In this document: positions 1 to 64,000 of the stretch, piece by piece | Numbering within the stretch: position 1 is the first letter of the stretch | Layout of the letters: each line of letters begins with the position of its first letter | Assembly: GCA_965116495.1 (NCBI GenBank) | Contig: OZ220696.1 | Span: forward strand, 1,312,001-1,376,000 | Reading direction: 5' to 3' | Origin: Gammaproteobacteria bacterium | GTDB lineage: Bacteria > Pseudomonadota > Gammaproteobacteria > Eutrophobiales > Eutrophobiaceae | Length of the DNA stretch: 64,000 bases | The notes under the pieces: generated by a model | Databases searched by the model: none | Seen by the model: only the letters and a program-made list of their open reading frames with translations | What the model was told of the DNA's origin: nothing | Program-made: the position numbers and the translations under genes

Positions 1-1863
1 CAGCGCGTGGAAGACGTCCTGCTCAACCGCCATCCGGACGCCACCGACCGGTTGGTCGAGTTTGCCGACACCGTCAAGGACAACGGTGACCGTACCAGGA
101 AAGAGGACGTACAGGCCTGGCGCCGCGAGCGTGTGGAAAAGCGTCTGTCCCATGCCCTGGTAAAGGGGATAGATACCTGGATCGAAGCCGATACGGAACA
201 AGCCCGGCAGCAGTTCGACCGGCCCCTGCAGGTTATCGAGGGACCGCTGATGGACGGGATGAATGTCGTCGGCGACCTATTCGGCGCCGGCAGGATGTTC
301 CTGCCCCAGGTGGTCAAGAGCGCCCGGGTCATGAAAAAGGCGGTCGCCTACCTGGTCCCGTACATAGAGGAGGAGAAACAGGGCGCGGCTGCGTCCCGTT
401 CCCGGGGCAGGATAGTCATGGCCACCGTCAAGGGCGACGTCCATGATATCGGCAAAAACATCGTCGGCGTGGTCCTGCAATGCAACAACTTCGAGATCAT
501 CGACCTGGGGGTCATGGCGCCGGCGGAAACCATCCTGAAAACGGCGATGGAACACGAAGCCGATCTTATTGGCCTGAGCGGGCTTATCACCCCGTCACTG
601 GATGAAATGGTGCACGTGGCGGGAGAGATGCAACGACGAGGCTTCGAAATTCCCCTGCTGATCGGCGGCGCCACCACCTCACGCACCCATACGGCAGTGA
701 AAATAGAACCGCGTTATGCCCCGCCCGTGATCCATGTCAAGGATGCCTCCCGCGCCGTCGGGGTGGCGCAGAGCCTGCTCAGCAAGGACCTGAAAGACGG
801 TTTCACCAAGCAGGTAAAACAGGACTACGAGACGTTGCGGGAACGGCACAAGGGCAGGCAGGCCGGGATAAAGTGGCTGGCGCTGGCACAAGCCCGCGCA
901 AACCGCTTGCCGGTCGACTGGCAAGACTATGAACCTCCCGCACCGGAATGGACCGGAGTTCAGTCAGTCGATGATTACTCCCTTGCTGAGCTGCGCGACT
1001 ACATGGACTGGACACCATTCTTCGTCGCCTGGGAACTTGCGGGCCGTTTCCCGCGCATTCTTGACGATGCGACAGTGGGTGCGGAAGCAAGGAAACTGTA
1101 CGGCGATGCGCGTGAAATGCTCGATAAAATCATCACGGAAAAGTGGTTCGCCGCGCGTGCCGTGTTCGGGCTGTTCCCGGCCAATTCCATCGGCCACGAT
1201 GATATCGAGGTTTACGCAGACCGTGACCGCAATGGACTGCTGTCGGTGTTCCATACCCTGCGCCAACAGACACGGAAACCGCCGGGGCAGAGCAACCTGG
1301 CCCTGGCGGATTTCGTCGCGCCGAAAGAAACCGGGAAACTGGACCATGTAGGCGTGTTTGCCGTGGCAGCCGGGTTCGGGATGGAAGAAAAACTGCGCCG
1401 CTTCGAACAGGACCATGACGACTACCGGGCCATCATGCTGAAAGCCCTGGCCGACCGCCTGGCAGAGGCCCTGGCGGAACGCCTGCACCAGCGCATACGC
1501 AAGGAGTTCTGGGGCTACCAGGAAGCCGAAAACCTGGACAATGATGCGCTCATAGCCGAGAAATACCAGGGGATCCGTCCTGCGCCCGGCTATCCGGCCT
1601 GCCCCGACCACACGGAGAAACCGTTGATCTGGGACCTGCTGAAAGTGGCGGAAAATACCGGAATAACCCTGACGGATAATTACGCCATGTACCCTGCCGC
1701 GGCCGTATGCGGCCTGTATTTCTCCCATCCCCGGGCGCGCTACTTCGGTCTCGGCAAGATCAACCGCGACCAGGTTTCCGACTACGCCCTGAGGAAAGGT
1801 ATGGAACTGCGCCAGGCGGAACGCTGGCTCGGTCCCAGCCTGGGCTACGACCCCGAAACCTAG
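1..1863 (+). CDS. metH: Cobalamin-dependent methionine synthase, 5'-partial
   Basis: B12-binding motif [15 protein letters not shown] and SGLITPSL; C-terminal activation domain [14 protein letters not shown]; ORF open at window start. Confidence 0.97.
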
Positions 1864-3480
1864 CAGTCTGTCGGACTTAGGGCTGGGATAGAGGTATAAT
1901 AGACGACACGATTTGATGATACCACACGCTGTTCGATAGAGGCTGCTTCGATGGAAAACTTTGTGCAAAGTGACCGTAACCAACCCTACCTGTTACCACC
2001 GGATTTACGCGAGTGGCTACCCGAGGATGACCTGGCGCATTTTGTCGTGGCAGCGGTGGAACGGGTGCCTTTGAGTCAGTTTGTGGTGAACACCCGGGGC
2101 ACGGGGTCGGCACAGTATCACCCGCGTATCATGCTGGCGTTGCTGATTTATTGTTATGCGAACGGTATTTTTTCCTCGCGCCGGATTGAGCGAGCGACGT
2201 ACCGGGATATCGGGGTGCGTTACGTGACGGCGAACACGCACCCGGACCATGACACGATTTGCAAGTTCCGGCGGGAGAACCTTGAGGCGGTACAGGCGGG
2301 TTTTGTGGAGGTGTTATTGCTGGCGAAGGAATTGAAGTTGTTGACGGTGGGCCGGGTGAGTGTGGACGGGACGAAGGTGAAGGCGGCTGCGAGCAAGCGG
2401 CGCAGTATCCGCTATGACCGGGCGGTGGAATTACGCGAGCAGTTGCGGGGTGAGGTCAAGGATTTGCTGGCCGAAGCGGAGCGTGCGGACAGCCAGGACG
2501 CGGCGGACCCGCAGCAGTTGCCGAAGGCGTTGGCGCGGCGGGAGGCGCTGGCGACGCAACTGGATGCGGCCTGCGCACGTCTGGAGCGCCAGGCCAAGGC
2601 GCAAGCGCAGGCGGACCAGGCCGAGTACGAGCGCAAGGTGGCGGCGCGTGAGAAGCGTCGGGGCCGGGCCAAGGGGCACCCTATCAAGCCGCCGGAAGAC
2701 ACCCCGGCGGAGGACACCCAGGTGAACCTGACGGATGCGGACAGTTCCCTGATGCGCAAGAACAAACGCAGTGAGTACCGGCAGGCGTACAATGCGCAGG
2801 CGGTGGTGGATGCGGACGGCAGCCAGTTGGTGCTGGGGACGCGGGTCAGCCAATGCGCCAGCGACCGCAACGAATTGGTCGCTGACATTGACTCGGTGCC
2901 GGCGGCGTTGGGGACCCCTGCCCAGGTGTTGGCGGACAACGGCTATGCGACGGAGACAGAAGTGGCTGCGCTGACCGGTCGGGAGATAGACGTGCTGGTG
3001 GCGGTGGGGACGGAGGACCGGCGCCGGCGGCATGACTTCCGCCCGTTGCCGGACCCGGCGCAGGCGGCCAAGCCCAAGCCGGCGAAAGCGCCCTGGCTGG
3101 TGGCGATGCAAGAGAAGTTATCACAGGCGGACAACCGGGCCAGCTACCGGTTGCGGCAGCAGACCGTGGAGCCGGTGTTCGGTATCATGAAGCAGGCCCT
3201 GGGGTTCCGGCAGTTTCTCCTGCGCGGCCATGAGAAGGTGACCGGTGAGTGGCAGTTACTGGCCCTGGCCTACAACTGTAAACGCCTGCATAACATGCAG
3301 CTGGCCTGATGCAGGGGGCAGTGGGTGTTTACCCGGTCAGGACAGGCGCCTGGTGAGGTCTGTACATCCCCATAATGTACATGTATAGGTTCAGGCAACA
3401 TGCACGTGCGCCTTGCCGCGACAAAAAGACCTGAAAAGTGGTCCGCAAAGATAATCGCAGCGCCCAAGTCCGACAGACTG
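1864..3480 (+). mobile_element. IS1182-family insertion sequence (1617 bp)
   Basis: Perfect 15-bp terminal IRs cagtctgtcggactt (1864-1878) / aagtccgacagactg (3466-3480); CTAG on both flanks (1860-1863, 3481-3484). Confidence 0.92.
1951..3309 (+). CDS. IS1182-family DDE transposase
   Basis: N-terminal DUF772-like YHPRIMLALLIYCYANGIFSSRRIE, PDHDTICKFRR, VDGTK, LADNGY, YRLRQQTVEPVFG. Confidence 0.93.
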   Translation: MENFVQSDRNQPYLLPPDLREWLPEDDLAHFVVAAVERVPLSQFVVNTRGTGSAQYHPRIMLALLIYCYANGIFSSRRIERATYRDIGVRYVTANTHPDHDTICKFRRENLEAVQAGFVEVLLLAKELKLLTVGRVSVDGTKVKAAASKRRSIRYDRAVELREQLRGEVKDLLAEAERADSQDAADPQQLPKALARREALATQLDAACARLERQAKAQAQADQAEYERKVAAREKRRGRAKGHPIKPPEDTPAEDTQVNLTDADSSLMRKNKRSEYRQAYNAQAVVDADGSQLVLGTRVSQCASDRNELVADIDSVPAALGTPAQVLADNGYATETEVAALTGREIDVLVAVGTEDRRRRHDFRPLPDPAQAAKPKPAKAPWLVAMQEKLSQADNRASYRLRQQTVEPVFGIMKQALGFRQFLLRGHEKVTGEWQLLALAYNCKRLHNMQLA

Positions 3481-3483
3481 CTA

Positions 3484-3746
3484 GTACCCTTTCCAGTTAA
3501 TATTGACATGTTCAGCGGGTCGGGAAGCGGTTGAGCGCAAGGCACGCCGCGCCGGGAATGGCGCGTCCTTGCCAAGCGGCGTAACGCCGCGGGCGACCGC
3601 TTCCCGGCCCGCCCGCAGGGAGCGACACAGCAACGCCAATACGGCGTTGCAGCCCTTGACAAGGGCGCGCCATTCTCTACGGGCTGCGCCTTGTCTTGGC
3701 GTTGCCGTGTAGCTCTGAACATGGCAATATTAACTGGAAAGGGTAC
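3484..3746. mobile_element. Non-autonomous MITE (263 bp) with TA target duplication
   Basis: 32-bp terminal IRs (3484-3515 / 3715-3746, 1 mismatch), TA at 3482-3483 and 3747-3748, two long internal hairpins, no credible ORF. Confidence 0.85.
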
Positions 3747-3863
3747 TAACGCAGGGACGCAATTCAATTCCGTCCCCATGGAAAGATTCGCTTGTGCATC
3801 CATGTTAATATCCGTTTATAATTTCGCATAACAGAATAACCGCCGGAAGGAGTCAGACAAACC

Positions 3864-4760
3864 ATGTACCCCGCACCATTCCGTTACCACCGGCCCGGTA
3901 CGCTCGATAGCGCAATCTCGCTTCTGGCGGAACTGGGGGAAGGCGCCAGACCCCTGGCCGGAGGGCAATCGCTCATACCCATCCTGAAGATGCGCATGGA
4001 TGAACCTTCCGACCTGGTGGACATAGGCCGCCTGCCGGAGTTGATGCACATCCGCAAAGAGAAAAACCGTTTCTGTATCGGCGCCCTGGCGACCCATGCC
4101 CGGATTGCCGCGTCCGAGGTTGCCGACGAGATCCCCATTATCCGGGACTGTGCGGCGCGGATTGCCGACCCGCAGGTAAGAGCCCTGGGAACCATCGGCG
4201 GATCGGTCAGCATTGCCGACCCCAGCAGCGACTGGCCGACCCTGCTGCATACCCTGGACGCCGGAGTCGTCTGCAAAGGACCTGGCGGAACCCGCATTGT
4301 GGCGATCCATGATTTCATTACGGACTCCTACACCAACAGCCTGGCCGAGGCGGAACTGGTCACGGAAATCCAGGTGCCCATCCCCCCGGCGCGCAGCGGC
4401 GGCGCATACATCGGTTTCAAGAAAGCCGCCCCGGCCTACCCCGCAGCATCGGTGGGCGTGCAACTGATGTTGACAGTCGGCAATATCTGCCATGACATTC
4501 GCCTGGTACTGGGCGCGGCAGGTCCGACTCCGGTAACATCCGGGAAGGTTGAACAATCGCTCATCGGCCATCCACTCACGAATGAAAAGCTGCAACAAGC
4601 TGCCGAAGCGCTGGTGGAATTATCAGATCCGCCTACTGATGCGCGCGGTTCCGCGGCGTTCAAACGCGTCATCCTGCGTTCATTGTTCATGCGCACCGCG
4701 CATACGGCCTTGCAGAGGGCCAAGGGTGAATCCGTATCCGGGAGTCATGATTATGTCTGA
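3864..4760 (+). CDS. Xanthine dehydrogenase/CoxM-family FAD-binding subunit
   Basis: MYPAPFRYHRP, LAGGQSLIP, IADPQVRALGTIGGS motifs. Confidence 0.92.
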   Translation: MYPAPFRYHRPGTLDSAISLLAELGEGARPLAGGQSLIPILKMRMDEPSDLVDIGRLPELMHIRKEKNRFCIGALATHARIAASEVADEIPIIRDCAARIADPQVRALGTIGGSVSIADPSSDWPTLLHTLDAGVVCKGPGGTRIVAIHDFITDSYTNSLAEAELVTEIQVPIPPARSGGAYIGFKKAAPAYPAASVGVQLMLTVGNICHDIRLVLGAAGPTPVTSGKVEQSLIGHPLTNEKLQQAAEALVELSDPPTDARGSAAFKRVILRSLFMRTAHTALQRAKGESVSGSHDYV

Positions 4761-5241
4761 GCCATTACAGTCCGTAACCATTAATGTCAGCGTGAATGGA
4801 AAAGCCTGCCGGCGTGACGTGGAGCCGCGGCAATTACTGGTTGAATTCATTCGTGAGGAACTGCGCCTGACCGGCACGCACATCGGTTGCGACACGAGTT
4901 TCTGCGGGGCCTGTACCGTGCTGCTGGACGGCGCTGCCGTCAAGTCATGCACATTGTTCGCAGTACAGGCCGACGGCGCGCAGATCACCACCGTCGAAGC
5001 GCTGGAGCAGGACGGGCAGATGCATCCGTTGCAGCAGGCATTTTCCGAACATCACGGCCTGCAGTGCGGGTATTGCACACCGGGGATGCTCATGTCGTCC
5101 GTGGCGCTGCTGGCGGAAAACCCGGAGCCGGATACACAGGACATCCGCAAGGCGCTGTCCGGAAACGTCTGCCGCTGCACCGGCTACCAGAACATCATCA
5201 AGTCCGTACAGGCAGCAGCCACGATGTTAAAGGGGGCATAA
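4753..5241 (+). CDS. CoxS-family 2x[2Fe-2S] subunit
   Basis: GCDTSFCGAC...C and QCGYCTPG...CRCTGY; start placed at MSEPLQ, overlapping the coxM-like stop. Confidence 0.93.
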   Translation: MSEPLQSVTINVSVNGKACRRDVEPRQLLVEFIREELRLTGTHIGCDTSFCGACTVLLDGAAVKSCTLFAVQADGAQITTVEALEQDGQMHPLQQAFSEHHGLQCGYCTPGMLMSSVALLAENPEPDTQDIRKALSGNVCRCTGYQNIIKSVQAAATMLKGA

Positions 5242-5244
5242 ACC

Positions 5245-8200
5245 ATGAAAATGTACTTTTCCGGCGAATTCAGTGTAGACCTGCCCAAAGCGGAGGTCTA
5301 CTCGCTGCTATCGGACCCGGAGCAGTTTGCGCCCTTGTTACCGGGTTTCCACAGCATGGAAATGAAAAACGCAAACACCGCCCTCATACGCGCCAGGGTC
5401 GGCATCGGTAGAATCGGCGGTATCGCATCAACGGAATTAAGCCTGGGGGAAACCGAACCACCGCGCCGCGCCGGATACATAGGCAGGGGCAAGCTCATGC
5501 AGGGCGTCTACACCTTGCGCACCTCTTTTGACCTGAGCGACGCCGGCGCCGGCACGCTGATCAGCTGGCAGGGAGAGACACATCTCACGGGCAAAATCCT
5601 GTCCCTGGCAGGCGGCGGTATCCGCGGCTACGCCGAGAAAGAGATCAATAAACTCATTGCCAGCCTGGAGGCGGCGCTCTCCCCCGGGGCCGCGCCGTCG
5701 GAACCCGCTGAGACCGGTGGCTGGTTCAGCCGTATCCTGAGCGGGCTGTCCGGCGTGAGCGACAGCGCAACACCGGCACTGGTTGAAGCGCAAAACACTT
5801 CAGAAGTCTCGGAACAACTGCAGGCCGAGCGCAATGCCGCGCGCATCCGCGCCAACGCAGTGCTCGACGCCCCGCGCCGGGACGCAAAACCCGCCAGGCG
5901 CGAGGATGATCGCCTGGTCAAGGGCAAGGGGTACTTCGTCGACGACTACAGTCCCGCCGGCCTGATGCACATGACCCTGGTGCGTTCGCCTTACGCCCAT
6001 GCCCGCATCGTCGATATCGACGTGTCCAAGGCAGAGGCGCTGCCCGGCGTGGCATGCACCCTCACCGGTAAGGAAGTCATGGCCATGAGCGACCCGTTTA
6101 TCCAGATCGGCGCCGGTGCGCCGCAGAACATTACCGACTACGCCCTGGCAACGGACAAAGCCATTTACCAGGGTGATCCGGTGGTCGCAGTCGTAGCCGA
6201 GTCCATATCCATCGCCGAGGACGCCGCCCAGCTCGTCGAGGTGGTATACGAACCACTGGACGTGGTGCTGGACCCCGAACAGGCGCTGGAAGACAAGGTC
6301 ATCGTCCACGATGAGGCGGGCACCAACGCAACCTTCCAGGGCATCTATGATTATGGCGACGTCGACCAGGCGTTAGCTGACGCGGCCCACGTGGTCAGGA
6401 TTGACAAACTGAACTTCCACCGCTTCGGCAGTACTGCCCTTGAACCCAACGCCTGTGTCGCCACCTGGGACCCCAGGGACGAGATAGATTTATTTTCCAA
6501 TACCATCATGACGGTCCCCCTGGTGTTCCTGGCGCCGGCGCTGCGCGTCAGGATGGACCAGATCCGCCTGCGCACCTACGATATCGGCGGCAGCTTCGGC
6601 AACAAGATCTGCAATTACCCGTACCTGGCCCTGGCCTGCCTGGCCTCGAAAAAATTGAACGGCGCGCCGGTGAAATGGATAGAAACCCGCGCCGGACACA
6701 TGCTGGCGGGAGGGCACGGCAGCGAGCGCGTTTACCTGGATACTGAAGTCGCCCTGGACAGTGACGGCGTTATCACGGCGATCCGGTCGAAACATATCGA
6801 TGATATAGGCGGCTATCCCCGTTACGAACCCCTGGGTTCCGTCATCTGGTCCCAGGTACTGCCCGCGTCCTACAAGCTGCGCAACATCAGCATCGATTTC
6901 AACCAGGTCACCACCAACAAGGGCCCGGCAGCCCCCAACCGCGGCTACTCACGGCTGCCGCATATCTGGTTCATGGAACGGGTGATAGATATCTGCGGGC
7001 ATGAACTCGGTATCCCCGCCGACGAGATACGGCTGAAAAACTATGTAGAGGAGTTTCCGTACGAGACGCCTAACGGCTGTGTTTATGATTCCGGCGATTT
7101 CCCCGCCATGCTCGCCAAGGCCAAGGAAATGGTGGGCTGGGATGCGTGGAAAAAGAAGCAGGCACAAGCCCGGGAGGAAGGCCGGCTGATCGGCATCGGC
7201 ATCGGCACCACCCTTGACTCGGGCACCAATAACTGGGGCCAGGCGCGCTACGTCAACCCCGACGCACCGTTTTCGGGCAATTCCACTGCTGCAACCATAA
7301 AGCTGGACCTGGATGGTTCGGTCGTAGTCAGCCTGGGCACGTTCCCCCAGGGCCAGGGCCATGAAACCACCACGGCGCAGGTAGTGGGTGAAGTGCTGGG
7401 TATCCCGCCTGAACTGGTCCATGTGAAGACGGGCTTTGATTCACTCAATGACAGCCACACCGGCCAGTCCGGCACTTACGCCAGCCAGTTTGCGGTCACC
7501 GGCCTGTCGGCGGCCCACGGCGCCGCGCTCAAACTCAAGGCGGAAATGGCAAAACTGGCCTGTTTCGCCCTGGAAGCGGTGGAAGAAGACCTGGAATACG
7601 GTGTCGGCGACATGGGTCCGCAGGTGGGCGTAAAAGGCACGGACCGGGCGCTCAATTACTGGATGCTGGCCAACTTCATCAACTCGAACAGCGCCACCCT
7701 GCCGGACGAATTACGCGGCCTGTCGCTGAACGCCCGCCACGTCTACATGCCGCCGTTCAAGCTCCCTGACGTTGAGAAAAAGATCGGCAACCTGACCCTT
7801 ACCTACGCCCTGCAACTGCATATCTCCGTGGTCGAAGTCAACCCGGATACCTTCCAGACCAGGATACTGGACTACGCCATCGTCGATGACTGCGGCAAAG
7901 TGATCAATCCCATGATCGTGGAAGGGCAGGTCCACGGCGCGGCAGCCCACGGCATCGGCGCGACGCTGGTCGAAGACATATCCTACGATGCGAGCGGCAA
8001 CGCCATTTCTGGTTCCTTCACTGATTATGCGCCGATCACCATCAGCACCATGCCGGAACTCAAGTGTTCCAACCGGCAATCTCCCTCCCCGTTCACCTTT
8101 CACGGCGCCAAGGGTATGGGTGAAGGGGGCGGCGGCCCCTTGCACTCCCTGTGCGCGGCCCTGCAGGATGCGCTGCACGACAAGGACATCATCATAGAGA

Positions 8201-8283
8201 ACTCCCATAACTCGCCCATGTCCATGTTTGAGCGCTTTGCTGGCGGAGTGAAAAAAGGAGTGGCTGTCGAGAGACGTAATTGA
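5245..8283 (+). CDS. Molybdopterin hydroxylase large subunit with fused N-terminal CoxG/SRPBCC domain
   Basis: First ~150 aa CoxG-like; then REDDRLVKGKGYFVDD, GGSFGNK, QGQGHETT, EGQVHG, AKGMGE. Confidence 0.88.
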   Translation: MKMYFSGEFSVDLPKAEVYSLLSDPEQFAPLLPGFHSMEMKNANTALIRARVGIGRIGGIASTELSLGETEPPRRAGYIGRGKLMQGVYTLRTSFDLSDAGAGTLISWQGETHLTGKILSLAGGGIRGYAEKEINKLIASLEAALSPGAAPSEPAETGGWFSRILSGLSGVSDSATPALVEAQNTSEVSEQLQAERNAARIRANAVLDAPRRDAKPARREDDRLVKGKGYFVDDYSPAGLMHMTLVRSPYAHARIVDIDVSKAEALPGVACTLTGKEVMAMSDPFIQIGAGAPQNITDYALATDKAIYQGDPVVAVVAESISIAEDAAQLVEVVYEPLDVVLDPEQALEDKVIVHDEAGTNATFQGIYDYGDVDQALADAAHVVRIDKLNFHRFGSTALEPNACVATWDPRDEIDLFSNTIMTVPLVFLAPALRVRMDQIRLRTYDIGGSFGNKICNYPYLALACLASKKLNGAPVKWIETRAGHMLAGGHGSERVYLDTEVALDSDGVITAIRSKHIDDIGGYPRYEPLGSVIWSQVLPASYKLRNISIDFNQVTTNKGPAAPNRGYSRLPHIWFMERVIDICGHELGIPADEIRLKNYVEEFPYETPNGCVYDSGDFPAMLAKAKEMVGWDAWKKKQAQAREEGRLIGIGIGTTLDSGTNNWGQARYVNPDAPFSGNSTAATIKLDLDGSVVVSLGTFPQGQGHETTTAQVVGEVLGIPPELVHVKTGFDSLNDSHTGQSGTYASQFAVTGLSAAHGAALKLKAEMAKLACFALEAVEEDLEYGVGDMGPQVGVKGTDRALNYWMLANFINSNSATLPDELRGLSLNARHVYMPPFKLPDVEKKIGNLTLTYALQLHISVVEVNPDTFQTRILDYAIVDDCGKVINPMIVEGQVHGAAAHGIGATLVEDISYDASGNAISGSFTDYAPITISTMPELKCSNRQSPSPFTFHGAKGMGEGGGGPLHSLCAALQDALHDKDIIIENSHNSPMSMFERFAGGVKKGVAVERRN

Positions 8284-8292
8284 TCTCCCGTT

Positions 8293-8448
8293 CGTCATTC
8301 CAGCTCCCTTGCTCGTCATTCCAGCTCCCTTGCTCGTCATTCCCGCGCAGGCGGGAATCCAGTGGAACATCCGCCACGCAGGGACACCTTGCAAAGTGTC
8401 ACAAGCGACCGCTTTGTTGACTGGATTCCGGCATCTGCCGGAATGACG
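8293..8448. repeat. REP/dRS3-like palindrome pair preceded by a 21-bp tandem duplication
   Basis: (cgtcattccagctcccttgct)x2 at 8293-8334; cgtcattcccgcgcaggcgggaatccagt at 8335-8363; inverted partner at 8420-8448. Confidence 0.85.
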
Positions 8449-8451
8449 GTT

Positions 8452-9444
8452 ATGCCCGTTTCTTTTCATATAGGCATCCTGCCCAACCGGCCCCTGGCGG
8501 ATTTTGTCGACTGGGTCGCCCGCGCCGAGACCCTGGGTTTTGGCGGTGTCTGGGTGGCGGACTCCCAGTCCGTATTCCGCGATGCCTTCATGGCCCTGAC
8601 CCTGTTCGCCGACCGCACCAGCCGCATGGAACTGGCGACCGGCGTCACCAACGTGATCACCCGGCATCCCGCGGTCCTGGCCCACAGTTATGCCTCCCTG
8701 GATGAATATTCCAACGGCCGCGCGGTACTGGGCATAGGGCTCGGGGATAGCGCGGTCCATACGATCGGGGAGAAACCCGCCAAACTTAGGCGCATGGAAT
8801 ATATCATCGCTGTGCTCAGACGCCTGATGGCGGGAGAAGAGGTTGATTTTGACGGCCAACACATCAAGGTAAGCTGGCCGCCGCGCAGGGTGCCGGTAGT
8901 CACTGCCTGCACCGGGCCGAAATCCCTGCAACTGGCCGGCCGTATCGCCGACGGCGTACTGTTCCAGGTGGGGGCTGACCCGGACCTGGTGCGCTACGCA
9001 AAAAAGAACATCGACATCGGCGCCGCACAGGCCGGTCGCGACCTGTCCGATATCAAGCTGTACCAGCGCCTGGCCTTTGCCGTGTCGGACGATCGTGAAC
9101 AGGTGCGCGCCGAGGCGCGCGGTTATGCCTCAGTCGCGGCGAGCACGATCCACAAGGCTGTGCCGCACGAGGATATGCCTGCCGACCTGTTCCGCGACCT
9201 GCAGATCATGAAGGAGAAATATGACTACCAGCAGCACGGCAGCATGGATGCGCAACAGGCCGGACTGATCACTGACCGCATCCTGGATGCAGTGGCGATA
9301 ACCGGCACACCTGATGAAGTAATACCCAGGTTAAGGGAGCTGACAGACCTGGGTATTGAGAATTTTGTCCTGCCGATCGCGACAAAACACCCGGATGCGG
9401 TTATCAATACCCTGGCCGAAAAGGTAATGCCGTATATTGCCTGA
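8452..9444 (+). CDS. LLM-class (Mer-like) flavin/F420-dependent oxidoreductase
   Basis: GVWVADSQ, TGVTNVITRHP, GRAVLGIGLGDS, GPKSLQLAGRIADG; the track's N-terminal extension is repeat-derived. Confidence 0.88.
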   Translation: MPVSFHIGILPNRPLADFVDWVARAETLGFGGVWVADSQSVFRDAFMALTLFADRTSRMELATGVTNVITRHPAVLAHSYASLDEYSNGRAVLGIGLGDSAVHTIGEKPAKLRRMEYIIAVLRRLMAGEEVDFDGQHIKVSWPPRRVPVVTACTGPKSLQLAGRIADGVLFQVGADPDLVRYAKKNIDIGAAQAGRDLSDIKLYQRLAFAVSDDREQVRAEARGYASVAASTIHKAVPHEDMPADLFRDLQIMKEKYDYQQHGSMDAQQAGLITDRILDAVAITGTPDEVIPRLRELTDLGIENFVLPIATKHPDAVINTLAEKVMPYIA

Positions 9445-9551
9445 CTGGTTCCCGGCGTTCGCCGGGACGACGAGTTAGCCGGAACGACAGGGGCCAGTGC
9501 CTTTATATGCTATACTGCTGCACCTTATTTGAACTGCCAGGAGATACAAAA

Positions 9552-9845
9552 ATGTTTAACAAGCCTCTGATAATCATGCTGCTGTTGTCTGTGTTACTCT
9601 CCGGATACGCTGTTGCCGGTGAAGATTACGTGGGCAGCCTGATCACGGCTACACCGTATGAAGGCCGGCAACTGGCTATTAAGCTGGCCAGGAAATCCAT
9701 CGGCGAGATGCAGTCGGACTCTGCTGTAAAAAAAGAAGTGCGCGCCCAGTACTCCACAGATGGTGGGATGCTGATAGATGCAGCCGAGGTTATCGCCATA
9801 GAATTCGCCACCATAGCCAAGGCGAATAATTACTGGCGTAAATAG
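9552..9845 (+). CDS. Hexameric tyrosine-coordinated heme protein (HTHP) homolog with signal peptide
   Basis: SLITATPYEGRQLAIKLARK...QY...EFATIAKANNYW resembles HTHP; hydrophobic leader ending AVA. Confidence 0.75.
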   Translation: MFNKPLIIMLLLSVLLSGYAVAGEDYVGSLITATPYEGRQLAIKLARKSIGEMQSDSAVKKEVRAQYSTDGGMLIDAAEVIAIEFATIAKANNYWRK

Positions 9846-9930
9846 CGTTTTATAGCCCCGGCCTGAGGCCGGCAAGCCAATTACGGCCCAGGTTGTCGTA
9901 CGCGCGGTATGGTGGCGCGGTGAAGCAGGC

Positions 9931-11994
9931 TTATCTCGCCGATACCTCTACCCGGGCATCGAAGGCGGCCTGCCCGGTGCTGAAGGGAAACAGGTTGACG
10001 GCGCTGTCCGGGATGCAGTTGGCGCCGGAGGTGAGATTGTTGAAACCGGGCCAGCCGTCATGCATGTATACGGTGCCCGGTGGCACGTCGCCGGTTACCC
10101 TGGCCAGGGCGTCACAGCCACCGCGCTCGTTGTGTATCCTGATCGGCATACCGTCCTCAAGCCCGCGCGTTGCTGCATCCCTGTCCGATATCCACAGGGT
10201 CGGCCCTTCCTCCAGCCGCTCGAGGGAAGGCAGAGCACGTCCATGGTCGTAGAACGCATGAAAATGCGTCAACATCCTACCGTTGCGCAGTTCCAGGGGA
10301 AAACCTGACGCAGGACGGGCCTGGTAATCCGGCAATGCCGGCAACCCGTGCTCAGCCGCCCGTTCGGAATAAAACTCGATCTTGCCCGACGGCGTTGCGT
10401 AACGGTGATCGATGTGCGCAACGTGGGAAATATTCAATTCGCCGATACCCCCCTGTTCGCGCAGGGAAGCAACGGTGGCATGACCGGTGCATGGATGATC
10501 CAGTACCGCGTCGATGTGACCGTTGTCTGCCTCCCACGGATAAAAGTCTTTAATCTCCAGCCGCGCGGCCAGGTCCCTGAGCAGTGCAGTCATGGAACGG
10601 GTCTCACCGGCCGGCGGCAGGGCCTGTTCCATGAGATACAGGTGCGTGTGAGTGCCTTTTACCCCTGTGTCTTCCAGCCACGCCGTTGCCGGCAACATGA
10701 TATCCGCATATCGCCTGCTCATATCATTCATAAAGAGATCATGACAAACGATCATGTCCATTTGCGCCAGGCCCTGTTCCAAGCGTGTTGCATCGGCGTA
10801 GGACGACAACATGTTGGTGCCGAGCAGCAGGAAGGCGCGTATGCGGCCTGCTGTTATGGCATCAAGGATGGCCGGCATCTGGTTGGGGATGTAATCGCCT
10901 GGCGGGCGGGCCCCGAAATTCAGAATATGTTGCGTGGCAAAGCCATGGGACATGGCGGCATGCCTGGGTCCCAGACCACAGCCCGGTTTGCCGGATTTTC
11001 CGGTGAGTGGCGGCAAACAGGATACTGCCCGGCTAGCCTGCCAGCCGTTCTGATCCTTGTATATGGAACTGCCGCCCAGCAGGATCATCGCACGCACCGT
11101 AGCGGCGTAATCACGGGTGAATCCACGTATCCGGCCTGCATCGATAGCGGTAATCGCTTCAGCCCATTCCGGGGTAAATCCCTGAACATGTCCGGTTAAT
11201 TGCGCAAAGCCGATCGTGTGGTTGTCGATGAATTCCTTATCATGCAGGCCTTCGGTAATGATTACGTGCATCATGGCCAGCGCCAATGCCGCATCTGTTC
11301 CGGGCCTGACTAAGAAATACTCGTCCGCAAGGCGGCATGCCTCAGTCACACGCACATCGATTACAACCACCCTGGCGCCGCGCCGTTTTGCCGCGCTAAT
11401 ATGCCTGCCCGTATTCGGCTGACTGGCGATGTTTGCGCCCCAGAGGATGATCAGGTCCGAGTGCTTTCCCATATCTTCCTTGGTGTTCGCCTCCAGCATC
11501 CCGGTAAGGCCCAGGCCGAAACCACCCAGGCCCCAGCAGATCATGCTGGGATCCCACCACTGGCAACCATACATATTGCCGAACCTCAAAGCCAGTTCGG
11601 CATGGGCGAAAGTGCCGTAATCATTGGCCAGCGCGCCGTGCCCGGGCCACAGACCCACGGCTTCGCGGCCGGCGCTGCGGAAACCGGCAACGATACGGTC
11701 CATGGCCTCGTCCCAGCTAACCCTGCGCCAGTCACCAGTCCCGCGCGTCTCGCGCACCATGGGATATAACAGGCGCCGGGGATTATCGATGATTTCATGG
11801 GCAGCCTGGCCCCGTACACACAGGAACCCCCGGCTGTCCGGGTTCTCCTTGTCCCCCCTCGTTTCGACAAGACGATCACCTTCCACGGTGGCCAGCATCC
11901 CGCACAGCGTGGGGTGGCAATTCATGGGACACATGGTGCGGATGGTGCGGATGGTGCGGCGTGTATTCGAGTTGTTGTCACTCATTGCTGTCAA
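9931..11994 (-). CDS. MopB (DMSO-reductase family) molybdopterin oxidoreductase, probably cytoplasmic
   Basis: 4Fe-4S motif CPMNCHPTLC...GFLCVRG, WGAN, RPGTDAALALA, YADIMLPA; no Tat consensus. Confidence 0.9.
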   Translation of the reverse strand: MTAMSDNNSNTRRTIRTIRTMCPMNCHPTLCGMLATVEGDRLVETRGDKENPDSRGFLCVRGQAAHEIIDNPRRLLYPMVRETRGTGDWRRVSWDEAMDRIVAGFRSAGREAVGLWPGHGALANDYGTFAHAELALRFGNMYGCQWWDPSMICWGLGGFGLGLTGMLEANTKEDMGKHSDLIILWGANIASQPNTGRHISAAKRRGARVVVIDVRVTEACRLADEYFLVRPGTDAALALAMMHVIITEGLHDKEFIDNHTIGFAQLTGHVQGFTPEWAEAITAIDAGRIRGFTRDYAATVRAMILLGGSSIYKDQNGWQASRAVSCLPPLTGKSGKPGCGLGPRHAAMSHGFATQHILNFGARPPGDYIPNQMPAILDAITAGRIRAFLLLGTNMLSSYADATRLEQGLAQMDMIVCHDLFMNDMSRRYADIMLPATAWLEDTGVKGTHTHLYLMEQALPPAGETRSMTALLRDLAARLEIKDFYPWEADNGHIDAVLDHPCTGHATVASLREQGGIGELNISHVAHIDHRYATPSGKIEFYSERAAEHGLPALPDYQARPASGFPLELRNGRMLTHFHAFYDHGRALPSLERLEEGPTLWISDRDAATRGLEDGMPIRIHNERGGCDALARVTGDVPPGTVYMHDGWPGFNNLTSGANCIPDSAVNLFPFSTGQAAFDARVEVSAR

Positions 11995-12018
11995 CCATGT
12001 ACAGATAATGGCAACGGT

Positions 12019-12651
12019 TCACTTCACCTGCAGCAGATAAGATGATTGCGGAATAGTATAGCCTTTTACTACCGTTTCGGTTGTCTCCAGAAATTCCACA
12101 TCACACCACGGTTGGTACAAGGACCTGACTTCATCGTCATAGACCGGATGGGGCGGCGGGCTGAACAGCTCTTCTTCATGGGCCAGGGTAAGCATCAGGG
12201 TCTTGGCAGGCGGTTGCAGCAGGGCTTTCAGCTTACCCACATACCGGATACGCATTGCGGGGGGTAACGCAATCAAAGAACCGCGGTCAAACACCGCCAC
12301 CACGTCGTGCAGCAAGGCGGGCGTCAATGAAAAGAAATCCCCGCATAAAATCTGAATGCGATCCGACCTGTAGCGGGTAAACGGCCCGACTCCATCCTGC
12401 GCGGCATCCAGATCGTGTTCGCTGAAAAATGACTGTACCGCGAATTCGCTCAACTCGACTCCCAGTACCTCATAACCCTGTTGCGCCAGCCACAACATAT
12501 CCTTTGATTTACCGCACATCGGTACAAACACCCGGGCAGCAGCCGGAAGGTCAAGCCTGTGCCAATGCCTGAGCAACGGCGGGTTGTAATCTTGCTGGTG
12601 GAAACCGAGGTCACCGATTTCCCACCTTTCATGCCAGAATTGATGTTCCAT
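12019..12651 (-). CDS. tpm: Thiopurine S-methyltransferase
   Basis: FWHERW..GFHQ, VFVPMCGKSKDM, GVELSEFAV, DRGSLIALP. Confidence 0.92.
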   Translation of the reverse strand: MEHQFWHERWEIGDLGFHQQDYNPPLLRHWHRLDLPAAARVFVPMCGKSKDMLWLAQQGYEVLGVELSEFAVQSFFSEHDLDAAQDGVGPFTRYRSDRIQILCGDFFSLTPALLHDVVAVFDRGSLIALPPAMRIRYVGKLKALLQPPAKTLMLTLAHEEELFSPPPHPVYDDEVRSLYQPWCDVEFLETTETVVKGYTIPQSSYLLQVK

Positions 12652-12782
12652 GGTTCGGGATTATACCAACACCTGTTTATTTTCGCTTTCAGTTTAAAGG
12701 CGGGCCTGATTTTTGCCGCAGGGCAACCGCATACTTTTGGATTGTGCCGCAAAGGACTGACATGAGGCAGGAAAAGGCCGTC

Positions 12783-12879
12783 CGTCATTCCGGCGAATGC
12801 CGGAATCCAGTGAACAAACCAACCTGTTACCATAAAGAAGCATTTTTTTGACTGGATTCCGGCACTCGCCGGAATGACG
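12783..12879. repeat. Inward-facing REP/dRS3-like palindrome pair; right copy lies inside the sulfatase 3' end
   Basis: cgtcattccggcgaatgccggaatccagt (12783-12811) and actggattccggcactcgccggaatgacg (12851-12879). Confidence 0.85.
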
Positions 12880-14326
12880 ATAGGTCGGATTCAAAAGTAT
12901 GCGGTTGCCCTGATTTTTGCTGCGGTCTGAATGGATCCGCTTCTATTGATGACAGTGTAAGCTTAAAGAAATCATTCAGCTGCTGTGCCATGCTCGGGTT
13001 TTCCTTCAGCAAATTAAACAGCTCAAGAGGATCCTCGTCCAGATTGTAGAGTTCCCTGGCTTCCCTGTTACTGTCCAGCAGCAGCTTCCATTGGCCCTGC
13101 CGAACCGCGAATTCCAGGTCGGATACAGACGGCAATGCCCAGAAGGCGGAACGGGCCGGCATTTTTCCCCCGGCGAAAACCGGACTGATGTCCTGGCTGT
13201 CGATTGGACGGTCTGCAGGTATATCTCCACCCCCGATATTTGCCAGTGTTGCGAAGAAATCCGTACCGACGATGAATTCGTTCGATACTGTTCCGGGTGT
13301 GGTGACTCCCGGGTAGCGGACGATCGCCGGGACCTTGATCCCACCCTCGTACAGTAAGTGCTTGCGACCTCGCAAGCCGCCGGTTTCCCCGTATGCATTA
13401 ACCTCCCACCAATTAAACCAGTTCGCCGTTACCGGCCCGTTGTCACTGGCAAATACAACAACAGTCTCCTCGTCTATGGACAGGTCCTTCAGCAACTGCA
13501 GTACCCGGCCCAGTTGCGCATCCATGTAAGTGATATTTGCATAGTATTCGCCGGGACCGCGTGCAACGAGCTTGTCCTTCGGAATGCCGCCGCCGGATGC
13601 TATGGGGATTATCGGGCCATTGGTAAAATCCGAATATTGCTCATTGAATTCCGGTGGGTTCTCGATCGTCGTGTGCGGTTCCGCCATACTCAGGTACAGG
13701 AAAAAAGGCTTGCTCTTATCCCGGCCTTCCAGCCAGGCAATCGCCTCATCAGCATAAAGCTGTGCTGTGTACCCTGCCTGCATTTCCAACGCAACACCGT
13801 TGCGAAACAGGTTGGTCGGATTACGATTCGTAGGGATCTGAAACGCGTTATGGCCGTAGAAATAATCAAATCCCTGGTCACCCGGCTGCGCTTCGGCAGC
13901 GCTGCCCAGGTCGGAATTAAGATGCCATTTACCGATGAGCGCAGTCTGGTACCCGACTGCAGCCAGGACCTCCGCAAGCGTCACTTCCTCGGTACGCAGG
14001 TAGATACCTGAGCCCTCCGGTATCCAGGTGTCTATGCCGGTTCGATACGGGTGCCGTCCGGTCAGCAATCCTACCCTGGACGGAGAGCAGAGCGCTGACG
14101 GTGCATAGTAGTTCGTCAGCCGCAGCCCACCGGCAGCGAGCGCATCCAGGTTCGGCGTCCTGATGACAGGATGACCGTAACTTGCAAGATCCCCATAGCC
14201 GAGATCGTCGACGTAAATCAGGAGAATATTGGGTTGTGTAATTTCCTGCTGCCCGGATGCAAATCCTGGACAAGAAATACTCAATGCAATGACAATGAAG
14301 CGAAGCAGTCTACTTGTTCCTAACAC
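12827..14326 (-). CDS. Secreted Cys-type (formylglycine) sulfatase
   Basis: PNILLIYVDDLGYGD, CSPSR..LLTGR, GKWHL, SDNG, YEGG; N-terminal signal peptide. Confidence 0.93.
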   Translation of the reverse strand: MLGTSRLLRFIVIALSISCPGFASGQQEITQPNILLIYVDDLGYGDLASYGHPVIRTPNLDALAAGGLRLTNYYAPSALCSPSRVGLLTGRHPYRTGIDTWIPEGSGIYLRTEEVTLAEVLAAVGYQTALIGKWHLNSDLGSAAEAQPGDQGFDYFYGHNAFQIPTNRNPTNLFRNGVALEMQAGYTAQLYADEAIAWLEGRDKSKPFFLYLSMAEPHTTIENPPEFNEQYSDFTNGPIIPIASGGGIPKDKLVARGPGEYYANITYMDAQLGRVLQLLKDLSIDEETVVVFASDNGPVTANWFNWWEVNAYGETGGLRGRKHLLYEGGIKVPAIVRYPGVTTPGTVSNEFIVGTDFFATLANIGGGDIPADRPIDSQDISPVFAGGKMPARSAFWALPSVSDLEFAVRQGQWKLLLDSNREARELYNLDEDPLELFNLLKENPSMAQQLNDFFKLTLSSIEADPFRPQQKSGQPHTFESDLSSFRRVPESSQKNASLW

Positions 14327-14362
14327 TATGGAGTCAGACCCTGCAAGACTTGCATATGAGAG

Positions 14363-15895
14363 TTAAACCGGTCCGACCCCAAACAACCTGTCCAGGTGTC
14401 TCTGCTCAGGGCGTCGATTAGCGGTGGTTTGACTGACAAGAAGGTAGACAAGAACGGAGACGATAAACGCGGGTATCACTTCATGGATGTCCTGTAAGGC
14501 GGGGAACTGGAAGCGGAACGCGAAACGCCAGATCACGCAACTCAGTATGCCGGCCAGCATGGATGCAAGCGCCCCCATGTCGGTACCCCAGCGCAGGTAG
14601 AGCCCGCCGAAGATTGCCGGGAAGAAACTGGCTGCAAATACGGCTCCTGAAAAGGCGGTCAGTTCGACAATACCGGCCGGTGGATGGAGTGTGAATACGT
14701 ACAGCAGAATACTGTAGCCGAAGATTGCCCATTTGGTGCGCGGCACCAGCCTGCTCTTTTCCATAGGTCTTGCGACGTGCCAGATATCCTGGATGAAGGC
14801 GGTGCCGACGATAAGCATTACCGCTGCCAGCGACGACATGCCGGCGGCGAACAGTCCCGCCACGCAGATGCCGCTTACCCATGGGTCATCGAACTTCGCC
14901 AACATAAAGCCCACAACCTCGTCCGTATTCCGCACCAGGTAAGCCGCTTCCTGTTCCGTCGCCATGCCGTGCACCAGCGCACCCAGTCCCATCACGCAGA
15001 TCAGGGAGATGCCAAGAAAAACAGGCGTCCAGATCATTGCAAATTTCATGCTGCGGGCATTGTCGATGGAATAAAACCGGATCAGACAGCGCGGTTCTGC
15101 GATTTGCTTCATACCTACGGCAAGACCGATGCCGAGGATATAAAAGAACGAGACCAGTTGTCCAAAAGTCACCAATCCGTTGCCCATGGGTTGTCCGAAC
15201 CGGTCCGGATGTGTCGTCTCGGCAATCCGGCCCATCAGTTCAGCCGGACCGCCGACATAGATGAAAGGCACCATGACGAGGATGATGGCCACGGCGAACA
15301 TCATGATCCCCTGTACGGCGTCGGTCCATAACACGCCGTACATGCCGCCCCAGACAGTGTAAGAAGTGGTGATCAGGATCATAAACGCCGTGCCCCAGGC
15401 ATAGGGTACGTCGAGTACTGCCGTCAGCACATGGCCCAGCCCCTTGGTAATACCCACCATGTACCAGAGCGTGGCAAACAGGATCACCACGGCCGACAGC
15501 ACCCGGATCGACTTCGACAGGGACGATCTATAACGCAGGTGGAAATAATCGGGGATGGTGTAGGAGCCGAGCAGCGCGGTCTGGTTGCGCATGCGTGGGC
15601 CCAGCACCAGCCAGGAGATGACGCAGAAGATGGCCCAGATCAGCCCGACCCAGGCCCAGGACAGACCATACTGGAAGGCCTTGCCCGCCTGCCCTATGTA
15701 GGTATTGGTGCTGGCAAAGGTGGAGAAAAATGCAAGCGAGACAACCCAGCCGGGTATTTCCCGTTTGGCGACGTAAAAGGCCTGCACGCCTGCAGCCGCC
15801 CTGCTCCTGAAATACCAGCCGACACCCAGGCAAAAAACCAGGTACAGGACCATCAGGCCCAGGACAATGGCATGTCCGGCCAGGTATTCGATCAC
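14363..15895 (-). CDS. Sodium:solute symporter (PutP/PanF family)
   Basis: Multiple TM helices; YTIPDYFHLRY, GGMYGVLWTDAVQG, FAAGMSS. Confidence 0.92.
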   Translation of the reverse strand: MIEYLAGHAIVLGLMVLYLVFCLGVGWYFRSRAAAGVQAFYVAKREIPGWVVSLAFFSTFASTNTYIGQAGKAFQYGLSWAWVGLIWAIFCVISWLVLGPRMRNQTALLGSYTIPDYFHLRYRSSLSKSIRVLSAVVILFATLWYMVGITKGLGHVLTAVLDVPYAWGTAFMILITTSYTVWGGMYGVLWTDAVQGIMMFAVAIILVMVPFIYVGGPAELMGRIAETTHPDRFGQPMGNGLVTFGQLVSFFYILGIGLAVGMKQIAEPRCLIRFYSIDNARSMKFAMIWTPVFLGISLICVMGLGALVHGMATEQEAAYLVRNTDEVVGFMLAKFDDPWVSGICVAGLFAAGMSSLAAVMLIVGTAFIQDIWHVARPMEKSRLVPRTKWAIFGYSILLYVFTLHPPAGIVELTAFSGAVFAASFFPAIFGGLYLRWGTDMGALASMLAGILSCVIWRFAFRFQFPALQDIHEVIPAFIVSVLVYLLVSQTTANRRPEQRHLDRLFGVGPV

Positions 15896-16026
15896 TTGCC
15901 TTCGCTCCCGTTTTCCCCTTCCTCCGGCTGTTCGCGGATGTGGATCGTCATGCGTGAAACGATCACGGCATTGACGATAATGACAATGATTATTCCCCAG
16001 TAGGGGAAGGCAGTCAGCAAATCCAT
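15892..16026 (-). CDS. Small single-TM protein (44 aa) coupled to the SSS gene; not in ORF track
   Basis: MDLLTAFPYWGIIIVIIVNAVIVSRMTIHIREQPEEGENGSEGK; its TGA overlaps the SSS GTG (GTGA). Confidence 0.65.
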   Translation of the reverse strand: MDLLTAFPYWGIIIVIIVNAVIVSRMTIHIREQPEEGENGSEGK

Positions 16027-16274
16027 GATCGGCTCAATACGATAACTGAAATAAGGAATTCAGGGGGTTTACCCAGTGCGATCAGGCCAATATATCACGC
16101 TGTTAATATAACTCAAGATTTAAGGAAACTGACTTAAGCGGCTACAAAGTCTATTTCTGGCGAACTCGAAATCAAAGTGATCCCTTCTATCAGGACATCT
16201 GTCATCTGTCTTGCAGGACACCGGGCCATTGTGTTACCTTTTACAATACCAATTCAGCATAGGAGAACGTCATC

Positions 16275-16880
16275 ATGGAAAATGAACTGCATCGAGAGCC
16301 CGCCACCCCCGAAGAAATCTGGAATATCCTGCGCACCTCATCGGAGAAATCAGCCCGCGAGATGGAGGAGATCCGAAAGCAGATGAAGGAAACCGACCAG
16401 CGGATTAAGGAGACCGATCGGCAGATGAAGGACACCGACCGGCGGTTGAAGAAGCTGGATGAGTTGTTTAACAGTCAGTGGGGCAAGTTGATGGAGAGTC
16501 TGGTGGACGGGGACCTGGTGGCTTTGCTTCAGGAGAAAGGGATAGCCGTGAGTCGGACTCACACCAATGTGAAGGACAAATGGGATGGCCTGCATTACGA
16601 GTTTGATATTCTGGCGGTGAACGGTGAGGAAGTAGTAGTAGTGGAAGTGAAGACCACGCTACGGGCCGAGGACGTGACGCATTTTCTGGAGAAACTAGGC
16701 CACTTCACGGAGTGGGTGCCGGAATACAAAGGAAGGAAGATATTGGCTGCGGTGGCGTACCTGAAGGCAGATTCTACTATCAGGAAGCATGCGGAGCGGC
16801 AAGGTTTATATGTCATCCGGGCCACCGGCAGCAGCGCCAGTATCATCAACGAGCCGAACTTCCGGCCCCGGGTGTTTTAG
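16275..16880 (+). CDS. Coiled-coil plus PD-(D/E)XK nuclease-like protein (DUF3782-like)
   Basis: Heptads QMKETDQ/RIKETDR/QMKDTDR, WGKLMESL, EFDILAVNG..VVEVKT; RBS aggaga. Confidence 0.75.
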   Translation: MENELHREPATPEEIWNILRTSSEKSAREMEEIRKQMKETDQRIKETDRQMKDTDRRLKKLDELFNSQWGKLMESLVDGDLVALLQEKGIAVSRTHTNVKDKWDGLHYEFDILAVNGEEVVVVEVKTTLRAEDVTHFLEKLGHFTEWVPEYKGRKILAAVAYLKADSTIRKHAERQGLYVIRATGSSASIINEPNFRPRVF

Positions 16881-17063
16881 GGGAAATAAATCTGTCCCCT
16901 TTTATGTGATATCGACCTGGCGGGCGATGCCACCTTGCGTATGGGCGGAAAGTTTATCGACCAGATGCTTGCCGCAGCAAAACTGGTGTAGTTACATTGT
17001 AGTCTTGACTGTAGTTTCATGCGTGACTATACTGTAAACAATCTGAACCGGCAGGAGATTTTT

Positions 17064-17318
17064 ATGGAATTAGCACTGCGTCAGGCAAAAGCGCGCCTTT
17101 CTGAACTTGTCGCTGCCGCCCAGGGTGGTGAGCGTGTGATTATCACGAAGCATGGAGAACCGGCGGTCGAACTCGTTCGCTTTCGCAGACGGGGCGGAAT
17201 CGATTTTGAAAAACTGGACGGGGCGAGACAACGCCTTGGACTAAAAAACAACGATACGAGATGGCCTGAGGAATTTGACAACCCGGCGTTCAGCCGCAGG
17301 GTCCTGGGAATTGAGTAG
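17064..17318 (+). CDS. Phd/YefM-family antitoxin
   Basis: MELALRQAKARLSELVAAAQGGERVIITKHGEPAVELV; RBS caggag. Confidence 0.88.
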   Translation: MELALRQAKARLSELVAAAQGGERVIITKHGEPAVELVRFRRRGGIDFEKLDGARQRLGLKNNDTRWPEEFDNPAFSRRVLGIE

Positions 17319-17332
17319 GCTGCGTCCGACCC

Positions 17333-17728
17333 ATGCGGATTCTACTTGACACTTCCTACCTCTACCGGTTGATGACGCAACCCGCGCGTCTATCCGACGC
17401 TGAGCGGTTGATCCTGACGAACCAGACGCTACAGCTCTACGTGAGCGCCGTGTCGATCTGGGAGATGAGACTGAAATTCCAGAGCTTTGAGCGATCCGGC
17501 AAACGAAAGAGTCCGTTCGACCCAAATCTCGTGCTCAGCCTGCTTGAAGATCAGGACATCATTTTCCTGCCTATAACCCCAAGTCACGCGGCCCGACCAT
17601 TGGAGACTCCCGTTCTCCATAAAGACCCGTTCGACGAAATGCTGCTCGTACAGGCCCAGGAAGAGGGCCTCAAACTCCTTACCGTCGATCGTCAGATAAC
17701 AGGGCATCCATTAGCAATCAGGGCTTAA
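17333..17728 (+). CDS. vapC: VapC PIN-domain toxin
   Basis: MRILLDTS, SAVSIWE, HKDPFDEMLLVQA, LLTVD. Confidence 0.9.
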   Translation: MRILLDTSYLYRLMTQPARLSDAERLILTNQTLQLYVSAVSIWEMRLKFQSFERSGKRKSPFDPNLVLSLLEDQDIIFLPITPSHAARPLETPVLHKDPFDEMLLVQAQEEGLKLLTVDRQITGHPLAIRA

Positions 17729-17859
17729 CGAGAAGAGGGATTCTCCTGTTACGTATTTTACCGTGGTTCCACTGCCCTTTATATGGGCGATATTACAGTT
17801 CTGCCAATCGAATATGCTTTGAAACATCTTGAACAGATATTGAATAATACGGTGCTGGA

Positions 17860-18630
17860 TTAAGCCACTTCCCGTTGTTTCATCACCCCTGGAAAACCCG
17901 GCATGTCGTAGCCGGCCAGTCCCTTGATGTCCGGCAGGGGCCAGGTTCGCTTGCTGTGACTGAGACCGGTTTTTACCAGGGCGTCGGCGGTATGGACCGC
18001 TAACGGAATTGGATCAATCACAGGCACGTCCAGTCCCGCGTCCAGCAAGCCTCTGCGCATGGCCACCGCGCAGCCAAGGAAGCCGGTACAACCGAGGATT
18101 AACGCGTCTGCGCCCTCTTGCTGCACGGAAACTACGGCTTTTTCCGTTAATGCTTCGTTGAGTTTCGCCGGATCATGGCTGATGTCCAATACGGGTATGT
18201 CGATGGCCTGGAAGGAAGCATAATTAGCGTTGATCCCGTATTTTGACGCTATGTTGTCGATCAGGGGACGCAGGCGTCCCAGTACCGTGATAAAACCAAA
18301 ACGGTGCGCAAGCAGACTGGCCGTGTACATCGCAGTCTGGCAGGGCCCCAGCACCGGGATGGAGACGACCTCGCGGCAGGCGTCCAGTCCCGGGTCCCCC
18401 ATGCAGTCAATTACGATGGCGTGCGCGCCGTTCCGCTCCGCTTCTATGGCCTTTTTAATGGTATCCGGAATGCTCAGGGCCTCATCGAATTCGGATTCTA
18501 TTGACGCGGGACCTTTGTCCAGGATGGAATGCCGCACTTCAAGGTCCGGACGCTCCAGTTCCCTGACATCGTCAAGTTGCCGGATCCCTCTTGTTATAAT
18601 GGGCGTAATTATTTGAACGATGGTTTTCAT
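17860..18630 (-). CDS. Asp/Glu/hydantoin racemase family protein
   Basis: GPASIE, IDCMGDPG, ILGCTG, PVIDP. Confidence 0.9.
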   Translation of the reverse strand: MKTIVQIITPIITRGIRQLDDVRELERPDLEVRHSILDKGPASIESEFDEALSIPDTIKKAIEAERNGAHAIVIDCMGDPGLDACREVVSIPVLGPCQTAMYTASLLAHRFGFITVLGRLRPLIDNIASKYGINANYASFQAIDIPVLDISHDPAKLNEALTEKAVVSVQQEGADALILGCTGFLGCAVAMRRGLLDAGLDVPVIDPIPLAVHTADALVKTGLSHSKRTWPLPDIKGLAGYDMPGFPGVMKQREVA

Positions 18631-18642
18631 CGGGGGGTGCTC

Positions 18643-20793
18643 CTACCAGTTAAGATCCACACTGACGCCATAGGTGGCGGGCAGACCATAGTTTTCGCCG
18701 AAGCCAACCGTCGAGGTCAAGACCTGGGTGCGGTAGACCTCATCGGTGATATTCTTACCCCATAAATACACGCCCCATGCCCCATTGGCGGACTTTATGC
18801 CACCGCGAATATTGGACATCCAGTAACCGTCTTCACGTGCTTCCGGTGGCTGTCTTACGATATCGTAGATCACGTCGTCTTTATAAGCGGTATCAAACAT
18901 GATATCTGCGAGCAGGCTGCCGGTAAGGTTCCATTCGTAGCTGACAAGGGCATTAAAATTCAGTTCGGGTGCGTTCGGTAGTTTGCTGCCGGTTGCCACA
19001 TACGGATCGAGAATGGAAGCCGTGATTTCAGTGTCAAGTAATCCCAACCCCAAATGTATATCCAGACCTTCCGCCGCTTTCCATAACAGATCAAATTCCG
19101 CGCCATATACCTCGGCATCACCGGCATTGGTAATACCAAACAAAGGCCCGACCACGGGATTCTGATATATCGAGCCGTAAATCTGTACGCCTTTATAATC
19201 ATAGAAGAACGCGGAGACGTTGAATTGCAGACTGTTGTTCAACAGTTGCGTCTTGGCGCCGATTTCATAAGCCCAGACAATCTCTTTATCGAACCCGGCA
19301 AGGTCGGCGGGATTAAATGTGAGTTGCCCCTGGAAACTGCCTGATTTAAATCCCCGGCTGACGTTCGCATACAACAGGGCGTTTTCAAATCGCGTATAAT
19401 CGATGCCTATCTTGCCTGACAGGTTTGATACGTCGTAATCATTGCTGACAGGCGGAAAAGCCTGGCCCTCTATCCCCGTCCTTCCGAAATCGGCGAAAGT
19501 GAATGCGTCCTTGAATTCCTTGTTCTCGTCCGTGTAGCGTAGCCCGGCAATAAACTTCCAGTCCTCGTGCAACTGCCATTCGGCATGGCCGAACACGGCA
19601 TAGGAATCCGCATCCTGGCTATATTCATTACCGACGAAGGTAAAGGGGAAAGGCAGATCTGTGGTGTCGAAGATGTCCCGCGTCGATACCTCGTCGCGAC
19701 CGTAGAATGCACCGCCAATCAATACCAGGCGCGCGCCTGTGTAAGTCAGGCGCAATTCCTGCGACACCTGTTCTATCTCATTCAGGAACAGCCCGTCCAG
19801 GTGTACCAGGGCGGAGCCGTCCCGGTCCTCGTCATGGCTGCGCTCATAGTCTTCGTAGCCGGTGACGGAGGTCAGGGACAAGAGGTCGGACAGGTCCCAG
19901 TTGATGGTCAGCGATACCCCGTAGTTTTCATTATCCAGTTCCGTGTCATTCCCGGCGGCGGAACTGTACGGATCGGCAATGCCGTCGTCTTCGGGCGTGA
20001 ACAGGTTGTCCACCTTCACCAGCAGGGTGTCGGATTTATCGACGCCGCCATGTACGTTGAGCAGGATATCCAGATCTTCTGACAGCTGCCAGTTCAACAA
20101 GCCGCGCCAGGCGGTGCGATCAATCTCACCCACTTTATCACCGGTTGCCCGGTTTAATTGAAAACCGTCATTGCGCTGGGAAGTCTGTACCGCAACCCGG
20201 CCCATCAGACCTTCCGCTATCCGGCCACTCAACGCGCCTTCCAGGACAAAATGGTCGTAGCGGCCATAATCAGCGGACAGGTAACCTTCAAATTCATCCG
20301 TCGGTTTTCTGCTGATGAATTTCATGGCCCCGGCAGTGGTATTACGGCCGTACAGGGTGCCCTGTGGACCTTTCAGCACCTCGACGCGGTCCAGGTCAAA
20401 CAACTGGAAGCCGAGCATGGCGGGCGAGACCAGGTACACCTCGTCGATGTATATACCGGCTGCTGGGTTGTTGTTCACGGCATAGTCATTCAACCCGAGC
20501 CCGCGAATGCTGACGTTCGTGACGCTGTTGCCGAAGGTCTCGTTGATATTCAGGTTCGGCGTCTGCGCGGCAAGATCCACGGGCTGACCCAGGCGCTGTT
20601 CCCGGATCGCCGTGCCGGAGAAAACCGTTACAGCCACGCTGACATCGTTCAGGCTCTGTTCACGCTTTTGCGCGGTGACGATGATCTCCTCGATCTGCAA
20701 GCCGGAGGTCTGTGCCGCGAGATTGCCTACCCAGAATGATAAAATTGTCAGAATGATTACATTCACTATTGACTTGTCAGTTGATGTCTTCAT
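18643..20793 (-). CDS. TonB-dependent receptor
   Basis: IEEIIVTAQKREQ, VEVLKGPQGTLYGRNTTAG, C-terminal Trp. Confidence 0.95.
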   Translation of the reverse strand: MKTSTDKSIVNVIILTILSFWVGNLAAQTSGLQIEEIIVTAQKREQSLNDVSVAVTVFSGTAIREQRLGQPVDLAAQTPNLNINETFGNSVTNVSIRGLGLNDYAVNNNPAAGIYIDEVYLVSPAMLGFQLFDLDRVEVLKGPQGTLYGRNTTAGAMKFISRKPTDEFEGYLSADYGRYDHFVLEGALSGRIAEGLMGRVAVQTSQRNDGFQLNRATGDKVGEIDRTAWRGLLNWQLSEDLDILLNVHGGVDKSDTLLVKVDNLFTPEDDGIADPYSSAAGNDTELDNENYGVSLTINWDLSDLLSLTSVTGYEDYERSHDEDRDGSALVHLDGLFLNEIEQVSQELRLTYTGARLVLIGGAFYGRDEVSTRDIFDTTDLPFPFTFVGNEYSQDADSYAVFGHAEWQLHEDWKFIAGLRYTDENKEFKDAFTFADFGRTGIEGQAFPPVSNDYDVSNLSGKIGIDYTRFENALLYANVSRGFKSGSFQGQLTFNPADLAGFDKEIVWAYEIGAKTQLLNNSLQFNVSAFFYDYKGVQIYGSIYQNPVVGPLFGITNAGDAEVYGAEFDLLWKAAEGLDIHLGLGLLDTEITASILDPYVATGSKLPNAPELNFNALVSYEWNLTGSLLADIMFDTAYKDDVIYDIVRQPPEAREDGYWMSNIRGGIKSANGAWGVYLWGKNITDEVYRTQVLTSTVGFGENYGLPATYGVSVDLNW

Positions 20794-20864
20794 TTCAACC
20801 CTCCCCTTTCATAGGTGCACAACCGGTTATAAATTTTACTGTCCCATTGAACAATTACTTGCTT

Positions 20865-21983
20865 TTACAATTCTTCAACGGGAATGAATTCTTCTTCCAG
20901 GCCGAACGCCTGCGGCCCGAACACAGCCAGGGATTCGGGCCTCCTCATGATGGGCGCGGCGCTCGTTCCGATAACCTTGACCCGTTGACCGTATTTCAGG
21001 GCCTCGACCGTAACGGGCCGGACTGTCTCCCGGTCCACAATACAAATCAGATCCGGGACGACGGCAACTGTCTTTCCATCGACCCGGGCAACCAGGTTTT
21101 CGTTCTGAAATAACACAGTCATGCGTCGCGCGCTGCCATCCAACGCGGCAAGCTCACAGTGGCCCATGGAAAAACCACCGGTCGTTTCCCTCCTGAGGTC
21201 TGTGATTTTTCCATCAAATAACACTTTGCAGTGGTTGTAGTATTCAGTGGAGCGCAAATATTCAAGCAAGGCCTTGATTGGTTCGCCTTCTTTCCTGCCC
21301 TGGGACAGCGCGCGGCCAACGCCAAGCGCCAGAGTCAACGTTCCCTTTACCGCATACTGCTTTACCTGGCGTCCGTTCATGGGGTAACAGGAAATCATAA
21401 CGCTGAGCCCCATTTGGATAGCGGCTGCTCGAATTAAATCTTCCGCGCGCTTTCCATCATTCGTTTCAACAATAACAGTCTCCAGGTGTTCATCGACAAT
21501 CACCGCGGGGGTGGCAGGCACCCCATAGACGTGGAACGTGACCATCTGCAGTTCGGGGAAAGCTCGTCCCATTCCATCACAATTCACCAGGGGCAGACCC
21601 AGACGCGCCGCGGCAACGATGGGGATCATGGAATTAATTCCGCCGATTTCGATGGGGCAAATCGCGTCCGGTTGGCGGCCGATAAGTTGCGCAAGGCGCT
21701 TGATGGAATGGTCGATATCCTCACCTGATGCGGCCTTCTCTACCAGGACCGTCGGCGCGCCCAGCATGGCGGCCGGTAGTACACTCGCATCATCATCCAG
21801 TTCGCTGACTTCGACAATTTCCGGCGCTCCGTATTCCTCAATGGCATGCTTTGCCATTAACCGGCCGATATAAGGGTCGCCACCGCCGCCCGTTCCGAGA
21901 AACGCCGCTCCCTGGGCCAAATCATCCAGGTCCGCTGTGTTAATAAACAAGTTCCTGTCGGTTGTTTCTATGACATTCAGCAC
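20865..21983 (-). CDS. DUF917 family protein (S-methyl-thiohydantoin desulfurase-like fold)
   Basis: GAAFLGTGGGGDP, EIGGINS, DGMGRAFPE, FQNENL, VPDLI. Confidence 0.88.
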   Translation of the reverse strand: MLNVIETTDRNLFINTADLDDLAQGAAFLGTGGGGDPYIGRLMAKHAIEEYGAPEIVEVSELDDDASVLPAAMLGAPTVLVEKAASGEDIDHSIKRLAQLIGRQPDAICPIEIGGINSMIPIVAAARLGLPLVNCDGMGRAFPELQMVTFHVYGVPATPAVIVDEHLETVIVETNDGKRAEDLIRAAAIQMGLSVMISCYPMNGRQVKQYAVKGTLTLALGVGRALSQGRKEGEPIKALLEYLRSTEYYNHCKVLFDGKITDLRRETTGGFSMGHCELAALDGSARRMTVLFQNENLVARVDGKTVAVVPDLICIVDRETVRPVTVEALKYGQRVKVIGTSAAPIMRRPESLAVFGPQAFGLEEEFIPVEEL

Positions 21984-23524
21984 AGGCGCAACTCCCCCGC
22001 CGCTTTCGCGCGGATACGCACGGCGCTGCCCGGCATATAGGCTAGCGGCATCTCCTCGAAATCTATAATTTCAATGCTGTTTTCATCGGCTCCTGCATTC
22101 CTGGCCTGGTTGGCGGCTTCCGCTTGCGCGCCTTTTACGGCTTCCTCGCGGGTGACCTGTTCGTATGAATATACCTTGTTGATTTCCCCACCGACCTGGG
22201 CAATAGACGCCCCAATTGCATTCGCCACCTGCGCGTGCTGCGGGACGACCACTTCATTTGTCCCGGCAATATGTTCCCGGATCAGAATTGACCCGCCCCC
22301 GACCAGTATCAAGGGTAACGGTTGGGCGCTTGTCTTCATGCGGTCCACGCTTTCTTCCACTGTCCTGTGCATAGCGCTCGCCGTTTCCCGTACCAGGGAC
22401 TCGGGCAGGTTTGCAACCTCGCCGGGATTGCCGACTTCAACGAAACCTGCGGCAACGGCAATATCGGTAGCCGTCAGTTGTCTCCCACCGAACACCCGCG
22501 CTTGTTCCTCCAGGCGATAACCGACTGACCGGGGCCCAACCCTGACTTTTCCATTCTGGCTGACGAGGCTGCCGCCTCCCAACCCCACAGACAGGATATC
22601 CGGCATGCGAAAATTGGTGCGCACACTACCCACATCCATGGAAACACCGGATTCTCGCGGAAAACCATTGACCAGCACGCCGATATCGGTTGTGGTGCCG
22701 CCAATGTCCACAACCAACGCATCCTTGAGGCCGGACAGGTAGGCGGCGCCGCGAATACTGTTAGTCGGGCCGGAAGCGAAGGTCAAGACCGGATATTTCC
22801 CAACAAATTCGGCACTCATCAAGGTCCCGTCATTCTGACTGATATAAAATGGCGCGCTTATTTTGAGCCGCGCCAGAGCCCGTTCAAACGAAGCCACGAA
22901 TGTGGCGCTCAAACCGGTCAAACTCGCATTGATGATCGCAGCATTTTCCCGCTCCAGTAAACCGATTCGGCCGATACGGGATGATAAGGTCACGGACGCA
23001 TCTTCCAGCTCGTTCAACACGATTTCCCCGGCGCGCTCTTCCATTGCGCTGTTGACAGGCGAAAATACGCCACTGACTGCGACCGTCCGGATACCTTTTG
23101 TTTGCATGTCTTTTGCAGCGGAAGCAATCGCTTGTTCATCCAGCCTGGAAATCGGTCTCCCGTCGAACTCATATCCGCCCGCTACCATGTAGTGATGTTT
23201 TCCTATCACTGCAGCTATGTCATCGGGCCAGTCGACCATGGGCGGCACGCCGCGCGTGGCAGGCAGAGCCAGACGTATCACTCCCACTTCCTGTAAATGC
23301 TTGCGCTCGACAAAGGCGTTGGTGAAACGGGTGGTACCCATCATGACTGCCTGAATATCTCCCGTGGCAATCCGTGACATATTGAGCACATTCCTGACAG
23401 CAGCCATGATCCCCTCATCGACATTCTTGCCCGTAGGCGCCTTGTATACGGCCTTCACGTTATTGCCGTCCATCAACACGGCATCCGTATTCGTTCCTCC
23501 TACATCTACGCCTATTCTGATAAT
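21977..23524 (-). CDS. Hydantoinase/oxoprolinase N-terminal family protein; probable non-canonical ATT start
   Basis: IGVDVGGTNTDAVL lies upstream of the first canonical start (23479); GTTRFTNA, ERENAA, SGPTNS, DIGGTTTD. Confidence 0.85.
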   Translation of the reverse strand: MIRIGVDVGGTNTDAVLMDGNNVKAVYKAPTGKNVDEGIMAAVRNVLNMSRIATGDIQAVMMGTTRFTNAFVERKHLQEVGVIRLALPATRGVPPMVDWPDDIAAVIGKHHYMVAGGYEFDGRPISRLDEQAIASAAKDMQTKGIRTVAVSGVFSPVNSAMEERAGEIVLNELEDASVTLSSRIGRIGLLERENAAIINASLTGLSATFVASFERALARLKISAPFYISQNDGTLMSAEFVGKYPVLTFASGPTNSIRGAAYLSGLKDALVVDIGGTTTDIGVLVNGFPRESGVSMDVGSVRTNFRMPDILSVGLGGGSLVSQNGKVRVGPRSVGYRLEEQARVFGGRQLTATDIAVAAGFVEVGNPGEVANLPESLVRETASAMHRTVEESVDRMKTSAQPLPLILVGGGSILIREHIAGTNEVVVPQHAQVANAIGASIAQVGGEINKVYSYEQVTREEAVKGAQAEAANQARNAGADENSIEIIDFEEMPLAYMPGSAVRIRAKAAGELRLC

Positions 23525-23645
23525 TGCAATATCCTCCAGGTATCGGAACGCCGGGCATACCCGTCCTGCCGGGTTGGAATAGTTGTTCAGGTTAATCAGT
23601 TTTTACCTGGAATCACCCGTTCCGTGGTGTGGTTCCCCGGTTGAA

Positions 23646-23743
23646 TTGAGTAGTGCTACTGTTTACCTGCGAATCGGCTACCTGCACGAACGGGTAGGTT
23701 GTCAGCAAACTTTATTGACACGTCAAACACGTCAACATATTGT
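23646..23743. promoter_or_regulatory. Operator box plus sigma70-like promoter cassette, copy 1
   Basis: ttgagtagtg ... ctgcacgaacgggtag (23682-23697), then TTGACA (23715)-N17-TATTGT; same layout at 30938-31036. Confidence 0.6.
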
Positions 23744-23750
23744 TGCTTGC

Positions 23751-26495
23751 ATGAAGGAAAAACATGGGCCGGAAATCAATACCTTGTTCCCGGCTTGGCT
23801 TATGCGTTCCAAGGTGTACCCCACCCGGCAGCGTGTGGACGTGTTACAGAGACCGTCCCTGCTCAAGCAGCTCGATACTTGCCTGGACGCCACCTTATCA
23901 CTGGTCTGCGCCCCGGCAGGCTATGGCAAGAGCACACTCTATGCCGACTGGCGCAACAAGTTGTTACGGGATAACGTCAAGGCATGCTGGCTATCGCTGG
24001 AGCAGGATGACAACGACGCATTCCAACTTCTGACCTATATTGCCTACTCACTGTACGAGGGCGGCGTGGACTTTTCCGCAGCCGGGATAACGGAAAAAAT
24101 TCACTCCGGTGATCTCTCGGCACGCACGCTCCTGAACATCATACAGCGCGTGGTTGAAAGCGAAGAGCAGAAAACCGTGATCATCTTCGATGACTTTGAA
24201 AATCTCAACGAAGAGACAATCGACAGGGTAATCCAGCCGTTGCTGACCTATGCGCCGGCCAACCTGCACGTCGCCGTTGCAAGCAGGGACGACCGCCGCT
24301 TGAAGGTGGCCAAGCTGGAAATGGAAGGCCTGGCGTTGCGCCTGCCCGCAAGGAGTCTCTATTTTACGGTGGATGAACTCAGGCTGTTCTTCGAGGATTA
24401 CCTGCCCACAGAAACCATAGAGGAAATCCGGTGCCTGACGGAAGGCTGGCCTGTGGCCGTACAGATGCTCAGGAGTTCCGTGAAAGCCGACCGGGACATA
24501 GACCGTGTCCTGGTCAGTATGACCTCCTCCTCCAGCATCATTACCACCTACCTTTCAGAGCAGATCTTCAGTGGGCTGGACAGCAAGCTGCAAAACTTTT
24601 TGATGGACATCTCGTTGGTGGACGGGATGTCGTGTGAACTAGCGGATTACCTGCGTAAAGCCGATGACAGCGAAGCGCTGTTTGACGCCTGCCATACGCT
24701 GAGCGCCCTGGTTTCTCCTGTGGAACAGGTGAGAAACACCTGGCGCTTGCATCCCCTGTTCCGGGACTACCTGCAGCACAAGCTGTTGTTTGGCTGCCCG
24801 GAGCGTGCTTCAGCCCTGCACCTGCACGCGGCTGACTGGTTTGCCGGGAAAGGCAATCTCGTCCGGGCCGTGAGGCATGCGGTACAGGCAGGCAGACCCC
24901 GACGGGCAGTGGAAATTATCGAGCAACAGGGCGGCGTCATACTCTGGTTGCGGGAGGGACTGACGCGTCTGAGGACCGCCCTGGGTCTGCTGGATGAGAA
25001 CTCCATTTCCGCCTCACCCCGCATAACGGCCATCCGCTGTATCCTGGATATCAGGGAAGGCCAGGTTTACCAGGCTCGCAAACGCTACGACGTCATGCTG
25101 GAGCGCTACCGGGACACACGTGACGAGTTTGCTACGGCAGACCGGGAACGTATAGACCATGAGCTCATGCTGGTGGAATCGCTGCTGGCCTGCTACGAGG
25201 GAAAGATGCAGTCTGAGCAGTTCTGTACCCGCTTCACGCAGAACATTTCCCGGATTGACCGGAACGATCATGCAAGCCTCGGATACCACCATAATCTGCT
25301 TTGTTTTGCCTACGCGCAAAGAGGGATGCTTCGTGAAGCCAGGTACCATGCCGGGGAGTCAACAAGGGAATACCGGCTGCTTGGATCGTACTACGGTGAA
25401 GCCTACATTAATTTTCACCTGGGGGATATTTCGTTCGCAGAAGGAAACAGCGAACAGGCCAGAAGTAGTTACCAAGCCGGCCTGAACCTGTGCCGGCGGC
25501 ATTTTAATGATGATATGAGTATAAAGCTGCTCGCTAAAGTATTGATGGCAGAGCTGAATTACGAACTGAATCAACTACGGGGCATGTCCAACACGGCCGT
25601 TTCCATCGCAAGACAACTGGAAGAACGGGAAGCCTGGTTCGATATCTATGCGGCAGGTTACACCACCGCAAGCAACGTCGAATTTGCAAGGTATGGTATC
25701 GATGCTGCAGATGCAATCCTGACCCGAGCCCTGAGCTATGCCGGGAGACAAAAGCTGGAACGTTTAATCAACCTGCTGTTATTCCAGCGTATTGACCTGT
25801 TGTTGCGCGCCAACCTGGACGAGGAGGCACAGCGCACCTTCAGAGACTCGGGACTACGGCTGGAAATCTACAGAAACCCAGGCCAGAGCGATATTGCCTG
25901 GCGCGAGCGCCACGCCGCAGTACACGCGATTATCCTGTTGCAGCTCAGGCAAAAAAACTTTGAAGAAGCCCTGGCTGCGCTCGGTTGTTTCTCAAGCCAT
26001 GCCCAATCCAGCGGCCACCTGAAACCGAATCTGAGGTATGAAATATTAAAGAGTATGGCTTATCGGGGGAAAAACGATTATGCATCGGCATTCAAACACC
26101 TGGGCCAGGCTTTATCGTTGTCCGTGAGTTCCGGTTTTGTCCGATCGTTCATCGATGCTGGCAGTGAATTACAGGAGATCCTGCAACTGTATATGCACTC
26201 GTCGGAATACACAGCTTCGCCAACCGGCTACAGGCAACAGGCGGAAAAAATAGCGGCGTACTTCATTGACGCCGACAAAATGGAAAGCACAGAAGAATTG
26301 CTGAGCAGGAGAGAGAGCGAAGTGTTGAAATATCTGGCTCAGGGCATGTCCAACAAGCTGATCGCCAGAAACATCTGCATTTCGGAAAACACGGTCCGGT
26401 TCCACTTGAAAAATATCTTTTCCAAGCTCCAGGTCAATAACCGGCTGCTTGCGGTTTCCGTTGCCCGCAAAAGAAAGTTAATTCAACTCGCATAA
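23751..26495 (+). CDS. MalT-like ATP-dependent LuxR-family regulator
   Basis: APAGYGKS Walker A, WLSLEQDDN, TEGWPVA, C-terminal LSRRESEVL..GMSNKLIA..ENTVRFHLKNIFSKL. Confidence 0.92.
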   Translation: MKEKHGPEINTLFPAWLMRSKVYPTRQRVDVLQRPSLLKQLDTCLDATLSLVCAPAGYGKSTLYADWRNKLLRDNVKACWLSLEQDDNDAFQLLTYIAYSLYEGGVDFSAAGITEKIHSGDLSARTLLNIIQRVVESEEQKTVIIFDDFENLNEETIDRVIQPLLTYAPANLHVAVASRDDRRLKVAKLEMEGLALRLPARSLYFTVDELRLFFEDYLPTETIEEIRCLTEGWPVAVQMLRSSVKADRDIDRVLVSMTSSSSIITTYLSEQIFSGLDSKLQNFLMDISLVDGMSCELADYLRKADDSEALFDACHTLSALVSPVEQVRNTWRLHPLFRDYLQHKLLFGCPERASALHLHAADWFAGKGNLVRAVRHAVQAGRPRRAVEIIEQQGGVILWLREGLTRLRTALGLLDENSISASPRITAIRCILDIREGQVYQARKRYDVMLERYRDTRDEFATADRERIDHELMLVESLLACYEGKMQSEQFCTRFTQNISRIDRNDHASLGYHHNLLCFAYAQRGMLREARYHAGESTREYRLLGSYYGEAYINFHLGDISFAEGNSEQARSSYQAGLNLCRRHFNDDMSIKLLAKVLMAELNYELNQLRGMSNTAVSIARQLEEREAWFDIYAAGYTTASNVEFARYGIDAADAILTRALSYAGRQKLERLINLLLFQRIDLLLRANLDEEAQRTFRDSGLRLEIYRNPGQSDIAWRERHAAVHAIILLQLRQKNFEEALAALGCFSSHAQSSGHLKPNLRYEILKSMAYRGKNDYASAFKHLGQALSLSVSSGFVRSFIDAGSELQEILQLYMHSSEYTASPTGYRQQAEKIAAYFIDADKMESTEELLSRRESEVLKYLAQGMSNKLIARNICISENTVRFHLKNIFSKLQVNNRLLAVSVARKRKLIQLA

Positions 26496-26497
26496 GC

Positions 26498-27529
26498 CTA
26501 CTTCCACACCTGCTCAGCGATGCGAAGCAAGTTTCTGCCAAGTACCTTCTGGATGTCGTTCTCTGTATAGGCTCGATTCAGCAAACACTGTGTGAGTCGA
26601 GGAAGGTTTTCTGGCATAACCACCTCAATGGGAACATCATAACCTGCCGCCCTGGGGAAAGTTTTTGTCATCTTCCTGGTGACTTCGGCTATTTCCGTAT
26701 CATCGAAAATGTAATCAAGTCCAATACCCACATGGTCGATACCACCAAGTTGCACAATGTAATCGATATGGTCGGCAATACTTTCGACGTCTGCACTACC
26801 TGAGCCCAGGAAAATGTTCACGCCATTGATGCCTATAACACCACCTTTTTGAGTGCAGGCCGTTATCAACTCATCCGGAATATTACGGTCATGTTTTTTG
26901 AGGGCAAGGGCATTTGAATGTGAAAAAATGACAGGTTGGCGACTATACTGCATAGCTTCCATTGCGGTTCGATAGCCGGTATGACTCAAACAGACAACCA
27001 TCCCTGCTTCATTCATTTCATCAATAAGTTCCTTCCCTTCCGCTGTGAGTCCCGTATCAGGTTCATGACAGCCGCCTCCTGCCCAATTCCGGCGGTTATA
27101 CGCTAACAGCATCCAGCGAACCCCCAGGTCATATAACATCGGGATCAGGCTGATCTGCCGTTGCAAGGGAGCCGCTCCCTCCAGGTCGAAGGTCACAGCC
27201 AATTTACCTGTGGCATGCGCGAGTTCTATATCCTCAACCGCTTCAACCCTCAGATAATCGTCTGGACGCGCCCCAATCCAGTCCCGCATTTGTGCAAGAA
27301 CGCGTATACAAGCTTCCAGTCCGATTTCCCCGTAACCGACATTGATACTGACTACGTCAACACCGGCATCCCGGTAACGCTGTAATTGTGGAATAAATTC
27401 CAGGTTTTTACCCGAATCCAAGGGGAGGCACCCATGGTTATCCCATACTATGGAACGGTTGTGCAGCGCTTCCGCCTCTTGCGAAACATGCCAGTTACGT
27501 TTCCTTTCCTTTGAGTATTTCCCATTCAT
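26498..27529 (-). CDS. Membrane dipeptidase family (peptidase M19)
   Basis: WDNHG, DLEG, LSH, FSHSN, RNIPD, HVGIGLD. Confidence 0.9.
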   Translation of the reverse strand: MNGKYSKERKRNWHVSQEAEALHNRSIVWDNHGCLPLDSGKNLEFIPQLQRYRDAGVDVVSINVGYGEIGLEACIRVLAQMRDWIGARPDDYLRVEAVEDIELAHATGKLAVTFDLEGAAPLQRQISLIPMLYDLGVRWMLLAYNRRNWAGGGCHEPDTGLTAEGKELIDEMNEAGMVVCLSHTGYRTAMEAMQYSRQPVIFSHSNALALKKHDRNIPDELITACTQKGGVIGINGVNIFLGSGSADVESIADHIDYIVQLGGIDHVGIGLDYIFDDTEIAEVTRKMTKTFPRAAGYDVPIEVVMPENLPRLTQCLLNRAYTENDIQKVLGRNLLRIAEQVWK

Positions 27530-27535
27530 AAACTC

Positions 27536-28666
27536 TCAACCTCCAACCCAAAGCGATAGTGAGACGCCGATAAAATTGGCAATCACATATCCCAGGATAC
27601 CGCAGAGCAGGCCGGGAGTAACCAGGCTGTGCCACTTGTGGTGAGCTGCCAGCGCCGCAGCGGGCGCCGGCCCCAGAATACAGGCATTCGACGCGGTGAT
27701 TAATTCAGCGTAATTAAACCGGCACAGCTTCCCGACAGTTAATGCGACGAGAGCATGAACCAAACAAATGGCGGCTGCATAAACCATCAAAACAGGACCG
27801 AACGTAAACAATATTGATATATCGGCACCGGCCCCGACCACGACGAAAAAGACATACATCAAAAACATCCCGATTTCAAAATCGCCGCGTACCGCGCCCA
27901 ATTGGCGCGGTATTACATTGGCTGTCAAGACAGCGAACAAGGTAATGAATAACAAGGAAAAGCGGGGCATGGAAAAATATTGCGCAATAAAAAAACTGAA
28001 CCAGCAGATTCCTGAAGCCAGTGCTATAACAAGCGTGATGCCGAACCACGCGGAGTGTTTGCCGTTATGGCGCGACCCTTCGGTATTCAGCGGCGCAGAG
28101 GAAACAGACAAATCCGACTGCGCAGGAAACTGCTGCGTAAACCATGTCGATGCGGCCGTTAATGCCAATAAGACCAGGTACCCCGTGCCGACTATCGCCT
28201 CAGAAGCAAGCGCCGCGGACAACAGCCCTGCATCATTTAATTCCAGCGCCTGTGAGACGGCGACGAAGTTCATCGACCCACCGGTATAGGTTGCGATGAA
28301 CACCCCAAGTAGTTTGTCCGCTTCCGCGCCAAGGGGTAACAGGAGAAATCCGCCGACCGCCCCCAAAACCGTGCCTGATACACAAACCAGAAAAACAAAA
28401 CCCAATCCGCCCGTATGGGTAACTACCTGACGCATGTTTGCCTTGAATAACAATAATGCAACGGCGAACGGCACAAGATAAACAACGATGATTTCATAAA
28501 CGCGGGAAACGTGCGGCAGCAGACCGAAATTTGAGAACATCGCCCCCGTGATCAAGGCAATCACTGCCGCGGAAACCCTTCTGCCAAAGTCGAAGCGCCC
28601 ACACCATAGCGCGAAGACTACAATCAGCAGGATTTGCGCGCTAACCAGCGCGTCGGCAAAAATCAG
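27536..28666 (-). CDS. DUF819 family membrane protein; probable CTG start overlapping the TBDR stop
   Basis: ATYTGGSMNFVAV, ASNACILGP, GILGYVIANFIG; first TM helix lies upstream of the track start 28564. Confidence 0.8.
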   Translation of the reverse strand: MIFADALVSAQILLIVVFALWCGRFDFGRRVSAAVIALITGAMFSNFGLLPHVSRVYEIIVVYLVPFAVALLLFKANMRQVVTHTGGLGFVFLVCVSGTVLGAVGGFLLLPLGAEADKLLGVFIATYTGGSMNFVAVSQALELNDAGLLSAALASEAIVGTGYLVLLALTAASTWFTQQFPAQSDLSVSSAPLNTEGSRHNGKHSAWFGITLVIALASGICWFSFFIAQYFSMPRFSLLFITLFAVLTANVIPRQLGAVRGDFEIGMFLMYVFFVVVGAGADISILFTFGPVLMVYAAAICLVHALVALTVGKLCRFNYAELITASNACILGPAPAAALAAHHKWHSLVTPGLLCGILGYVIANFIGVSLSLWVGG

Positions 28667-30867
28667 AACTTTCCTTTCAAGGTGACGCCAAGGGTACGGG
28701 GACGCGTGGTATTAATCCGGACATCACCGACAATACGGTTAAAATACAGGACAGCCCTTTCGTCCCAGAGATTATCCGCAAAGAAGGCGAGCTGCCACTT
28801 GTCTGTCTCAACTCCCAGGCGCAAATTCCCAAGCTGGTATGGCTTCTGGCGGTCCGCGCCGGCGCCGCTCGTGCCCGTTGCCGCGGCAAATCCGTTGTAG
28901 GAACTGCCGACATGCTGAAAGTTAAAATTGACAAAGCCGTCAATGCCCTCAAAGATTGACGACCGTTGGTAGTTAAATCCTGCGGTGAAAGTAACTTCGG
29001 GCACACCGGGAATACGATCACCCGAACGCCCGTCTCCCGGCGGAAGCTGGTCGTCGGTAAGTTCACTGTTGACATAAGCGGCCGTACTGAAGATTTCAAA
29101 ATCTGCCAATGCAAATGGCAGGGCGCGCAATTCCAACTCGGCGCCCACACTTCTTGCGCCTCCTGCATTTATCGTAAAGGTATGACCATCACTTCGTATA
29201 AAGTTGGTCTGGATATCAGTCCAGTCTATATAGAACCCGGCGCCGTTAAAAACAAGTCTGTTGTTCCCCCAACTGGTCTTGAAACCCGCTTCAAAATTCC
29301 ATAGGGAATCCGAATCAAACTGGGATGGCGCCGGCTCGCCGGTAACCGGGTCAGCAGGCACCCCTTGCCCTGTGGGGCCGCCCTCGCGAAAGCCCTTGGA
29401 AGCCACGCCATAAACGAGAATTTGGTCGTTAACATCGTAAGACAACCGGAATTTCGGACTGACGCCACTTTCATCCGCCCCCGAATAAATGGTCTCAAGC
29501 ATACCCGGACGCCCCGCCAGCAATCCGCCGCTGAGATCAACCACGTCCTGTTCAATATCGAACCAGCGCGCGCCTGCGGTTGCAGTCAACTTGTGAGTTA
29601 TATTGAAATCTAACTCGCCGAATACTGCAATTTGTTTACGGTCAAGCGTCGTATCGGAATCAAGAACGTCTCCGCCCAGCGCCTCAGCCCCGGCATCCTG
29701 GATAAATATTTCCTCATCGTCCCGGTAATACACACCCAGCACCCAATCCAGGTACCCCCCGAATAATCCTTTGTTTGAAGTCAAACGAACTTCCTGCACC
29801 CAGGATTCAAACTCGGTTAAATCATCCAGAAAAATCGGCAGGCCGCCCAGCAAGGGCGATATATCGCGCAGGTTGATGACCTCCCTGTCAAAGTAAGCCG
29901 TTGACGAACTTAAAGTTGCGTTTCCCAGGTCCCAATCCAGGGTCAGGTTTGCCAGGTGAAATTCATCGGCAAGCTCTTCTTGAAAATTACGCGCCTGTTT
30001 CAGATCTCCCAGATCAGGATCATACTGGGCTTTCCCCGGCGTGTCCGAATCCTGGTACAAATATGAAAATGCAGCGGAAATGTCTTCATTGAAATCAAGG
30101 GTTACCATGCCCCGGAAGCCTACAGTTTCCGTCTCGTTTACATTATTCTCATCGAGCGTTACATTATCTACAAAGCCCGAGGCTTCATCTTGGTAAGCCA
30201 CCAGTCTTAACCCGAGTTTATCTCTTACTACCGGCACATTTACCACACCTGCAAGCTCGTAATTTGTGCCTCCTTTTTCCGTTGACCCCAGGCTCGAATT
30301 AAATTCAACGCTGAAATTTTCCAGGTCGGGTTTATTCGGAACGTAACGCAAGGTTCCGCCAATGGAACCCTCGCCGAATAAAGTCCCCTGCGGACCCCGC
30401 AACACTTCTATGCGCTCGATGTCAAAAAGGCGCAGGTCAGGACTGAAGCGCCGGCTTCCAACCGGCACATCATCAAAATACATTCCTATCACCGCGCCTT
30501 CATCGCGGGAAGCAACGCCGGTGGATACACCGCGCAGGACAATCTTGTTTTCCGGGCTGTTATTGCCTACATAAGAAAGTCCGGGGACACTTGCCGCAAA
30601 ATCAGCAAATGATCGAGCGCCGATATTTTCCAGGTATTCCTGAGAAAGGGCGGTAACCGCAACAGGGGCATCCTGCAAAGCTTCCGTCCTTCTCCTGGCA
30701 GTCACCTCGATTTCCTCAAGGACCAATACGCCTTCCTCCCCCGACAGAACTTCCGCTTGTGCCTGGATGATGCGGGGTGATGCAAAAAACAGGGCCATAA
30801 TGAGAGCAGCAGCAATGAACACTTCATTGGCAAGAGGGTATTTCATAACTGAAACCCGTGTAATCAT
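28663..30867 (-). CDS. TonB-dependent receptor
   Basis: LEEIEVTARRR, IEVLRGPQGTLFGEGSIGG, C-terminal Phe. Confidence 0.95.
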   Translation of the reverse strand: MITRVSVMKYPLANEVFIAAALIMALFFASPRIIQAQAEVLSGEEGVLVLEEIEVTARRRTEALQDAPVAVTALSQEYLENIGARSFADFAASVPGLSYVGNNSPENKIVLRGVSTGVASRDEGAVIGMYFDDVPVGSRRFSPDLRLFDIERIEVLRGPQGTLFGEGSIGGTLRYVPNKPDLENFSVEFNSSLGSTEKGGTNYELAGVVNVPVVRDKLGLRLVAYQDEASGFVDNVTLDENNVNETETVGFRGMVTLDFNEDISAAFSYLYQDSDTPGKAQYDPDLGDLKQARNFQEELADEFHLANLTLDWDLGNATLSSSTAYFDREVINLRDISPLLGGLPIFLDDLTEFESWVQEVRLTSNKGLFGGYLDWVLGVYYRDDEEIFIQDAGAEALGGDVLDSDTTLDRKQIAVFGELDFNITHKLTATAGARWFDIEQDVVDLSGGLLAGRPGMLETIYSGADESGVSPKFRLSYDVNDQILVYGVASKGFREGGPTGQGVPADPVTGEPAPSQFDSDSLWNFEAGFKTSWGNNRLVFNGAGFYIDWTDIQTNFIRSDGHTFTINAGGARSVGAELELRALPFALADFEIFSTAAYVNSELTDDQLPPGDGRSGDRIPGVPEVTFTAGFNYQRSSIFEGIDGFVNFNFQHVGSSYNGFAAATGTSGAGADRQKPYQLGNLRLGVETDKWQLAFFADNLWDERAVLYFNRIVGDVRINTTRPRTLGVTLKGKF

Positions 30868-30937
30868 TAGAATTCCTCATTTGGATTAAAGTACCTCGTG
30901 CACAATAGCTGAACGCCTGGTGTGGTTTTCTTTTCTT

Positions 30938-31036
30938 TTGAGTAGTGTCTTCTTTCCCGCCTTTTTTTACCTGTCTACCCGAATGGGTAGTCTCCGGCCA
31001 CCTGATATTGACACACCACATGGGCCACTTTAATGT
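30938..31036. promoter_or_regulatory. Operator box plus sigma70-like promoter cassette, copy 2
   Basis: ttgagtagtg ... palindrome ctacccgaatgggtag (30975-30990), then TTGACA (31008)-N17-TAATGT. Confidence 0.6.
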
Positions 31037-31141
31037 AAGTATGAAGCTGGACTGATATCATGCGCTTATGGTTCGCGCAGGGCCGCAACCGCAGAGTTGT
31101 AATGGACACAGCGATAGAAATGCAACGCAGTCAATCGGCAT

Positions 31142-31627
31142 TCATCCGGTGAAGTCTCTTAATGAACGGAGCGGCAGTTCTGTCGTGCACTTGATTTCGG
31201 ACACCACCATCTTGGAGTGCACCTCGCGTACTGCCGGCAGTGACAGCAGGTGGCGCAGGAAGCGTTCGTAAGCGTGGATATCCGTTGCCACCACTTTCAA
31301 CAAAAAATCCATCTCTCCCAGCACCGTGTAACATTCCAGCACTTCCGGCAGTTTCTCCACGGCATTCTGGAAATTAGGCAGTGCTTCATGGCCATGGGCC
31401 TCGAGCTTGACTTCAGCGAACACGATCACGTCCAGGCCCAGTTGGTTATGGTCCAGTAGCGCCACCCGTTTTTTCAACACCCCGGCGTCCTCCATACGTT
31501 TGAGCCTGCGCCAGCAGGGTGAGGTGGACAGGCCGATTTGCGCCGCCAGTTCGCTGACGGTCAAACCGGCATCCCGTTGCAGGACGGTCAGTATTTTCTT
31601 GTCGAATTTATCTATCTTAACGGTCAT
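31142..31627 (-). CDS. Lrp/AsnC-family regulator divergent from bkd operon (BkdR-like)
   Basis: DKFDKKILTVLQRDA..GLSTSPCWRRLKRME, GEMDFLLKV. Confidence 0.9.
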   Translation of the reverse strand: MTVKIDKFDKKILTVLQRDAGLTVSELAAQIGLSTSPCWRRLKRMEDAGVLKKRVALLDHNQLGLDVIVFAEVKLEAHGHEALPNFQNAVEKLPEVLECYTVLGEMDFLLKVVATDIHAYERFLRHLLSLPAVREVHSKMVVSEIKCTTELPLRSLRDFTG

Positions 31628-31750
31628 TTTTGCCTAATTTATATATTATATGGGTAATATTTTGCGAATTATCCTGAATTCCGGTTACAAAAGCAATAAT
31701 TATCCCTTTATTTCCGTCTAAACTGTATCCAACCACTTCCAGTGATTGAT

Positions 31751-32971
31751 ATGTCAAGCAAATTACATATTCCGGCAGCACCGTACCGTCCGGGCGAAGA
31801 GCCGGATTTCAGCGCAATATCACTGTCTCGGGCCGGCGAACTGGTGCGTCCGGACGAACTGGCCCCGGCCAACTCAATAGATAAACTGGCCTTCGGCATG
31901 CTGCGCGTCCTGGATGACAACCACCAGGCTGTCGGTCCCTGGGATCCTGGTTTATCGGCAGACATATTGCGTGATGGATTGCGCCACATGATGCTGACGC
32001 GCCTGTATGACGAACGCATGTTCAGGATGCAGCGCCAGGGCAAGCTGACCTTCTACCTGAAATGCACCGGCGAAGAAGCCGTATCGGTCGCCCAGTGTAT
32101 GGCGCTGGATGACGGCGACATGCTGTTTCCCACGTACCGGCAGCAGGGCTTGCTGATCACGCGGGGCTATCCATTGCTGGATATGATGTGCCAGTGCCTG
32201 TCCAATTCCGGCGACAAATTACAGGGCCGCCAATTGCCTGTGTTGTACAGTTCGAATGTACATAACTTTTTTACCATTTCCGGCAACCTGGGCACCCAGT
32301 TTTCCCAGGCCGTAGGTTGGGCTATGGCGGCTGAATACAGAAAAACAGGCGATATCGCGGTGGCCTGGGTCGGCGAGGGGACCAGCGCGGAGGCGGATTT
32401 CCACTATGCCCTCACCTTCAGTGCCGTGTACCGCGCTCCGGTGATACTGAACGTGGTAAACAACCAGTGGGCAATTTCCACGCACCAGAATGTCGCGGGC
32501 GGCGACCAGAACCCGTTTGCCGCCCGCGGCATCGGTTACGGGATTCCCGGCCTGCGCGTGGACGGGAATGATTTTCTCGCCGTTTTCGCCGCCACCCGCT
32601 GGGCTGCACGCCGGGCCCGCGCCGGCGGGGGCCCTACCCTGATAGAGCTGTATACCTATCGCGTCGCGCCCCATTCAACCAGCGATGATCCGGGCAGGTA
32701 CCGGCCTGCCGACGAATGGGAACACTGGCCCCTTGGCGATCCCGTAGAGCGCCTGAAACAGCACTTGATCAGCCTGGATGTATGGTCCGAAGCGGAACAC
32801 GAACAGATGCAGATGGAACTGGAAGAAACGGTGAACAGTACCTGGGAGAAGGCAATCTCGCTGGGAACACTGGATGAGGGGCCGCACCCCCCAGTCTCGG
32901 CAATGTTCGAACATGTCTACAAGGAAGTGCCGCCTCATCTCGAGGAACAACGCCGGCAACTGGAGGGGTGA
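31751..32971 (+). CDS. bkdA1: Branched-chain 2-oxoacid dehydrogenase E1 alpha
   Basis: YRPGEEPDFS, QRQGK, GEGT...NNQWAIST, HSTSDDP. Confidence 0.92.
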   Translation: MSSKLHIPAAPYRPGEEPDFSAISLSRAGELVRPDELAPANSIDKLAFGMLRVLDDNHQAVGPWDPGLSADILRDGLRHMMLTRLYDERMFRMQRQGKLTFYLKCTGEEAVSVAQCMALDDGDMLFPTYRQQGLLITRGYPLLDMMCQCLSNSGDKLQGRQLPVLYSSNVHNFFTISGNLGTQFSQAVGWAMAAEYRKTGDIAVAWVGEGTSAEADFHYALTFSAVYRAPVILNVVNNQWAISTHQNVAGGDQNPFAARGIGYGIPGLRVDGNDFLAVFAATRWAARRARAGGGPTLIELYTYRVAPHSTSDDPGRYRPADEWEHWPLGDPVERLKQHLISLDVWSEAEHEQMQMELEETVNSTWEKAISLGTLDEGPHPPVSAMFEHVYKEVPPHLEEQRRQLEG

Positions 32972-32972
32972 A

Positions 32973-34139
32973 ATGGACGCAGCTGCGAATCTCCGGGATA
33001 ACACCATTGAGCATGCCGCGCCGTCTGAAGTGACGCGCCCGGAACCTGTCCACCAGCCTGCACCTGCAGAGCCTGTTCCGGCAGTTGCAAGCAGGAGGGC
33101 GGACTCTGCATGCCGCAAGCAGGAGATGCGCACAATGTCCATGATCCGGGCCCTGAATTCCGCTATGGACGTCATGCTGGAAAAAGACCCCGGCGTGGTT
33201 ATCTTCGGTGAAGATGTCGGATACTTCGGCGGTGTATTTCGCTGCACCGAGGGCCTGCAGCAGAAACACGGTGACGATCGCGTATTCGATACGCCGATTG
33301 CCGAGGGGGGCATCGTGGCAACGGCCATCGGCATGGGGGTTAACGGCATGCGCCCGGTGGTCGAGATCCAGTTTGCCGACTACATCTATCCGGCATTTGA
33401 CCAGATCGTCAGCGAACTGGCCCGGCTACGCTACCGCAGCGCAGGCCAGTTCTGGTCCCCGGTCACAATCCGCACCCCCTGTGGCGGCGGCATCCGCGGC
33501 GGGCAGACCCACTCGCAAACGCCGGAGGCCCTGTTCGCCCACGTCTGCGGTCTGAAAACGGTCATACCGTCCACTCCCTACGATGCAAAGGGGCTACTCA
33601 TCAGCGCCATCGAGGATGACGATCCGGTCATCTTTTTCGAACCGAAACGCCTGTACAACGGCCCGTTTGACGGCGACCCGGACAAACCGGCAACCAGTTG
33701 GGAGAAGCACCCCAAAGGGCAGGTCCCGGCCGGCCACTACCGGGTGCCGCTGGGCAAGGCTGAAATCGTCCGGGCAGGAGATGACGTAACCATCCTCGCC
33801 TACGGCACCATGGTACATGTGGCGCTCGCGACATCAAGACAGATGAATATCAACGCCGAGATAATCGACGTGCGCTCACTCATGCCGCTGGACATTGATA
33901 CCATCTGCGCCTCCGTATGCCGTACGGGCCGGTGTGTGGTCGTGCATGAAGCAACGCGCCACTGCGGTTACGGCGCGGAACTGTTGGCACAGGTCCAGGA
34001 GCATTGTTTCTGGAACCTGGAAGCGCCCATCGAACGGGTGACGGGCTGGGATACGCCCTACCCCCACGCCCAGGAATGGGCTTACTTTCCGGGCCAGGAA
34101 CGCATAAGCCAGGCGCTGGAACGAACTCTGGGTCTGTGA
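32973..34139 (+). CDS. bkdA2: Branched-chain 2-oxoacid dehydrogenase E1 beta (alternative start 33126/33135)
   Basis: GEDVGYFGGVFRCT, EIQFADY, GQTHSQ, FFEPKRLY, GWDTPYPH. Confidence 0.92.
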   Translation: MDAAANLRDNTIEHAAPSEVTRPEPVHQPAPAEPVPAVASRRADSACRKQEMRTMSMIRALNSAMDVMLEKDPGVVIFGEDVGYFGGVFRCTEGLQQKHGDDRVFDTPIAEGGIVATAIGMGVNGMRPVVEIQFADYIYPAFDQIVSELARLRYRSAGQFWSPVTIRTPCGGGIRGGQTHSQTPEALFAHVCGLKTVIPSTPYDAKGLLISAIEDDDPVIFFEPKRLYNGPFDGDPDKPATSWEKHPKGQVPAGHYRVPLGKAEIVRAGDDVTILAYGTMVHVALATSRQMNINAEIIDVRSLMPLDIDTICASVCRTGRCVVVHEATRHCGYGAELLAQVQEHCFWNLEAPIERVTGWDTPYPHAQEWAYFPGQERISQALERTLGL

Positions 34140-34141
34140 AC

Positions 34142-35662
34142 ATGGCGTCCTATTCGTTCAAATTACCGGATCTGGGTGAGGGAACCGTCGACTCGGAGAT
34201 CGTGGCCTGGCGCGTCAATGTCGGTGATCCTGTCGGCGCGGACCAACCCCTGGTCGACATGATGACGGATAAAGCCACCATTGAGATAACGGCTCCGGTC
34301 AGCGGTAAACTGATGTCTGTCGCCGGCGCGGCCGGCGACGTCATAGCGGTAGGCGCTGAACTTGCGGTGTTCGCGACGGACGGGGAACAACCGTCCCGGC
34401 ATGATGAGCAAACAGACTCGTCATTCCCGCGCAGGCGGGAATCCAGTAAAACAGAGAGTCGCTCGCAGGGCGACACATCTAATCACGTCCCTGTTCCTGG
34501 ATACCGGCCAATCCCTGGCCGGTATGACGAACAGGAAAGTCAAACCCGGCATGACGGGGAAGGAGGCGACACATCTCAACCCGCGCCTGCCGCCGGGAAA
34601 CCGTTAACGTCTCCAGCCATCCGCCGCCTGGCCAGGGAACATGATATCGACCTCGGCCGGGTACCGGGCAGCGGCCCGAAAGGGCGGATTACCCGTGCCG
34701 ATATTGACGCTGTTCTGGAACAAACCGGGAAACCGTCCCCGGATGACTTCGCACCGGCTGCAGACGGTACGCGCGAAACAAATCTGCCGGGAGCAGATTT
34801 GGACGTCCAAAGGACGCCCAAAGGGGGTGCACCAGGGAATGCACCAGGGAAGGTGCACATCACAAATCTGCCGGGAGCAGATTTGGACGTCCGAAGGGCG
34901 CCCGAAGGGGGTGCACCAGGGAAGGTGCACATCACCAAACTACAGGGACTGCGACGCAAGATAGCCGACCGGATGACCCTGAGCGCAAGCCGTATACCCC
35001 ACTTCAGCTATGTTGAGGAAGTCGACGTCACCGAACTCGAACGGCTGCGCAGACACCTTAATGATGAACGCCAGGCGCACCAGGTAGAACTCACTTACCT
35101 GCCTTTTTTCATGCAGGCCCTGGTGAAGGTGGTCGAGGAATTCCCACAATGTAATGCGCACTTTGATGATGACCGCCAGGTCATCACGCAGTTTGAACCG
35201 GTTCACGCCGGTATCGCCGTACAGACCGGAGGCGGCCTGATGGTGCCCGTTATCCGTCACGTTGAAACCCTGGACCTGTGGCAATGCGCCCATGAGCTGC
35301 GTCAGATTGCGGATAAAGCGAGGCAAGGCAACGCCCGCAGGGAAGAACTTACCGGGTCAACCATTACCATCACCAGCCTGGGCGCGTTGGGCGGCATCGT
35401 TTCCACCCCGATCATCAACTACCCTGAGGTCGCCATCATCGGCATAAACAGGACACAGCAACGCCCGGTGTTTGATAACAACGGAGTCACCACTCGCCTG
35501 ATGATGAACATCTCATCCTCTTTCGATCATCGCGTCGTCGACGGCTACGACGCCGCCTGCGCCATCCAGGCTTTGAAACGTTACCTGGAATTCCCGGCAA
35601 CATTATTTTTGCCTCCGCCCCGCGTCCGTCATTCCCGCGAAAGCAGGAATCCAGTCCAATAA
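34142..35662 (+). CDS. bkdB: Dihydrolipoamide acyltransferase E2 with repeat-expanded linkers
   Basis: LPDLGEG, MTDKAT lipoyl-Lys, SPAIRRLARE..GSGPKGRI, FDHRVVDG. Confidence 0.92.
   Translation: MASYSFKLPDLGEGTVDSEIVAWRVNVGDPVGADQPLVDMMTDKATIEITAPVSGKLMSVAGAAGDVIAVGAELAVFATDGEQPSRHDEQTDSSFPRRRESSKTESRSQGDTSNHVPVPGYRPIPGRYDEQESQTRHDGEGGDTSQPAPAAGKPLTSPAIRRLAREHDIDLGRVPGSGPKGRITRADIDAVLEQTGKPSPDDFAPAADGTRETNLPGADLDVQRTPKGGAPGNAPGKVHITNLPGADLDVRRAPEGGAPGKVHITKLQGLRRKIADRMTLSASRIPHFSYVEEVDVTELERLRRHLNDERQAHQVELTYLPFFMQALVKVVEEFPQCNAHFDDDRQVITQFEPVHAGIAVQTGGGLMVPVIRHVETLDLWQCAHELRQIADKARQGNARREELTGSTITITSLGALGGIVSTPIINYPEVAIIGINRTQQRPVFDNNGVTTRLMMNISSSFDHRVVDGYDAACAIQALKRYLEFPATLFLPPPRVRHSRESRNPVQ
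34778..34933 (+). repeat. In-frame tandem structured repeat (84 + 72 bp) inside bkdB
   Basis: acaaatctgccgggagcagatttggacgtc...ggtgcacatc twice; each unit has internal hairpins. Confidence 0.9.
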
Positions 35663-35674
35663 TGCGTCGCACAT

Positions 35675-35729
35675 AGAGCCTGCCCCCGTGAAAGCTTGTC
35701 CCCGTATGGAGTTGAGTGGGGACGGGGGG
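35675..35729. repeat. 55-bp hairpin repeat, copy 1
   Basis: agagcctgcccccgtgaaagcttgtccccgYatggagttgagYggggacgggggg, also at 37217-37271. Confidence 0.85.
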
Positions 35730-35862
35730 TGACTCTTTGTTCACTGGATTCCTGCATGCGCAAATGACGATCGTAGTCCGAAGAAAATTGTCAGCCGTTT
35801 ACCAATATGGGTTAAACTTGTAGCGGTATGAACTGACACAAACGTCACAACGAGGAACAGCG

Positions 35863-36654
35863 ATGATTGTCGAACAGATCTGGACGGGTAACGACTGGCG
35901 TAACTTCAATTATCTCATCGCCTGTCCTGACACCGGCGAGGCGTTGGCTGTTGACCCCCTGGACCATAACAAATGTCTGCAATACGCACAGGATCAGGGC
36001 TGGGAAATCACCCAGGTATTGAATACCCATGAACATCATGACCACACCGGCGGCAATGCCGCGCTGATCTCCGCAACGGATGCGGTATTACTTGCCCATA
36101 AAAATGCCAGGGATAGGATAGTCGGCATAGACAGGCCGTTATCCGCCGGCGATATCATTAAAGTCGGGAAAAGCGTCGAACTGGAAGCACTGGATACGCC
36201 GGGGCATACCATGAGCCACGTCTGCCTGCTGTCACGCACTGACCATCCTGCCCTGTTCTGCGGGGATACCCTGTTCAATGCCGGGGCGGGCAACTGCCAT
36301 AACGGCGGCCATCCCAACGAGTTGTATATGACATTTTCCAGCCAACTGGCGACCCTGGCCGACAATACCCTGGTCTATCCCGGTCACGACTACATCATCA
36401 ATAACCTGCAATTCACCCTGAGCAGGGAACCCGGCAATGCCGCGGCTCAATCATTACGAGATGAGTTGCTCGACCAGGATCCGGGTGACGCCCTGGTCAC
36501 CACCCTCGGATTGGAGAAGGCCGTCAATACCTTTTTCCGCTTGAGAAACCCCGAGGTCATCGACAAGCTGCGCGAGGAATTCCCCGATCTGCCTGCCGAA
36601 CCCGACGAGAAAACGGTGTTCCTGAAACTGCGGGAGATGCGAAACAACTGGTAA
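35863..36654 (+). CDS. gloB: Hydroxyacylglutathione hydrolase family (glyoxalase II)
   Basis: THEHHDHTGG, TPGHT, FCGDTLF..GAG, YPGHDY, EKAVNTF. Confidence 0.85.
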   Translation: MIVEQIWTGNDWRNFNYLIACPDTGEALAVDPLDHNKCLQYAQDQGWEITQVLNTHEHHDHTGGNAALISATDAVLLAHKNARDRIVGIDRPLSAGDIIKVGKSVELEALDTPGHTMSHVCLLSRTDHPALFCGDTLFNAGAGNCHNGGHPNELYMTFSSQLATLADNTLVYPGHDYIINNLQFTLSREPGNAAAQSLRDELLDQDPGDALVTTLGLEKAVNTFFRLRNPEVIDKLREEFPDLPAEPDEKTVFLKLREMRNNW

Positions 36655-36760
36655 GCGGTTCCCGCTAACCTCGGCCAGATGGTGGAGTCAGAGTAAAAAC
36701 CCGTGAGATGAATGATAAAACTGCACATTCCGATGGGTTTTTACTCTGACCCCGGAATTT

Positions 36761-37204
36761 ATGTATGAAAAAATAGTCATACTACTCGCAGCCGATACGC
36801 TGCTGATCATCCACGCCCTGTTTATCGCCTTTGTGGTTTTCGGATTGATATTGATCATCGCCGGTCTTGCCAGGGGTTGGCGCTGGGTCAGGAACCCCTG
36901 GTTCCGTTTCATCCATCTCGGCGCAATCGGCATCGTCGTCATACAGGCCTGGTTGAATATCATCTGCCCGCTGACGATCTGGGAGAATAACCTGCGGGAG
37001 AAAGCAGGAGAGGCAACCTATGCCGGTTCGTTTATACAGCACTGGCTGCACAAGCTGATCTTCTACCAGGCGGAAGCCTGGGTATTTACCCTATCCTACA
37101 CTGCATTTGCCGCGCTGGTGGTCCTGGCCTGGTACCTGGCGCCGCCTTCGTCATCCTCGCCATCCCCCTCGTCATTCCCGCTCAGGCGGGAATCCAGTGA
37201 ATAA
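36761..37204 (+). CDS. DUF2784 family membrane protein
   Basis: LAADTLLIIHALF, FRFIHL, ICPLTIWE, GSFIQHWL; C-terminus is repeat-derived. Confidence 0.85.
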   Translation: MYEKIVILLAADTLLIIHALFIAFVVFGLILIIAGLARGWRWVRNPWFRFIHLGAIGIVVIQAWLNIICPLTIWENNLREKAGEATYAGSFIQHWLHKLIFYQAEAWVFTLSYTAFAALVVLAWYLAPPSSSSPSPSSFPLRRESSE

Positions 37205-37315
37205 AGGGTCGCCCGGAGAGCCTGCCCCCGTGAAAGCTTGTCCCCGCATGGAGTTGAGCGGGGACGGGGGGCGACACAGCATTTCACTGGGTGCCGGGTC
37301 AAGCCCGGCATGACG
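37170..37315. repeat. REP pair enclosing 55-bp hairpin repeat copy 2
   Basis: cgtcattcccgctcaggcgggaatccagt (37170-37198), 55-bp unit (37217-37271), actgggtgccgggtcaagcccggcatgacg (37286-37315). Confidence 0.85.
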
Positions 37316-37326
37316 AACAGGCAATA

Positions 37327-40300
37327 TCAGGCGACTTTTTTCAGCGTCGCTTCCAGGGCCTCGCCATGTTCGTCCGCCAGTGCCGCCTCACGTAATTCCC
37401 TGACCTTTAGCGCTGCGTCCGGGCGCTTGCGCAGGCCGTCAAGCGTGCTCATGATACGTTCGAAATTGGCTCTGCCCCTCTCGTGGGTTTCGCCATAGCC
37501 CTTTACCAGGCGCTGGCATTCGGCAATTTCCACCGCGAGGTCGTAATCGCCGGCGGCACAGTCCAGCACGGTGGCCAGCCATGTTTCCATGGCCGCGGTT
37601 TCCGTTTTATAACGCAGGGTCGAACGGCGCGTTACCCGCAGGCCGGCAAGCATGGAGAGCAGCAGGAACCCGAACAGGCTGGTGGTGTTGATCTTCCTGC
37701 CGCGCCGGCAGAACAGGCCAATAAAATTTCTCAATAGCGGGATTTTGAGGTGCAGGGAGCCTTTCCATGCCGGCATGATGTCGCACAGCTCCTGTACCCT
37801 GGGGTGCATGAATTCCTGCATAGTGACGACCTGGTCCTGCTGAGCCTGCACCTCTTTCCTGACCCGGGCAAAGCGGCTGGAGCGGGTCTTCAGGTCCGCT
37901 ACCCGGATGGCATCCTCGTAACTCATGCCCAGGGCCAGGTAACGGGCGGTCTCAACGGTCAGCCGGTAGTCCCGGCCGGCGGCGTCCGCGCGCAGGACCG
38001 GTTGCAGCCGATCCAGGTACTGGTGCGCGTAGCGGATGTCCTGGTAGTCCGCCAGTTTCGCCACCGCCGCCCGGATCACCTCCCGGGTCTGCGGTGGGAA
38101 CTCTGCCCGGATTCGGTCCAGCAGCGCCTGCGCGTTGTTATGCACCGGTTTTTTGGCTGCGGCTGCCTGCATAGCCCCAGGCCGTTCCTGTTCCTGCTGC
38201 CGTTCCTGCGCGTGGGCATAACCGGCATCAAACCCTTTCAGGTTGGTCTCTACGGCCACGCCGCCTTTCCTGATGACATCGATGAAGGAGTCCCGGCTGA
38301 AGGGCAAAGCACCGCTACCGGCAGCCGCGCCCAGCAACACGGAACTGATGACGCTGCCCGTCCTCCCGGCCAGGGCATCCATGTCGAAACCAATGAAGCG
38401 TTTTGCATTCTCCGTCAAGGCTTCCATGATCCTGCCGGCGTTCGCTCGCCCGTCGCCCGGCGCGGATTTCTCGGCGATAGCGTAGTCCCGGTGGGTGGAC
38501 ACCAGCGCGGTGGTTCTGTCCGGTGAGATCAAACCTCTCAATATGGCGCGCCCTCCCTCGATCAGTTCACCGGCAATGACGACATCGACACGTCCGGGCA
38601 CCGGCATCAGGGCCAGCACCGCGGGGTCATCGCCGATTGCATCCTTCGGGAAGAACTCCAGGTAGTAAACGGTTGCGCCGGTGCGCTGGGCCACACCCGG
38701 TACAGAGGTGGACTGCGCCAGGTAACCGGAACGCTCGGCCACCTGGATAAGCCAGTTGCTGAGGACGCCCCCGCCCTGCCCGCCCATGGCCAGGATAGCG
38801 ACCTTGATGGGTTGTACCTGTGCGCCTGTTATCTTGGGGACGGACTTAAGTCCGTCCCCGTCAAGCCCGGGGCCGTCCCCACCAGGCCCCTGTTTCCATA
38901 CCGGCAAGGAAGAGGAATGCCTGTCCTGTTCTTCCCCGTCCGGGAAAACTGCTTCAATAGTCCGCTTGCGCCGGCGCAGGTCCGACCAGGCCTGGAGCCT
39001 GCCGATGACGAAAGAACGGAGGGCCGTCAGCGCCCTGTCGGCAAGGTTGGGGTTATAGACGATATCGGCCTTGTAAAAGGACGGGCAGAGCACCGCGGCA
39101 TGGGCCACCTCACCGCATACACCGCAGCCTACACAACTGTTGACGACGCTGGCCACGGGATCCTTTCTCAGCGGGTCGGGATTGTCCTTGATGGTCAGCG
39201 ACGGGCAACCCGATAACCTTATGCAGGAATGATCGCCGGTGCAGGTATCTTCATCGATACCGAAACGTTCGCGTACATAACGTTTTTTCTGTTTAAGCAG
39301 TTTTTTGACCTGCGGTTTGATACGCCGCTGGCGGTTAAGCTGGCATTCCCCCTCCGCCACGATGAGCTTGGGCCCCTTCTCCCTGGTGGTCATGGCCTCT
39401 CTCAGGGCATGCAGGGACTCCTGGATATGGTAGGTATGTACCTTTCTGATCCACCTTACGCCGGCGCCCTTGAGCGCATCGACAATGGACACGCGGTACT
39501 GGCGCCTGGCCGCATCGGCCTTGGACGAAGGAATCCACTGGCCGCCGGTCGCCGCGGAATAACCGTTGTCAACCACGATGATGACGCCGTCGTGTTCGTT
39601 TTCCACCGCATTGCCGATACCCGTAGTCAGGCCGTTATGCCAGAAGCCGCCGTCACCCATGATACTGAGGGCGCGTTTTTCGTGTGGGACCATCAGGGCC
39701 GAGGCGCTGGACGGGCCCAGGCCATAGCCGGTAATTGTGTTGCCGATGTTGAAAGGAGCGACCGTGGCAAAAGAATGGCAACCGATGTCCATGCTCACCT
39801 GCAGTTTGCCGAATTCCTTCTCCAGCAGCTTGACCGCGGAGAAGAACGGGCGTTCCGGGCAGCCGGTGCACAGGCCGGACGGCCGTTGGGGTACCAGTTG
39901 CGCCAGGTCTTCCCGGTGCGCGCCGTTGGTCTTTTCCAACGGCGGAATGGTGACGGCGCCGGGTTCCCAACGCCCCAGGAACTCGCGCAGTCCTTGTTCC
40001 ATCAACTGGCAGGTGTATTCTCCCGCCATGGTAAACACGTCCTTGCCATGTATCCTTGCCTGCACGTCGTGGCGTCTGAGGATGGTGTTGAGGTTCTGTT
40101 CAAGATAGTCCGGCTGGCCTTCCTCCACCAACAGCACGGCCTTTTTATCCCGGCAGAAACGCACCACCTCCGTATTCACCAGGGGGTAGGCTACGTTCAG
40201 GATATACATGGGGATGGTGTTGTTGCCGAACACGTCGGAACAGCCCACATGCTCCATGGCCCGGTTCAGGGTGTTGTAGAGGCCACCGGGAACGATGATT

Positions 40301-41088
40301 CCGATATCTTCAAAACGGCCCTCTATCACGCCGTTCAGTCCGTTTTCCTCTATGAATTTCACAGCCGCGGGCCAGCGTTGTTCGGTTTTTTCCGTCTCTT
40401 GCCGGTAATTGAACGGGGGCAGGACTATGCGCTCTACGTCACGCGCCGGGGCATCCAGGGCGTCGGTCACGGTGAATTCGGGGCGCTTGTTGTCTTTGGT
40501 ATTCAACACGCCGTGGACATGGCAGGCCCGCACCCGCAATTGCAGCATGACGGGAGTGCCCGAGACCTCGGAAAGCTCAAAACCCTTCTCAACCGTCTCT
40601 GCGATATCGTTCAGGTTGGGCCTGGGATCAAGCAGCCACATCTGGGACTTCATGGCAAAGGCATGGGAACGCTCCTGCATGATGGAAGCGCCTTCGCCGT
40701 AGTCTTCCCCGACGATGATGAGTACACCGCCCTTGACACCGGCGGAGGCCACGTTGGCCAGGGCGTCCGAGGCAACGTTGGTGCCGACGGTGGATTTCCA
40801 GGCCACCGCGCCGCGTAGCGGGTAATTGATGGATGCGGCTAGCATGGAGGCAGCCGCGGCCTCGCTGGCGGACTGCTCAAAGTGTACGCCCAGTTCTTCC
40901 AGGATCTCCCGGGCATCGGAAAAGACGTCAATCAAATGGCTGATAGGCGAGCCCTGGTATCCGCCGATATAGGATACGCCCGATTGCAGCAGGGCCTTGG
41001 TCACCGCGAGGATGCCCTCGCCATGGAGTTCTTCGCCGTCCCCCAGGCGCAGCATCTGTACTTCCTTTGCGAATGAACGTTCAGCCAC
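37327..41088 (-). CDS. Indolepyruvate:ferredoxin oxidoreductase family, alpha and beta subunits fused
   Basis: MAERSFAKEV, CTGCPERP, DIGCH, GDGGFWHNG, CVGCGVC, then beta-type AILAMGGQGGG, SVPGVAQRTG and DYQD/VKGYGETH domain. Confidence 0.9.
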   Translation of the reverse strand: MAERSFAKEVQMLRLGDGEELHGEGILAVTKALLQSGVSYIGGYQGSPISHLIDVFSDAREILEELGVHFEQSASEAAAASMLAASINYPLRGAVAWKSTVGTNVASDALANVASAGVKGGVLIIVGEDYGEGASIMQERSHAFAMKSQMWLLDPRPNLNDIAETVEKGFELSEVSGTPVMLQLRVRACHVHGVLNTKDNKRPEFTVTDALDAPARDVERIVLPPFNYRQETEKTEQRWPAAVKFIEENGLNGVIEGRFEDIGIIVPGGLYNTLNRAMEHVGCSDVFGNNTIPMYILNVAYPLVNTEVVRFCRDKKAVLLVEEGQPDYLEQNLNTILRRHDVQARIHGKDVFTMAGEYTCQLMEQGLREFLGRWEPGAVTIPPLEKTNGAHREDLAQLVPQRPSGLCTGCPERPFFSAVKLLEKEFGKLQVSMDIGCHSFATVAPFNIGNTITGYGLGPSSASALMVPHEKRALSIMGDGGFWHNGLTTGIGNAVENEHDGVIIVVDNGYSAATGGQWIPSSKADAARRQYRVSIVDALKGAGVRWIRKVHTYHIQESLHALREAMTTREKGPKLIVAEGECQLNRQRRIKPQVKKLLKQKKRYVRERFGIDEDTCTGDHSCIRLSGCPSLTIKDNPDPLRKDPVASVVNSCVGCGVCGEVAHAAVLCPSFYKADIVYNPNLADRALTALRSFVIGRLQAWSDLRRRKRTIEAVFPDGEEQDRHSSSLPVWKQGPGGDGPGLDGDGLKSVPKITGAQVQPIKVAILAMGGQGGGVLSNWLIQVAERSGYLAQSTSVPGVAQRTGATVYYLEFFPKDAIGDDPAVLALMPVPGRVDVVIAGELIEGGRAILRGLISPDRTTALVSTHRDYAIAEKSAPGDGRANAGRIMEALTENAKRFIGFDMDALAGRTGSVISSVLLGAAAGSGALPFSRDSFIDVIRKGGVAVETNLKGFDAGYAHAQERQQEQERPGAMQAAAAKKPVHNNAQALLDRIRAEFPPQTREVIRAAVAKLADYQDIRYAHQYLDRLQPVLRADAAGRDYRLTVETARYLALGMSYEDAIRVADLKTRSSRFARVRKEVQAQQDQVVTMQEFMHPRVQELCDIMPAWKGSLHLKIPLLRNFIGLFCRRGRKINTTSLFGFLLLSMLAGLRVTRRSTLRYKTETAAMETWLATVLDCAAGDYDLAVEIAECQRLVKGYGETHERGRANFERIMSTLDGLRKRPDAALKVRELREAALADEHGEALEATLKKVA

Positions 41089-41096
41089 TGGCGGCG

Positions 41097-41834
41097 TTAC
41101 TCTGTTATGGCAAATACCCGCGCCGGGGAGCCGTCCAGGCCTTCCAGGGGCAAGGGTATGCCGTAAAGGGTAAAGTCCCTGCCGTCCAGTTCACCGATAT
41201 TGGCAAGCAACTGGATGATGATGGTCTTGTTGCCCAGCAGCGTCTTGTGGTTGCGCCCGGGTGGTTGATCCGCTTCGATGCCGAGCCAGAACGGCGCTTC
41301 GGGGAAGCAGTCCAGGGCGACCGCCTTGCAGCCTTTTTCAACGATATACTCCGCTGCCGTGGTGTCCAGGTATATGGAATTCCCCCAGAATTCGTCCGTG
41401 TCCCAGGTCCGATCCGTCCAGCCGGTATACAGGACAGGTATGACACCGTCATCGATCACAACGCCTGTTTTGATGATCTCATCTGCTGTGACGCGTTCCC
41501 GCCCCTGCAAGTGGGTAAGCGGCACAACCCTGCCCTTGCCGATGGTGTGCTCCAGGGGGATTTGTTCCACCGTCCAGCCGCCGCTTTCCAGGAAGTGGCA
41601 GGGCGCATCGATATGGGTGCCGATGTGGGTGAGTATCTCCAGCCGTGACAGCATGTGCGGGGTGAATTCAACGTTTTCGTCCAGTTCAATGTCACGGCTT
41701 TCCAGGTACGCCTTTTGCACCTCTCCCATACAGGACAGAACCACGCAACGGGTGGGGTTTTCTTCATATTCGCGCAGGTCGGGGATGCCCCGCATGTGGC
41801 GATTGACAGACAGGGTCAGATCGATGACGGCCAT
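41097..41834 (-). CDS. Cyclase family metal hydrolase (kynurenine formamidase/isatin hydrolase-like)
   Basis: HIGTHIDAPCH motif, LYTGW, GLDGSPARVFA; RBS gaggag. Confidence 0.88.
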   Translation of the reverse strand: MAVIDLTLSVNRHMRGIPDLREYEENPTRCVVLSCMGEVQKAYLESRDIELDENVEFTPHMLSRLEILTHIGTHIDAPCHFLESGGWTVEQIPLEHTIGKGRVVPLTHLQGRERVTADEIIKTGVVIDDGVIPVLYTGWTDRTWDTDEFWGNSIYLDTTAAEYIVEKGCKAVALDCFPEAPFWLGIEADQPPGRNHKTLLGNKTIIIQLLANIGELDGRDFTLYGIPLPLEGLDGSPARVFAITE

Positions 41835-42185
41835 GGTCTCCTCCGGTTGTACCTCTCCTGTATTATACAATAGTTAATGATCCGGACTCTTTCTTACTTT
41901 AAGCTTACGCAGATAAATGCATGCGTTATTTTTCACCTGTGTCCCTGCAAGCTTTTTAACTGCGCCGCGCTGGATTTTCTGTGTTGCCGATATTGGGAGC
42001 CCGGATAAAAACAGGTAGTACCGGGTACTTTATAGTAAATCATGCGGTCATTACAGAATGTAACAATTTTCTCGGCCGTGTCTTTACTTGCGGGCGTATG
42101 TTCCGCCAGGTTCTTCCAGGTACACCAGTTCCTGAATTGGAATTCCATGTTGTGCCAACAAGTACGTCATGGCGCCGTTTGCGGG

Positions 42186-42818
42186 TCAGTCCGGAAATTT
42201 GAGTGATTTCACGTAGCGCCAGGTGCGGTTTCCGCCTGACTGGCGCCGTAGTGCAAGCAAATCGTCCGGACGGTCAATATCCCGGGCCAGTCCGCCGGAT
42301 CTGGCGATATTGACGGTGACCTGCCGTTTTTCCGCTTCTTTACGGAATTTATCAAAGCTGTTCTCGCCATACATCAAGCCGATGGACAGCGGCGGCGTCA
42401 ACACCAGGCCGTTGGTGCCGCCATCGTTACCGGCAGGACATAAAGTGACGCCCCCTGCATGTTCCCGGTCCAGGTAAGCCAGGTCTGTTTCATCAAGTTC
42501 AGGCACGTCGGCAGGGATGACGATCACCTTGTCGATGCCTTTATCACTGATGACATCAACGCCTTTCAGCACATCGGAGGCATACCCATGGTCGACCCCG
42601 GTGTTCAACACGTGCGCGCGGTAGTCCCGCGCCATCAAGATAGCAGCTTCATCGCAACTGATTACCGTGACGCCGTCGATCACGGCAGTTCTATCCAGGG
42701 CATCAAGTATGTCTTCCAGCATACACAGACTGAGTTGCCGGCGTTGCGCGGGCGTCATTACGCGGGCAAGGCGCAATTTGGCGTGCTCCAGCCGTTTTAC
42801 AGGGAGTAGCGCCCACAT
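42186..42818 (-). CDS. cofC: 2-phospho-L-lactate/3-phosphoglycerate guanylyltransferase (F420 biosynthesis)
   Basis: MWALLPVKRLEHAKLRL, IPADVP, DGGTNGL, YGENSF, DIDRPDDL. Confidence 0.88.
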   Translation of the reverse strand: MWALLPVKRLEHAKLRLARVMTPAQRRQLSLCMLEDILDALDRTAVIDGVTVISCDEAAILMARDYRAHVLNTGVDHGYASDVLKGVDVISDKGIDKVIVIPADVPELDETDLAYLDREHAGGVTLCPAGNDGGTNGLVLTPPLSIGLMYGENSFDKFRKEAEKRQVTVNIARSGGLARDIDRPDDLLALRRQSGGNRTWRYVKSLKFPD

Positions 42819-42827
42819 GTCAAAAAT

Positions 42828-42963
42828 TTATCCGCAGATGACGCAGATGAACGCAGATGAAACGAAAATTTTTAACATATATTACTGAAGGTACCAGATT
42901 GTAACTTCTATATTTTATGAGACATTATATTTATCTGCAGTAATCTGCGTCATCTGCGGATAA
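42828..42963. repeat. 136-bp MITE-like element with perfect 21-bp IRs built from gcagat units
   Basis: ttatccgcagatgacgcagat / atctgcgtcatctgcggataa around an AT-rich core. Confidence 0.8.
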
Positions 42964-42966
42964 CCT

Positions 42967-43644
42967 TTACGCGGATGAGGAAGTATTTTCAATCCCGGTG
43001 ATGCGGATACCGGAATGGCTGGTCTTGTAGGTCTTGTTGATATGGATAAGCAGGCTGGTCAGGGCTTCTGCGGCCGCGGCATTGGCCAGTTTTCCCGCAT
43101 TGACCGCGCGGCAACCACTGTCCTCCACCAGTTGCATCACTTCCTTGCGGGTCTGCAGGTCGTCACCGGTCACCAGGATGTCGCAGTCGATCTCCACGTC
43201 CTGCTCCAGCAGGTTGGCGGCGACGTTGTGGTATGCCGCAGTGACCCGCGCCTTGTCGCCCACCGCGTTACGGGTAATGACCGCGGCGCTCCCCTGTTCA
43301 GGCAACTGGACGACGGCTACTTTCGGTGGCATCAGCGGTACCGTGGTATCAACCAGGATCTGCCCGGACAGGCCAGGTTTGATGGTATCCAGGGTCGCTT
43401 CATGGGCAGCGTAAGGGACGGTCAGGACGACGACTTCCGCCTGTTTTGTCGCGCTGAGGTTGTCGGCTCCGGTAATCGTCTCGCCACCGGGTTTTTTGTT
43501 GAGTTCGGCCGCCGCATTCTGTGCCTTTTCCGCAACCCGGGAGCCGATGACCACCTCGTGCCCCGCCCTGGCCCAGCGCCAGGCAAGGCCGTAACCCAGG
43601 TTGCCGGTGCCGCCGAGGATTGCTATTTTTCTTTTATCAACCAT
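42967..43644 (-). CDS. npdG: F420H2:NADP+ oxidoreductase
   Basis: IAILGGTGNLGYGLA, IGSR, LTVPY, DTTVPL, GSAA, EALTSLLIHIN, SGIRITG. Confidence 0.92.
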   Translation of the reverse strand: MVDKRKIAILGGTGNLGYGLAWRWARAGHEVVIGSRVAEKAQNAAAELNKKPGGETITGADNLSATKQAEVVVLTVPYAAHEATLDTIKPGLSGQILVDTTVPLMPPKVAVVQLPEQGSAAVITRNAVGDKARVTAAYHNVAANLLEQDVEIDCDILVTGDDLQTRKEVMQLVEDSGCRAVNAGKLANAAAAEALTSLLIHINKTYKTSHSGIRITGIENTSSSA

Positions 43645-43661
43645 AAGAACATTGGCAACAT

Positions 43662-43756
43662 CGTCATTCCGGCGAATGCCGGAATCCAGTAGTTAATTGG
43701 AACCTTTACAAATAAGGTATAGTTTATTCTGGTTTCCGGCATTCGCCGGAATGACG
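43662..43756. repeat. Inward-facing REP/dRS3-like palindrome pair
   Basis: cgtcattccggcgaatgccggaatccagt (43662-43690) / ctggtttccggcattcgccggaatgacg (43729-43756). Confidence 0.85.
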
Positions 43757-43813
43757 ACAGTACCAGAAAAATAAATTTATCCCCTCTCCTCTCCGGTTAT
43801 AATAGACACGTTC

Positions 43814-43887
43814 TGGGGGCTCGTCTAACGGCAGGACTGCGGACTCTGACTCCGCCAGTAGAGGTTCGAATCCTCTGCCCCCAGCCA
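43814..43887 (+). tRNA. tRNA-Gln (anticodon CTG)
   Basis: Acceptor tgggggc/gccccca+gcca; anticodon stem gcgga-ctCTGac-tccgc; T-loop ggttcgaatcc. Confidence 0.96.
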
Positions 43888-44280
43888 TTTCAATTTGTTT
43901 CAAAATGTTTCATTTCCTTACCCCGGCGTGAAGATAGCACGAAACGGGCGCGTGGCAAAATCCTGGATACGGGGGAAAGATCAACTGATAAAATCCGTAC
44001 CAACGGCACAGCAGTTAATTCATCCGATCGTTATTCCCGTAAAATTTATCCGGCGGGATAGAAGCAGCCTGTCTTAATTCCTGCGTTATGAAACAAAGAT
44101 TGTCAAATGGGAAAAATCCGTCCTTCTCTTTTGGTTGAATTATCAAAATAATTTTCAAAACTTTCTACTAAATAGTTACCTGGTGTTTGAACAGTAGTCA
44201 TTCGTTGGTTTATCCGACTCATTTGCACGGCCCCCATCAACCCGGACAACCACATTTACAATGCCATGCATCTTCTATCA

Positions 44281-44338
44281 TATAGGCATTTATAGCAGAG
44301 AATTCCTATATAGGAATGTTCTGCTATAAATGCCTATA
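44281..44338. promoter_or_regulatory. 58-bp near-perfect palindrome, copy 1
   Basis: tataggcatttatagcaga-gaattcctatataggaatgt-tctgctataaatgcctata. Confidence 0.8.
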
Positions 44339-44476
44339 AACTGATGATGGTAGGGTGTACCCCGCCAGCCCCAGTGTTGATCCGGAGCCATTGTTGCGGC
44401 GGGTACGCATAAAACGTAAAGGTCTCGTTCACGGCGCTGGCCAAGCTGATGGTGGCTGTAGGTCACGACAAGTGAT

Positions 44477-44977
44477 TCAAATAAGCAGAAGTGATTCGAT
44501 GCGTTGAACGGGAAGCATCAGGGTCATAGGGTCAATATGCGACACCCGGAAACCGTATTCGAGGTAAAAACACCTGGCATCTTCTGAAATAGCGTGTACC
44601 AGCACCGCCCGAACGCCTGCATTCCGTGCGACAGCCAGTGTGCGTAACAAGGCATCTTTCAACAAGGCTGCGCCCAGGCCTTGGCCCTGCATTGCATGTT
44701 CAACGGCTAAACGACCCAATACCATCACGGGAACCGCTTCCGGCATGTTGCGGGCTATCGCCGCCGGAGCGCTGATTCGCTCGACACTCCCGCTGGCAAG
44801 CGCATAGAACCCGACCACCCGCTTACCCTCGCTGATAACAAACGTTCTGCTGGCGCCACTGTCCTGGTTTTTCAGCGCATGCTTTTTAAGCCACTCATTG
44901 AGTGCTTCATTACCACAGTCAAACTCGACCAGCAGATGACTGTCAGTCAGAGGCTCCGGGGCTTTGGCTACTCCCAC
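44477..44977 (-). CDS. GNAT acetyltransferase toxin (TacT/AtaT-like), copy 1
   Basis: FDCGNEALNEWL, VVGFYAL, PVMVLGRLAV..QGQGLG, VHAISEDARCFY. Confidence 0.92.
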   Translation of the reverse strand: MGVAKAPEPLTDSHLLVEFDCGNEALNEWLKKHALKNQDSGASRTFVISEGKRVVGFYALASGSVERISAPAAIARNMPEAVPVMVLGRLAVEHAMQGQGLGAALLKDALLRTLAVARNAGVRAVLVHAISEDARCFYLEYGFRVSHIDPMTLMLPVQRIESLLLI

Positions 44978-45231
44978 GGAGCGGGAGAAGTCAACAGGGA
45001 TTTCAGCTTCTCGTCAGCAGGCGCCGGCGCTTCCAGGGCTGCGGTAAAGGCAGCAAAAGCAGCAGCATCAAGTTGAAATAGACGTTGATTAAGCAATACG
45101 TTTTCTGCTTCCCGACAGGCAACGTCCAGGATAAACGCGCTTCTGTCCTTGTTAAGCATCGCAGCAGCCTTGGTCAAGAGCGCACGCTGACCAGGTTCAA
45201 CGCGCATGTTAATAGGGGCAGTCTTGGACAT
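44968..45231 (-). CDS. DUF1778 (TacA-like) RHH antitoxin, copy 1
   Basis: MSKTAPINMRV..RALLTKAA..RSAFILDVACREAENVL..SPAPWE. Confidence 0.9.
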   Translation of the reverse strand: MSKTAPINMRVEPGQRALLTKAAAMLNKDRSAFILDVACREAENVLLNQRLFQLDAAAFAAFTAALEAPAPADEKLKSLLTSPAPWE

Positions 45232-45485
45232 AATGATAAATCTCTTTGGATATCTTGATGCGATACATTTTAGTATAGCTATCAGATATACGCAAATGTT
45301 CCGTGATTTCTGACTGTCCACGCGGCGATGTACAATCTAATATCCTTCCTGGGTTCGGTCCTAATGGTCATGAACATTATATTGTTGAGAGACGCACGTT
45401 GGATCAACCAGTGCGGCGAGGATTGAGACTTATATCAAATTGTCCGGTCTACACGGTATGCCAGCAGCGGCTGTCACCAGTTTGA

Positions 45486-45653
45486 TTACAGTTCGGAATC
45501 GGCCAGCACATGCAAACATCCATCAACAGCTTCCTTTATATTGGCGGTCAGTTCAGCAATCGTATCCCCCTGTGTTACACAACCCGGGATAGACGGGACT
45601 TCCGCCCAGTAGCCGCCTTCCTCTGCAGCATGGATAATTATCGTTGTTTTCAT
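45486..45653 (-). CDS. Orphan short HicB-family antitoxin (55 aa); not in ORF track
   Basis: MKTTIIIHAAEEGGYWAEVPSIPGCVTQGDTIAELTANIKEAVDGCL. Confidence 0.8.
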   Translation of the reverse strand: MKTTIIIHAAEEGGYWAEVPSIPGCVTQGDTIAELTANIKEAVDGCLHVLADSEL

Positions 45654-45734
45654 AACACGAACACTGGTAAACCGTTAAAATTCAGAACATATAATGGTAC
45701 AGTAATTCAAGCATAAATTCCGCCAGGAACGCCT

Positions 45735-46457
45735 TTGGCCATGAGAACTAGTATCCGACAAGTACCCCAAGAACAATATAATGAAGATCGAATGCGGCGC
45801 GCCGAAAGTTGGTTGAGACGAAGCAAAGTAGCTGAGGTAAATCGTAAACAAGCCGTGTCCGACGAAGAAAGGGCTGCCCTCGATTGCGAGCAATTCATTT
45901 TTCTCTGGATCTCATTCAATGCGGCCTATGGTCGCGAACTGCTTGATAATAATAGAGGTGATGGCAGTCCCACAGAATCTGAAAAGTTTGACGAATTTTT
46001 GGAGAAAATCCTGGAACGGGATTCTGCTAAAGCCATCAAAACTATTCTGTGGAAAACGCACTCCGGTCCCATCCGCGTCCTTTTGAGAAACCATTATGTA
46101 TTCAATTTGTTCTGGCGTTCGATCAGGGATTCCAATAACGATTTACATTGGAGGAAAATGTTCAAGAGGTGGAATAAAAATGCCTTCTCAGCATTAGGCA
46201 GAGATGATATTCATGCAGTTCTCAGGGAAGTTTTCGATCGGCTTTGCGTACTCCGTAATCAACTGTTTCACGGTGGCGCCACATTTGCTACAGGTTGGGG
46301 TCGGTCTCAAGTCAGAGACGGCAGTCGCATTATGGCCAGTCTTGTCCCTGAAATTCTGAAGATTATGCAAACTGATATGGAAAAAAATCCTGATGCAGAC
46401 ACTTGGGGAGCAGTTGCTTTTCCGCGTATCAATGAAAGCCCCGACGCGGGGATATAG
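45735..46457 (+). CDS. HEPN-domain protein (putative RNase)
   Basis: FIFLWISFNAAYG helix and RxxxxH motif RNQLFH(GG). Confidence 0.78.
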   Translation: MAMRTSIRQVPQEQYNEDRMRRAESWLRRSKVAEVNRKQAVSDEERAALDCEQFIFLWISFNAAYGRELLDNNRGDGSPTESEKFDEFLEKILERDSAKAIKTILWKTHSGPIRVLLRNHYVFNLFWRSIRDSNNDLHWRKMFKRWNKNAFSALGRDDIHAVLREVFDRLCVLRNQLFHGGATFATGWGRSQVRDGSRIMASLVPEILKIMQTDMEKNPDADTWGAVAFPRINESPDAGI

Positions 46458-46636
46458 GCAAAAGGGGAGCAGACCAGGCGGCCTTCATGGCTGCCCGAGT
46501 GATTGTCAATTGGCATCCAAACTCACACTGCCCTTCGACTCTATCGGTATCATAAATCACAACTGCAGGTCCTCGCCACCAGGAAGTTCCCATCCGTCTT
46601 ATCGACAACAACTCCCGATGTGTTTTCAATATAGTT

Positions 46637-49048
46637 ATGTCATTATCTGAGGTATTGATAACAAATCGCCCGCTGAAGTTTGCGTTGCTGGCACTGGTGG
46701 CCCTGGGCATCCGGGCCGGGGCGGCGGAAACGACGGTTGATCCGGGTGTTGAGGAAATACGGGTTACCGCCACCAGTGAGGCGAGCGGTGAGGCGCCGGC
46801 AGACAGTATGGAAGCCGTGTTCGGGTTCGACAAGGGTTTACTGGAGACGCCTCGTTCGGCCACTGTCATCAGCGCCGAGACCCTGGAACAGTTCGGTGTA
46901 ACGAACCTGGACGATTTCGTCGTCCTCGCACCGGGCAGTTTCACCCAATCCTTCTTCGGCGCGGCCGGTACGCTGGATTTGCGCGGCACGTCCGGTGAAA
47001 CCTATTTCAACGGCGTGCGGCGGCTGGATAATGCGAGCAACTACGTTACCCCCGTTGGCGCTGCCGATCGGGTTGACATCGTGCGCGGGCCGGCCTCCGT
47101 AATCCATGGCCCAAGCAAAATCGGGGGCTATATGAACTTCATTCCCAAGTCGATCCGGGCGGATACCGCTCACTCCCGGAAGCGTCCCACGGGCGCGCTC
47201 TCCCTCACCGGCGGCAGTTGGAGTAAAGCCGCGCTCAGCGCCGAAGTCGGCGGCCCCGGGGCACTGGGTGAACGGGAATTCGGCTACTACCTCTATGGCG
47301 AAGTGGAGGACTCCGGCAGTCACTACCGGCACACCGGCGTGGAGAGCGTCATTTTACAGGGATCGGTTAACATGGACCTGGGTGCGTCCGCCAGCGTCAG
47401 TTTCGGTGGCATGTACCAGGATTATGAGAGCAACGAGGTGGGAGGCTGGAACCGGCTGACCCAGGCGCTGGTTGACGACGGCCTCTACCAGACCGGCCTG
47501 GCAAAGCCCCTGGACGGCGATGGCGACGGGTTCGTTTCCCACCAGGAGTTTGGTGCGGCCAACGGCGGCGACGGCGTGTTTGCATTCGTTGTTGACCCTG
47601 CCGGTGTAGCCGGTCCTGTTGATTTTGCGCCTGACTTTGCCCTGGACCCCTCGACAACAGGCGTGGCGCGGCTGGACTCTAACCAGGTCCTGGTTGATCC
47701 TGACGATACCCTGGAGTCCGACGTCCTGCTGCTTTACCTGGACCTGGTGATGGACCTGAATGACGCGTGGGACCTGACCAACAAGCTTTACTACGAGGGC
47801 TACGATAACCTCATTGAATCCAGCTATGGATTCGCCCGTTTCGCCGATTCCTGGGTCATTGAGAACCAGCTGATCCTGACGTACGCGGCCCGCTTGCGCG
47901 GGGTTGCGCTGCAAGCGCTGTTTTCGCCTTCTGTCCGTTACACGAACTTTGAGCACGCCTCGGATTTTACCAATGAGAACTTTCACCGGCGCGACCTGAC
48001 CCGCTCTAACTCCGCCCGTGACCGGCGCCTGCTGGCGACCCGCATTGACTATGATTACACTGACTACTTCCTGGGCCACTATGCCATCTATGGCCTGACC
48101 GCACTGGCCGATGTCAGCTTTGACAACGGGCTGAGCATCCTGCTCGGCGCGCGCCATGACCACATCGACCTGAACGGCAGGCAACCGGGGGGGAAAACAC
48201 TTAGCGGCGTTGACCTTGACGAGAGCGATACCGAATCGGTCTTTTCCTGGACGGCAAGCGTCTCCTACCGCAGCGCGCCAGGCATTGTTCCCTACGTTAC
48301 CGCATCGGAGCAAACAACCGTGGTGGCAGGGGCGGGCGCCGATATCGATCCGGCCAACATTGCCGCCGGCCAGGCGGTCTCGGGTTCCAGGTTGTTTGAG
48401 GTGGGCGTGAAGGGCTCGTTGCTTGATGAACGGCTGTTCACCCAGCTGGCCTGGTACCGGCAGAAGCGCACGGATTTCAGCGCCCAGTCTATCGTCACCA
48501 ACCAGGCATCGAAAACCGAGGGGTTTGAGTTTGAACTGCGCTGGCTTGCTTTGCCCAGCCTCACCCTCAGCGCGGCCTACACCAATATTAAAGTCATCAA
48601 TCTCAACACAGCCAACGCTGGCGGACGGTTCAGTTTCCTGGGTGCCGGTGACTTGCCGGATACGGACCCGGCCCGTTTCTACGGCGGCACAGTAGGCGGT
48701 TTTGTGACGCTTGCCAATAACCCGAAGGCGCGCCGCGCCGGCTTGCCGGAGAACGTCCTCAGCTTGAGCGCCAGCTACGATTTTCACGACGGGCTGCGCG
48801 TCTTCGGGAGTATTGTTGATGTTGACAGTGTCTATTCCGGCTTTTCCCGCGCCGTCAAGCTGCCGGCCTACACCCTGGTCAATGCCGGCATTGAGGCCCG
48901 CTTGGGCCGGTTCACGCTGGCGTTCAGCGCCAAAAACCTGAGTAATGAACGCTATTTCCGCGCCAATTTCCCGAATCTCTTCGGCAGCAGTATCGTTTTG
49001 CCGGAATTGCCCAGGCACTACCGGGCGAGCCTTCGATACCGGTTCTAG
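46637..49048 (+). CDS. TonB-dependent receptor (island cargo)
   Basis: Signal peptide, ETPRSATVIS, DIVRGPAS, KNLSNERYF, C-terminal YRF. Confidence 0.92.
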   Translation: MSLSEVLITNRPLKFALLALVALGIRAGAAETTVDPGVEEIRVTATSEASGEAPADSMEAVFGFDKGLLETPRSATVISAETLEQFGVTNLDDFVVLAPGSFTQSFFGAAGTLDLRGTSGETYFNGVRRLDNASNYVTPVGAADRVDIVRGPASVIHGPSKIGGYMNFIPKSIRADTAHSRKRPTGALSLTGGSWSKAALSAEVGGPGALGEREFGYYLYGEVEDSGSHYRHTGVESVILQGSVNMDLGASASVSFGGMYQDYESNEVGGWNRLTQALVDDGLYQTGLAKPLDGDGDGFVSHQEFGAANGGDGVFAFVVDPAGVAGPVDFAPDFALDPSTTGVARLDSNQVLVDPDDTLESDVLLLYLDLVMDLNDAWDLTNKLYYEGYDNLIESSYGFARFADSWVIENQLILTYAARLRGVALQALFSPSVRYTNFEHASDFTNENFHRRDLTRSNSARDRRLLATRIDYDYTDYFLGHYAIYGLTALADVSFDNGLSILLGARHDHIDLNGRQPGGKTLSGVDLDESDTESVFSWTASVSYRSAPGIVPYVTASEQTTVVAGAGADIDPANIAAGQAVSGSRLFEVGVKGSLLDERLFTQLAWYRQKRTDFSAQSIVTNQASKTEGFEFELRWLALPSLTLSAAYTNIKVINLNTANAGGRFSFLGAGDLPDTDPARFYGGTVGGFVTLANNPKARRAGLPENVLSLSASYDFHDGLRVFGSIVDVDSVYSGFSRAVKLPAYTLVNAGIEARLGRFTLAFSAKNLSNERYFRANFPNLFGSSIVLPELPRHYRASLRYRF

Positions 49049-49432
49049 CCGTATTTCTCCTGGCCGTTCGGACTAATTGCTGATTCCTGGCATAAAATCC
49101 ATAATTTGTGTCGTTGCTACAACCTTAATTCTGGGAATGCCTGTCACCGACTCATATCGGACTTGGAGCGTACCTCGTGATTACGCCGGCAATGGCCTGA
49201 GCAGTTGATGAAGCATGGCTAAACGGTTGAGCCTCATCCCGTAAATTCAAGACTTCCGGCTTGTGAGGTCAACCAGTGACCTAACGGTTTCTCTTTGTAC
49301 CAACCAGGTTCTATACAAGATAGTTTTTCCGTACATTGGATGAATTAACTGTTTGCAATATGTCAGATAATATAGCTATAATTTATAACACAATTAAAAA
49401 TGGATGACTGTTATAATTACGGTACTGATCAT

Positions 49433-50056
49433 ATGACATCAACGTTATCCGACAAGATTATGAAACGGATCCGCGGCCGTGGCCGCGGCAAGTGGGTCTG
49501 CACGCCCAAGGACTTCCTGGACCTGGGGTCACGGCCCGCCGTGGATCAGGCCCTGTCCAGGCTGGTAAAGCGGGGACACCTGCGCCGCGTCGGTCGAGGC
49601 CTGTATCACCTGCCACGGATGAGCAGGATATTGAAGCGGTACGGGCCACCTTCCCTGGATCAGGCTGTAGATGCCATCGCTCGCCGGGATGGCGTTCGCG
49701 TGATAACAACTGGCCTCGATGCGGCCAACCGGTTGGGATTAACCAATGCAGTGCAGGTCAGCCCCATGTACCTGACGGACGGTGCCAGCCGTAAGGTAAA
49801 GGTTGGAAATCGCACTATTGAGTTCAAACATGCGGGGATAAGGTTAATGCAGTGGCACGGCCGTCATGGCTGTTTGGTCGTCAACGCGCTACTGTGGCTT
49901 GGTCGCAGGATCGTAATGAATCCGGAGAACAAGATAGTTGTCTATCTGCGCGGGCAATTGCCCGATTACGTCAAACAAGATCTCATGGATGGTATTGCAC
50001 TTCTGCCGTCCTGGGCGGTTCCTGTTATCAAGCAACTGCAAGCGGATACGGCATGA
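49433..50056 (+). CDS. DUF6088 / AbiEi-type antitoxin regulator
   Basis: PKDFLDLGSRPAVDQALSRLVKRG..RVGRGLY, AANRLGLTNAV, YLTDGASR. Confidence 0.88.
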   Translation: MTSTLSDKIMKRIRGRGRGKWVCTPKDFLDLGSRPAVDQALSRLVKRGHLRRVGRGLYHLPRMSRILKRYGPPSLDQAVDAIARRDGVRVITTGLDAANRLGLTNAVQVSPMYLTDGASRKVKVGNRTIEFKHAGIRLMQWHGRHGCLVVNALLWLGRRIVMNPENKIVVYLRGQLPDYVKQDLMDGIALLPSWAVPVIKQLQADTA

Positions 50057-50159
50057 GCATCAATCCACACTTTAAGATCTTTCTTGGTTTGTCTGAAGCC
50101 GAACGCCGAATAGCGTGTGAGTCTGCTGCAGACATGTTGAATACATCAGACAAATATAT
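50053..50159 (+). pseudogene. Truncated AbiEii-type nucleotidyltransferase toxin
   Basis: ATGA-coupled to DUF6088; MSINPHFKIFLGLSEAERRIACESAADMLNTSDKYI is cut by the MITE about where the EKD motif is expected. Confidence 0.7.
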
Positions 50160-50277
50160 TGCGGATTCCGGTTCAAAGTGAACACTGATTCCGGTTGAAC
50201 GTGAACACTTTTCGGGTATTTCCGGAATCGGTGTTCACATGCCCGGAATCCGCGTTCACGTTGAACCGGAATCCGCA
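50160..50277. mobile_element. IS21-family-like MITE (118 bp)
   Basis: TG...CA ends, 24-bp IRs tgcggattccggttcaaMgtgaac, internal repeated gattccgg..gtgaac sites; no target duplication. Confidence 0.8.
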
Positions 50278-50331
50278 TCTCGTTCACGGCGCTGGCCAAG
50301 CTGATGGTGGCTGTAGGTCACGACAAGTGAT

Positions 50332-50832
50332 TCAAATAAGCAGAAGTGATTCGATGCGTTGAACGGGAAGCATCAGGGTCATAGGGTCAATATGCGACAC
50401 CCGGAAACCGTATTCGAGGTAAAAACACCTGGCATCTTCTGAAATAGCGTGTACCAGCACCGCCCGAACGCCTGCATTCCGTGCGACAGCCAGTGTGCGT
50501 AACAAGGCATCTTTCAACAAGGCTGCGCCCAGGCCTTGGCCCTGCATTGCATGTTCAACGGCTAAACGACCCAATACCATCACGGGAACCGCTTCCGGCA
50601 TGTTGCGGGCTATCGCCGCCGGAGCGCTGATTCGCTCGACACTCCCGCTGGCAAGCGCATAGAACCCGACCACCCGCTTACCCTCGCTGATAACAAACGT
50701 TCTGCTGGCGCCACTGTCCTGGTTTTTCAGCGCATGCTTTTTAAGCCACTCATTGAGTGCTTCATTACCACAGTCAAACTCGACCAGCAGATGACTGTCA
50801 GTCAGAGGCTCCGGGGCTTTGGCTACTCCCAC
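50332..50832 (-). CDS. GNAT acetyltransferase toxin, copy 2
   Basis: Protein identical to copy 1. Confidence 0.92.
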   Translation of the reverse strand: MGVAKAPEPLTDSHLLVEFDCGNEALNEWLKKHALKNQDSGASRTFVISEGKRVVGFYALASGSVERISAPAAIARNMPEAVPVMVLGRLAVEHAMQGQGLGAALLKDALLRTLAVARNAGVRAVLVHAISEDARCFYLEYGFRVSHIDPMTLMLPVQRIESLLLI

Positions 50833-51086
50833 GGAGCGGGAGAAGTCAACAGGGATTTCAGCTTCTCGTCAGCAGGCGCCGGCGCTTCCAGGGCTGCGGT
50901 AAAGGCAGCAAAAGCAGCAGCATCAAGTTGAAATAGACGTTGATTAAGCAATACGTTTTCTGCTTCCCGACAGGCAACGTCCAGGATAAACGCGCTTCTG
51001 TCCTTGTTAAGCATCGCAGCAGCCTTGGTCAACAGCGCACGCTGACCAGGTTCAACGCGCATGTTAATAGGGGCAGTTTTGGACAT
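50823..51086 (-). CDS. DUF1778 antitoxin, copy 2
   Basis: Protein identical to copy 1. Confidence 0.9.
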   Translation of the reverse strand: MSKTAPINMRVEPGQRALLTKAAAMLNKDRSAFILDVACREAENVLLNQRLFQLDAAAFAAFTAALEAPAPADEKLKSLLTSPAPWE

Positions 51087-51331
51087 AATGATAAATCTCT
51101 TTGGATATCTTGATGCGATACATTTTAGTATAGCTATCAGATATACGCAAATGTTCCGTGATTTCTGACTATCCACGCGGCGATGTACAATCTTATTGAC
51201 CCCCTTAGCGGGACTTCAGAGAAGAAAACCGTATTCCGGTTTTGCATTCCGAATGACAAGGTTCATTTTTTCAGTTATTTTGTCAGTTAAAAGCATGCCT
51301 TGATTTGCTTTCACTTGAAGTGATTTAAAAC

Positions 51332-51556
51332 ATGAATATGAAAATGAAAAATGAGTACACGATTCTCATCGAGAAAGATGAGGATGGTTACTATGTCGGC
51401 AGCATCCCCGCGTTGCCGGGATGTCACTCCCAGGCCAGGTCGGTTGACCAGCTAATGGAGAGGATGGAAGAGGCCATCGCACTGTGGCTTGAGGTCGAGC
51501 AGGAAATTGACCCCAGCCCGCTGGAATGGGTAGGGATACAAAGACTGGCAGTATGA
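51332..51556 (+). CDS. hicB: HicB-family antitoxin
   Basis: YTILIEKDEDGYYVGSIPALPGCHSQARSVDQLMERMEEAIALWLE. Confidence 0.88.
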   Translation: MNMKMKNEYTILIEKDEDGYYVGSIPALPGCHSQARSVDQLMERMEEAIALWLEVEQEIDPSPLEWVGIQRLAV

Positions 51557-51786
51557 GTAAAATGCCCCGTCTCACGGGCGATCAAGTGATCCAGGCTTTG
51601 CGCAAGGAAGGATTTAATATAGCGAGACGCAAAAGCAGCCATGTTATGCTGAAACACCCGGACGGACGGGGTACTGTGGTACCCGTGCATTCCGGTGAAA
51701 CCATTGGTGCGGGGCTCATGTCAAAAATCCAAAAGGATATTGGTGCAGACCGGGAATACTTTATTCGGATACTAACGGTCAGATAA
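51553..51786 (+). CDS. hicA: HicA-family mRNase toxin
   Basis: MPRLTGDQVIQALRKEGF..RKSSHVMLKHPDGRGTVVPVH; ATGA-coupled. Confidence 0.88.
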   Translation: MSKMPRLTGDQVIQALRKEGFNIARRKSSHVMLKHPDGRGTVVPVHSGETIGAGLMSKIQKDIGADREYFIRILTVR

Positions 51787-51901
51787 CCTGTTGACGGCAG
51801 TCCAATTTTATAAGCCATTCGTCCGGCTAACACCGCGAGTACCCACTTGAACCGCCCCGCGAATCCCGGAGACCCGTTAGTTTGAGCGATTCAGTTTTTT
51901 A

Positions 51902-53029
51902 TCAGAGTTTGTCCTTAATTTGCGTCCTTACCCACATTGAGAATTCAGGATCTTCGATAATCCAGCCACCCGACCATCGATCAACGACGCCTGAACCTGT
52001 GAGCCGTCTCAGTGCCGATTGTACTTTGTCAATCGATGGCGGTTCCGCACCCAGTGATTTCCCGATTTCATCGCGTGTTGCTTTGGAAAATGGTTTGTCA
52101 GCTCCCTGTGCAAGTTGGATTACTGTGGCGCGCTGAATGTTTGTCAGCTTTAACCATAGTTCGGTATATCCTAATTTTTCCGCCATCTGCTCATGCAAAA
52201 GAACAAGACCTTCGTCAATCGCCAGGTCAACCCGTAAAGTCAACAATTCAATCAATGCACGGAAAAAATAGGGACTTTTATGCAGCTCGTCGAATGCTTT
52301 TAACGCCTCGTCACGACCTAATTTTTGTTTAGTTGCTCTTTCGAAGGCGTTGAGTTGGTGATCGACAAAACGTTCGTCTAGCGGTTCCAAGTCCAGAGAG
52401 GTTCCGAAATGAAAGAACGGCGCTTCGGCTTCACTGAACATCGCCTTTAATCCTTCACGCGACGAACCGGTAAAAACTGACTTCAATCCAGTGTCCCTTG
52501 TGTCCAGGCTGGTTCGAAGAGAAGCGATAAGGGACCGGTTGTTCTTATCTTTGGCAAGTTCCTGTACCTCGTCAAACAGAAGCAAGGTTGGCTTTTTCCT
52601 GTTTTCCAAACGAGCGAGAAGGTTGTCAAGATACAGGATGAGTTCCGCGGGTGGTTCGCCTTTCAGAGAAGAAAGATCAATTTCTGCTTCCGCCCTGGCC
52701 CCGCCAATCGGCGCTGAGAGTTTCAGCTTTGGTTTCAAGATGGATGTCACACTACCGATGCGTCCCGCTATAGTTTTTGATTTCAGCGCATCCTCAAGGC
52801 TGTACAGGATGAGCGCAAGCGGCGAGAGCGGAGCACGCCAAAAGCTTATATAGACTACCTTGTGCCCCTTGCTTTCCGCATATGGAGTCAAATCCTTGGT
52901 CAGGAATTCGGTTTTCCCGGTACGCCGGGGGGCAAATAAGGTCAGTGCCTTGGCCGGCCCCTCAACAAGTGCGTTACGTGTCCGGGCAGCAAGGTTCTCA
53001 CGGGGGTAATGCCACGTATCATCTTTCAT
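51902..53029 (-). CDS. AAA+/STAND-like ATPase with probable C-terminal winged helix
   Basis: Walker A APRRTGKT, Walker B LLFDEVQ, FTGSS, VQSALRRL..GVV..W.IEDPEF. Confidence 0.8.
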   Translation of the reverse strand: MKDDTWHYPRENLAARTRNALVEGPAKALTLFAPRRTGKTEFLTKDLTPYAESKGHKVVYISFWRAPLSPLALILYSLEDALKSKTIAGRIGSVTSILKPKLKLSAPIGGARAEAEIDLSSLKGEPPAELILYLDNLLARLENRKKPTLLLFDEVQELAKDKNNRSLIASLRTSLDTRDTGLKSVFTGSSREGLKAMFSEAEAPFFHFGTSLDLEPLDERFVDHQLNAFERATKQKLGRDEALKAFDELHKSPYFFRALIELLTLRVDLAIDEGLVLLHEQMAEKLGYTELWLKLTNIQRATVIQLAQGADKPFSKATRDEIGKSLGAEPPSIDKVQSALRRLTGSGVVDRWSGGWIIEDPEFSMWVRTQIKDKL

Positions 53030-53086
53030 ATAGGCATTTATAGCACAGAATTCCTATATAGGAAAGTTCTGCTATAAATGCCTATA
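53029..53086. promoter_or_regulatory. 58-bp near-perfect palindrome, copy 2, abutting the ATPase start codon
   Basis: tataggcatttatagcacagaattcctatataggaaagttctgctataaatgcctata. Confidence 0.8.
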
Positions 53087-53153
53087 AACTGATGATGGTG
53101 GGGGTAATATAAAAATTTCTAAACAGAAGATGGATCAGGTTACGGAGAGGGGG

Positions 53154-53492
53154 TCAGCAGGAATAAATTTCAAGGCAGCTGCTTTCGTGTTCATCATGGA
53201 AGTCACGTATCCTGTCCTGATTATTGATGAGGAGACCAAGCACATACCACTTGGGCCTGTTACCACATTTGAGCCAGATTACTTTGGGCGGTTCGCCATG
53301 TAACAGACTGAGTTCGTGGAAATCCGAGTCCATGGTAACAATCGTATAACCGTTATCCCTGGCAAAACGCCAGATAGTCATATCATCTGCCTGCTCGAGT
53401 CCAAGTAATCTGACTCGCGTTGAACCGTGGTAGACGGACTTGATCTTGTCCAGCAACCGGCACGACAGGTTCTGCTCCAAGAGCAGATTCAA
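53154..53492 (-). CDS. DUF5615 PIN-like toxin (VapC45 type)
   Basis: LLLEQNLS, ADDMTIWRFARDNGYTIVTMDSDF, GEPPKVIWL. Confidence 0.85.
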   Translation of the reverse strand: MNLLLEQNLSCRLLDKIKSVYHGSTRVRLLGLEQADDMTIWRFARDNGYTIVTMDSDFHELSLLHGEPPKVIWLKCGNRPKWYVLGLLINNQDRIRDFHDEHESSCLEIYSC

Positions 53493-53512
53493 GTCGGCGC
53501 TATCGTAGATAA

Positions 53513-53716
53513 CTAGTGCTCGCGGTCGGCGGCAAAGGCAAGACAGGCCCTGATATCATCCCGGGTCAGTTCCGGATAATCGTCCAGAATTTCGGCTTCG
53601 CTCATGCCCGATGCCAACCAATCCAGCACATCATAGACGGTGATCCGCATGGAGCGGATACACGGTTTGCCACCACGCTTACCTGGTTCGATGGTAATGT
53701 AATCTTGATAGTTCAT
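53513..53716 (-). CDS. DUF433 antitoxin
   Basis: ITIEPGKRGGKPCIRSMRITVYDVLDWLASGMSEAEILDDYPELTRDDIRACLAFAA. Confidence 0.9.
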   Translation of the reverse strand: MNYQDYITIEPGKRGGKPCIRSMRITVYDVLDWLASGMSEAEILDDYPELTRDDIRACLAFAADREH

Positions 53717-53932
53717 TATCTGTTCCACCACGTTGGCCAACAGCATGAACCTTATTCAGGATTCCTTACAAGCAATACACAAAATTTGCTTTGTCCCATT
53801 GTATACGGCGCCCGAAAAGGCGCGTGACTGCCAAATCCGTTGTGACAATATGTAACATTCAAAGTCACAACAAAATCACAAATATCGTAATTGACTAACT
53901 ATTTCAGCGACTTACATACTAGGTGCGGATTC

Positions 53933-53976
53933 CTCTGACTCCGCCAGTAGAGGTTCGACTCCTCTGCCCCCAGCCA
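53933..53976 (+). repeat. attR: displaced 3' half of tRNA-Gln
   Basis: ctctgactccgccagtagaggttcgactcctctgcccccagcca. Confidence 0.92.
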
Positions 53977-53989
53977 GTTTGATACCCGG

Positions 53990-54472
53990 TCAGAGGTTCT
54001 CCAGGATACTCTCTGCCGAGCTGACCTTGAATTCCATGGGCGCTTCAACATGAAGTTGGGTGATCACACCGTCCTCCACCACCATGGCGAAACGCTGGCC
54101 CCGGGTGCCCAGGCCGAAGCCGGATCCATCCAGTTCCAGTCCGAGGGCCGCGGTATACGTGCCGTTGCCGTCGGCCAGCATCAGCACCTTGTCACCGGCG
54201 CCGGCGCTACTGCCCCAGGCGTCCATGACGAACATGTCATTGACCGCCATGCAGGCGATGGTATCCACGCCTTTTGCCTTGATGGCGTCAGCCTGGTTAA
54301 CAAAACCAGGCAGGTGTTCTTTTGAGCAGGTGGGAGTAAACGCACCCGGTACGGAAAATACGACGACTTTTTTACCGCTGAACAACTCATCGGTGCTCAC
54401 CGACCCCGGCCCGTCTGCATTGATTACATGGAAGCGCCCGTCTGGGGCTTTATCTCCGGCTTGTACTGTCAC
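53990..54472 (-). CDS. Peroxiredoxin (Prx5 subfamily)
   Basis: VPGAFTPTCSKEHLPGF, VNDMFVMDAW, LADGNG. Confidence 0.93.
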   Translation of the reverse strand: MTVQAGDKAPDGRFHVINADGPGSVSTDELFSGKKVVVFSVPGAFTPTCSKEHLPGFVNQADAIKAKGVDTIACMAVNDMFVMDAWGSSAGAGDKVLMLADGNGTYTAALGLELDGSGFGLGTRGQRFAMVVEDGVITQLHVEAPMEFKVSSAESILENL

Positions 54473-54617
54473 TGTGACCTCCCGTTGAAGTTGTTGGTTA
54501 TAGTGCGGAGAATTATATCAGGGAATAATCTTCCTGCCTGATTTTGTTGACGGAAATTGAAAAATCCAGTAGTTTGCCCCCCTTACTTACAACTATAACT
54601 ACGGGGAGATCAAACTC

Positions 54618-54854
54618 ATGGCAACAACCGAAGAACGTGTAAGACAACTCGTCAGCGATAACCTGGAAGTGGACGGACAACCCCTGGACCTGTCAGAGGA
54701 TCTGAATACCGGGCTCACCGAGCTTGGCGTATCCTCGCTGGATATCGTTGCCTTCGCGAAACTGGTTTCAAAGGAATTCAATATTGCCTTTACCATCGAA
54801 GATTGCGAGACGGTCAACACCATCAGGAAACTGATCGATCACATCGGCGGCTAA
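54618..54854 (+). CDS. Stand-alone acyl carrier protein (SupB-like)
   Basis: 78 aa acidic protein, LTELGVSSLDIVAF; RBS gggag; directly upstream of hydrolase and PKS. Confidence 0.8.
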   Translation: MATTEERVRQLVSDNLEVDGQPLDLSEDLNTGLTELGVSSLDIVAFAKLVSKEFNIAFTIEDCETVNTIRKLIDHIGG

Positions 54855-54988
54855 GCCGGCAGAGTGCCTTCCGGCACTGCGCTGTTGCTGCCGGACAGGC
54901 TGGGAAGATTATTCAGGGGGGAACCGTATAATTCACCGGTTTTCAGCCATATAATGCGGCATTGCCGCTACTCTCACTTATAAACTGA

Positions 54989-55936
54989 ATGACTATGGCT
55001 TCAGAAAACCTGTGGGAGATACCTGAACCCGTTTCAGTTTGTGAAGTTCGTCCGGACGACGACACTGTTATTACCCTGCGGCGACACGGTAATCCGGCAG
55101 GCCCGAGACTGATTCTGAGTCACGGCAACGGTCTCGCAATTGACCTGTATTTTCCCTTCTGGTCGTTGCTCATGGACGATTTCGACCTGATAATCCATGA
55201 CCTGAGAAACCACGGCTGGAATAAAGTCGGGGCCATCACCAGGCATAACGTGCCAACTCTGGTGCGCGACCATAACTGCATTCTCGCGGCAATTGACGAG
55301 ACCTACGGGAAAAAACCGAAAATCGGCGTATATCATTCCGTCTCCTCCCTGGTAACGCTTATGTCGACTTCAATATTGGCGGATCCCGGCAACTCGTCCC
55401 CGGAGAGCGCCTGCGCGGCGCTGGTCCTGTTCGACCCGCCCCTGTGCAAGCCCGGCGTCAGCCAGGCGAAATTTGACGAAGCCACCGAAAAGACCGCGGC
55501 AATGACCCGGCGACGCTCCAGGCGGTTCGAGTCAAGAGAACAGTTTACGGAACTCCTCGAATTTCTGCCGGCATTCAAAAACGTCGTTCCCGGCGTGCGC
55601 GAATTGATGGCGCTCACAACGTTGCAGGACGCCGCCGACGGGGAAGGTTATGAACTTTGCTGCCCGCCCGAGTACGAGGCCCGGATTATAGATTACACCA
55701 GGATTTTCTCTCCACTGATGGACTTTGACGATCTTCACTACCCGACAAAAGCCATCTGCGCGGACCCCACCCTGCCTTACTCTTACCTGCCTACCATAGA
55801 CCTGAGTGATATCCTGAGCGTAGACTATGATTTTCTGCCGGATACGACGCACCTGATGCAACTGGAACAGCCGGAGGAATGTGTCGCGACAATGCGTGAA
55901 TTCATTGAGCAGGATGTGCTCGCTGGGATTCAATAA
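54989..55936 (+). CDS. Alpha/beta hydrolase (SupD-like)
   Basis: LSHGNG, HDLRNHG, elbow GVYHSVS, LFDPP, TTHLMQLEQP. Confidence 0.82.
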   Translation: MTMASENLWEIPEPVSVCEVRPDDDTVITLRRHGNPAGPRLILSHGNGLAIDLYFPFWSLLMDDFDLIIHDLRNHGWNKVGAITRHNVPTLVRDHNCILAAIDETYGKKPKIGVYHSVSSLVTLMSTSILADPGNSSPESACAALVLFDPPLCKPGVSQAKFDEATEKTAAMTRRRSRRFESREQFTELLEFLPAFKNVVPGVRELMALTTLQDAADGEGYELCCPPEYEARIIDYTRIFSPLMDFDDLHYPTKAICADPTLPYSYLPTIDLSDILSVDYDFLPDTTHLMQLEQPEECVATMREFIEQDVLAGIQ

Positions 55937-55943
55937 GTAAGTC

Positions 55944-58900
55944 ATGTCTGAAGTCGAACAACCTATCGCAATAGTGGGTATGGCGTGCCGCTTTCCCGGC
56001 GCCCCGGATATACCCTCCTTCTGGCGACTCCTTGAAGGCGGCAAAAACGCGGTAATCGAGGGTGAGCCGGGATCCGGCAAAGGACGCGTAGGACAATTGT
56101 TCCCGGATGCGGCAGTCCAGAGCGAGGCCTGCCGGTTCGGCGCCTACCTGGACGAGATCGATTTGTTTGACGCGGCGTTCTTCCATATTTCGCCGGTCGA
56201 GGCACAATTTCTTGATCCGCAGCAACGGCTGATGCTGGAGACAAGCTGGCGCGCGCTGGAGGATGCAGGCATGGACCCGGACCGGTTGAAGGGCAGCCGC
56301 ACCGGCGTGTACGCCGGAATAAGCAACAACGAATACCGGTCGATGATCCTGGACGCAAACAGGACTGCCGAACCCGCATCGAGCCTGTACACGGTGACCG
56401 GCACCTCGTTCAATACGGCTATCGGCAGGGTCGCCTACGCGCTGGGACTGGAGGGACCGGCGCTGGCGCTGGACACCGCCTGTTCGTCGTCACTGGTCGC
56501 CATTCACCAGGCCGTTTCCGGACTGCAGCGCGGCGAAGCGGACCTGGCGCTTGCCGGCGGTGTGCATACGATCCTGTCCGGGAGGCTGCTGGAACTGCGC
56601 GGCAATGCCGGCATGCTGGCGCCCGACGGCAGGTGCAAGACCTTCGATGCCGCCGCCAACGGTTATGTGCGCGGCGAAGGCTGCGGCATCGTGGCGCTCA
56701 AACGGCTGGATGACGCGGAAGCGGACGGCGACCGCATCTGGGCGATTATCCGGGGTTCCGCCATCAACCAGGATGGGGCCAGCCCGGGGCTGACGGTGCC
56801 GAGCGGGCCGGCGCAGGAGCGGGTCATCGAGGCGGCTTTGCAGACGGCCCGGGTGCCTCCCGAACAGGTTGACTACGTGGAATGCCACGGCACCGGCACG
56901 CCGGTGGGCGACCCGATCGAGGCGCAGGCCGTCGGGACGGCTTACGGCAATGGACGCAGCGCAGATAACCCGTTGCTGATCGGATCGGTGAAGACGAATT
57001 TCGGCCACCTGGAATCGGCGGCCGGGGTTGCCGCAGTGATTAAGGTCATCCTGGCGATGCAGCACGGCTTGATCCCGCGCCACCTGAATTTCCGCAATCC
57101 CAGTCCGGCGATCGACTGGGAAAGCCTGCCGTTAAGAGTGACGTCGGAACCGACGCCCTGGCCGGTCCGTGCGGACCGTAAGGCGCTGGCAGGCATAAGC
57201 GGGTTCGGCTGGTCGGGCACCAACGCACACCTCATCGTAGAAAATTACAGGACTCTGGATGCCGGCCCGGCCGGTCCTGACGAAAGCCGCTGGGCCATGG
57301 GGTCGGCGCAGCGGATTGACGCCACCCTGCCGGAACCTGTTGCCGGGGGATCAGACACCCCGGAAGGCATCACCACGCGCAGGATTCGTTTTCTACCGCT
57401 GTCGGGCAGGTCGGACAAGGCGCTGCGGGAACTGGCGCGGGACCACCTGGAATGGCTCGGCAGGCGCGCCGGGATATCTTCCTCCCGGGACACCGATGAA
57501 GCACTGCTGTCAGACCTGGCCTGGACGGCCGGGGTGGGCCGCAGCCATTTCAGTCACCGGGCAGGCGTGGTGTTTCAAGATCTCCCGTCGTTGCGGGAAA
57601 ACCTTGCCGCGCTTGCTGAAACGGGCGCGGGAGCAGGTCCTGAGCCGGGACGGCAGACGGGCAAACTGGTTTTTGCTTTCACCGGGCAGGCCAGCCAGTG
57701 GCCCGGCATGGGCGCAACACTGTATGAGCAGGAACCGGCGGCGCGGGCGGTGCTGGACCGTTGTGACGGCATCCTGCAGGATGCGCGGGGCGCTTCCCTG
57801 CTGGACATCATGTTCGGCCGCAACGGCGCGGAACAGGAACTCGACAACCCGGCATGGACCCAGCCGGCTATCTATGCGCTGGAATGCGCCCTGAGCACAG
57901 TGTGGTCGAACCTGGGCATCCGGCCCGATGTGATAGTCGGCCACAGTCTCGGCGAGATCGCCGCGGCGCAGGCAGCCGGCGTGTTCGACCTGGAGCAGGG
58001 CTTGCTGTTCGCGGCGCAACGAGGAGCGCTGATGGGGGCGTTGCCAGGCGAAGGCGCCATGGCCGCGGTGTTCGCGCCGGCGCCCCGAGTGGCGACTATG
58101 GTGGAAGAATACACCTCGACTGCGCCCGGTGCCGTTGTGAACATTGCCGCGGATAACGGCGCGCACCAGGCCATAAGCGGTTCCAGGACTGACGTCGAGG
58201 CCGTGCTTGAACGTTTTGAAGCTGAGGGGATCCGGGTCGCGCGGCTGCGCGCCAGTCCCGCGTACCACAGCGCACTGGTGGACCCCGCGCTGGACGACCT
58301 GGAGGCGGCGTGTGCCGGAATGACGTTCGAAGTTCCGAAAGTCCCCCTGGTAAGCAGCATGACCGGCCGGCCGCTTGAGCCCGGCGCAACCTTCGACGGC
58401 GCATACTGGCGCCGGCAGGCGCGTGAACCGGTCGCGTTCCGCGCTGCCGTCGAGACGCTCGCACACCTGGGTGTGGGGGCACTGATTGAAATCGGCCCCA
58501 ATGCAGTACTCGGTCCGATGGCCGAACTGGCCTGGCCGGGGCCTGACTCCGGCACTAACAAGGCCGGGGACGGCGCCCTCCCCTCACCCCTGGCTATAAC
58601 GAGCCTGTTACGCCCTTCATCCAAAGTATCCCGTACGGAGTCCGACCAGGCTTTTACCGCCGCCGTAGCAAAAGCATACGAGGCTGGCCTGCCGGTGTCG
58701 CTGGCTGGGCTTTTCGCCGGAGAGGCACGGCGCCGCATCTCGGTACCGGGTTACCCGTTCCAGCGCGAACGCTTCTGGATCGAGGCTTTGAGGCGGCGGC
58801 AGCGGGACACAGGACACCCGTTGCTGGGAGAACGGCACGAATCGGCAAGCGGCGAGATCTCGTTTGAGACCGAGTTGTTCCCGTCGGATCCGGCCTGGCT

Positions 58901-61900
58901 GAACGACCACCGGGTGTTCGAACGGCTGGTGGCGCCGGGTGCGCTGTACGGGGCGATGGCCGTAACGGCTGCGCCAGAAAGTAGCGGAACCCTGGTTGTC
59001 GAAGACATGCAGTTTCATAATCCGATGATCTTTCCGGAACAGGATAGCGGTGATGAGGACGGTGAACAGGGACGCAAGGTACAGGTCCTGCTGAACCGGT
59101 CCGGGGAAGGAACAACGCACAGGGTCCAGGTACTCAGCAAGGGGGGAGACAGGGAGGAATGGACCCTGCACGCGGAGGGCAGTATCCCATCCGCTGCACA
59201 GGACAGGCAACGCACCGGGAAGGCGGACCTTGAAGGCCTGAAAAAGGGGCTCTCCCCGGTTGACGTGCCTGCCTTTTACCAGGCCAAGGCGGGAGTCGGG
59301 ATCGATCTCGGCCCGTCATTCCGCACGCTGGAGAATGTCTGGTCGCGGCAGGGTGAGGCATTGGGCGAAGTAGCGTTGCCCGGGAACCTGGAGCAGTCCG
59401 GTCCGGACGTACATCCGCTCCTGCTCGACGGCTGCTTCCAGGTACTGGCGGCAGCGCGTAATCCGGGCAGCGCCGATGACGGCATTACCTACCTGCCATT
59501 CGGGTGGGAACGGTTATGGCTGGCGCAGCAGTTACCCGAGCGCGTATTCTGCCATGTACGCACGAAGGATAATCCTGCCGGCGCAAACGACGAGCCCCGG
59601 GAAACCCTGGGCGGAGACCTGCATATCTATGCCCCGGACGGACTCCTGCTCGGTGAATTTAACGGCTATACGGTTAAACGGGCAACGCGGGCCGCGCTGC
59701 TTGCGGCAGTGGAAGGATTGAACGAACTCCTGTACGAGATTACCTGGCGCGACCGCGCCCTCGCTCCCGGCATATTGCCCGCCGATTTCCTGCCCGAACC
59801 CGCCACCGTTGCGGCAGGCTCCGGACCGTTCACGCACTACCTGGAGGCAGAAAGCGTCGGCGCCGAAGACCGGGTAGCCCTGCTGGCGGACCTGGAGGTG
59901 CTGGCGCGCGGTTTCGCCCTTGCTACCCTGGATAAGCTGGGCTGGCAGCGCATTGCCGGCGCGCGCGTGGAACCGGAAGCCTTGCGCCGGCAGCTGCAGG
60001 TCCGGGAAGAACACCGCAAACTGTTCCGGCGTATGCTCGAGTTGCTGGCCGGCGCGGGAGTTTTGCGCGCTGACGGAGACGGGTTCAGCGTCGCAGTCGG
60101 GTCGGGAGCGCCGTTACCGGCTGACCTGCCGGGTGATCCCGACGAGTTCGCCGCCGGTATGGCTGGGCGCTACGCGCACGGCGTTAACGAGACCGGGCTG
60201 TTCCGGCGCAGCGGCGGCGCCCTGGCGAACGTACTGCTGGGACGTGAAGACCCGCTGACCCTGCTGTTCAGCAGCGGCGAGCCGACCGCCGCCGACCTGT
60301 ACCTGAAGGCGCCGGTAGCGCGCGCCGCGAACCGGATGCTCGGGGATACGATCACAGCGCTACTGGGGGGAATGCCCGACGGGCGCCGCCTGCGGGTGCT
60401 GGAAGTCGGGGCGGGCACGGGCTCGGCGACGGCATCCGTGCTGCCGGAACTGCCGTCCGGAAGGTTCGACTACACCTATACGGATATCTCCGCGGGCTTT
60501 TTCTCGGAGGCTGAAGGCCGTTTCGGGGGACCCGAGGCGGGGATCGATTACCGCGTGCTGGATGTCGAAAAAGATCCCCTGGCGCAGGGCTTTGATGCGC
60601 ACGGTTATGACCTGGTGATCGCCTCCAATGTGCTGCACGCCACGCGCTACCTGAACGAGACCCTGGCCCACTGCCTGGACGTGCTCGCCCCGTCCGGTTA
60701 CCTGGTGGCGCTGGAAAACCTGCGCGGCCAGGGCTGGCTGGACCTGACCTTCGGGCAACTGGATGGCTGGTGGCGTTTTGCCGACGACTACCGGCCGCAC
60801 CATGCCCTGGCAAGCCCTGAAGTCTGGCGCCAGGCGCTGGGAGATGCCGGTTTTACCGCAACGGAGATCCTGGGCGTTGACACCTCCGCGGCGGCCGGCA
60901 AGCCGGACCGGGGCGTGATCGTCGCGCAAGGACCGCCCCGGGTAACCGAGACACGTGGTTTATGGGTCCTGGCCGGGGACCACGGGGGAACAGTCAATGA
61001 GTTGGCTGCCGGATTGTCGGCCCGCAACCAGGCCGTCATGCTGGCGGCGGCTGATGAACAACCCGGCGCCAAGCCGGGACAGGAACAGGCCGGTGTTATT
61101 CCGGTTTCCCTGGATATGACGGCGCGCGGGGCGTGGCAGGCGCTGTTCCGGGAGTTGCCGCAGGACGTGCCGCTCAACGGCATCATCCACCTGGCCGCGC
61201 TGGACGGTCGCGGCGCGCAGGCGTCTACCGGGGAGATGGCGGCTGACGTACGGCGCGCGACGGAAAGCGCATTGGCGCTGGTACAGGGCTGCACGGATGC
61301 CGACGTGACGCCGGCCAACGGCCTGTGGTTCGTTACCAGGGGCGGGCAGGTGCTGGAGAAGGAACGTTCAGGGGAACTCGCCGGCGCCACGCTGTGGGGT
61401 TTCGGCAAGGTCGTGGCCCGGGAGGCCGCCCACCTGCAGCCGCGCATGATCGACCTCGACCCCGATACGGCTGCGCTGCCGGCCGGACTGACAGAGGAAC
61501 TGCTCTACCCTGATGCAGAGACCCATATCGCCTACCGCAGGGGGGTGCGCCAGGCGGCACGGCTGGTGCGCTCCGGTAGCGGTGTGGAACGCCTGTCCCT
61601 GCCGGCAGGGCCGGACTGGATTCTTGAGCCGGACCCGGCCGGTGCGCTGGAACGGCTGGACACCAGGCCGACGGCGCGGCAGGCGCTGGAACCGCTGGAA
61701 GTGCGCGTCGCTATCGAGGCCACCGGACTCAACTTCTGGGACGTGTTCCGTTCCATCGGCTTTATCCCGGAAGGACTGCTGGGCGGAGAAATGTGCGGCC
61801 ATGTCATCGAGGCGGGTTCCGGGGTAACGAATGTCGCGATCGGCGACCGGGTGGCCGGACTCGGGTTCGGCACCTTCGCACCGGAAGTCGTCACGCGGGC

Positions 61901-64000
61901 GGAGATGGTGGCGCCTGCCCCGCCGGGTATGTCCGTCTCGGCCCTGGCCACCCTGCCCACCGTATTTGTTTCCGCGGCGCTGTCATACGAACTGGCCGGT
62001 CTCAAGGCCGGGGACCGGGTGTTGATCCATGCCGGCGCGGGCGGCGTCGGTCTGGCCGCGATTCAACTGGCCCATGTGGCCGGCGCGGAAGTGTTCACCA
62101 CTGCCAGTGAACCGAAACAGTCATACCTGCGCGTGCTGGGCGTGAAACACGTATTCGACAGCCGCAGCACGGCGTTCGGACAGGATATTCTGGAAGCTAC
62201 GGATGGCGCGGGCGTGGACGTGGTCGTAAACAGTCTCACCGGGGAAGGGTTCATCGAGGCCAGCCTGTCCTGTCTGAAACAGGGCGGCCGCTTCGTGGAA
62301 CTGGCCAGGCGGGATATCCTGAGCGAGGAGGAGATGGCGGCATTGCGACCCGACGTGGCTTACTTCATCCTGGAACTGGACGTCGAGAAAGAACATAACC
62401 CGGCCTGGCCCGGGGCTGCCCTGAACAAGATCATGGGACAACTGGCGGCCGGCGAAGTGACACCGCTCATTCACAGCAGGTGGCCGCTGGCCGAAGCGGG
62501 GAGTGCCATGCGCTTCATGCGTTCCGCCCGGCACCTGGGAAAGATCGTATTCATGAATCCGCCCCTCATGCACGGCCCGTTACGGCCGGACCGGACCTAC
62601 CTGGTGACCGGCGGACTCGGCGGCATCGGCTGTCTCATTGCAGAGTGGCTTGCAGACCGCGACGCCGGCGCAATCGTACTGAACGGACGGCGTGAGCCGG
62701 ATCCTGCCGCGCAGGAGACTATAGACAGGCTGATACAGCGCGGCGCGACTGTGCGGGTGGAACTGGCGGACGTGACGGACGCCGGCGCGCTGGACCGCAT
62801 GCTGGCGCGCATCGACCGGGAAATGCCGCCGCTGGGAGGCGTCATACACAGCGTGGGCGTGCTGTCCGACGGCGCGCTCGGCAACCAGACCCCGGAGAAA
62901 TTCGAGCAGGTCCTGGGGCCGAAAGTGCTGGGCGCCTGGCACTTGCACCGGGCAACCGCACCGCGCGACCTGGACCTGTTCGTGCTGTTCTCCAGCGTGG
63001 CCGGAGTGATGGGCAATCCCGGGCAGTCCAACCATGCCGCGGCCAACGCGTTCCTCGATCAACTCGCCGCGCACCGGCGCGCCCTGGGCCTGCCGGGACA
63101 GGCCATAGCCTGGGGGGCCTGGTCGGGGCTTGGCGAAGCCGAGGAACAGCGGGAACGCATTGCCCGGCAACTGGAGGCATCCGGCAGCGGCTGGATCGAC
63201 CCGCAGCAGGGAATCAGGGCATTCGACCGGCTGGTAAGCCGGGATATCGCGAGCGCAACGGTAGTTGCCCTGGACTGGCAGGTCTTCAGGGATGCCGTCG
63301 ATAACCATCCGCCGCTGCTGGAAGAACTGCTTTCCGCCACCCGTGACGCCGGGTCCGATGCCGCGGACGAACCGGAAGACCTGCTGTCCGGACTTCGGAG
63401 CGCGGCTGTTGGCGAACGCGTAAAACTGCTGACTTCATTCCTGCAACGGGAGGTGCAGGCAGTGTTGAGATTGCCTGGCGCGCCCGAACCCGCGCTGGGC
63501 TTTTTCGACCTGGGAATGGATTCGCTGATGGCGGTGGAACTGCGCAGCCGGCTGAACCGGGCATTTGCGGGCGAGTATACGGCCCCCAATACCGTGGTGT
63601 TCGACTACCCCGATATCACCACCCTCGCCTCGCACCTGGCCGGGGAACTCGGCGAGGGAGGCAGCGAACCCGCCGCCCCGGCGCAGCCCGAAGCGCAAGC
63701 CCAACCTGCAGGAGAGAGTGGAGACAACGGCATTGCGATCATCGGCATGGCATGTCGCTTCCCCGGTGCGCCGGACCTCGAGGCATTCTGGCGCCTGCTC
63801 AACAGCGGCGGCGATGCCGTAACGGATCGCCGCCCGGTTTCGGAATCCCTGGACGACGCATACGGAAATCCTTCCGGCAGCGATGCCGCTCCCCAGTACG
63901 GCGGTTTTATCGAGGGTATCGACCTTTTCGACTCGCGTTTCTTCGGCATCTCCCCGATCGCCGCACGCATCATGGACCCGCAACAGAGGCTCCTGCTGGA
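55944..64000 (+). CDS. Type I PKS/FAS KS-AT-DH-cMT-ER-KR-ACP-KS..., 3'-partial, SupA-like; not in ORF track
   Basis: One frame: PIAIVGMACRFPG, DTACSSS (56472), HGTGT, GHLE, GHSLG (57939), PAYHS, HPLLG/DHRVF..APG, LEVGAGTG, LIHAGAGGVG, TGGLGGIG, GQSNHAAAN, LGMDSL (~63510), second IAIIGMACRFPG (~63730). Confidence 0.93.
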   Translation, partial: MSEVEQPIAIVGMACRFPGAPDIPSFWRLLEGGKNAVIEGEPGSGKGRVGQLFPDAAVQSEACRFGAYLDEIDLFDAAFFHISPVEAQFLDPQQRLMLETSWRALEDAGMDPDRLKGSRTGVYAGISNNEYRSMILDANRTAEPASSLYTVTGTSFNTAIGRVAYALGLEGPALALDTACSSSLVAIHQAVSGLQRGEADLALAGGVHTILSGRLLELRGNAGMLAPDGRCKTFDAAANGYVRGEGCGIVALKRLDDAEADGDRIWAIIRGSAINQDGASPGLTVPSGPAQERVIEAALQTARVPPEQVDYVECHGTGTPVGDPIEAQAVGTAYGNGRSADNPLLIGSVKTNFGHLESAAGVAAVIKVILAMQHGLIPRHLNFRNPSPAIDWESLPLRVTSEPTPWPVRADRKALAGISGFGWSGTNAHLIVENYRTLDAGPAGPDESRWAMGSAQRIDATLPEPVAGGSDTPEGITTRRIRFLPLSGRSDKALRELARDHLEWLGRRAGISSSRDTDEALLSDLAWTAGVGRSHFSHRAGVVFQDLPSLRENLAALAETGAGAGPEPGRQTGKLVFAFTGQASQWPGMGATLYEQEPAARAVLDRCDGILQDARGASLLDIMFGRNGAEQELDNPAWTQPAIYALECALSTVWSNLGIRPDVIVGHSLGEIAAAQAAGVFDLEQGLLFAAQRGALMGALPGEGAMAAVFAPAPRVATMVEEYTSTAPGAVVNIAADNGAHQAISGSRTDVEAVLERFEAEGIRVARLRASPAYHSALVDPALDDLEAACAGMTFEVPKVPLVSSMTGRPLEPGATFDGAYWRRQAREPVAFRAAVETLAHLGVGALIEIGPNAVLGPMAELAWPGPDSGTNKAGDGALPSPLAITSLLRPSSKVSRTESDQAFTAAVAKAYEAGLPVSLAGLFAGEARRRISVPGYPFQRERFWIEALRRRQRDTGHPLLGERHESASGEISFETELFPSDPAWLNDHRVFERLVAPGALYGAMAVTAAPESSGTLVVEDMQFHNPMIFPEQDSGDEDGEQGRKVQVLLNRSGEGTTHRVQVLSKGGDREEWTLHAEGSIPSAAQDRQRTGKADLEGLKKGLSPVDVPAFYQAKAGVGIDLGPSFRTLENVWSRQGEALGEVALPGNLEQSGPDVHPLLLDGCFQVLAAARNPGSADDGITYLPFGWERLWLAQQLPERVFCHVRTKDNPAGANDEPRETLGGDLHIYAPDGLLLGEFNGYTVKRATRAALLAAVEGLNELLYEITWRDRALAPGILPADFLPEPATVAAGSGPFTHYLEAESVGAEDRVALLADLEVLARGFALATLDKLGWQRIAGARVEPEALRRQLQVREEHRKLFRRMLELLAGAGVLRADGDGFSVAVGSGAPLPADLPGDPDEFAAGMAGRYAHGVNETGLFRRSGGALANVLLGREDPLTLLFSSGEPTAADLYLKAPVARAANRMLGDTITALLGGMPDGRRLRVLEVGAGTGSATASVLPELPSGRFDYTYTDISAGFFSEAEGRFGGPEAGIDYRVLDVEKDPLAQGFDAHGYDLVIASNVLHATRYLNETLAHCLDVLAPSGYLVALENLRGQGWLDLTFGQLDGWWRFADDYRPHHALASPEVWRQALGDAGFTATEILGVDTSAAAGKPDRGVIVAQGPPRVTETRGLWVLAGDHGGTVNELAAGLSARNQAVMLAAADEQPGAKPGQEQAGVIPVSLDMTARGAWQALFRELPQDVPLNGIIHLAALDGRGAQASTGEMAADVRRATESALALVQGCTDADVTPANGLWFVTRGGQVLEKERSGELAGATLWGFGKVVAREAAHLQPRMIDLDPDTAALPAGLTEELLYPDAETHIAYRRGVRQAARLVRSGSGVERLSLPAGPDWILEPDPAGALERLDTRPTARQALEPLEVRVAIEATGLNFWDVFRSIGFIPEGLLGGEMCGHVIEAGSGVTNVAIGDRVAGLGFGTFAPEVVTRAEMVAPAPPGMSVSALATLPTVFVSAALSYELAGLKAGDRVLIHAGAGGVGLAAIQLAHVAGAEVFTTASEPKQSYLRVLGVKHVFDSRSTAFGQDILEATDGAGVDVVVNSLTGEGFIEASLSCLKQGGRFVELARRDILSEEEMAALRPDVAYFILELDVEKEHNPAWPGAALNKIMGQLAAGEVTPLIHSRWPLAEAGSAMRFMRSARHLGKIVFMNPPLMHGPLRPDRTYLVTGGLGGIGCLIAEWLADRDAGAIVLNGRREPDPAAQETIDRLIQRGATVRVELADVTDAGALDRMLARIDREMPPLGGVIHSVGVLSDGALGNQTPEKFEQVLGPKVLGAWHLHRATAPRDLDLFVLFSSVAGVMGNPGQSNHAAANAFLDQLAAHRRALGLPGQAIAWGAWSGLGEAEEQRERIARQLEASGSGWIDPQQGIRAFDRLVSRDIASATVVALDWQVFRDAVDNHPPLLEELLSATRDAGSDAADEPEDLLSGLRSAAVGERVKLLTSFLQREVQAVLRLPGAPEPALGFFDLGMDSLMAVELRSRLNRAFAGEYTAPNTVVFDYPDITTLASHLAGELGEGGSEPAAPAQPEAQAQPAGESGDNGIAIIGMACRFPGAPDLEAFWRLLNSGGDAVTDRRPVSESLDDAYGNPSGSDAAPQYGGFIEGIDLFDSRFFGISPIAARIMDPQQRLLL

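What the first reader, a model, noticed from the sequence alone, without database searches (positions are those of the whole stretch)
17860..31036. Two-operon catabolic regulon around a MalT-like regulator with two TonB receptors
Seen: operon A (hydantoinase/oxoprolinase, DUF917, TBDR, hydantoin racemase) and operon B (TBDR, DUF819, M19 dipeptidase) flank a single MalT-like gene and share upstream DNA boxes. Known: hydantoinase-A/DUF917 pairs usually come with an NCS1 permease, and a DUF917 member acts as S-methyl-thiohydantoin desulfurase in ergothioneine catabolism. No NCS1 is present here. Inference: an undescribed pathway importing and opening a cyclic amide, (thio)hydantoin or cyclic dipeptide, with DUF819 as inner-membrane carrier.
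Basis: partly seen in the sequence, partly recalled or inferred. Interest (0 to 1): 0.7.

Follow-up and report, generated by a model that had tools for sequence, protein, structure and literature searches.

The report
Ring-opening regulon with optional dipeptidase operon
Two import-and-breakdown operons in an uncultured bacterium carry the same spaced DNA boxes and are likely switched on by the one regulator gene between them. The common operon is predicted to open a small ring-shaped amide using ATP, and the rarer one would cut the opened product, which points to cyclic dipeptides as the likely but untested food.

Summary
All eight genes and the shared upstream boxes are real. Both promoters have three elements at fixed spacing. 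That pattern occurs exactly twice in the 4.34-Mb genome, and in 23 relatives only in front of these two operons, so co-regulation by the MalT-like gene is likely. The eight genes are not one fixed unit. Regulator plus operon A is conserved in 12 genomes of the genus; operon B is found in only 4 of them. DUF819 therefore cannot be the obligatory carrier. The DUF917 is not an ergothioneine-type desulfurase: it scores far below both cut-offs, sits in another clade and differs at key residues. It groups with DUF917 proteins that pair with, or in eukaryotes fuse to, a short hydantoinase-A ATPase, and likely replaces the usual B subunit. The regulon has a dipeptidase and racemase but no N-carbamoylase, which favours a cyclic dipeptide over a hydantoin (about 40% against 20%); no substrate was tested. 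hyuA and DUF819 appear to start at ATT codons. The scan has already reported the HyuA-DUF917 pair and the five-gene core on other DNA. New here: the operator layout, the dipeptidase add-on and the ATT starts.

The parts
17860..18630 (-). Hydantoin/allantoin-type racemase, last gene of operon A; both catalytic cysteines present (C76, C181)
   Evidence: PF01177; best PDB hit 3qvj, E 6e-31, cysteines aligned
18643..20793 (-). TonB-dependent receptor A (716 aa)
   Evidence: PF00593+PF07715; 79-96% identical in 11 orthologous loci, 55-61% in distant five-gene units
20865..21983 (-). DUF917 protein of the HyuA-linked group; likely hydrolytic subunit; its GTG start overlaps the hyuA stop
   Evidence: PF06032/PF20906; tree and residue table; model pLDDT 92, only clear fold match 2o3i, Z 42.9
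21977..23524 (-). Short hydantoinase/oxoprolinase A-type ATPase (515 aa), likely ATT start 7 nt after GGAGGA
   Evidence: PF05378+PF01968; N-methylhydantoinase 7hk5, E 1e-26; one relative has ATG at the same position
23626..23697 (-). Operon A promoter: operator-like imperfect palindrome 23697-23682, CTACTCAA box 23653-23646, -10-like element 23634-23626
23715..23743 (+). Sigma-70-type promoter-like site (TTGACA-17-TATTGT) facing the regulator gene, next to the operator
   Evidence: 10 of 12 matches; -35 kept in relatives; consensus match only
23751..26495 (+). MalT/AlkS-like large ATP-binding LuxR regulator (914 aa from ATG 23751); the only full-length one found in this genome
   Evidence: PF17874, PF00196, AAA; NF003420 254 of 537 bits; self hit only; one PF17874 match over cut-off
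26498..27529 (-). M19 (renal-dipeptidase-like) metallo-amidohydrolase, no signal or membrane segment seen, H-G-C motif
   Evidence: PF01244 E 4e-80; PDB 2i5g, 3id7; H32, C34, E117, H183, H204, D272 invariant in 6 rows; hydropathy
27536..28663 (-). DUF819 membrane protein, about 10 hydrophobic segments, likely ATT start overlapping the receptor's TGA stop (TGATT)
   Evidence: PF05684; hydropathy; junction identical in 5 related loci
28663..30867 (-). TonB-dependent receptor B (734 aa), about 26% identical to receptor A
   Evidence: PF00593+PF07715
30919..30990 (-). Operon B promoter: perfect palindrome CTACCC-N4-GGGTAG 30990-30975, CTACTCAA 30945-30938, -10-like element 30927-30919
31006..31013 (+). 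Likely relic -35 element (TATTGACA) matching the regulator's own promoter; lost or decayed in 2 of 3 relatives

Best explanation
The MalT-like protein likely activates both operons through the shared spaced boxes, and the pathway is predicted to import a small chiral cyclic amide, most likely a cyclic dipeptide, open it with an ATP-driven HyuA-DUF917 enzyme and cut the product with the M19 dipeptidase. Shown: gene content, box layout and conservation, and the patchy spread of operon B. Inferred steps: (1) the ligand-bound regulator binds the CTACCC palindrome and a second half-site four helical turns downstream, overlapping the -35 position; (2) receptor A brings the compound across the outer membrane; (3) it crosses the inner membrane by a carrier that differs between strains, or by diffusion; (4) HyuA phosphorylates the lactim oxygen, and DUF917, standing in for HyuB, hydrolyses the activated carbon; (5) the two-cysteine racemase inverts an alpha-carbon so both stereoisomers are used; (6) where operon B is present, a second receptor, DUF819 and M19 take up and split the linear (possibly D-residue-containing) dipeptide, while other strains would rely on peptidases encoded elsewhere. 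Confidence by layer: co-regulation about 0.85; HyuA-DUF917 as one ATP-driven ring-opening enzyme about 0.7; cyclic dipeptide as substrate about 0.4.
For: Regulon: 2 hits in the genome. In 23 relatives the pattern gave 13 hits in 10 genomes, 10 before operon A and 3 before operon B, none elsewhere, with 0 for the reversed control. Spacing of 44-45 and 13-14 bp is kept while spacer letters differ. The genome has one full MalT-like gene. Enzyme pair: hyuA and DUF917 overlap; 67 of 74 long DUF917 relatives are HyuA-DUF917 fusions from animals, fungi and algae. A natural algal fusion folds at pTM 0.87 across a disordered 58-residue linker. Nucleotide-binding motifs are nearly invariant in 107 HyuA rows. 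The A-phosphorylates, B-hydrolyses mechanism is stated in PMC6061476 (passages). Peptide product: M19 shares the boxes. A 51-55% paralogue of this M19 sits beside canonical HyuA(/HyuB) genes in this genome and 9 relatives, beside an Xaa-Pro-dipeptidase-like gene in 9 of these 10, and a 38% paralogue does so at a further locus. The second HyuA-DUF917 locus of this genome also has an Xaa-Pro-dipeptidase-like gene. Other DUF917 loci have peptide-type ABC or OPT importers (3 of the 19 non-genus loci whose neighbours were scanned). DUF917 and racemases are enriched beside cyclodipeptide oxidases (bioRxiv 2023.09.25.559410, section 5). Neither N-carbamoylase-family gene of the genome is in the regulon.
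Against: No enzyme assay exists. Operon B is missing from 8 of 12 orthologous loci, so the dipeptidase is not required. The 9 M19 paralogue loci are orthologues and count as about one event. The genome has two N-carbamoylase-family genes elsewhere, so a hydantoin route could finish in trans. Sister loci at 65-69% DUF917 identity carry NCS1 and a MOSC/ferredoxin reductase instead, which suggests nucleobase-like rings and shows the family has several substrates. M19 membership does not fix a dipeptide substrate, and the H-x-C motif departs from the H-x-D that I recall for renal dipeptidases. The fusion model is of an algal protein and has no control. Operon B's promoter looks like a copy of the regulator-hyuA intergenic region, so part of the likeness is shared descent.
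Confidence: 0.4

Rival explanations
1. The core is a hydantoin (or other cyclic ureide) utilisation unit: HyuA-DUF917 opens one enantiomer of a 5-substituted hydantoin, the racemase feeds the other in, and a carbamoylase elsewhere finishes. Operon B handles a co-occurring compound under the same regulator.
For: Racemase's closest solved relatives are hydantoin and allantoin racemases. HyuA's best hit is N-methylhydantoinase. NCS1 lies beside 8 of 12 more distant loci. Two TIGR01879 genes are in the genome. The core occurs without operon B in 8 of 12 loci and in Lentisalinibacter.
Against: No carbamoylase carries the boxes or lies in any orthologous locus. The only co-regulated downstream hydrolase is M19-type.
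Confidence: 0.2
2. The substrate is another nitrogen heterocycle or lactam (for example a modified base or an alkaloid fragment), and M19 acts as a general amidohydrolase on the opened product.
For: Paralogous loci carry molybdenum hydroxylases, luciferase-like oxygenases, NicX-like proteins or a MOSC reductase. The genome has 21 long HyuA and 23 HyuB matches and about 50 related receptors, so it targets many rings.
Against: The 12 orthologous loci have no conserved oxidative enzyme. A two-cysteine racemase implies an amino-acid-like alpha-carbon.
Confidence: 0.22
3. DUF917 removes sulfur from a thiohydantoin or other cyclic thione, with or without ATP, as in ergothioneine catabolism.
For: Same fold family as the characterised desulfurases (NCBIfam E 1e-32 and 1e-26).
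Against: 113 of 450 and 93 of 440 bits, against 591-604 bits for five true members. True members form their own clade (support 99) with Q, V and S where this protein has E112, D136 and E181. They lie beside urocanase-like or histidine-ammonia-lyase-like genes, which this locus lacks and the genome has once each.
Confidence: 0.1
4. The operons are not a functional regulon: operon B arrived with a copied intergenic region, and its boxes persist by descent only.
For: A relic -35 of the regulator's promoter sits upstream of operon B. Operon B is patchy and has lower G+C (0.513 against 0.549). A paralogous receptor-DUF819-M19 unit sits under an ECF sigma/FecR pair instead.
Against: In the most diverged relative (about 90% DNA identity) the three boxes and their spacing are kept while spacers and the relic -35 have changed; another relative deleted the relic but kept the boxes.
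Confidence: 0.08

Closest known systems
ATP-dependent HyuA/HyuB lactam and ureide hydrolases (N-methylhydantoinase PDB 7hk5, 5-oxoprolinase 6yra, caprolactamase CapAB)
   Same: A-type ATPase subunit with intact nucleotide-binding motifs; predicted phosphorylation of the lactim followed by hydrolysis (PMC6061476, passages).
   Different: A subunit is 515 aa, not about 680. No HyuB in the regulon; DUF917, an unrelated fold (only match 2o3i), takes its place. CapA model score 92 of 1000 bits.
Classical hydantoin utilisation (hyu) clusters: NCS1 permease, hydantoinase, racemase, N-carbamoylase (recalled)
   Same: Hydantoinase-family ATPase plus a two-cysteine hydantoin racemase in one operon.
   Different: No NCS1 and no carbamoylase in the regulon; TonB receptors, a MalT-like activator and an optional DUF819-M19 module instead.
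Thiohydantoin and S-methyl-thiohydantoin desulfurases of ergothioneine catabolism (NF058529, NF058532)
   Same: DUF917 fold, with the GGGG, RAxP and NE..PD motifs shared.
   Different: Below cut-offs, different clade, different residues at 112, 136 and 181, and no ergothionase or thiourocanate hydratase context; partnered with an ATPase.
AlkS/MalT-type large ATP-binding LuxR activators
   Same: AAA-TPR-LuxR architecture; an inverted-repeat operator next to the -35 region, as described for AlkS (PMC8784404, passages; the operator letters were not in the held text).
   Different: Below the MalT equivalog cut-off (254 of 537 bits). Operator layout is a palindrome plus a half-site 44 bp downstream; ligand unknown.
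Non-CDPS cyclodipeptide-oxidase clusters (bioRxiv 2023.09.25.559410, section 5)
   Same: DUF917, hydantoin racemases, peptidases and importers occur together; function unassigned.
   Different: No cyclodipeptide oxidase was recognised here, and that section mentions no HyuA partner or TonB receptor.

Membership tests
Thiohydantoin / S-methyl-thiohydantoin desulfurase | Score above NCBIfam cut-off (440 / 450 bits) | tested here: not met
   92.6 and 112.8 bits; five positive controls 591-604
Thiohydantoin / S-methyl-thiohydantoin desulfurase | Same clade and residues as the ergothioneine-linked enzymes | tested here: not met
   Separate clade; E112/D136/E181 against Q/V/S (quick tree; no S-methyl-type member was in the tree)
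Thiohydantoin / S-methyl-thiohydantoin desulfurase | Neighbouring ergothionase and thiourocanate hydratase genes | tested here: not met
   None in the locus; one urocanase-family and one lyase-family gene in the genome, adjacent, far away
HyuA/HyuB ATP-dependent lactam hydrolase | A subunit with nucleotide-binding motifs | tested here: met
   PF05378+PF01968; DVGGT, DIGGTT and GGGS conserved
HyuA/HyuB ATP-dependent lactam hydrolase | HyuB (PF02538) partner in the operon | tested here: not met
   No PF02538 among the eight genes; DUF917 overlaps hyuA instead
HyuA/HyuB ATP-dependent lactam hydrolase | ATP-dependent ring opening | not testable with these tools
   Needs an assay
Classical hyu hydantoin cluster | Two-cysteine hydantoin racemase | tested here: met
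   C76 and C181 align with those of 3qvj
Classical hyu hydantoin cluster | N-carbamoylase and NCS1 permease in the cluster | tested here: not met
   Both families occur only elsewhere in the genome
MalT/AlkS-like large ATP-binding LuxR regulators | N-terminal P-loop domain, TPR region, C-terminal LuxR helix-turn-helix, about 900 aa | tested here: met
   (APAGYGKST, IIFDD)
MalT/AlkS-like large ATP-binding LuxR regulators | Binds the repeat next to -35 and activates | not testable with these tools
   Boxes conserved and confined to these promoters; binding not measured
M19 dipeptidase | PF01244 match and metal-site residues | tested here: inconclusive
   270 bits; H32, E117, H183, H204, D272 present, but C34 stands where I recall an aspartate
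M19 dipeptidase | Hydrolyses dipeptides | not testable with these tools
   Needs an assay

The most novel reading that the evidence does not exclude
This regulon is a complete, inducible pathway for eating cyclic dipeptides, and HyuA-DUF917 is a new class of ATP-driven diketopiperazine hydrolase. The same enzyme exists as a single fused protein in marine invertebrates, fungi and algae. DUF819 would be a dipeptide carrier, and ATT starts would hold the ATPase and the carrier at low levels.
Probability: 0.3. Interest if true: 0.75.

Novelty: new variant of a known kind. Interest (0 to 1): 0.45.

Why it matters
HyuA-DUF917 is a widespread enzyme pair, fused in many animals, fungi and algae, and I found no paper that assigns it a reaction (searches; subscription journals are mostly outside the library). 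Little is known about how cyclic dipeptides are degraded (PMC3852281, abstract). This locus makes both questions easier to test. It supplies a single regulator with a sharply defined operator, so a reporter screen can find the inducer. It also supplies a co-regulated peptidase whose substrate would identify the ring-opened product. As a gene cluster it is otherwise an ordinary kind of catabolic unit, one of many in this genome.

Tried and rejected
Eight-gene synteny as a fixed unit: rejected. DUF819 as obligatory carrier: rejected on distribution. The sodium:solute symporter at 14363-15895 as the core's carrier: unresolved. It follows the racemase in 6 of 12 loci, about 200 bp away in one, but it is broken in two of those. 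It also occurs in genomes without this locus. A wider regulon: none found in this genome or in 23 relatives (the exact pattern missed two known operon-A sites with substitutions). Expression: two metatranscriptome runs from one study hold contigs of related strains over parts of both operons and the regulator; contigs cannot show level, strand or co-expression, so this is not counted. Complex prediction of the window's HyuA with DUF917 was not available, so direct binding is untested. Fold searches gave only the uncharacterised 2o3i. DUF819 neighbours at 27 loci across the phylum were mixed (60 of 75 flanking frames scanned): many housekeeping genes, plus S9 peptidases, CstA, Asp/Glu racemases, an enolase-family epimerase and one HyuB-HyuA pair; this is a weak hint only. 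Distant metagenome DUF819 loci examined lacked M19 or receptors. The careful tree did not finish; the quick tree is quoted, and the 41-row HyuA-linked group has support of only 81. No paper on the ergothioneine desulfurases was in the library; their role rests on NCBIfam names and recall. A search for M19 specificity returned nothing useful. Supplements were not consulted; those of the bioRxiv paper are closed and may list relevant clusters.
Full report
Setting. The window lies in a 4.34-Mb single-contig genome. Its genus relatives are titled uncultured Gammaproteobacteria. The genome is rich in this chemistry: 21 long hydantoinase-A and 23 hydantoinase-B matches and about 50 related TonB receptors.

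Observation. All eight genes are present with the families named. Operon A (hyuA, DUF917, receptor A, racemase) is divergent from the regulator. Operon B (receptor B, DUF819, M19) is on the same strand as A and ends 2 bp from the regulator's stop. hyuA's conserved N-terminus lies upstream of the tool's start, and no ATG, GTG or TTG is in frame before the next stop. An ATT sits 7 nt after GGAGGA. Among 11 orthologous loci, six have ATT there, one has ATC, one has ATG at the same position, and three use an ATG one codon on. DUF819 likewise appears to start at ATT in a TGATT overlap with the receptor's stop, identical in five related loci, none with ATG, so this second start is less certain.

Promoter boxes. 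The two upstream regions share, in order and spacing, a CTACCC palindrome, a CTACTCAA half-site 44-45 bp on, and a (C/T)ACAC(C/T) element 13-14 bp further. If the last is the -10, the half-site overlaps -35 and the palindrome is four turns upstream, a layout typical of activators (inference). The composite pattern occurs twice in the genome; it was derived from these sites, so the informative part is the absence of others. A matrix trained on relatives' operon-A regions alone (13 of 16 usable) puts operon B's site at 39.3 bits; the best unrelated site has 24.4 and three locally shuffled genomes reach 20.2-27.4. With distant loci only (4 of 6 usable) it scores 29.1 against 26.1 and 23.6-27.4. 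In 23 relatives the pattern gave 13 hits in 10 genomes, all before operon A (10) or B (3), control 0. CTACCC half-sites also precede hyuA in distant loci whose regulators are only 24-28% identical, including Lentisalinibacter, so the motif follows this regulator family. This genome has one full-length member. Upstream of B is a copy of the -35 that drives the regulator in region A; it has decayed or been deleted in 2 of 3 relatives while the boxes stayed. I read this as a copied intergenic region whose operator is kept by selection. AlkS, a MalT-family activator, uses an inverted repeat beside -35 (PMC8784404, passages).

Synteny. DUF917 matched 17 of 22 other genus genomes. Twelve genomes including this one have the orthologous unit (regulator at least 71%, DUF917 at least 74%, receptor A at least 79%). 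The racemase follows in 9; one contig ends early and two loci have a truncated receptor. DUF819 was found in 3 of 22 and the close M19 in the same three. So operon B is in 4 of 12: adjacent here and in G008, about 7 kb further off in G005, on a separate 5-kb contig in G016. G022, 98% identical in hyuA and DUF917, runs from the regulator straight into lrp. The eight genomes without it are 96-100% complete. The five-gene core recurs in three Lentisalinibacter species and one Pseudomonadales genome without operon B. None of the 12 orthologous loci has NCS1, but 8 of 12 more distant MalT-linked loci do. A sodium:solute symporter follows the racemase in 6 of 12 but also occurs without the locus. 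No inner-membrane carrier is constant.

The enzyme. DUF917 scores 93 of 440 and 113 of 450 bits on the desulfurase models. A phylum sample of 401 genomes gave 16 with the family. Five loci there lie beside urocanase-like or histidine-ammonia-lyase-like genes and score 591-604. In a 54-row quick tree they form their own clade, while the window's protein falls in a 41-row group (support 81), 39 of whose rows are beside or fused to a HyuA. The groups differ at E112, D136 and E181; several stand-alone DUF917 proteins outside the ergothioneine clade keep these residues too. Among 74 long relatives, 67 are HyuA-DUF917 fusions in the same order as the operon, from molluscs, echinoderms, lancelets, Trichoplax, fungi and algae. 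One natural fusion folds with pTM 0.87 over 968 residues despite a disordered linker, consistent with docked domains; there was no control. HyuA is 515 aa, keeps its nucleotide motifs and is closest to N-methylhydantoinase among solved structures. In that family A phosphorylates the lactim and B hydrolyses it (PMC6061476, passages). DUF917 has no fold match but 2o3i. The desulfurases, as I recall, add water at an activated C(=N)-X carbon, which is the step HyuB performs; DUF917 replacing HyuB is therefore chemically sensible but inferred.

Substrate. The racemase keeps both cysteines, pointing to an amino-acid-like centre. A hydantoin would give an N-carbamoyl amino acid; the genome's two carbamoylase-family genes are outside the regulon. 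A cyclic dipeptide would give a linear dipeptide, and the co-regulated hydrolase is M19-type. A 51-55% paralogue of this M19 lies beside canonical HyuA(/HyuB) genes in this genome and 9 relatives, and a 38% paralogue does so at another locus; these are few independent events. In G008 operon B continues with another racemase and a PhzF-family isomerase, and in another family DUF819 directly precedes hyuB-hyuA with a PhzF gene nearby. DUF917 and racemases are enriched near cyclodipeptide oxidases (bioRxiv 2023.09.25.559410, section 5). PMC6061476 suggests many annotated oxoprolinases may be cyclic dipeptide hydrolases. Against this: operon B is optional, sister loci carry NCS1 and a MOSC reductase, and other paralogues carry hydroxylases and NicX-like proteins. 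I put cyclic dipeptide at about 0.4, hydantoin 0.2, another ring 0.22, thione 0.1 and no true regulon 0.08.

What is known. Searches for DUF917 gave 4 listed papers (listings and abstract starts, one read in part), none assigning the pair a reaction in what I saw. DUF819 gave 10 (listings, passages of PMC12671195 read, where it pairs with an M15 peptidase). PMC3852281 (abstract and passages) states that little is known of diketopiperazine degradation. The start-codon search was seen as a listing only. Earlier notes of this scan describe the same five-gene core and, in 24 findings, the HyuA-DUF917 pair; I had reached those readings before looking.

Verdict. A real, likely co-regulated catabolic regulon made of a conserved core and an accessory operon. 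It is a new variant of ATP-dependent lactam catabolism with an unassigned enzyme pair. Interest 0.45.

Noticed in passing
window 14363-16026 (-): Sodium:solute symporter preceded by an overlapping 44-aa membrane peptide ORF (15892-16026). It follows the racemase in 6 of 12 orthologous loci; here a 1.6-kb insert with a PIN toxin gene and an Hjc-like gene separates them.
   Followed up: partly
G000:C1:258000-275000 (L057, L058): Second HyuA-DUF917 locus (46% and 38% identical) with several racemases, two NicX-like proteins, a luciferase-like oxygenase, an Xaa-Pro-dipeptidase-like gene, two MFS carriers, a receptor, a TPR-sulfotransferase and a 2-oxoglutarate oxygenase; conserved in at least 6 relatives and not under these boxes.
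   Followed up: partly
G000:C1:4132000-4137500 (L059): Paralogous receptor-DUF819-M19 unit under an ECF sigma/FecR pair; its M19 is 96% identical over 127 aa and then breaks off. In G005 the same unit is intact and sits between operon B and the regulator.
   Followed up: partly
G000:C1:333000-353000 (L060): Conserved cluster of two canonical HyuA/HyuB pairs, two receptors, an M19 paralogue, an Xaa-Pro-dipeptidase-like gene, MFS carriers and a sulfatase; a second candidate for cyclic-peptide catabolism.
   Followed up: partly
L037, L039, L040, L041: Sister loci with hyuA-DUF917-receptor followed by a MOSC-FAD-NAD-2Fe2S fusion and NCS1, suggesting an N-oxidised or N-hydroxylated heterocycle as substrate.
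   Followed up: no
L081 (G004:C1:2512001-2532000): Regulator, boxes and receptor A remain but hyuA and DUF917 are deleted after the hyuA start.
   Followed up: no
window 31142-35662: Lrp regulator and branched-chain 2-oxo-acid dehydrogenase operon; the usual chromosomal neighbour of the locus in relatives, with operon B inserted or lost between it and the regulator.
   Followed up: partly
P0007: A 954-aa protein fusing HyuB to DUF917.
   Followed up: no
window 42186-43644: CofC-like and F420-dependent NADP oxidoreductase genes in a gammaproteobacterial genome.
   Followed up: no

Follow-up and report, generated by a model that had tools for sequence, protein, structure and literature searches.

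What does a long palindrome do when it runs into the start codon of an uncharacterized ATPase gene, and why does it occur twice in one genomic island? In the window analysed here, the whole 64,000-nucleotide stretch of a gammaproteobacterial genome, the initial annotation had described a near-perfect palindrome whose terminal base is the A of an ATG, the absence of a Shine-Dalgarno sequence and a second copy with two differences and a shared tail. It had proposed either a multi-site operator of a leaderless, autoregulated gene or a recombination or hairpin site. The sequence features were as described. At 53029-53086, 25 of 29 positions are paired around a loop-less centre, compared with 27 of 29 at 44281-44338. 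On the minus strand, the last base of the palindrome is the A of the ATG that opens a 375-aa ORF (51902-53029, MKDDTWH...), and a search of the 16 nt 5' of this ATG for AGGA/GGAG/GAGG-type motifs found none. Of the 58 positions, 2 distinguish the copies, and both copies lie within a 96-nt repeat, 44260-44355 and 53008-53103, that is 93% identical and includes the shared tail. The features concerned are as follows.

51902 to 53029, minus strand: 375-aa ATPase, with a P-loop domain, a helical domain and, at the C terminus, a winged helix
53029 to 53086, no strand: six-box array (the 58-bp palindrome), predicted operator, with boxes in the order > > < > < < in gene orientation
53080-85, 53070-75, 53058-63, 53052-57, 53040-45 and 53030-35: the boxes in gene orientation, 6 bp each
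44260 to 44355, minus strand: relic copy, comprising a full array (44281-44338), the tail on its upstream side and the ATPase gene as far as nt 22
44237 to 44281, minus strand: 14-codon ORF read from the relic, beginning MIEDAWH

The palindrome is not a product of chance, since DNA folding gave z = -7.5 and -9.7 for the two copies and none of 200 shuffles of either folded as well. Long palindromes are frequent across this genome (93 rows, many overlapping), and the 58-bp sequence itself has only two copies in 4.34 Mb. The best Rfam match was a sub-threshold microRNA hairpin on the relic (33 bits against a gathering threshold of 100). With two copies in 4.34 Mb and no Rfam match above gathering, a REP-like dispersed repeat or a known structured RNA was ruled out. 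The genome also harbours several families of dispersed, perfect palindromes of 40-65 bp with shared outer arms and variable centres (for example, at C1:392396, 2023839, 3031966, 3607587 and 1834661), which are unrelated to the array. Short-read contigs from two runs covered the second copy fully and the first copy to 53072 with 0 differences. These contigs argue against an assembly error, and their support is not independent because the assembly may have been built from the same runs.

The array lies over a predicted promoter, in the following register.

53037 to 53065, minus strand: predicted sigma-70 promoter within the array, with 8 of 12 consensus matches plus TG
53060-65 and 53037-42: -35 element TTTCCT and TG-extended -10 element TATAAA, separated by a 17-nt spacer
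53051 to 53078, plus strand: mirror-image promoter-like site, a by-product of the symmetry

Because the -10 ends 7 nt 5' of the ATG, transcription in the clade of the window gene is predicted to start at the ATG itself, giving a leaderless transcript. The -10 of the window lacks the conserved final T, and a stricter promoter scan does not report this promoter. A paralogue carries a near-consensus TTGACT-17-TAATAT in the same register, and the promoter at another locus (L089) reads TTGATA-17-TATAGT. Among 16 lineages, defined as below 60% identity and with a six-box score of 28 or more (see below), the array ends no more than 2 nt from the ATG in 8. The leaderless-type register is the best promoter in four; in four, a ribosome-site motif is present and the array lies further upstream. 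Leaderless starts are thus predicted to be a trait of only part of the family (4 of 16 lineages).

Within the palindrome, the six boxes share the consensus ATAG(G/C)(A/C), with an outer step of 10 bp and an inner period to the centre of 18 bp. Of 22 further genomes of the genus, 12 carry the array, and all five intact orthologues in the genus (73-97% protein identity) have it in register. In these five, 36, 35, 36, 34 and 33 of the 36 box positions are identical and 14-21 of the 21 non-box positions are unchanged, with corresponding values of 0.88-0.45 for third codon positions and 0.20-0.40 for the next 40 nt upstream. In a paralogue with 49-51% identity, found in six genomes, the layout is unchanged and the box reads TTAGCC. 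Plasmid and chromosomal homologues at 25-40% identity keep the geometry with changed letters, the boxes of distant homologues including TTAGAC, TTATGC, TTACGC, ATATCA and TTGTCG, among others. Most homologues retain the boxes without a continuous hairpin. In two Rhodanobacter plasmids (L096 and L130), the array alternates two box types when read by eye, and our score undercounts such arrays.

The initial annotation had suggested looking for the palindrome upstream of homologues, and homologues do carry the element. We scored this by geometry; a score for repeated words against shuffles was discarded as noisy in AT-rich DNA. Controls were 1,030 upstream regions of the host genome. A four-box score of at least 22 of 24 at the 10-bp step was found for 13 of 37 non-redundant homologue upstream regions and 1 of 1,030 controls, and at steps of 6-9 and 11-15 bp for 0-1 of 37. 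As the four-box pattern had been set after loci were inspected, 14 unseen loci (12 plasmid homologues with 25-33% identity and two closer chromosomal ones) were scored as a hold-out. A score of at least 21 was reached by 5 of these 14, compared with 9 of 1,030 controls and 2 of 107 neighbouring genes. For the six-box score, 14 near-duplicates were dropped from a set of 62 loci, leaving 48. In total, 22 of the 48 and none of the 1,030 controls scored at least 28 of 36, with a model shaped after loci had been viewed and windows of 113 nt for the family versus 103 nt for the controls. The remaining 26 loci scored below 28, and only 3 of the 14 hold-out loci reached that value. Other steps yielded 1-5 of 48 loci; periods of 18 and 19 bp yielded 7 and 14 loci, and other periods 0-3. 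All counts omit L050, L051, L057 and L075-L077, which are weak or partial matches and probably another subfamily, as well as a 37-bp match in G003 and the unscored G283.

Which protein reads these boxes? The boxes track the clade of the protein and not the host, the host genome holds no other array, and one residue of the protein covaries with the box; together, these point to the product of the array's own gene as the probable binder. A six-box scan of the host genome found only the two copies at 36 of 36, with the next best site at 26 of 36, indicating that there is no regulon. One genome (G018) holds both an orthologue array and a paralogue array, each before its own gene. The relevant parts of the protein are these.

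51956 to 52141, minus strand: predicted winged helix, approximately residues 297-358, with the codon of Q337 at 52019-52021
52910 to 52933, minus strand: Walker A, residues 33-40
residues 153-154 and 187-190: Walker B DE and TGSS motifs of the ATPase

In protein-DNA recognition generally, Gln reads A and Arg reads G. Residue 337, in the predicted recognition helix, ranked first of 375 columns for the third base of the box, in a ranking in which seven columns tie on the first criterion. Of 12 lineages whose boxes have A at this base, 11 have Q at residue 337, and of three with G, two have R; one Q lineage has mixed G/A boxes and one has C. The two R lineages, L098 and L099, fall on different branches of a quick tree (47 rows, this family only). 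In a covariation analysis with 12-residue sliding windows, windows of the helix came 4th, 7th and 13th out of 91; the three best-ranked windows belong to the helical domain. An advance prediction of R337 for L122 failed: the residue is K, at a locus whose boxes were read by eye and left unresolved by the automatic model. Residue 337 thus appears to track the third box base modestly. Binding by some other host regulator, or a role as promoter elements only, would fit the overlap of boxes with the -35 and -10 hexamers and a box in L098 that reads like a -35. Such a regulator is difficult to reconcile with box letters that vary from clade to clade, with the differing orthologue and paralogue arrays that coexist in G018 and with the lack of any other array in the host genome, unlike a host regulon. 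We regard this explanation as highly improbable.

We then considered what kind of protein the ATPase is. In Pfam, AAA_14 scored above the cut-off and ATPase_2 just below it. PADLOC returned only mad8/TRIP13 at noise level (E 0.001-0.005), no NCBIfam or PHROG family matched, and a sequence search of the PDB returned only SSO1545 (E 0.14). The predicted model (pLDDT 85) has an NTPase-helical-winged-helix layout in which three domains account for all 375 aa. Its nearest structures are PAB2304 (Z 22.2, rmsd 4.1, 321 residues aligned) and SSO1545 (Z 21.0, rmsd 3.9, 310 aligned), followed by Orc1/Cdc6 (Z 15.8-17.4) and the cores of NLRs and apoptosomes (Z 13-15.5). Catalytic residues are conserved among the best 150 rows: G38 and K39 in 140 (with 10 gaps), D153 in 147, E154 in 142, G188 in 145 and S189 in 144. 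The ATPase has the P-loop NTPase domain with Walker A, Walker B DE and polar sensor strand that characterize the minimal STAND/archaeal ATPase (ATPase_2) group, and the predicted model and its full-length structural matches place a helical domain and then a winged helix after the NTPase domain. The signature motifs of minimal STAND proteins are an N-terminal hhGRE and a helical GxP. At these positions the ATPase reads WHYPRE and HKSP, with P253 kept in 135 of 150 and the glycines not kept. On this model, the best reading is a stand-alone, minimal STAND/Orc-like ATPase with a fold nearest to PAB2304 and SSO1545.

PAB2304 (PDB 2qen) and SSO1545 (PDB 2fna), which we take to belong to the MNS clade of STAND NTPases, share the NTPase, helical and winged-helix layout over their full length, at an rmsd of about 4 Å over 310-321 residues. 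They differ from the window ATPase in sequence (16% identity), and the latter is bacterial, found on islands and plasmids and has the Walker A PRRxGK(T/S). Our literature search found no DNA site described for either protein. The family comprises 372 clusters at E below 1e-30. Among the best 150 profile hits, the longest protein has 395 aa, 132 have 340-400 aa and the Walker motifs are intact. The ATPase matched 267 of 72,556 plasmid records, along with 17 of 399 further genomes from the class and 2 of 400 others in a phylum sample; the viral contigs and phage records searched contained no match. A distant homologue (27%) occurs in L123 and 132 other Ralstonia megaplasmid records, where it appears fixed; the spread elsewhere is patchy.

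The similarity of the fold to Orc1/Cdc6 raises the question of whether the array is a replication origin, with its boxes as iterons and the protein as an initiator, as at haloarchaeal origins adjacent to orc/cdc6. The frequent occurrence on plasmids would suit an origin, and inverted repeats beside the gene together with links to mobile elements match the haloarchaeal pattern, as far as it is set out in the accessible text of PMC3528665. That likeness is one of layout only. Promoter-like hexamers lie under the array, which reaches the ATG; its boxes abut at the centre and no separate AT-rich unwinding stretch is present. It lies approximately 1.57 Mb from the GC-skew minimum, no neighbour was annotated as a replication initiator in 30 plasmid stretches (5 of them without annotation), and the fold is nearer to PAB2304 and SSO1545 than to Orc1/Cdc6. 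An origin is, in our judgement, a most improbable function for the array.

To place the two palindromes in their context, we examined the island that holds them. Both copies are located in a 10-kb island bounded by tRNA-Gln and a duplicate of its 3' part.

43814 to 43887, plus strand: tRNA-Gln(CTG), left island boundary
49144 to 49227, plus strand: short remnant that matches a fragment, presumably integrase-like, beside a relic in G019
51332 to 51786, plus strand: HicB/HicA pair, downstream of the ATPase gene and convergent with it
53154 to 53746, minus strand: DUF433/DUF5615 pair, upstream of the ATPase gene on the same strand
53933 to 53979, plus strand: right island boundary, a 47-nt copy (96%) of the tRNA 3' part

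The island is rich in toxin-antitoxin modules, with TacA/GNAT twice, HicB/HicA, DUF433/DUF5615 and an AbiEi-like gene. We found no intact integrase in it, only the remnant. The TacA/GNAT block of 919 nt is a direct duplication (44423-45341 and 50278-51196, 99.6% identity). A 118-nt self-complementary element with 35-nt arms (50160-50277, 91%) interrupts an ORF after the AbiEi-like gene (49400-50056); a similar sequence is located at C1:2220771-2220931, and the matching region in G019 extends further. A 240-aa ORF (45735-46457) had no Pfam, PADLOC, NCBIfam or PHROG match and contains an RNxxFH-like motif that is reminiscent of HEPN nucleases. The middle of the island encodes an 803-aa TonB-dependent receptor (46637-49048) with higher GC. 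To its right, beyond the boundary, 54618-64000 contains an acyl carrier gene, an alpha/beta hydrolase gene and a long GC-rich polyketide synthase region, and is similar to the sup cluster known from sponge symbionts. Contig joints of runs X1 and X2 within 43901-53896 skip 5-10 kb of the island, one of them linking 43970 to 52935, which suggests co-occurring strains with other forms of the island.

The second palindrome is a deletion relic of the start of the ATPase gene, because similarity to the gene stops at +22. The 14-codon MIEDAWH ORF that had been likened to the ATPase start is indeed present after this copy, but only about 7 of its 14 codons are homologous, the similarity ending 22 nt past the A. 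Across the genus, 10 genomes contain 11 such relics, and these have 9 distinct junctions. Seven of the junctions fall between +10 and +95 of the gene, no further than Walker A, and two lie within the array. Three relics are internal deletions joined at short shared sequences, one retains the 3' end only and none keeps Walker A. Breakpoints crowd between -26 and +95 of the ATG (clustering p 3e-8 under a crude uniform model that ignores serial deletion and kinship). Either a hairpin that promotes nearby deletion or selection against longer, unrepressed fragments could account for this clustering. The -10 is changed in 3 of 7 relic lineages with a full array, compared with 1 of 5 intact orthologues. 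The window relic is more palindromic than the intact copy (27/29 versus 25/29), as template switching would produce, according to the available portions of PMC3820800 and PMC8604942. Elsewhere in the genome, a third relic (L116, C1:1005243-1005351) consists of the last 17 ATPase codons and 3' flank only. Just past the ATPase stop, a short sequence (51848-51880) also occurs at C1:1005243, 2061716 and 2273974 and looks like an IS3-family end.

These relics bear on the other function that had been proposed, a site of recombination, a hairpin or an element end by which the gene is moved or rearranged. The palindrome could form a stable DNA hairpin, homology between loci stops within about 20 bp of its outer edge, breakpoints crowd beside it and the gene is found at several different sites within one genus. 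Against this, 34 high-scoring loci scanned 3' of the gene had no matching array, most homologues keep boxes and not a continuous hairpin, and the two window copies are not the flanking ends of one unit. Moreover, breakpoints differ from relic to relic, and the three internal deletions join at short shared sequences, as in ordinary deletion. A transposon end or att site was rejected given the lack of a matching far-end site at those 34 loci, the lack of a cognate recombinase and an integrase present only as a remnant. The mobility proposal thus found no support, the second copy being a relic, and we consider such a site very unlikely. As a side effect, deletions close by may nevertheless be favoured by the hairpin.

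The neighbourhoods of homologues range from housekeeping to defence-type genes. A scan of 59 neighbour proteins (54 of 92 listed, picked mainly where the record named no product, and 5 from genus loci) revealed no conserved partner gene. Some homologues adjoin SIR2, HEPN-nucleotidyltransferase, deaminase, an N6-methylase fragment or HipA, and some adjoin type I restriction, methylase or Abi genes. At four paralogue loci (L146:7719-8673, L147:7571-8299, L045 and L053), a start or remnant of a type I methylase gene and/or a YgjP/SprT-like peptidase gene follows directly, hinting that the paralogue once headed a restriction operon. On the two Rhodanobacter plasmids mentioned above, traT lies on one side of the homologue and a MobH relaxase gene on the other, with the homologue 55-65 nt upstream of the annotated mobH.

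Could the ATPase be a one-gene defence or addiction factor, its costly activity curbed through autorepression until phage or foreign DNA releases it? Such a role is compatible with an operator. It would suit a location in an island rich in toxin-antitoxin genes, the defence-type neighbours of some homologues, the 267 plasmid records versus 0 phage records and the placement of all seven distinct coding breakpoints of the relics at or before Walker A. However, the protein has no sensor or effector domain, and the best 150 hits leave no room beyond 395 aa; there is no PADLOC, NCBIfam or PHROG family above noise, neighbours are not conserved and many chromosomal homologues sit between housekeeping genes. 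We hold a defence or addiction role to be possible, if on the unlikely side. Antiviral STAND proteins of the Avs or NLR-like kind share a related NTPase fold (Z 13-15.5) and an island location and were rejected as a class for this protein, which has neither C-terminal repeat sensor nor effector domain; the best 150 hits are at most 395 aa long.

Two known systems come closer in their logic. C proteins are small helix-turn-helix proteins without an ATPase. Their genes have upstream palindromic operators and are often leaderless, as stated in the accessible part of PMC2632904. The likeness to C boxes described there lies in clade-specific palindromic boxes of fixed geometry a short way upstream of the regulator's own gene on mobile DNA; C boxes form 35-bp double operators, placed 17-18 nt before the start codon, whereas the window array spans 56-58 bp and touches the ATG. 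A C-protein switch was ruled out, as the product is a 375-aa ATPase and no downstream gene is conserved where a restriction gene would be expected. The second system is Orc1-2 of Sulfolobus, a non-initiator Orc1 that regulates transcription and binds a hexamer in its own promoter, according to the available text of PMC9738581. Both pair an ATPase and a winged helix with the protein's own promoter, binding being predicted in the present case. Orc1-2 has, in that text, a regulon and single asymmetric hexamers, whereas here we found six phased boxes, no other genomic target and a fold nearer to PAB2304. By analogy, the ATPase-array unit may work like a C-protein switch or like Orc1-2 on its own promoter, while being neither.

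Orc and STAND conflict systems are discussed in PMC10853773, PMC8195603 and 10.64898/2026.01.04.697583. The accessible parts of these three sources do not show this ATPase family or its operator, and the clade tables of the last may include the family. In the literature searched, subscription papers aside, we found no account of a six-box operator. Operators through which a gene on mobile DNA regulates itself are familiar. To our knowledge, there is no earlier description of the sensor-less STAND/Orc-like carrier, of a six-box geometry whose letters change or of the relic pattern.

Collectively, we think it likely that the array over the predicted promoter is an operator bound by the ATPase's own predicted winged helix and that the protein thereby represses its own gene; the second copy is a relic. 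The earlier proposal of a multi-site operator for a probably autoregulated and leaderless ATPase gene thus gains support from the element upstream of homologues, the C-terminal winged helix of the model and the predicted -10 that ends 7 nt before the ATG. In the mechanism that we propose, one protomer would occupy each box, and boxes 10 bp apart, or one helical turn, would set protomers side by side through contacts between ATPase domains. The inverted boxes would impose two-fold symmetry, and the array would fill cooperatively until it covered the -35, the -10 and +1. Nucleotide state would gate this assembly. Expression would be capped once the gene enters a new host, and the gene and its array would travel as passive cargo of islands and plasmids. 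Control may also be by activation or be mixed, as in C proteins.

A bolder version, which we consider rather improbable, is that the window gene belongs to a large family of one-gene, nucleotide-gated DNA switches that polymerize in helical phase on their own arrays, have a readable helix-to-base code and spread on islands and plasmids as self-contained defence or addiction units, with an ATPase that is costly when unrepressed. If true, this cost would explain why every relic has lost the P-loop and kept the operator.

The array would be a first predicted DNA target for an unstudied ATPase family. In structure, minimal ATPase-winged-helix proteins of the PAB2304/SSO1545 type fall between initiators of replication and the STAND proteins of immunity, and the annotation of these bacterial members does not go beyond hypothetical or ATP-binding protein. 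A predicted cognate site with fixed geometry opens this family to tests of binding, nucleotide dependence, oligomer geometry and single-residue specificity, and natural variants with different boxes would provide a collection of orthogonal ATP-dependent repressors. Should the gene turn out to be protective or addictive, it would represent a STAND-like system without sensor or effector; if it regulates only itself, it would be a clean case of selfish regulatory cargo.
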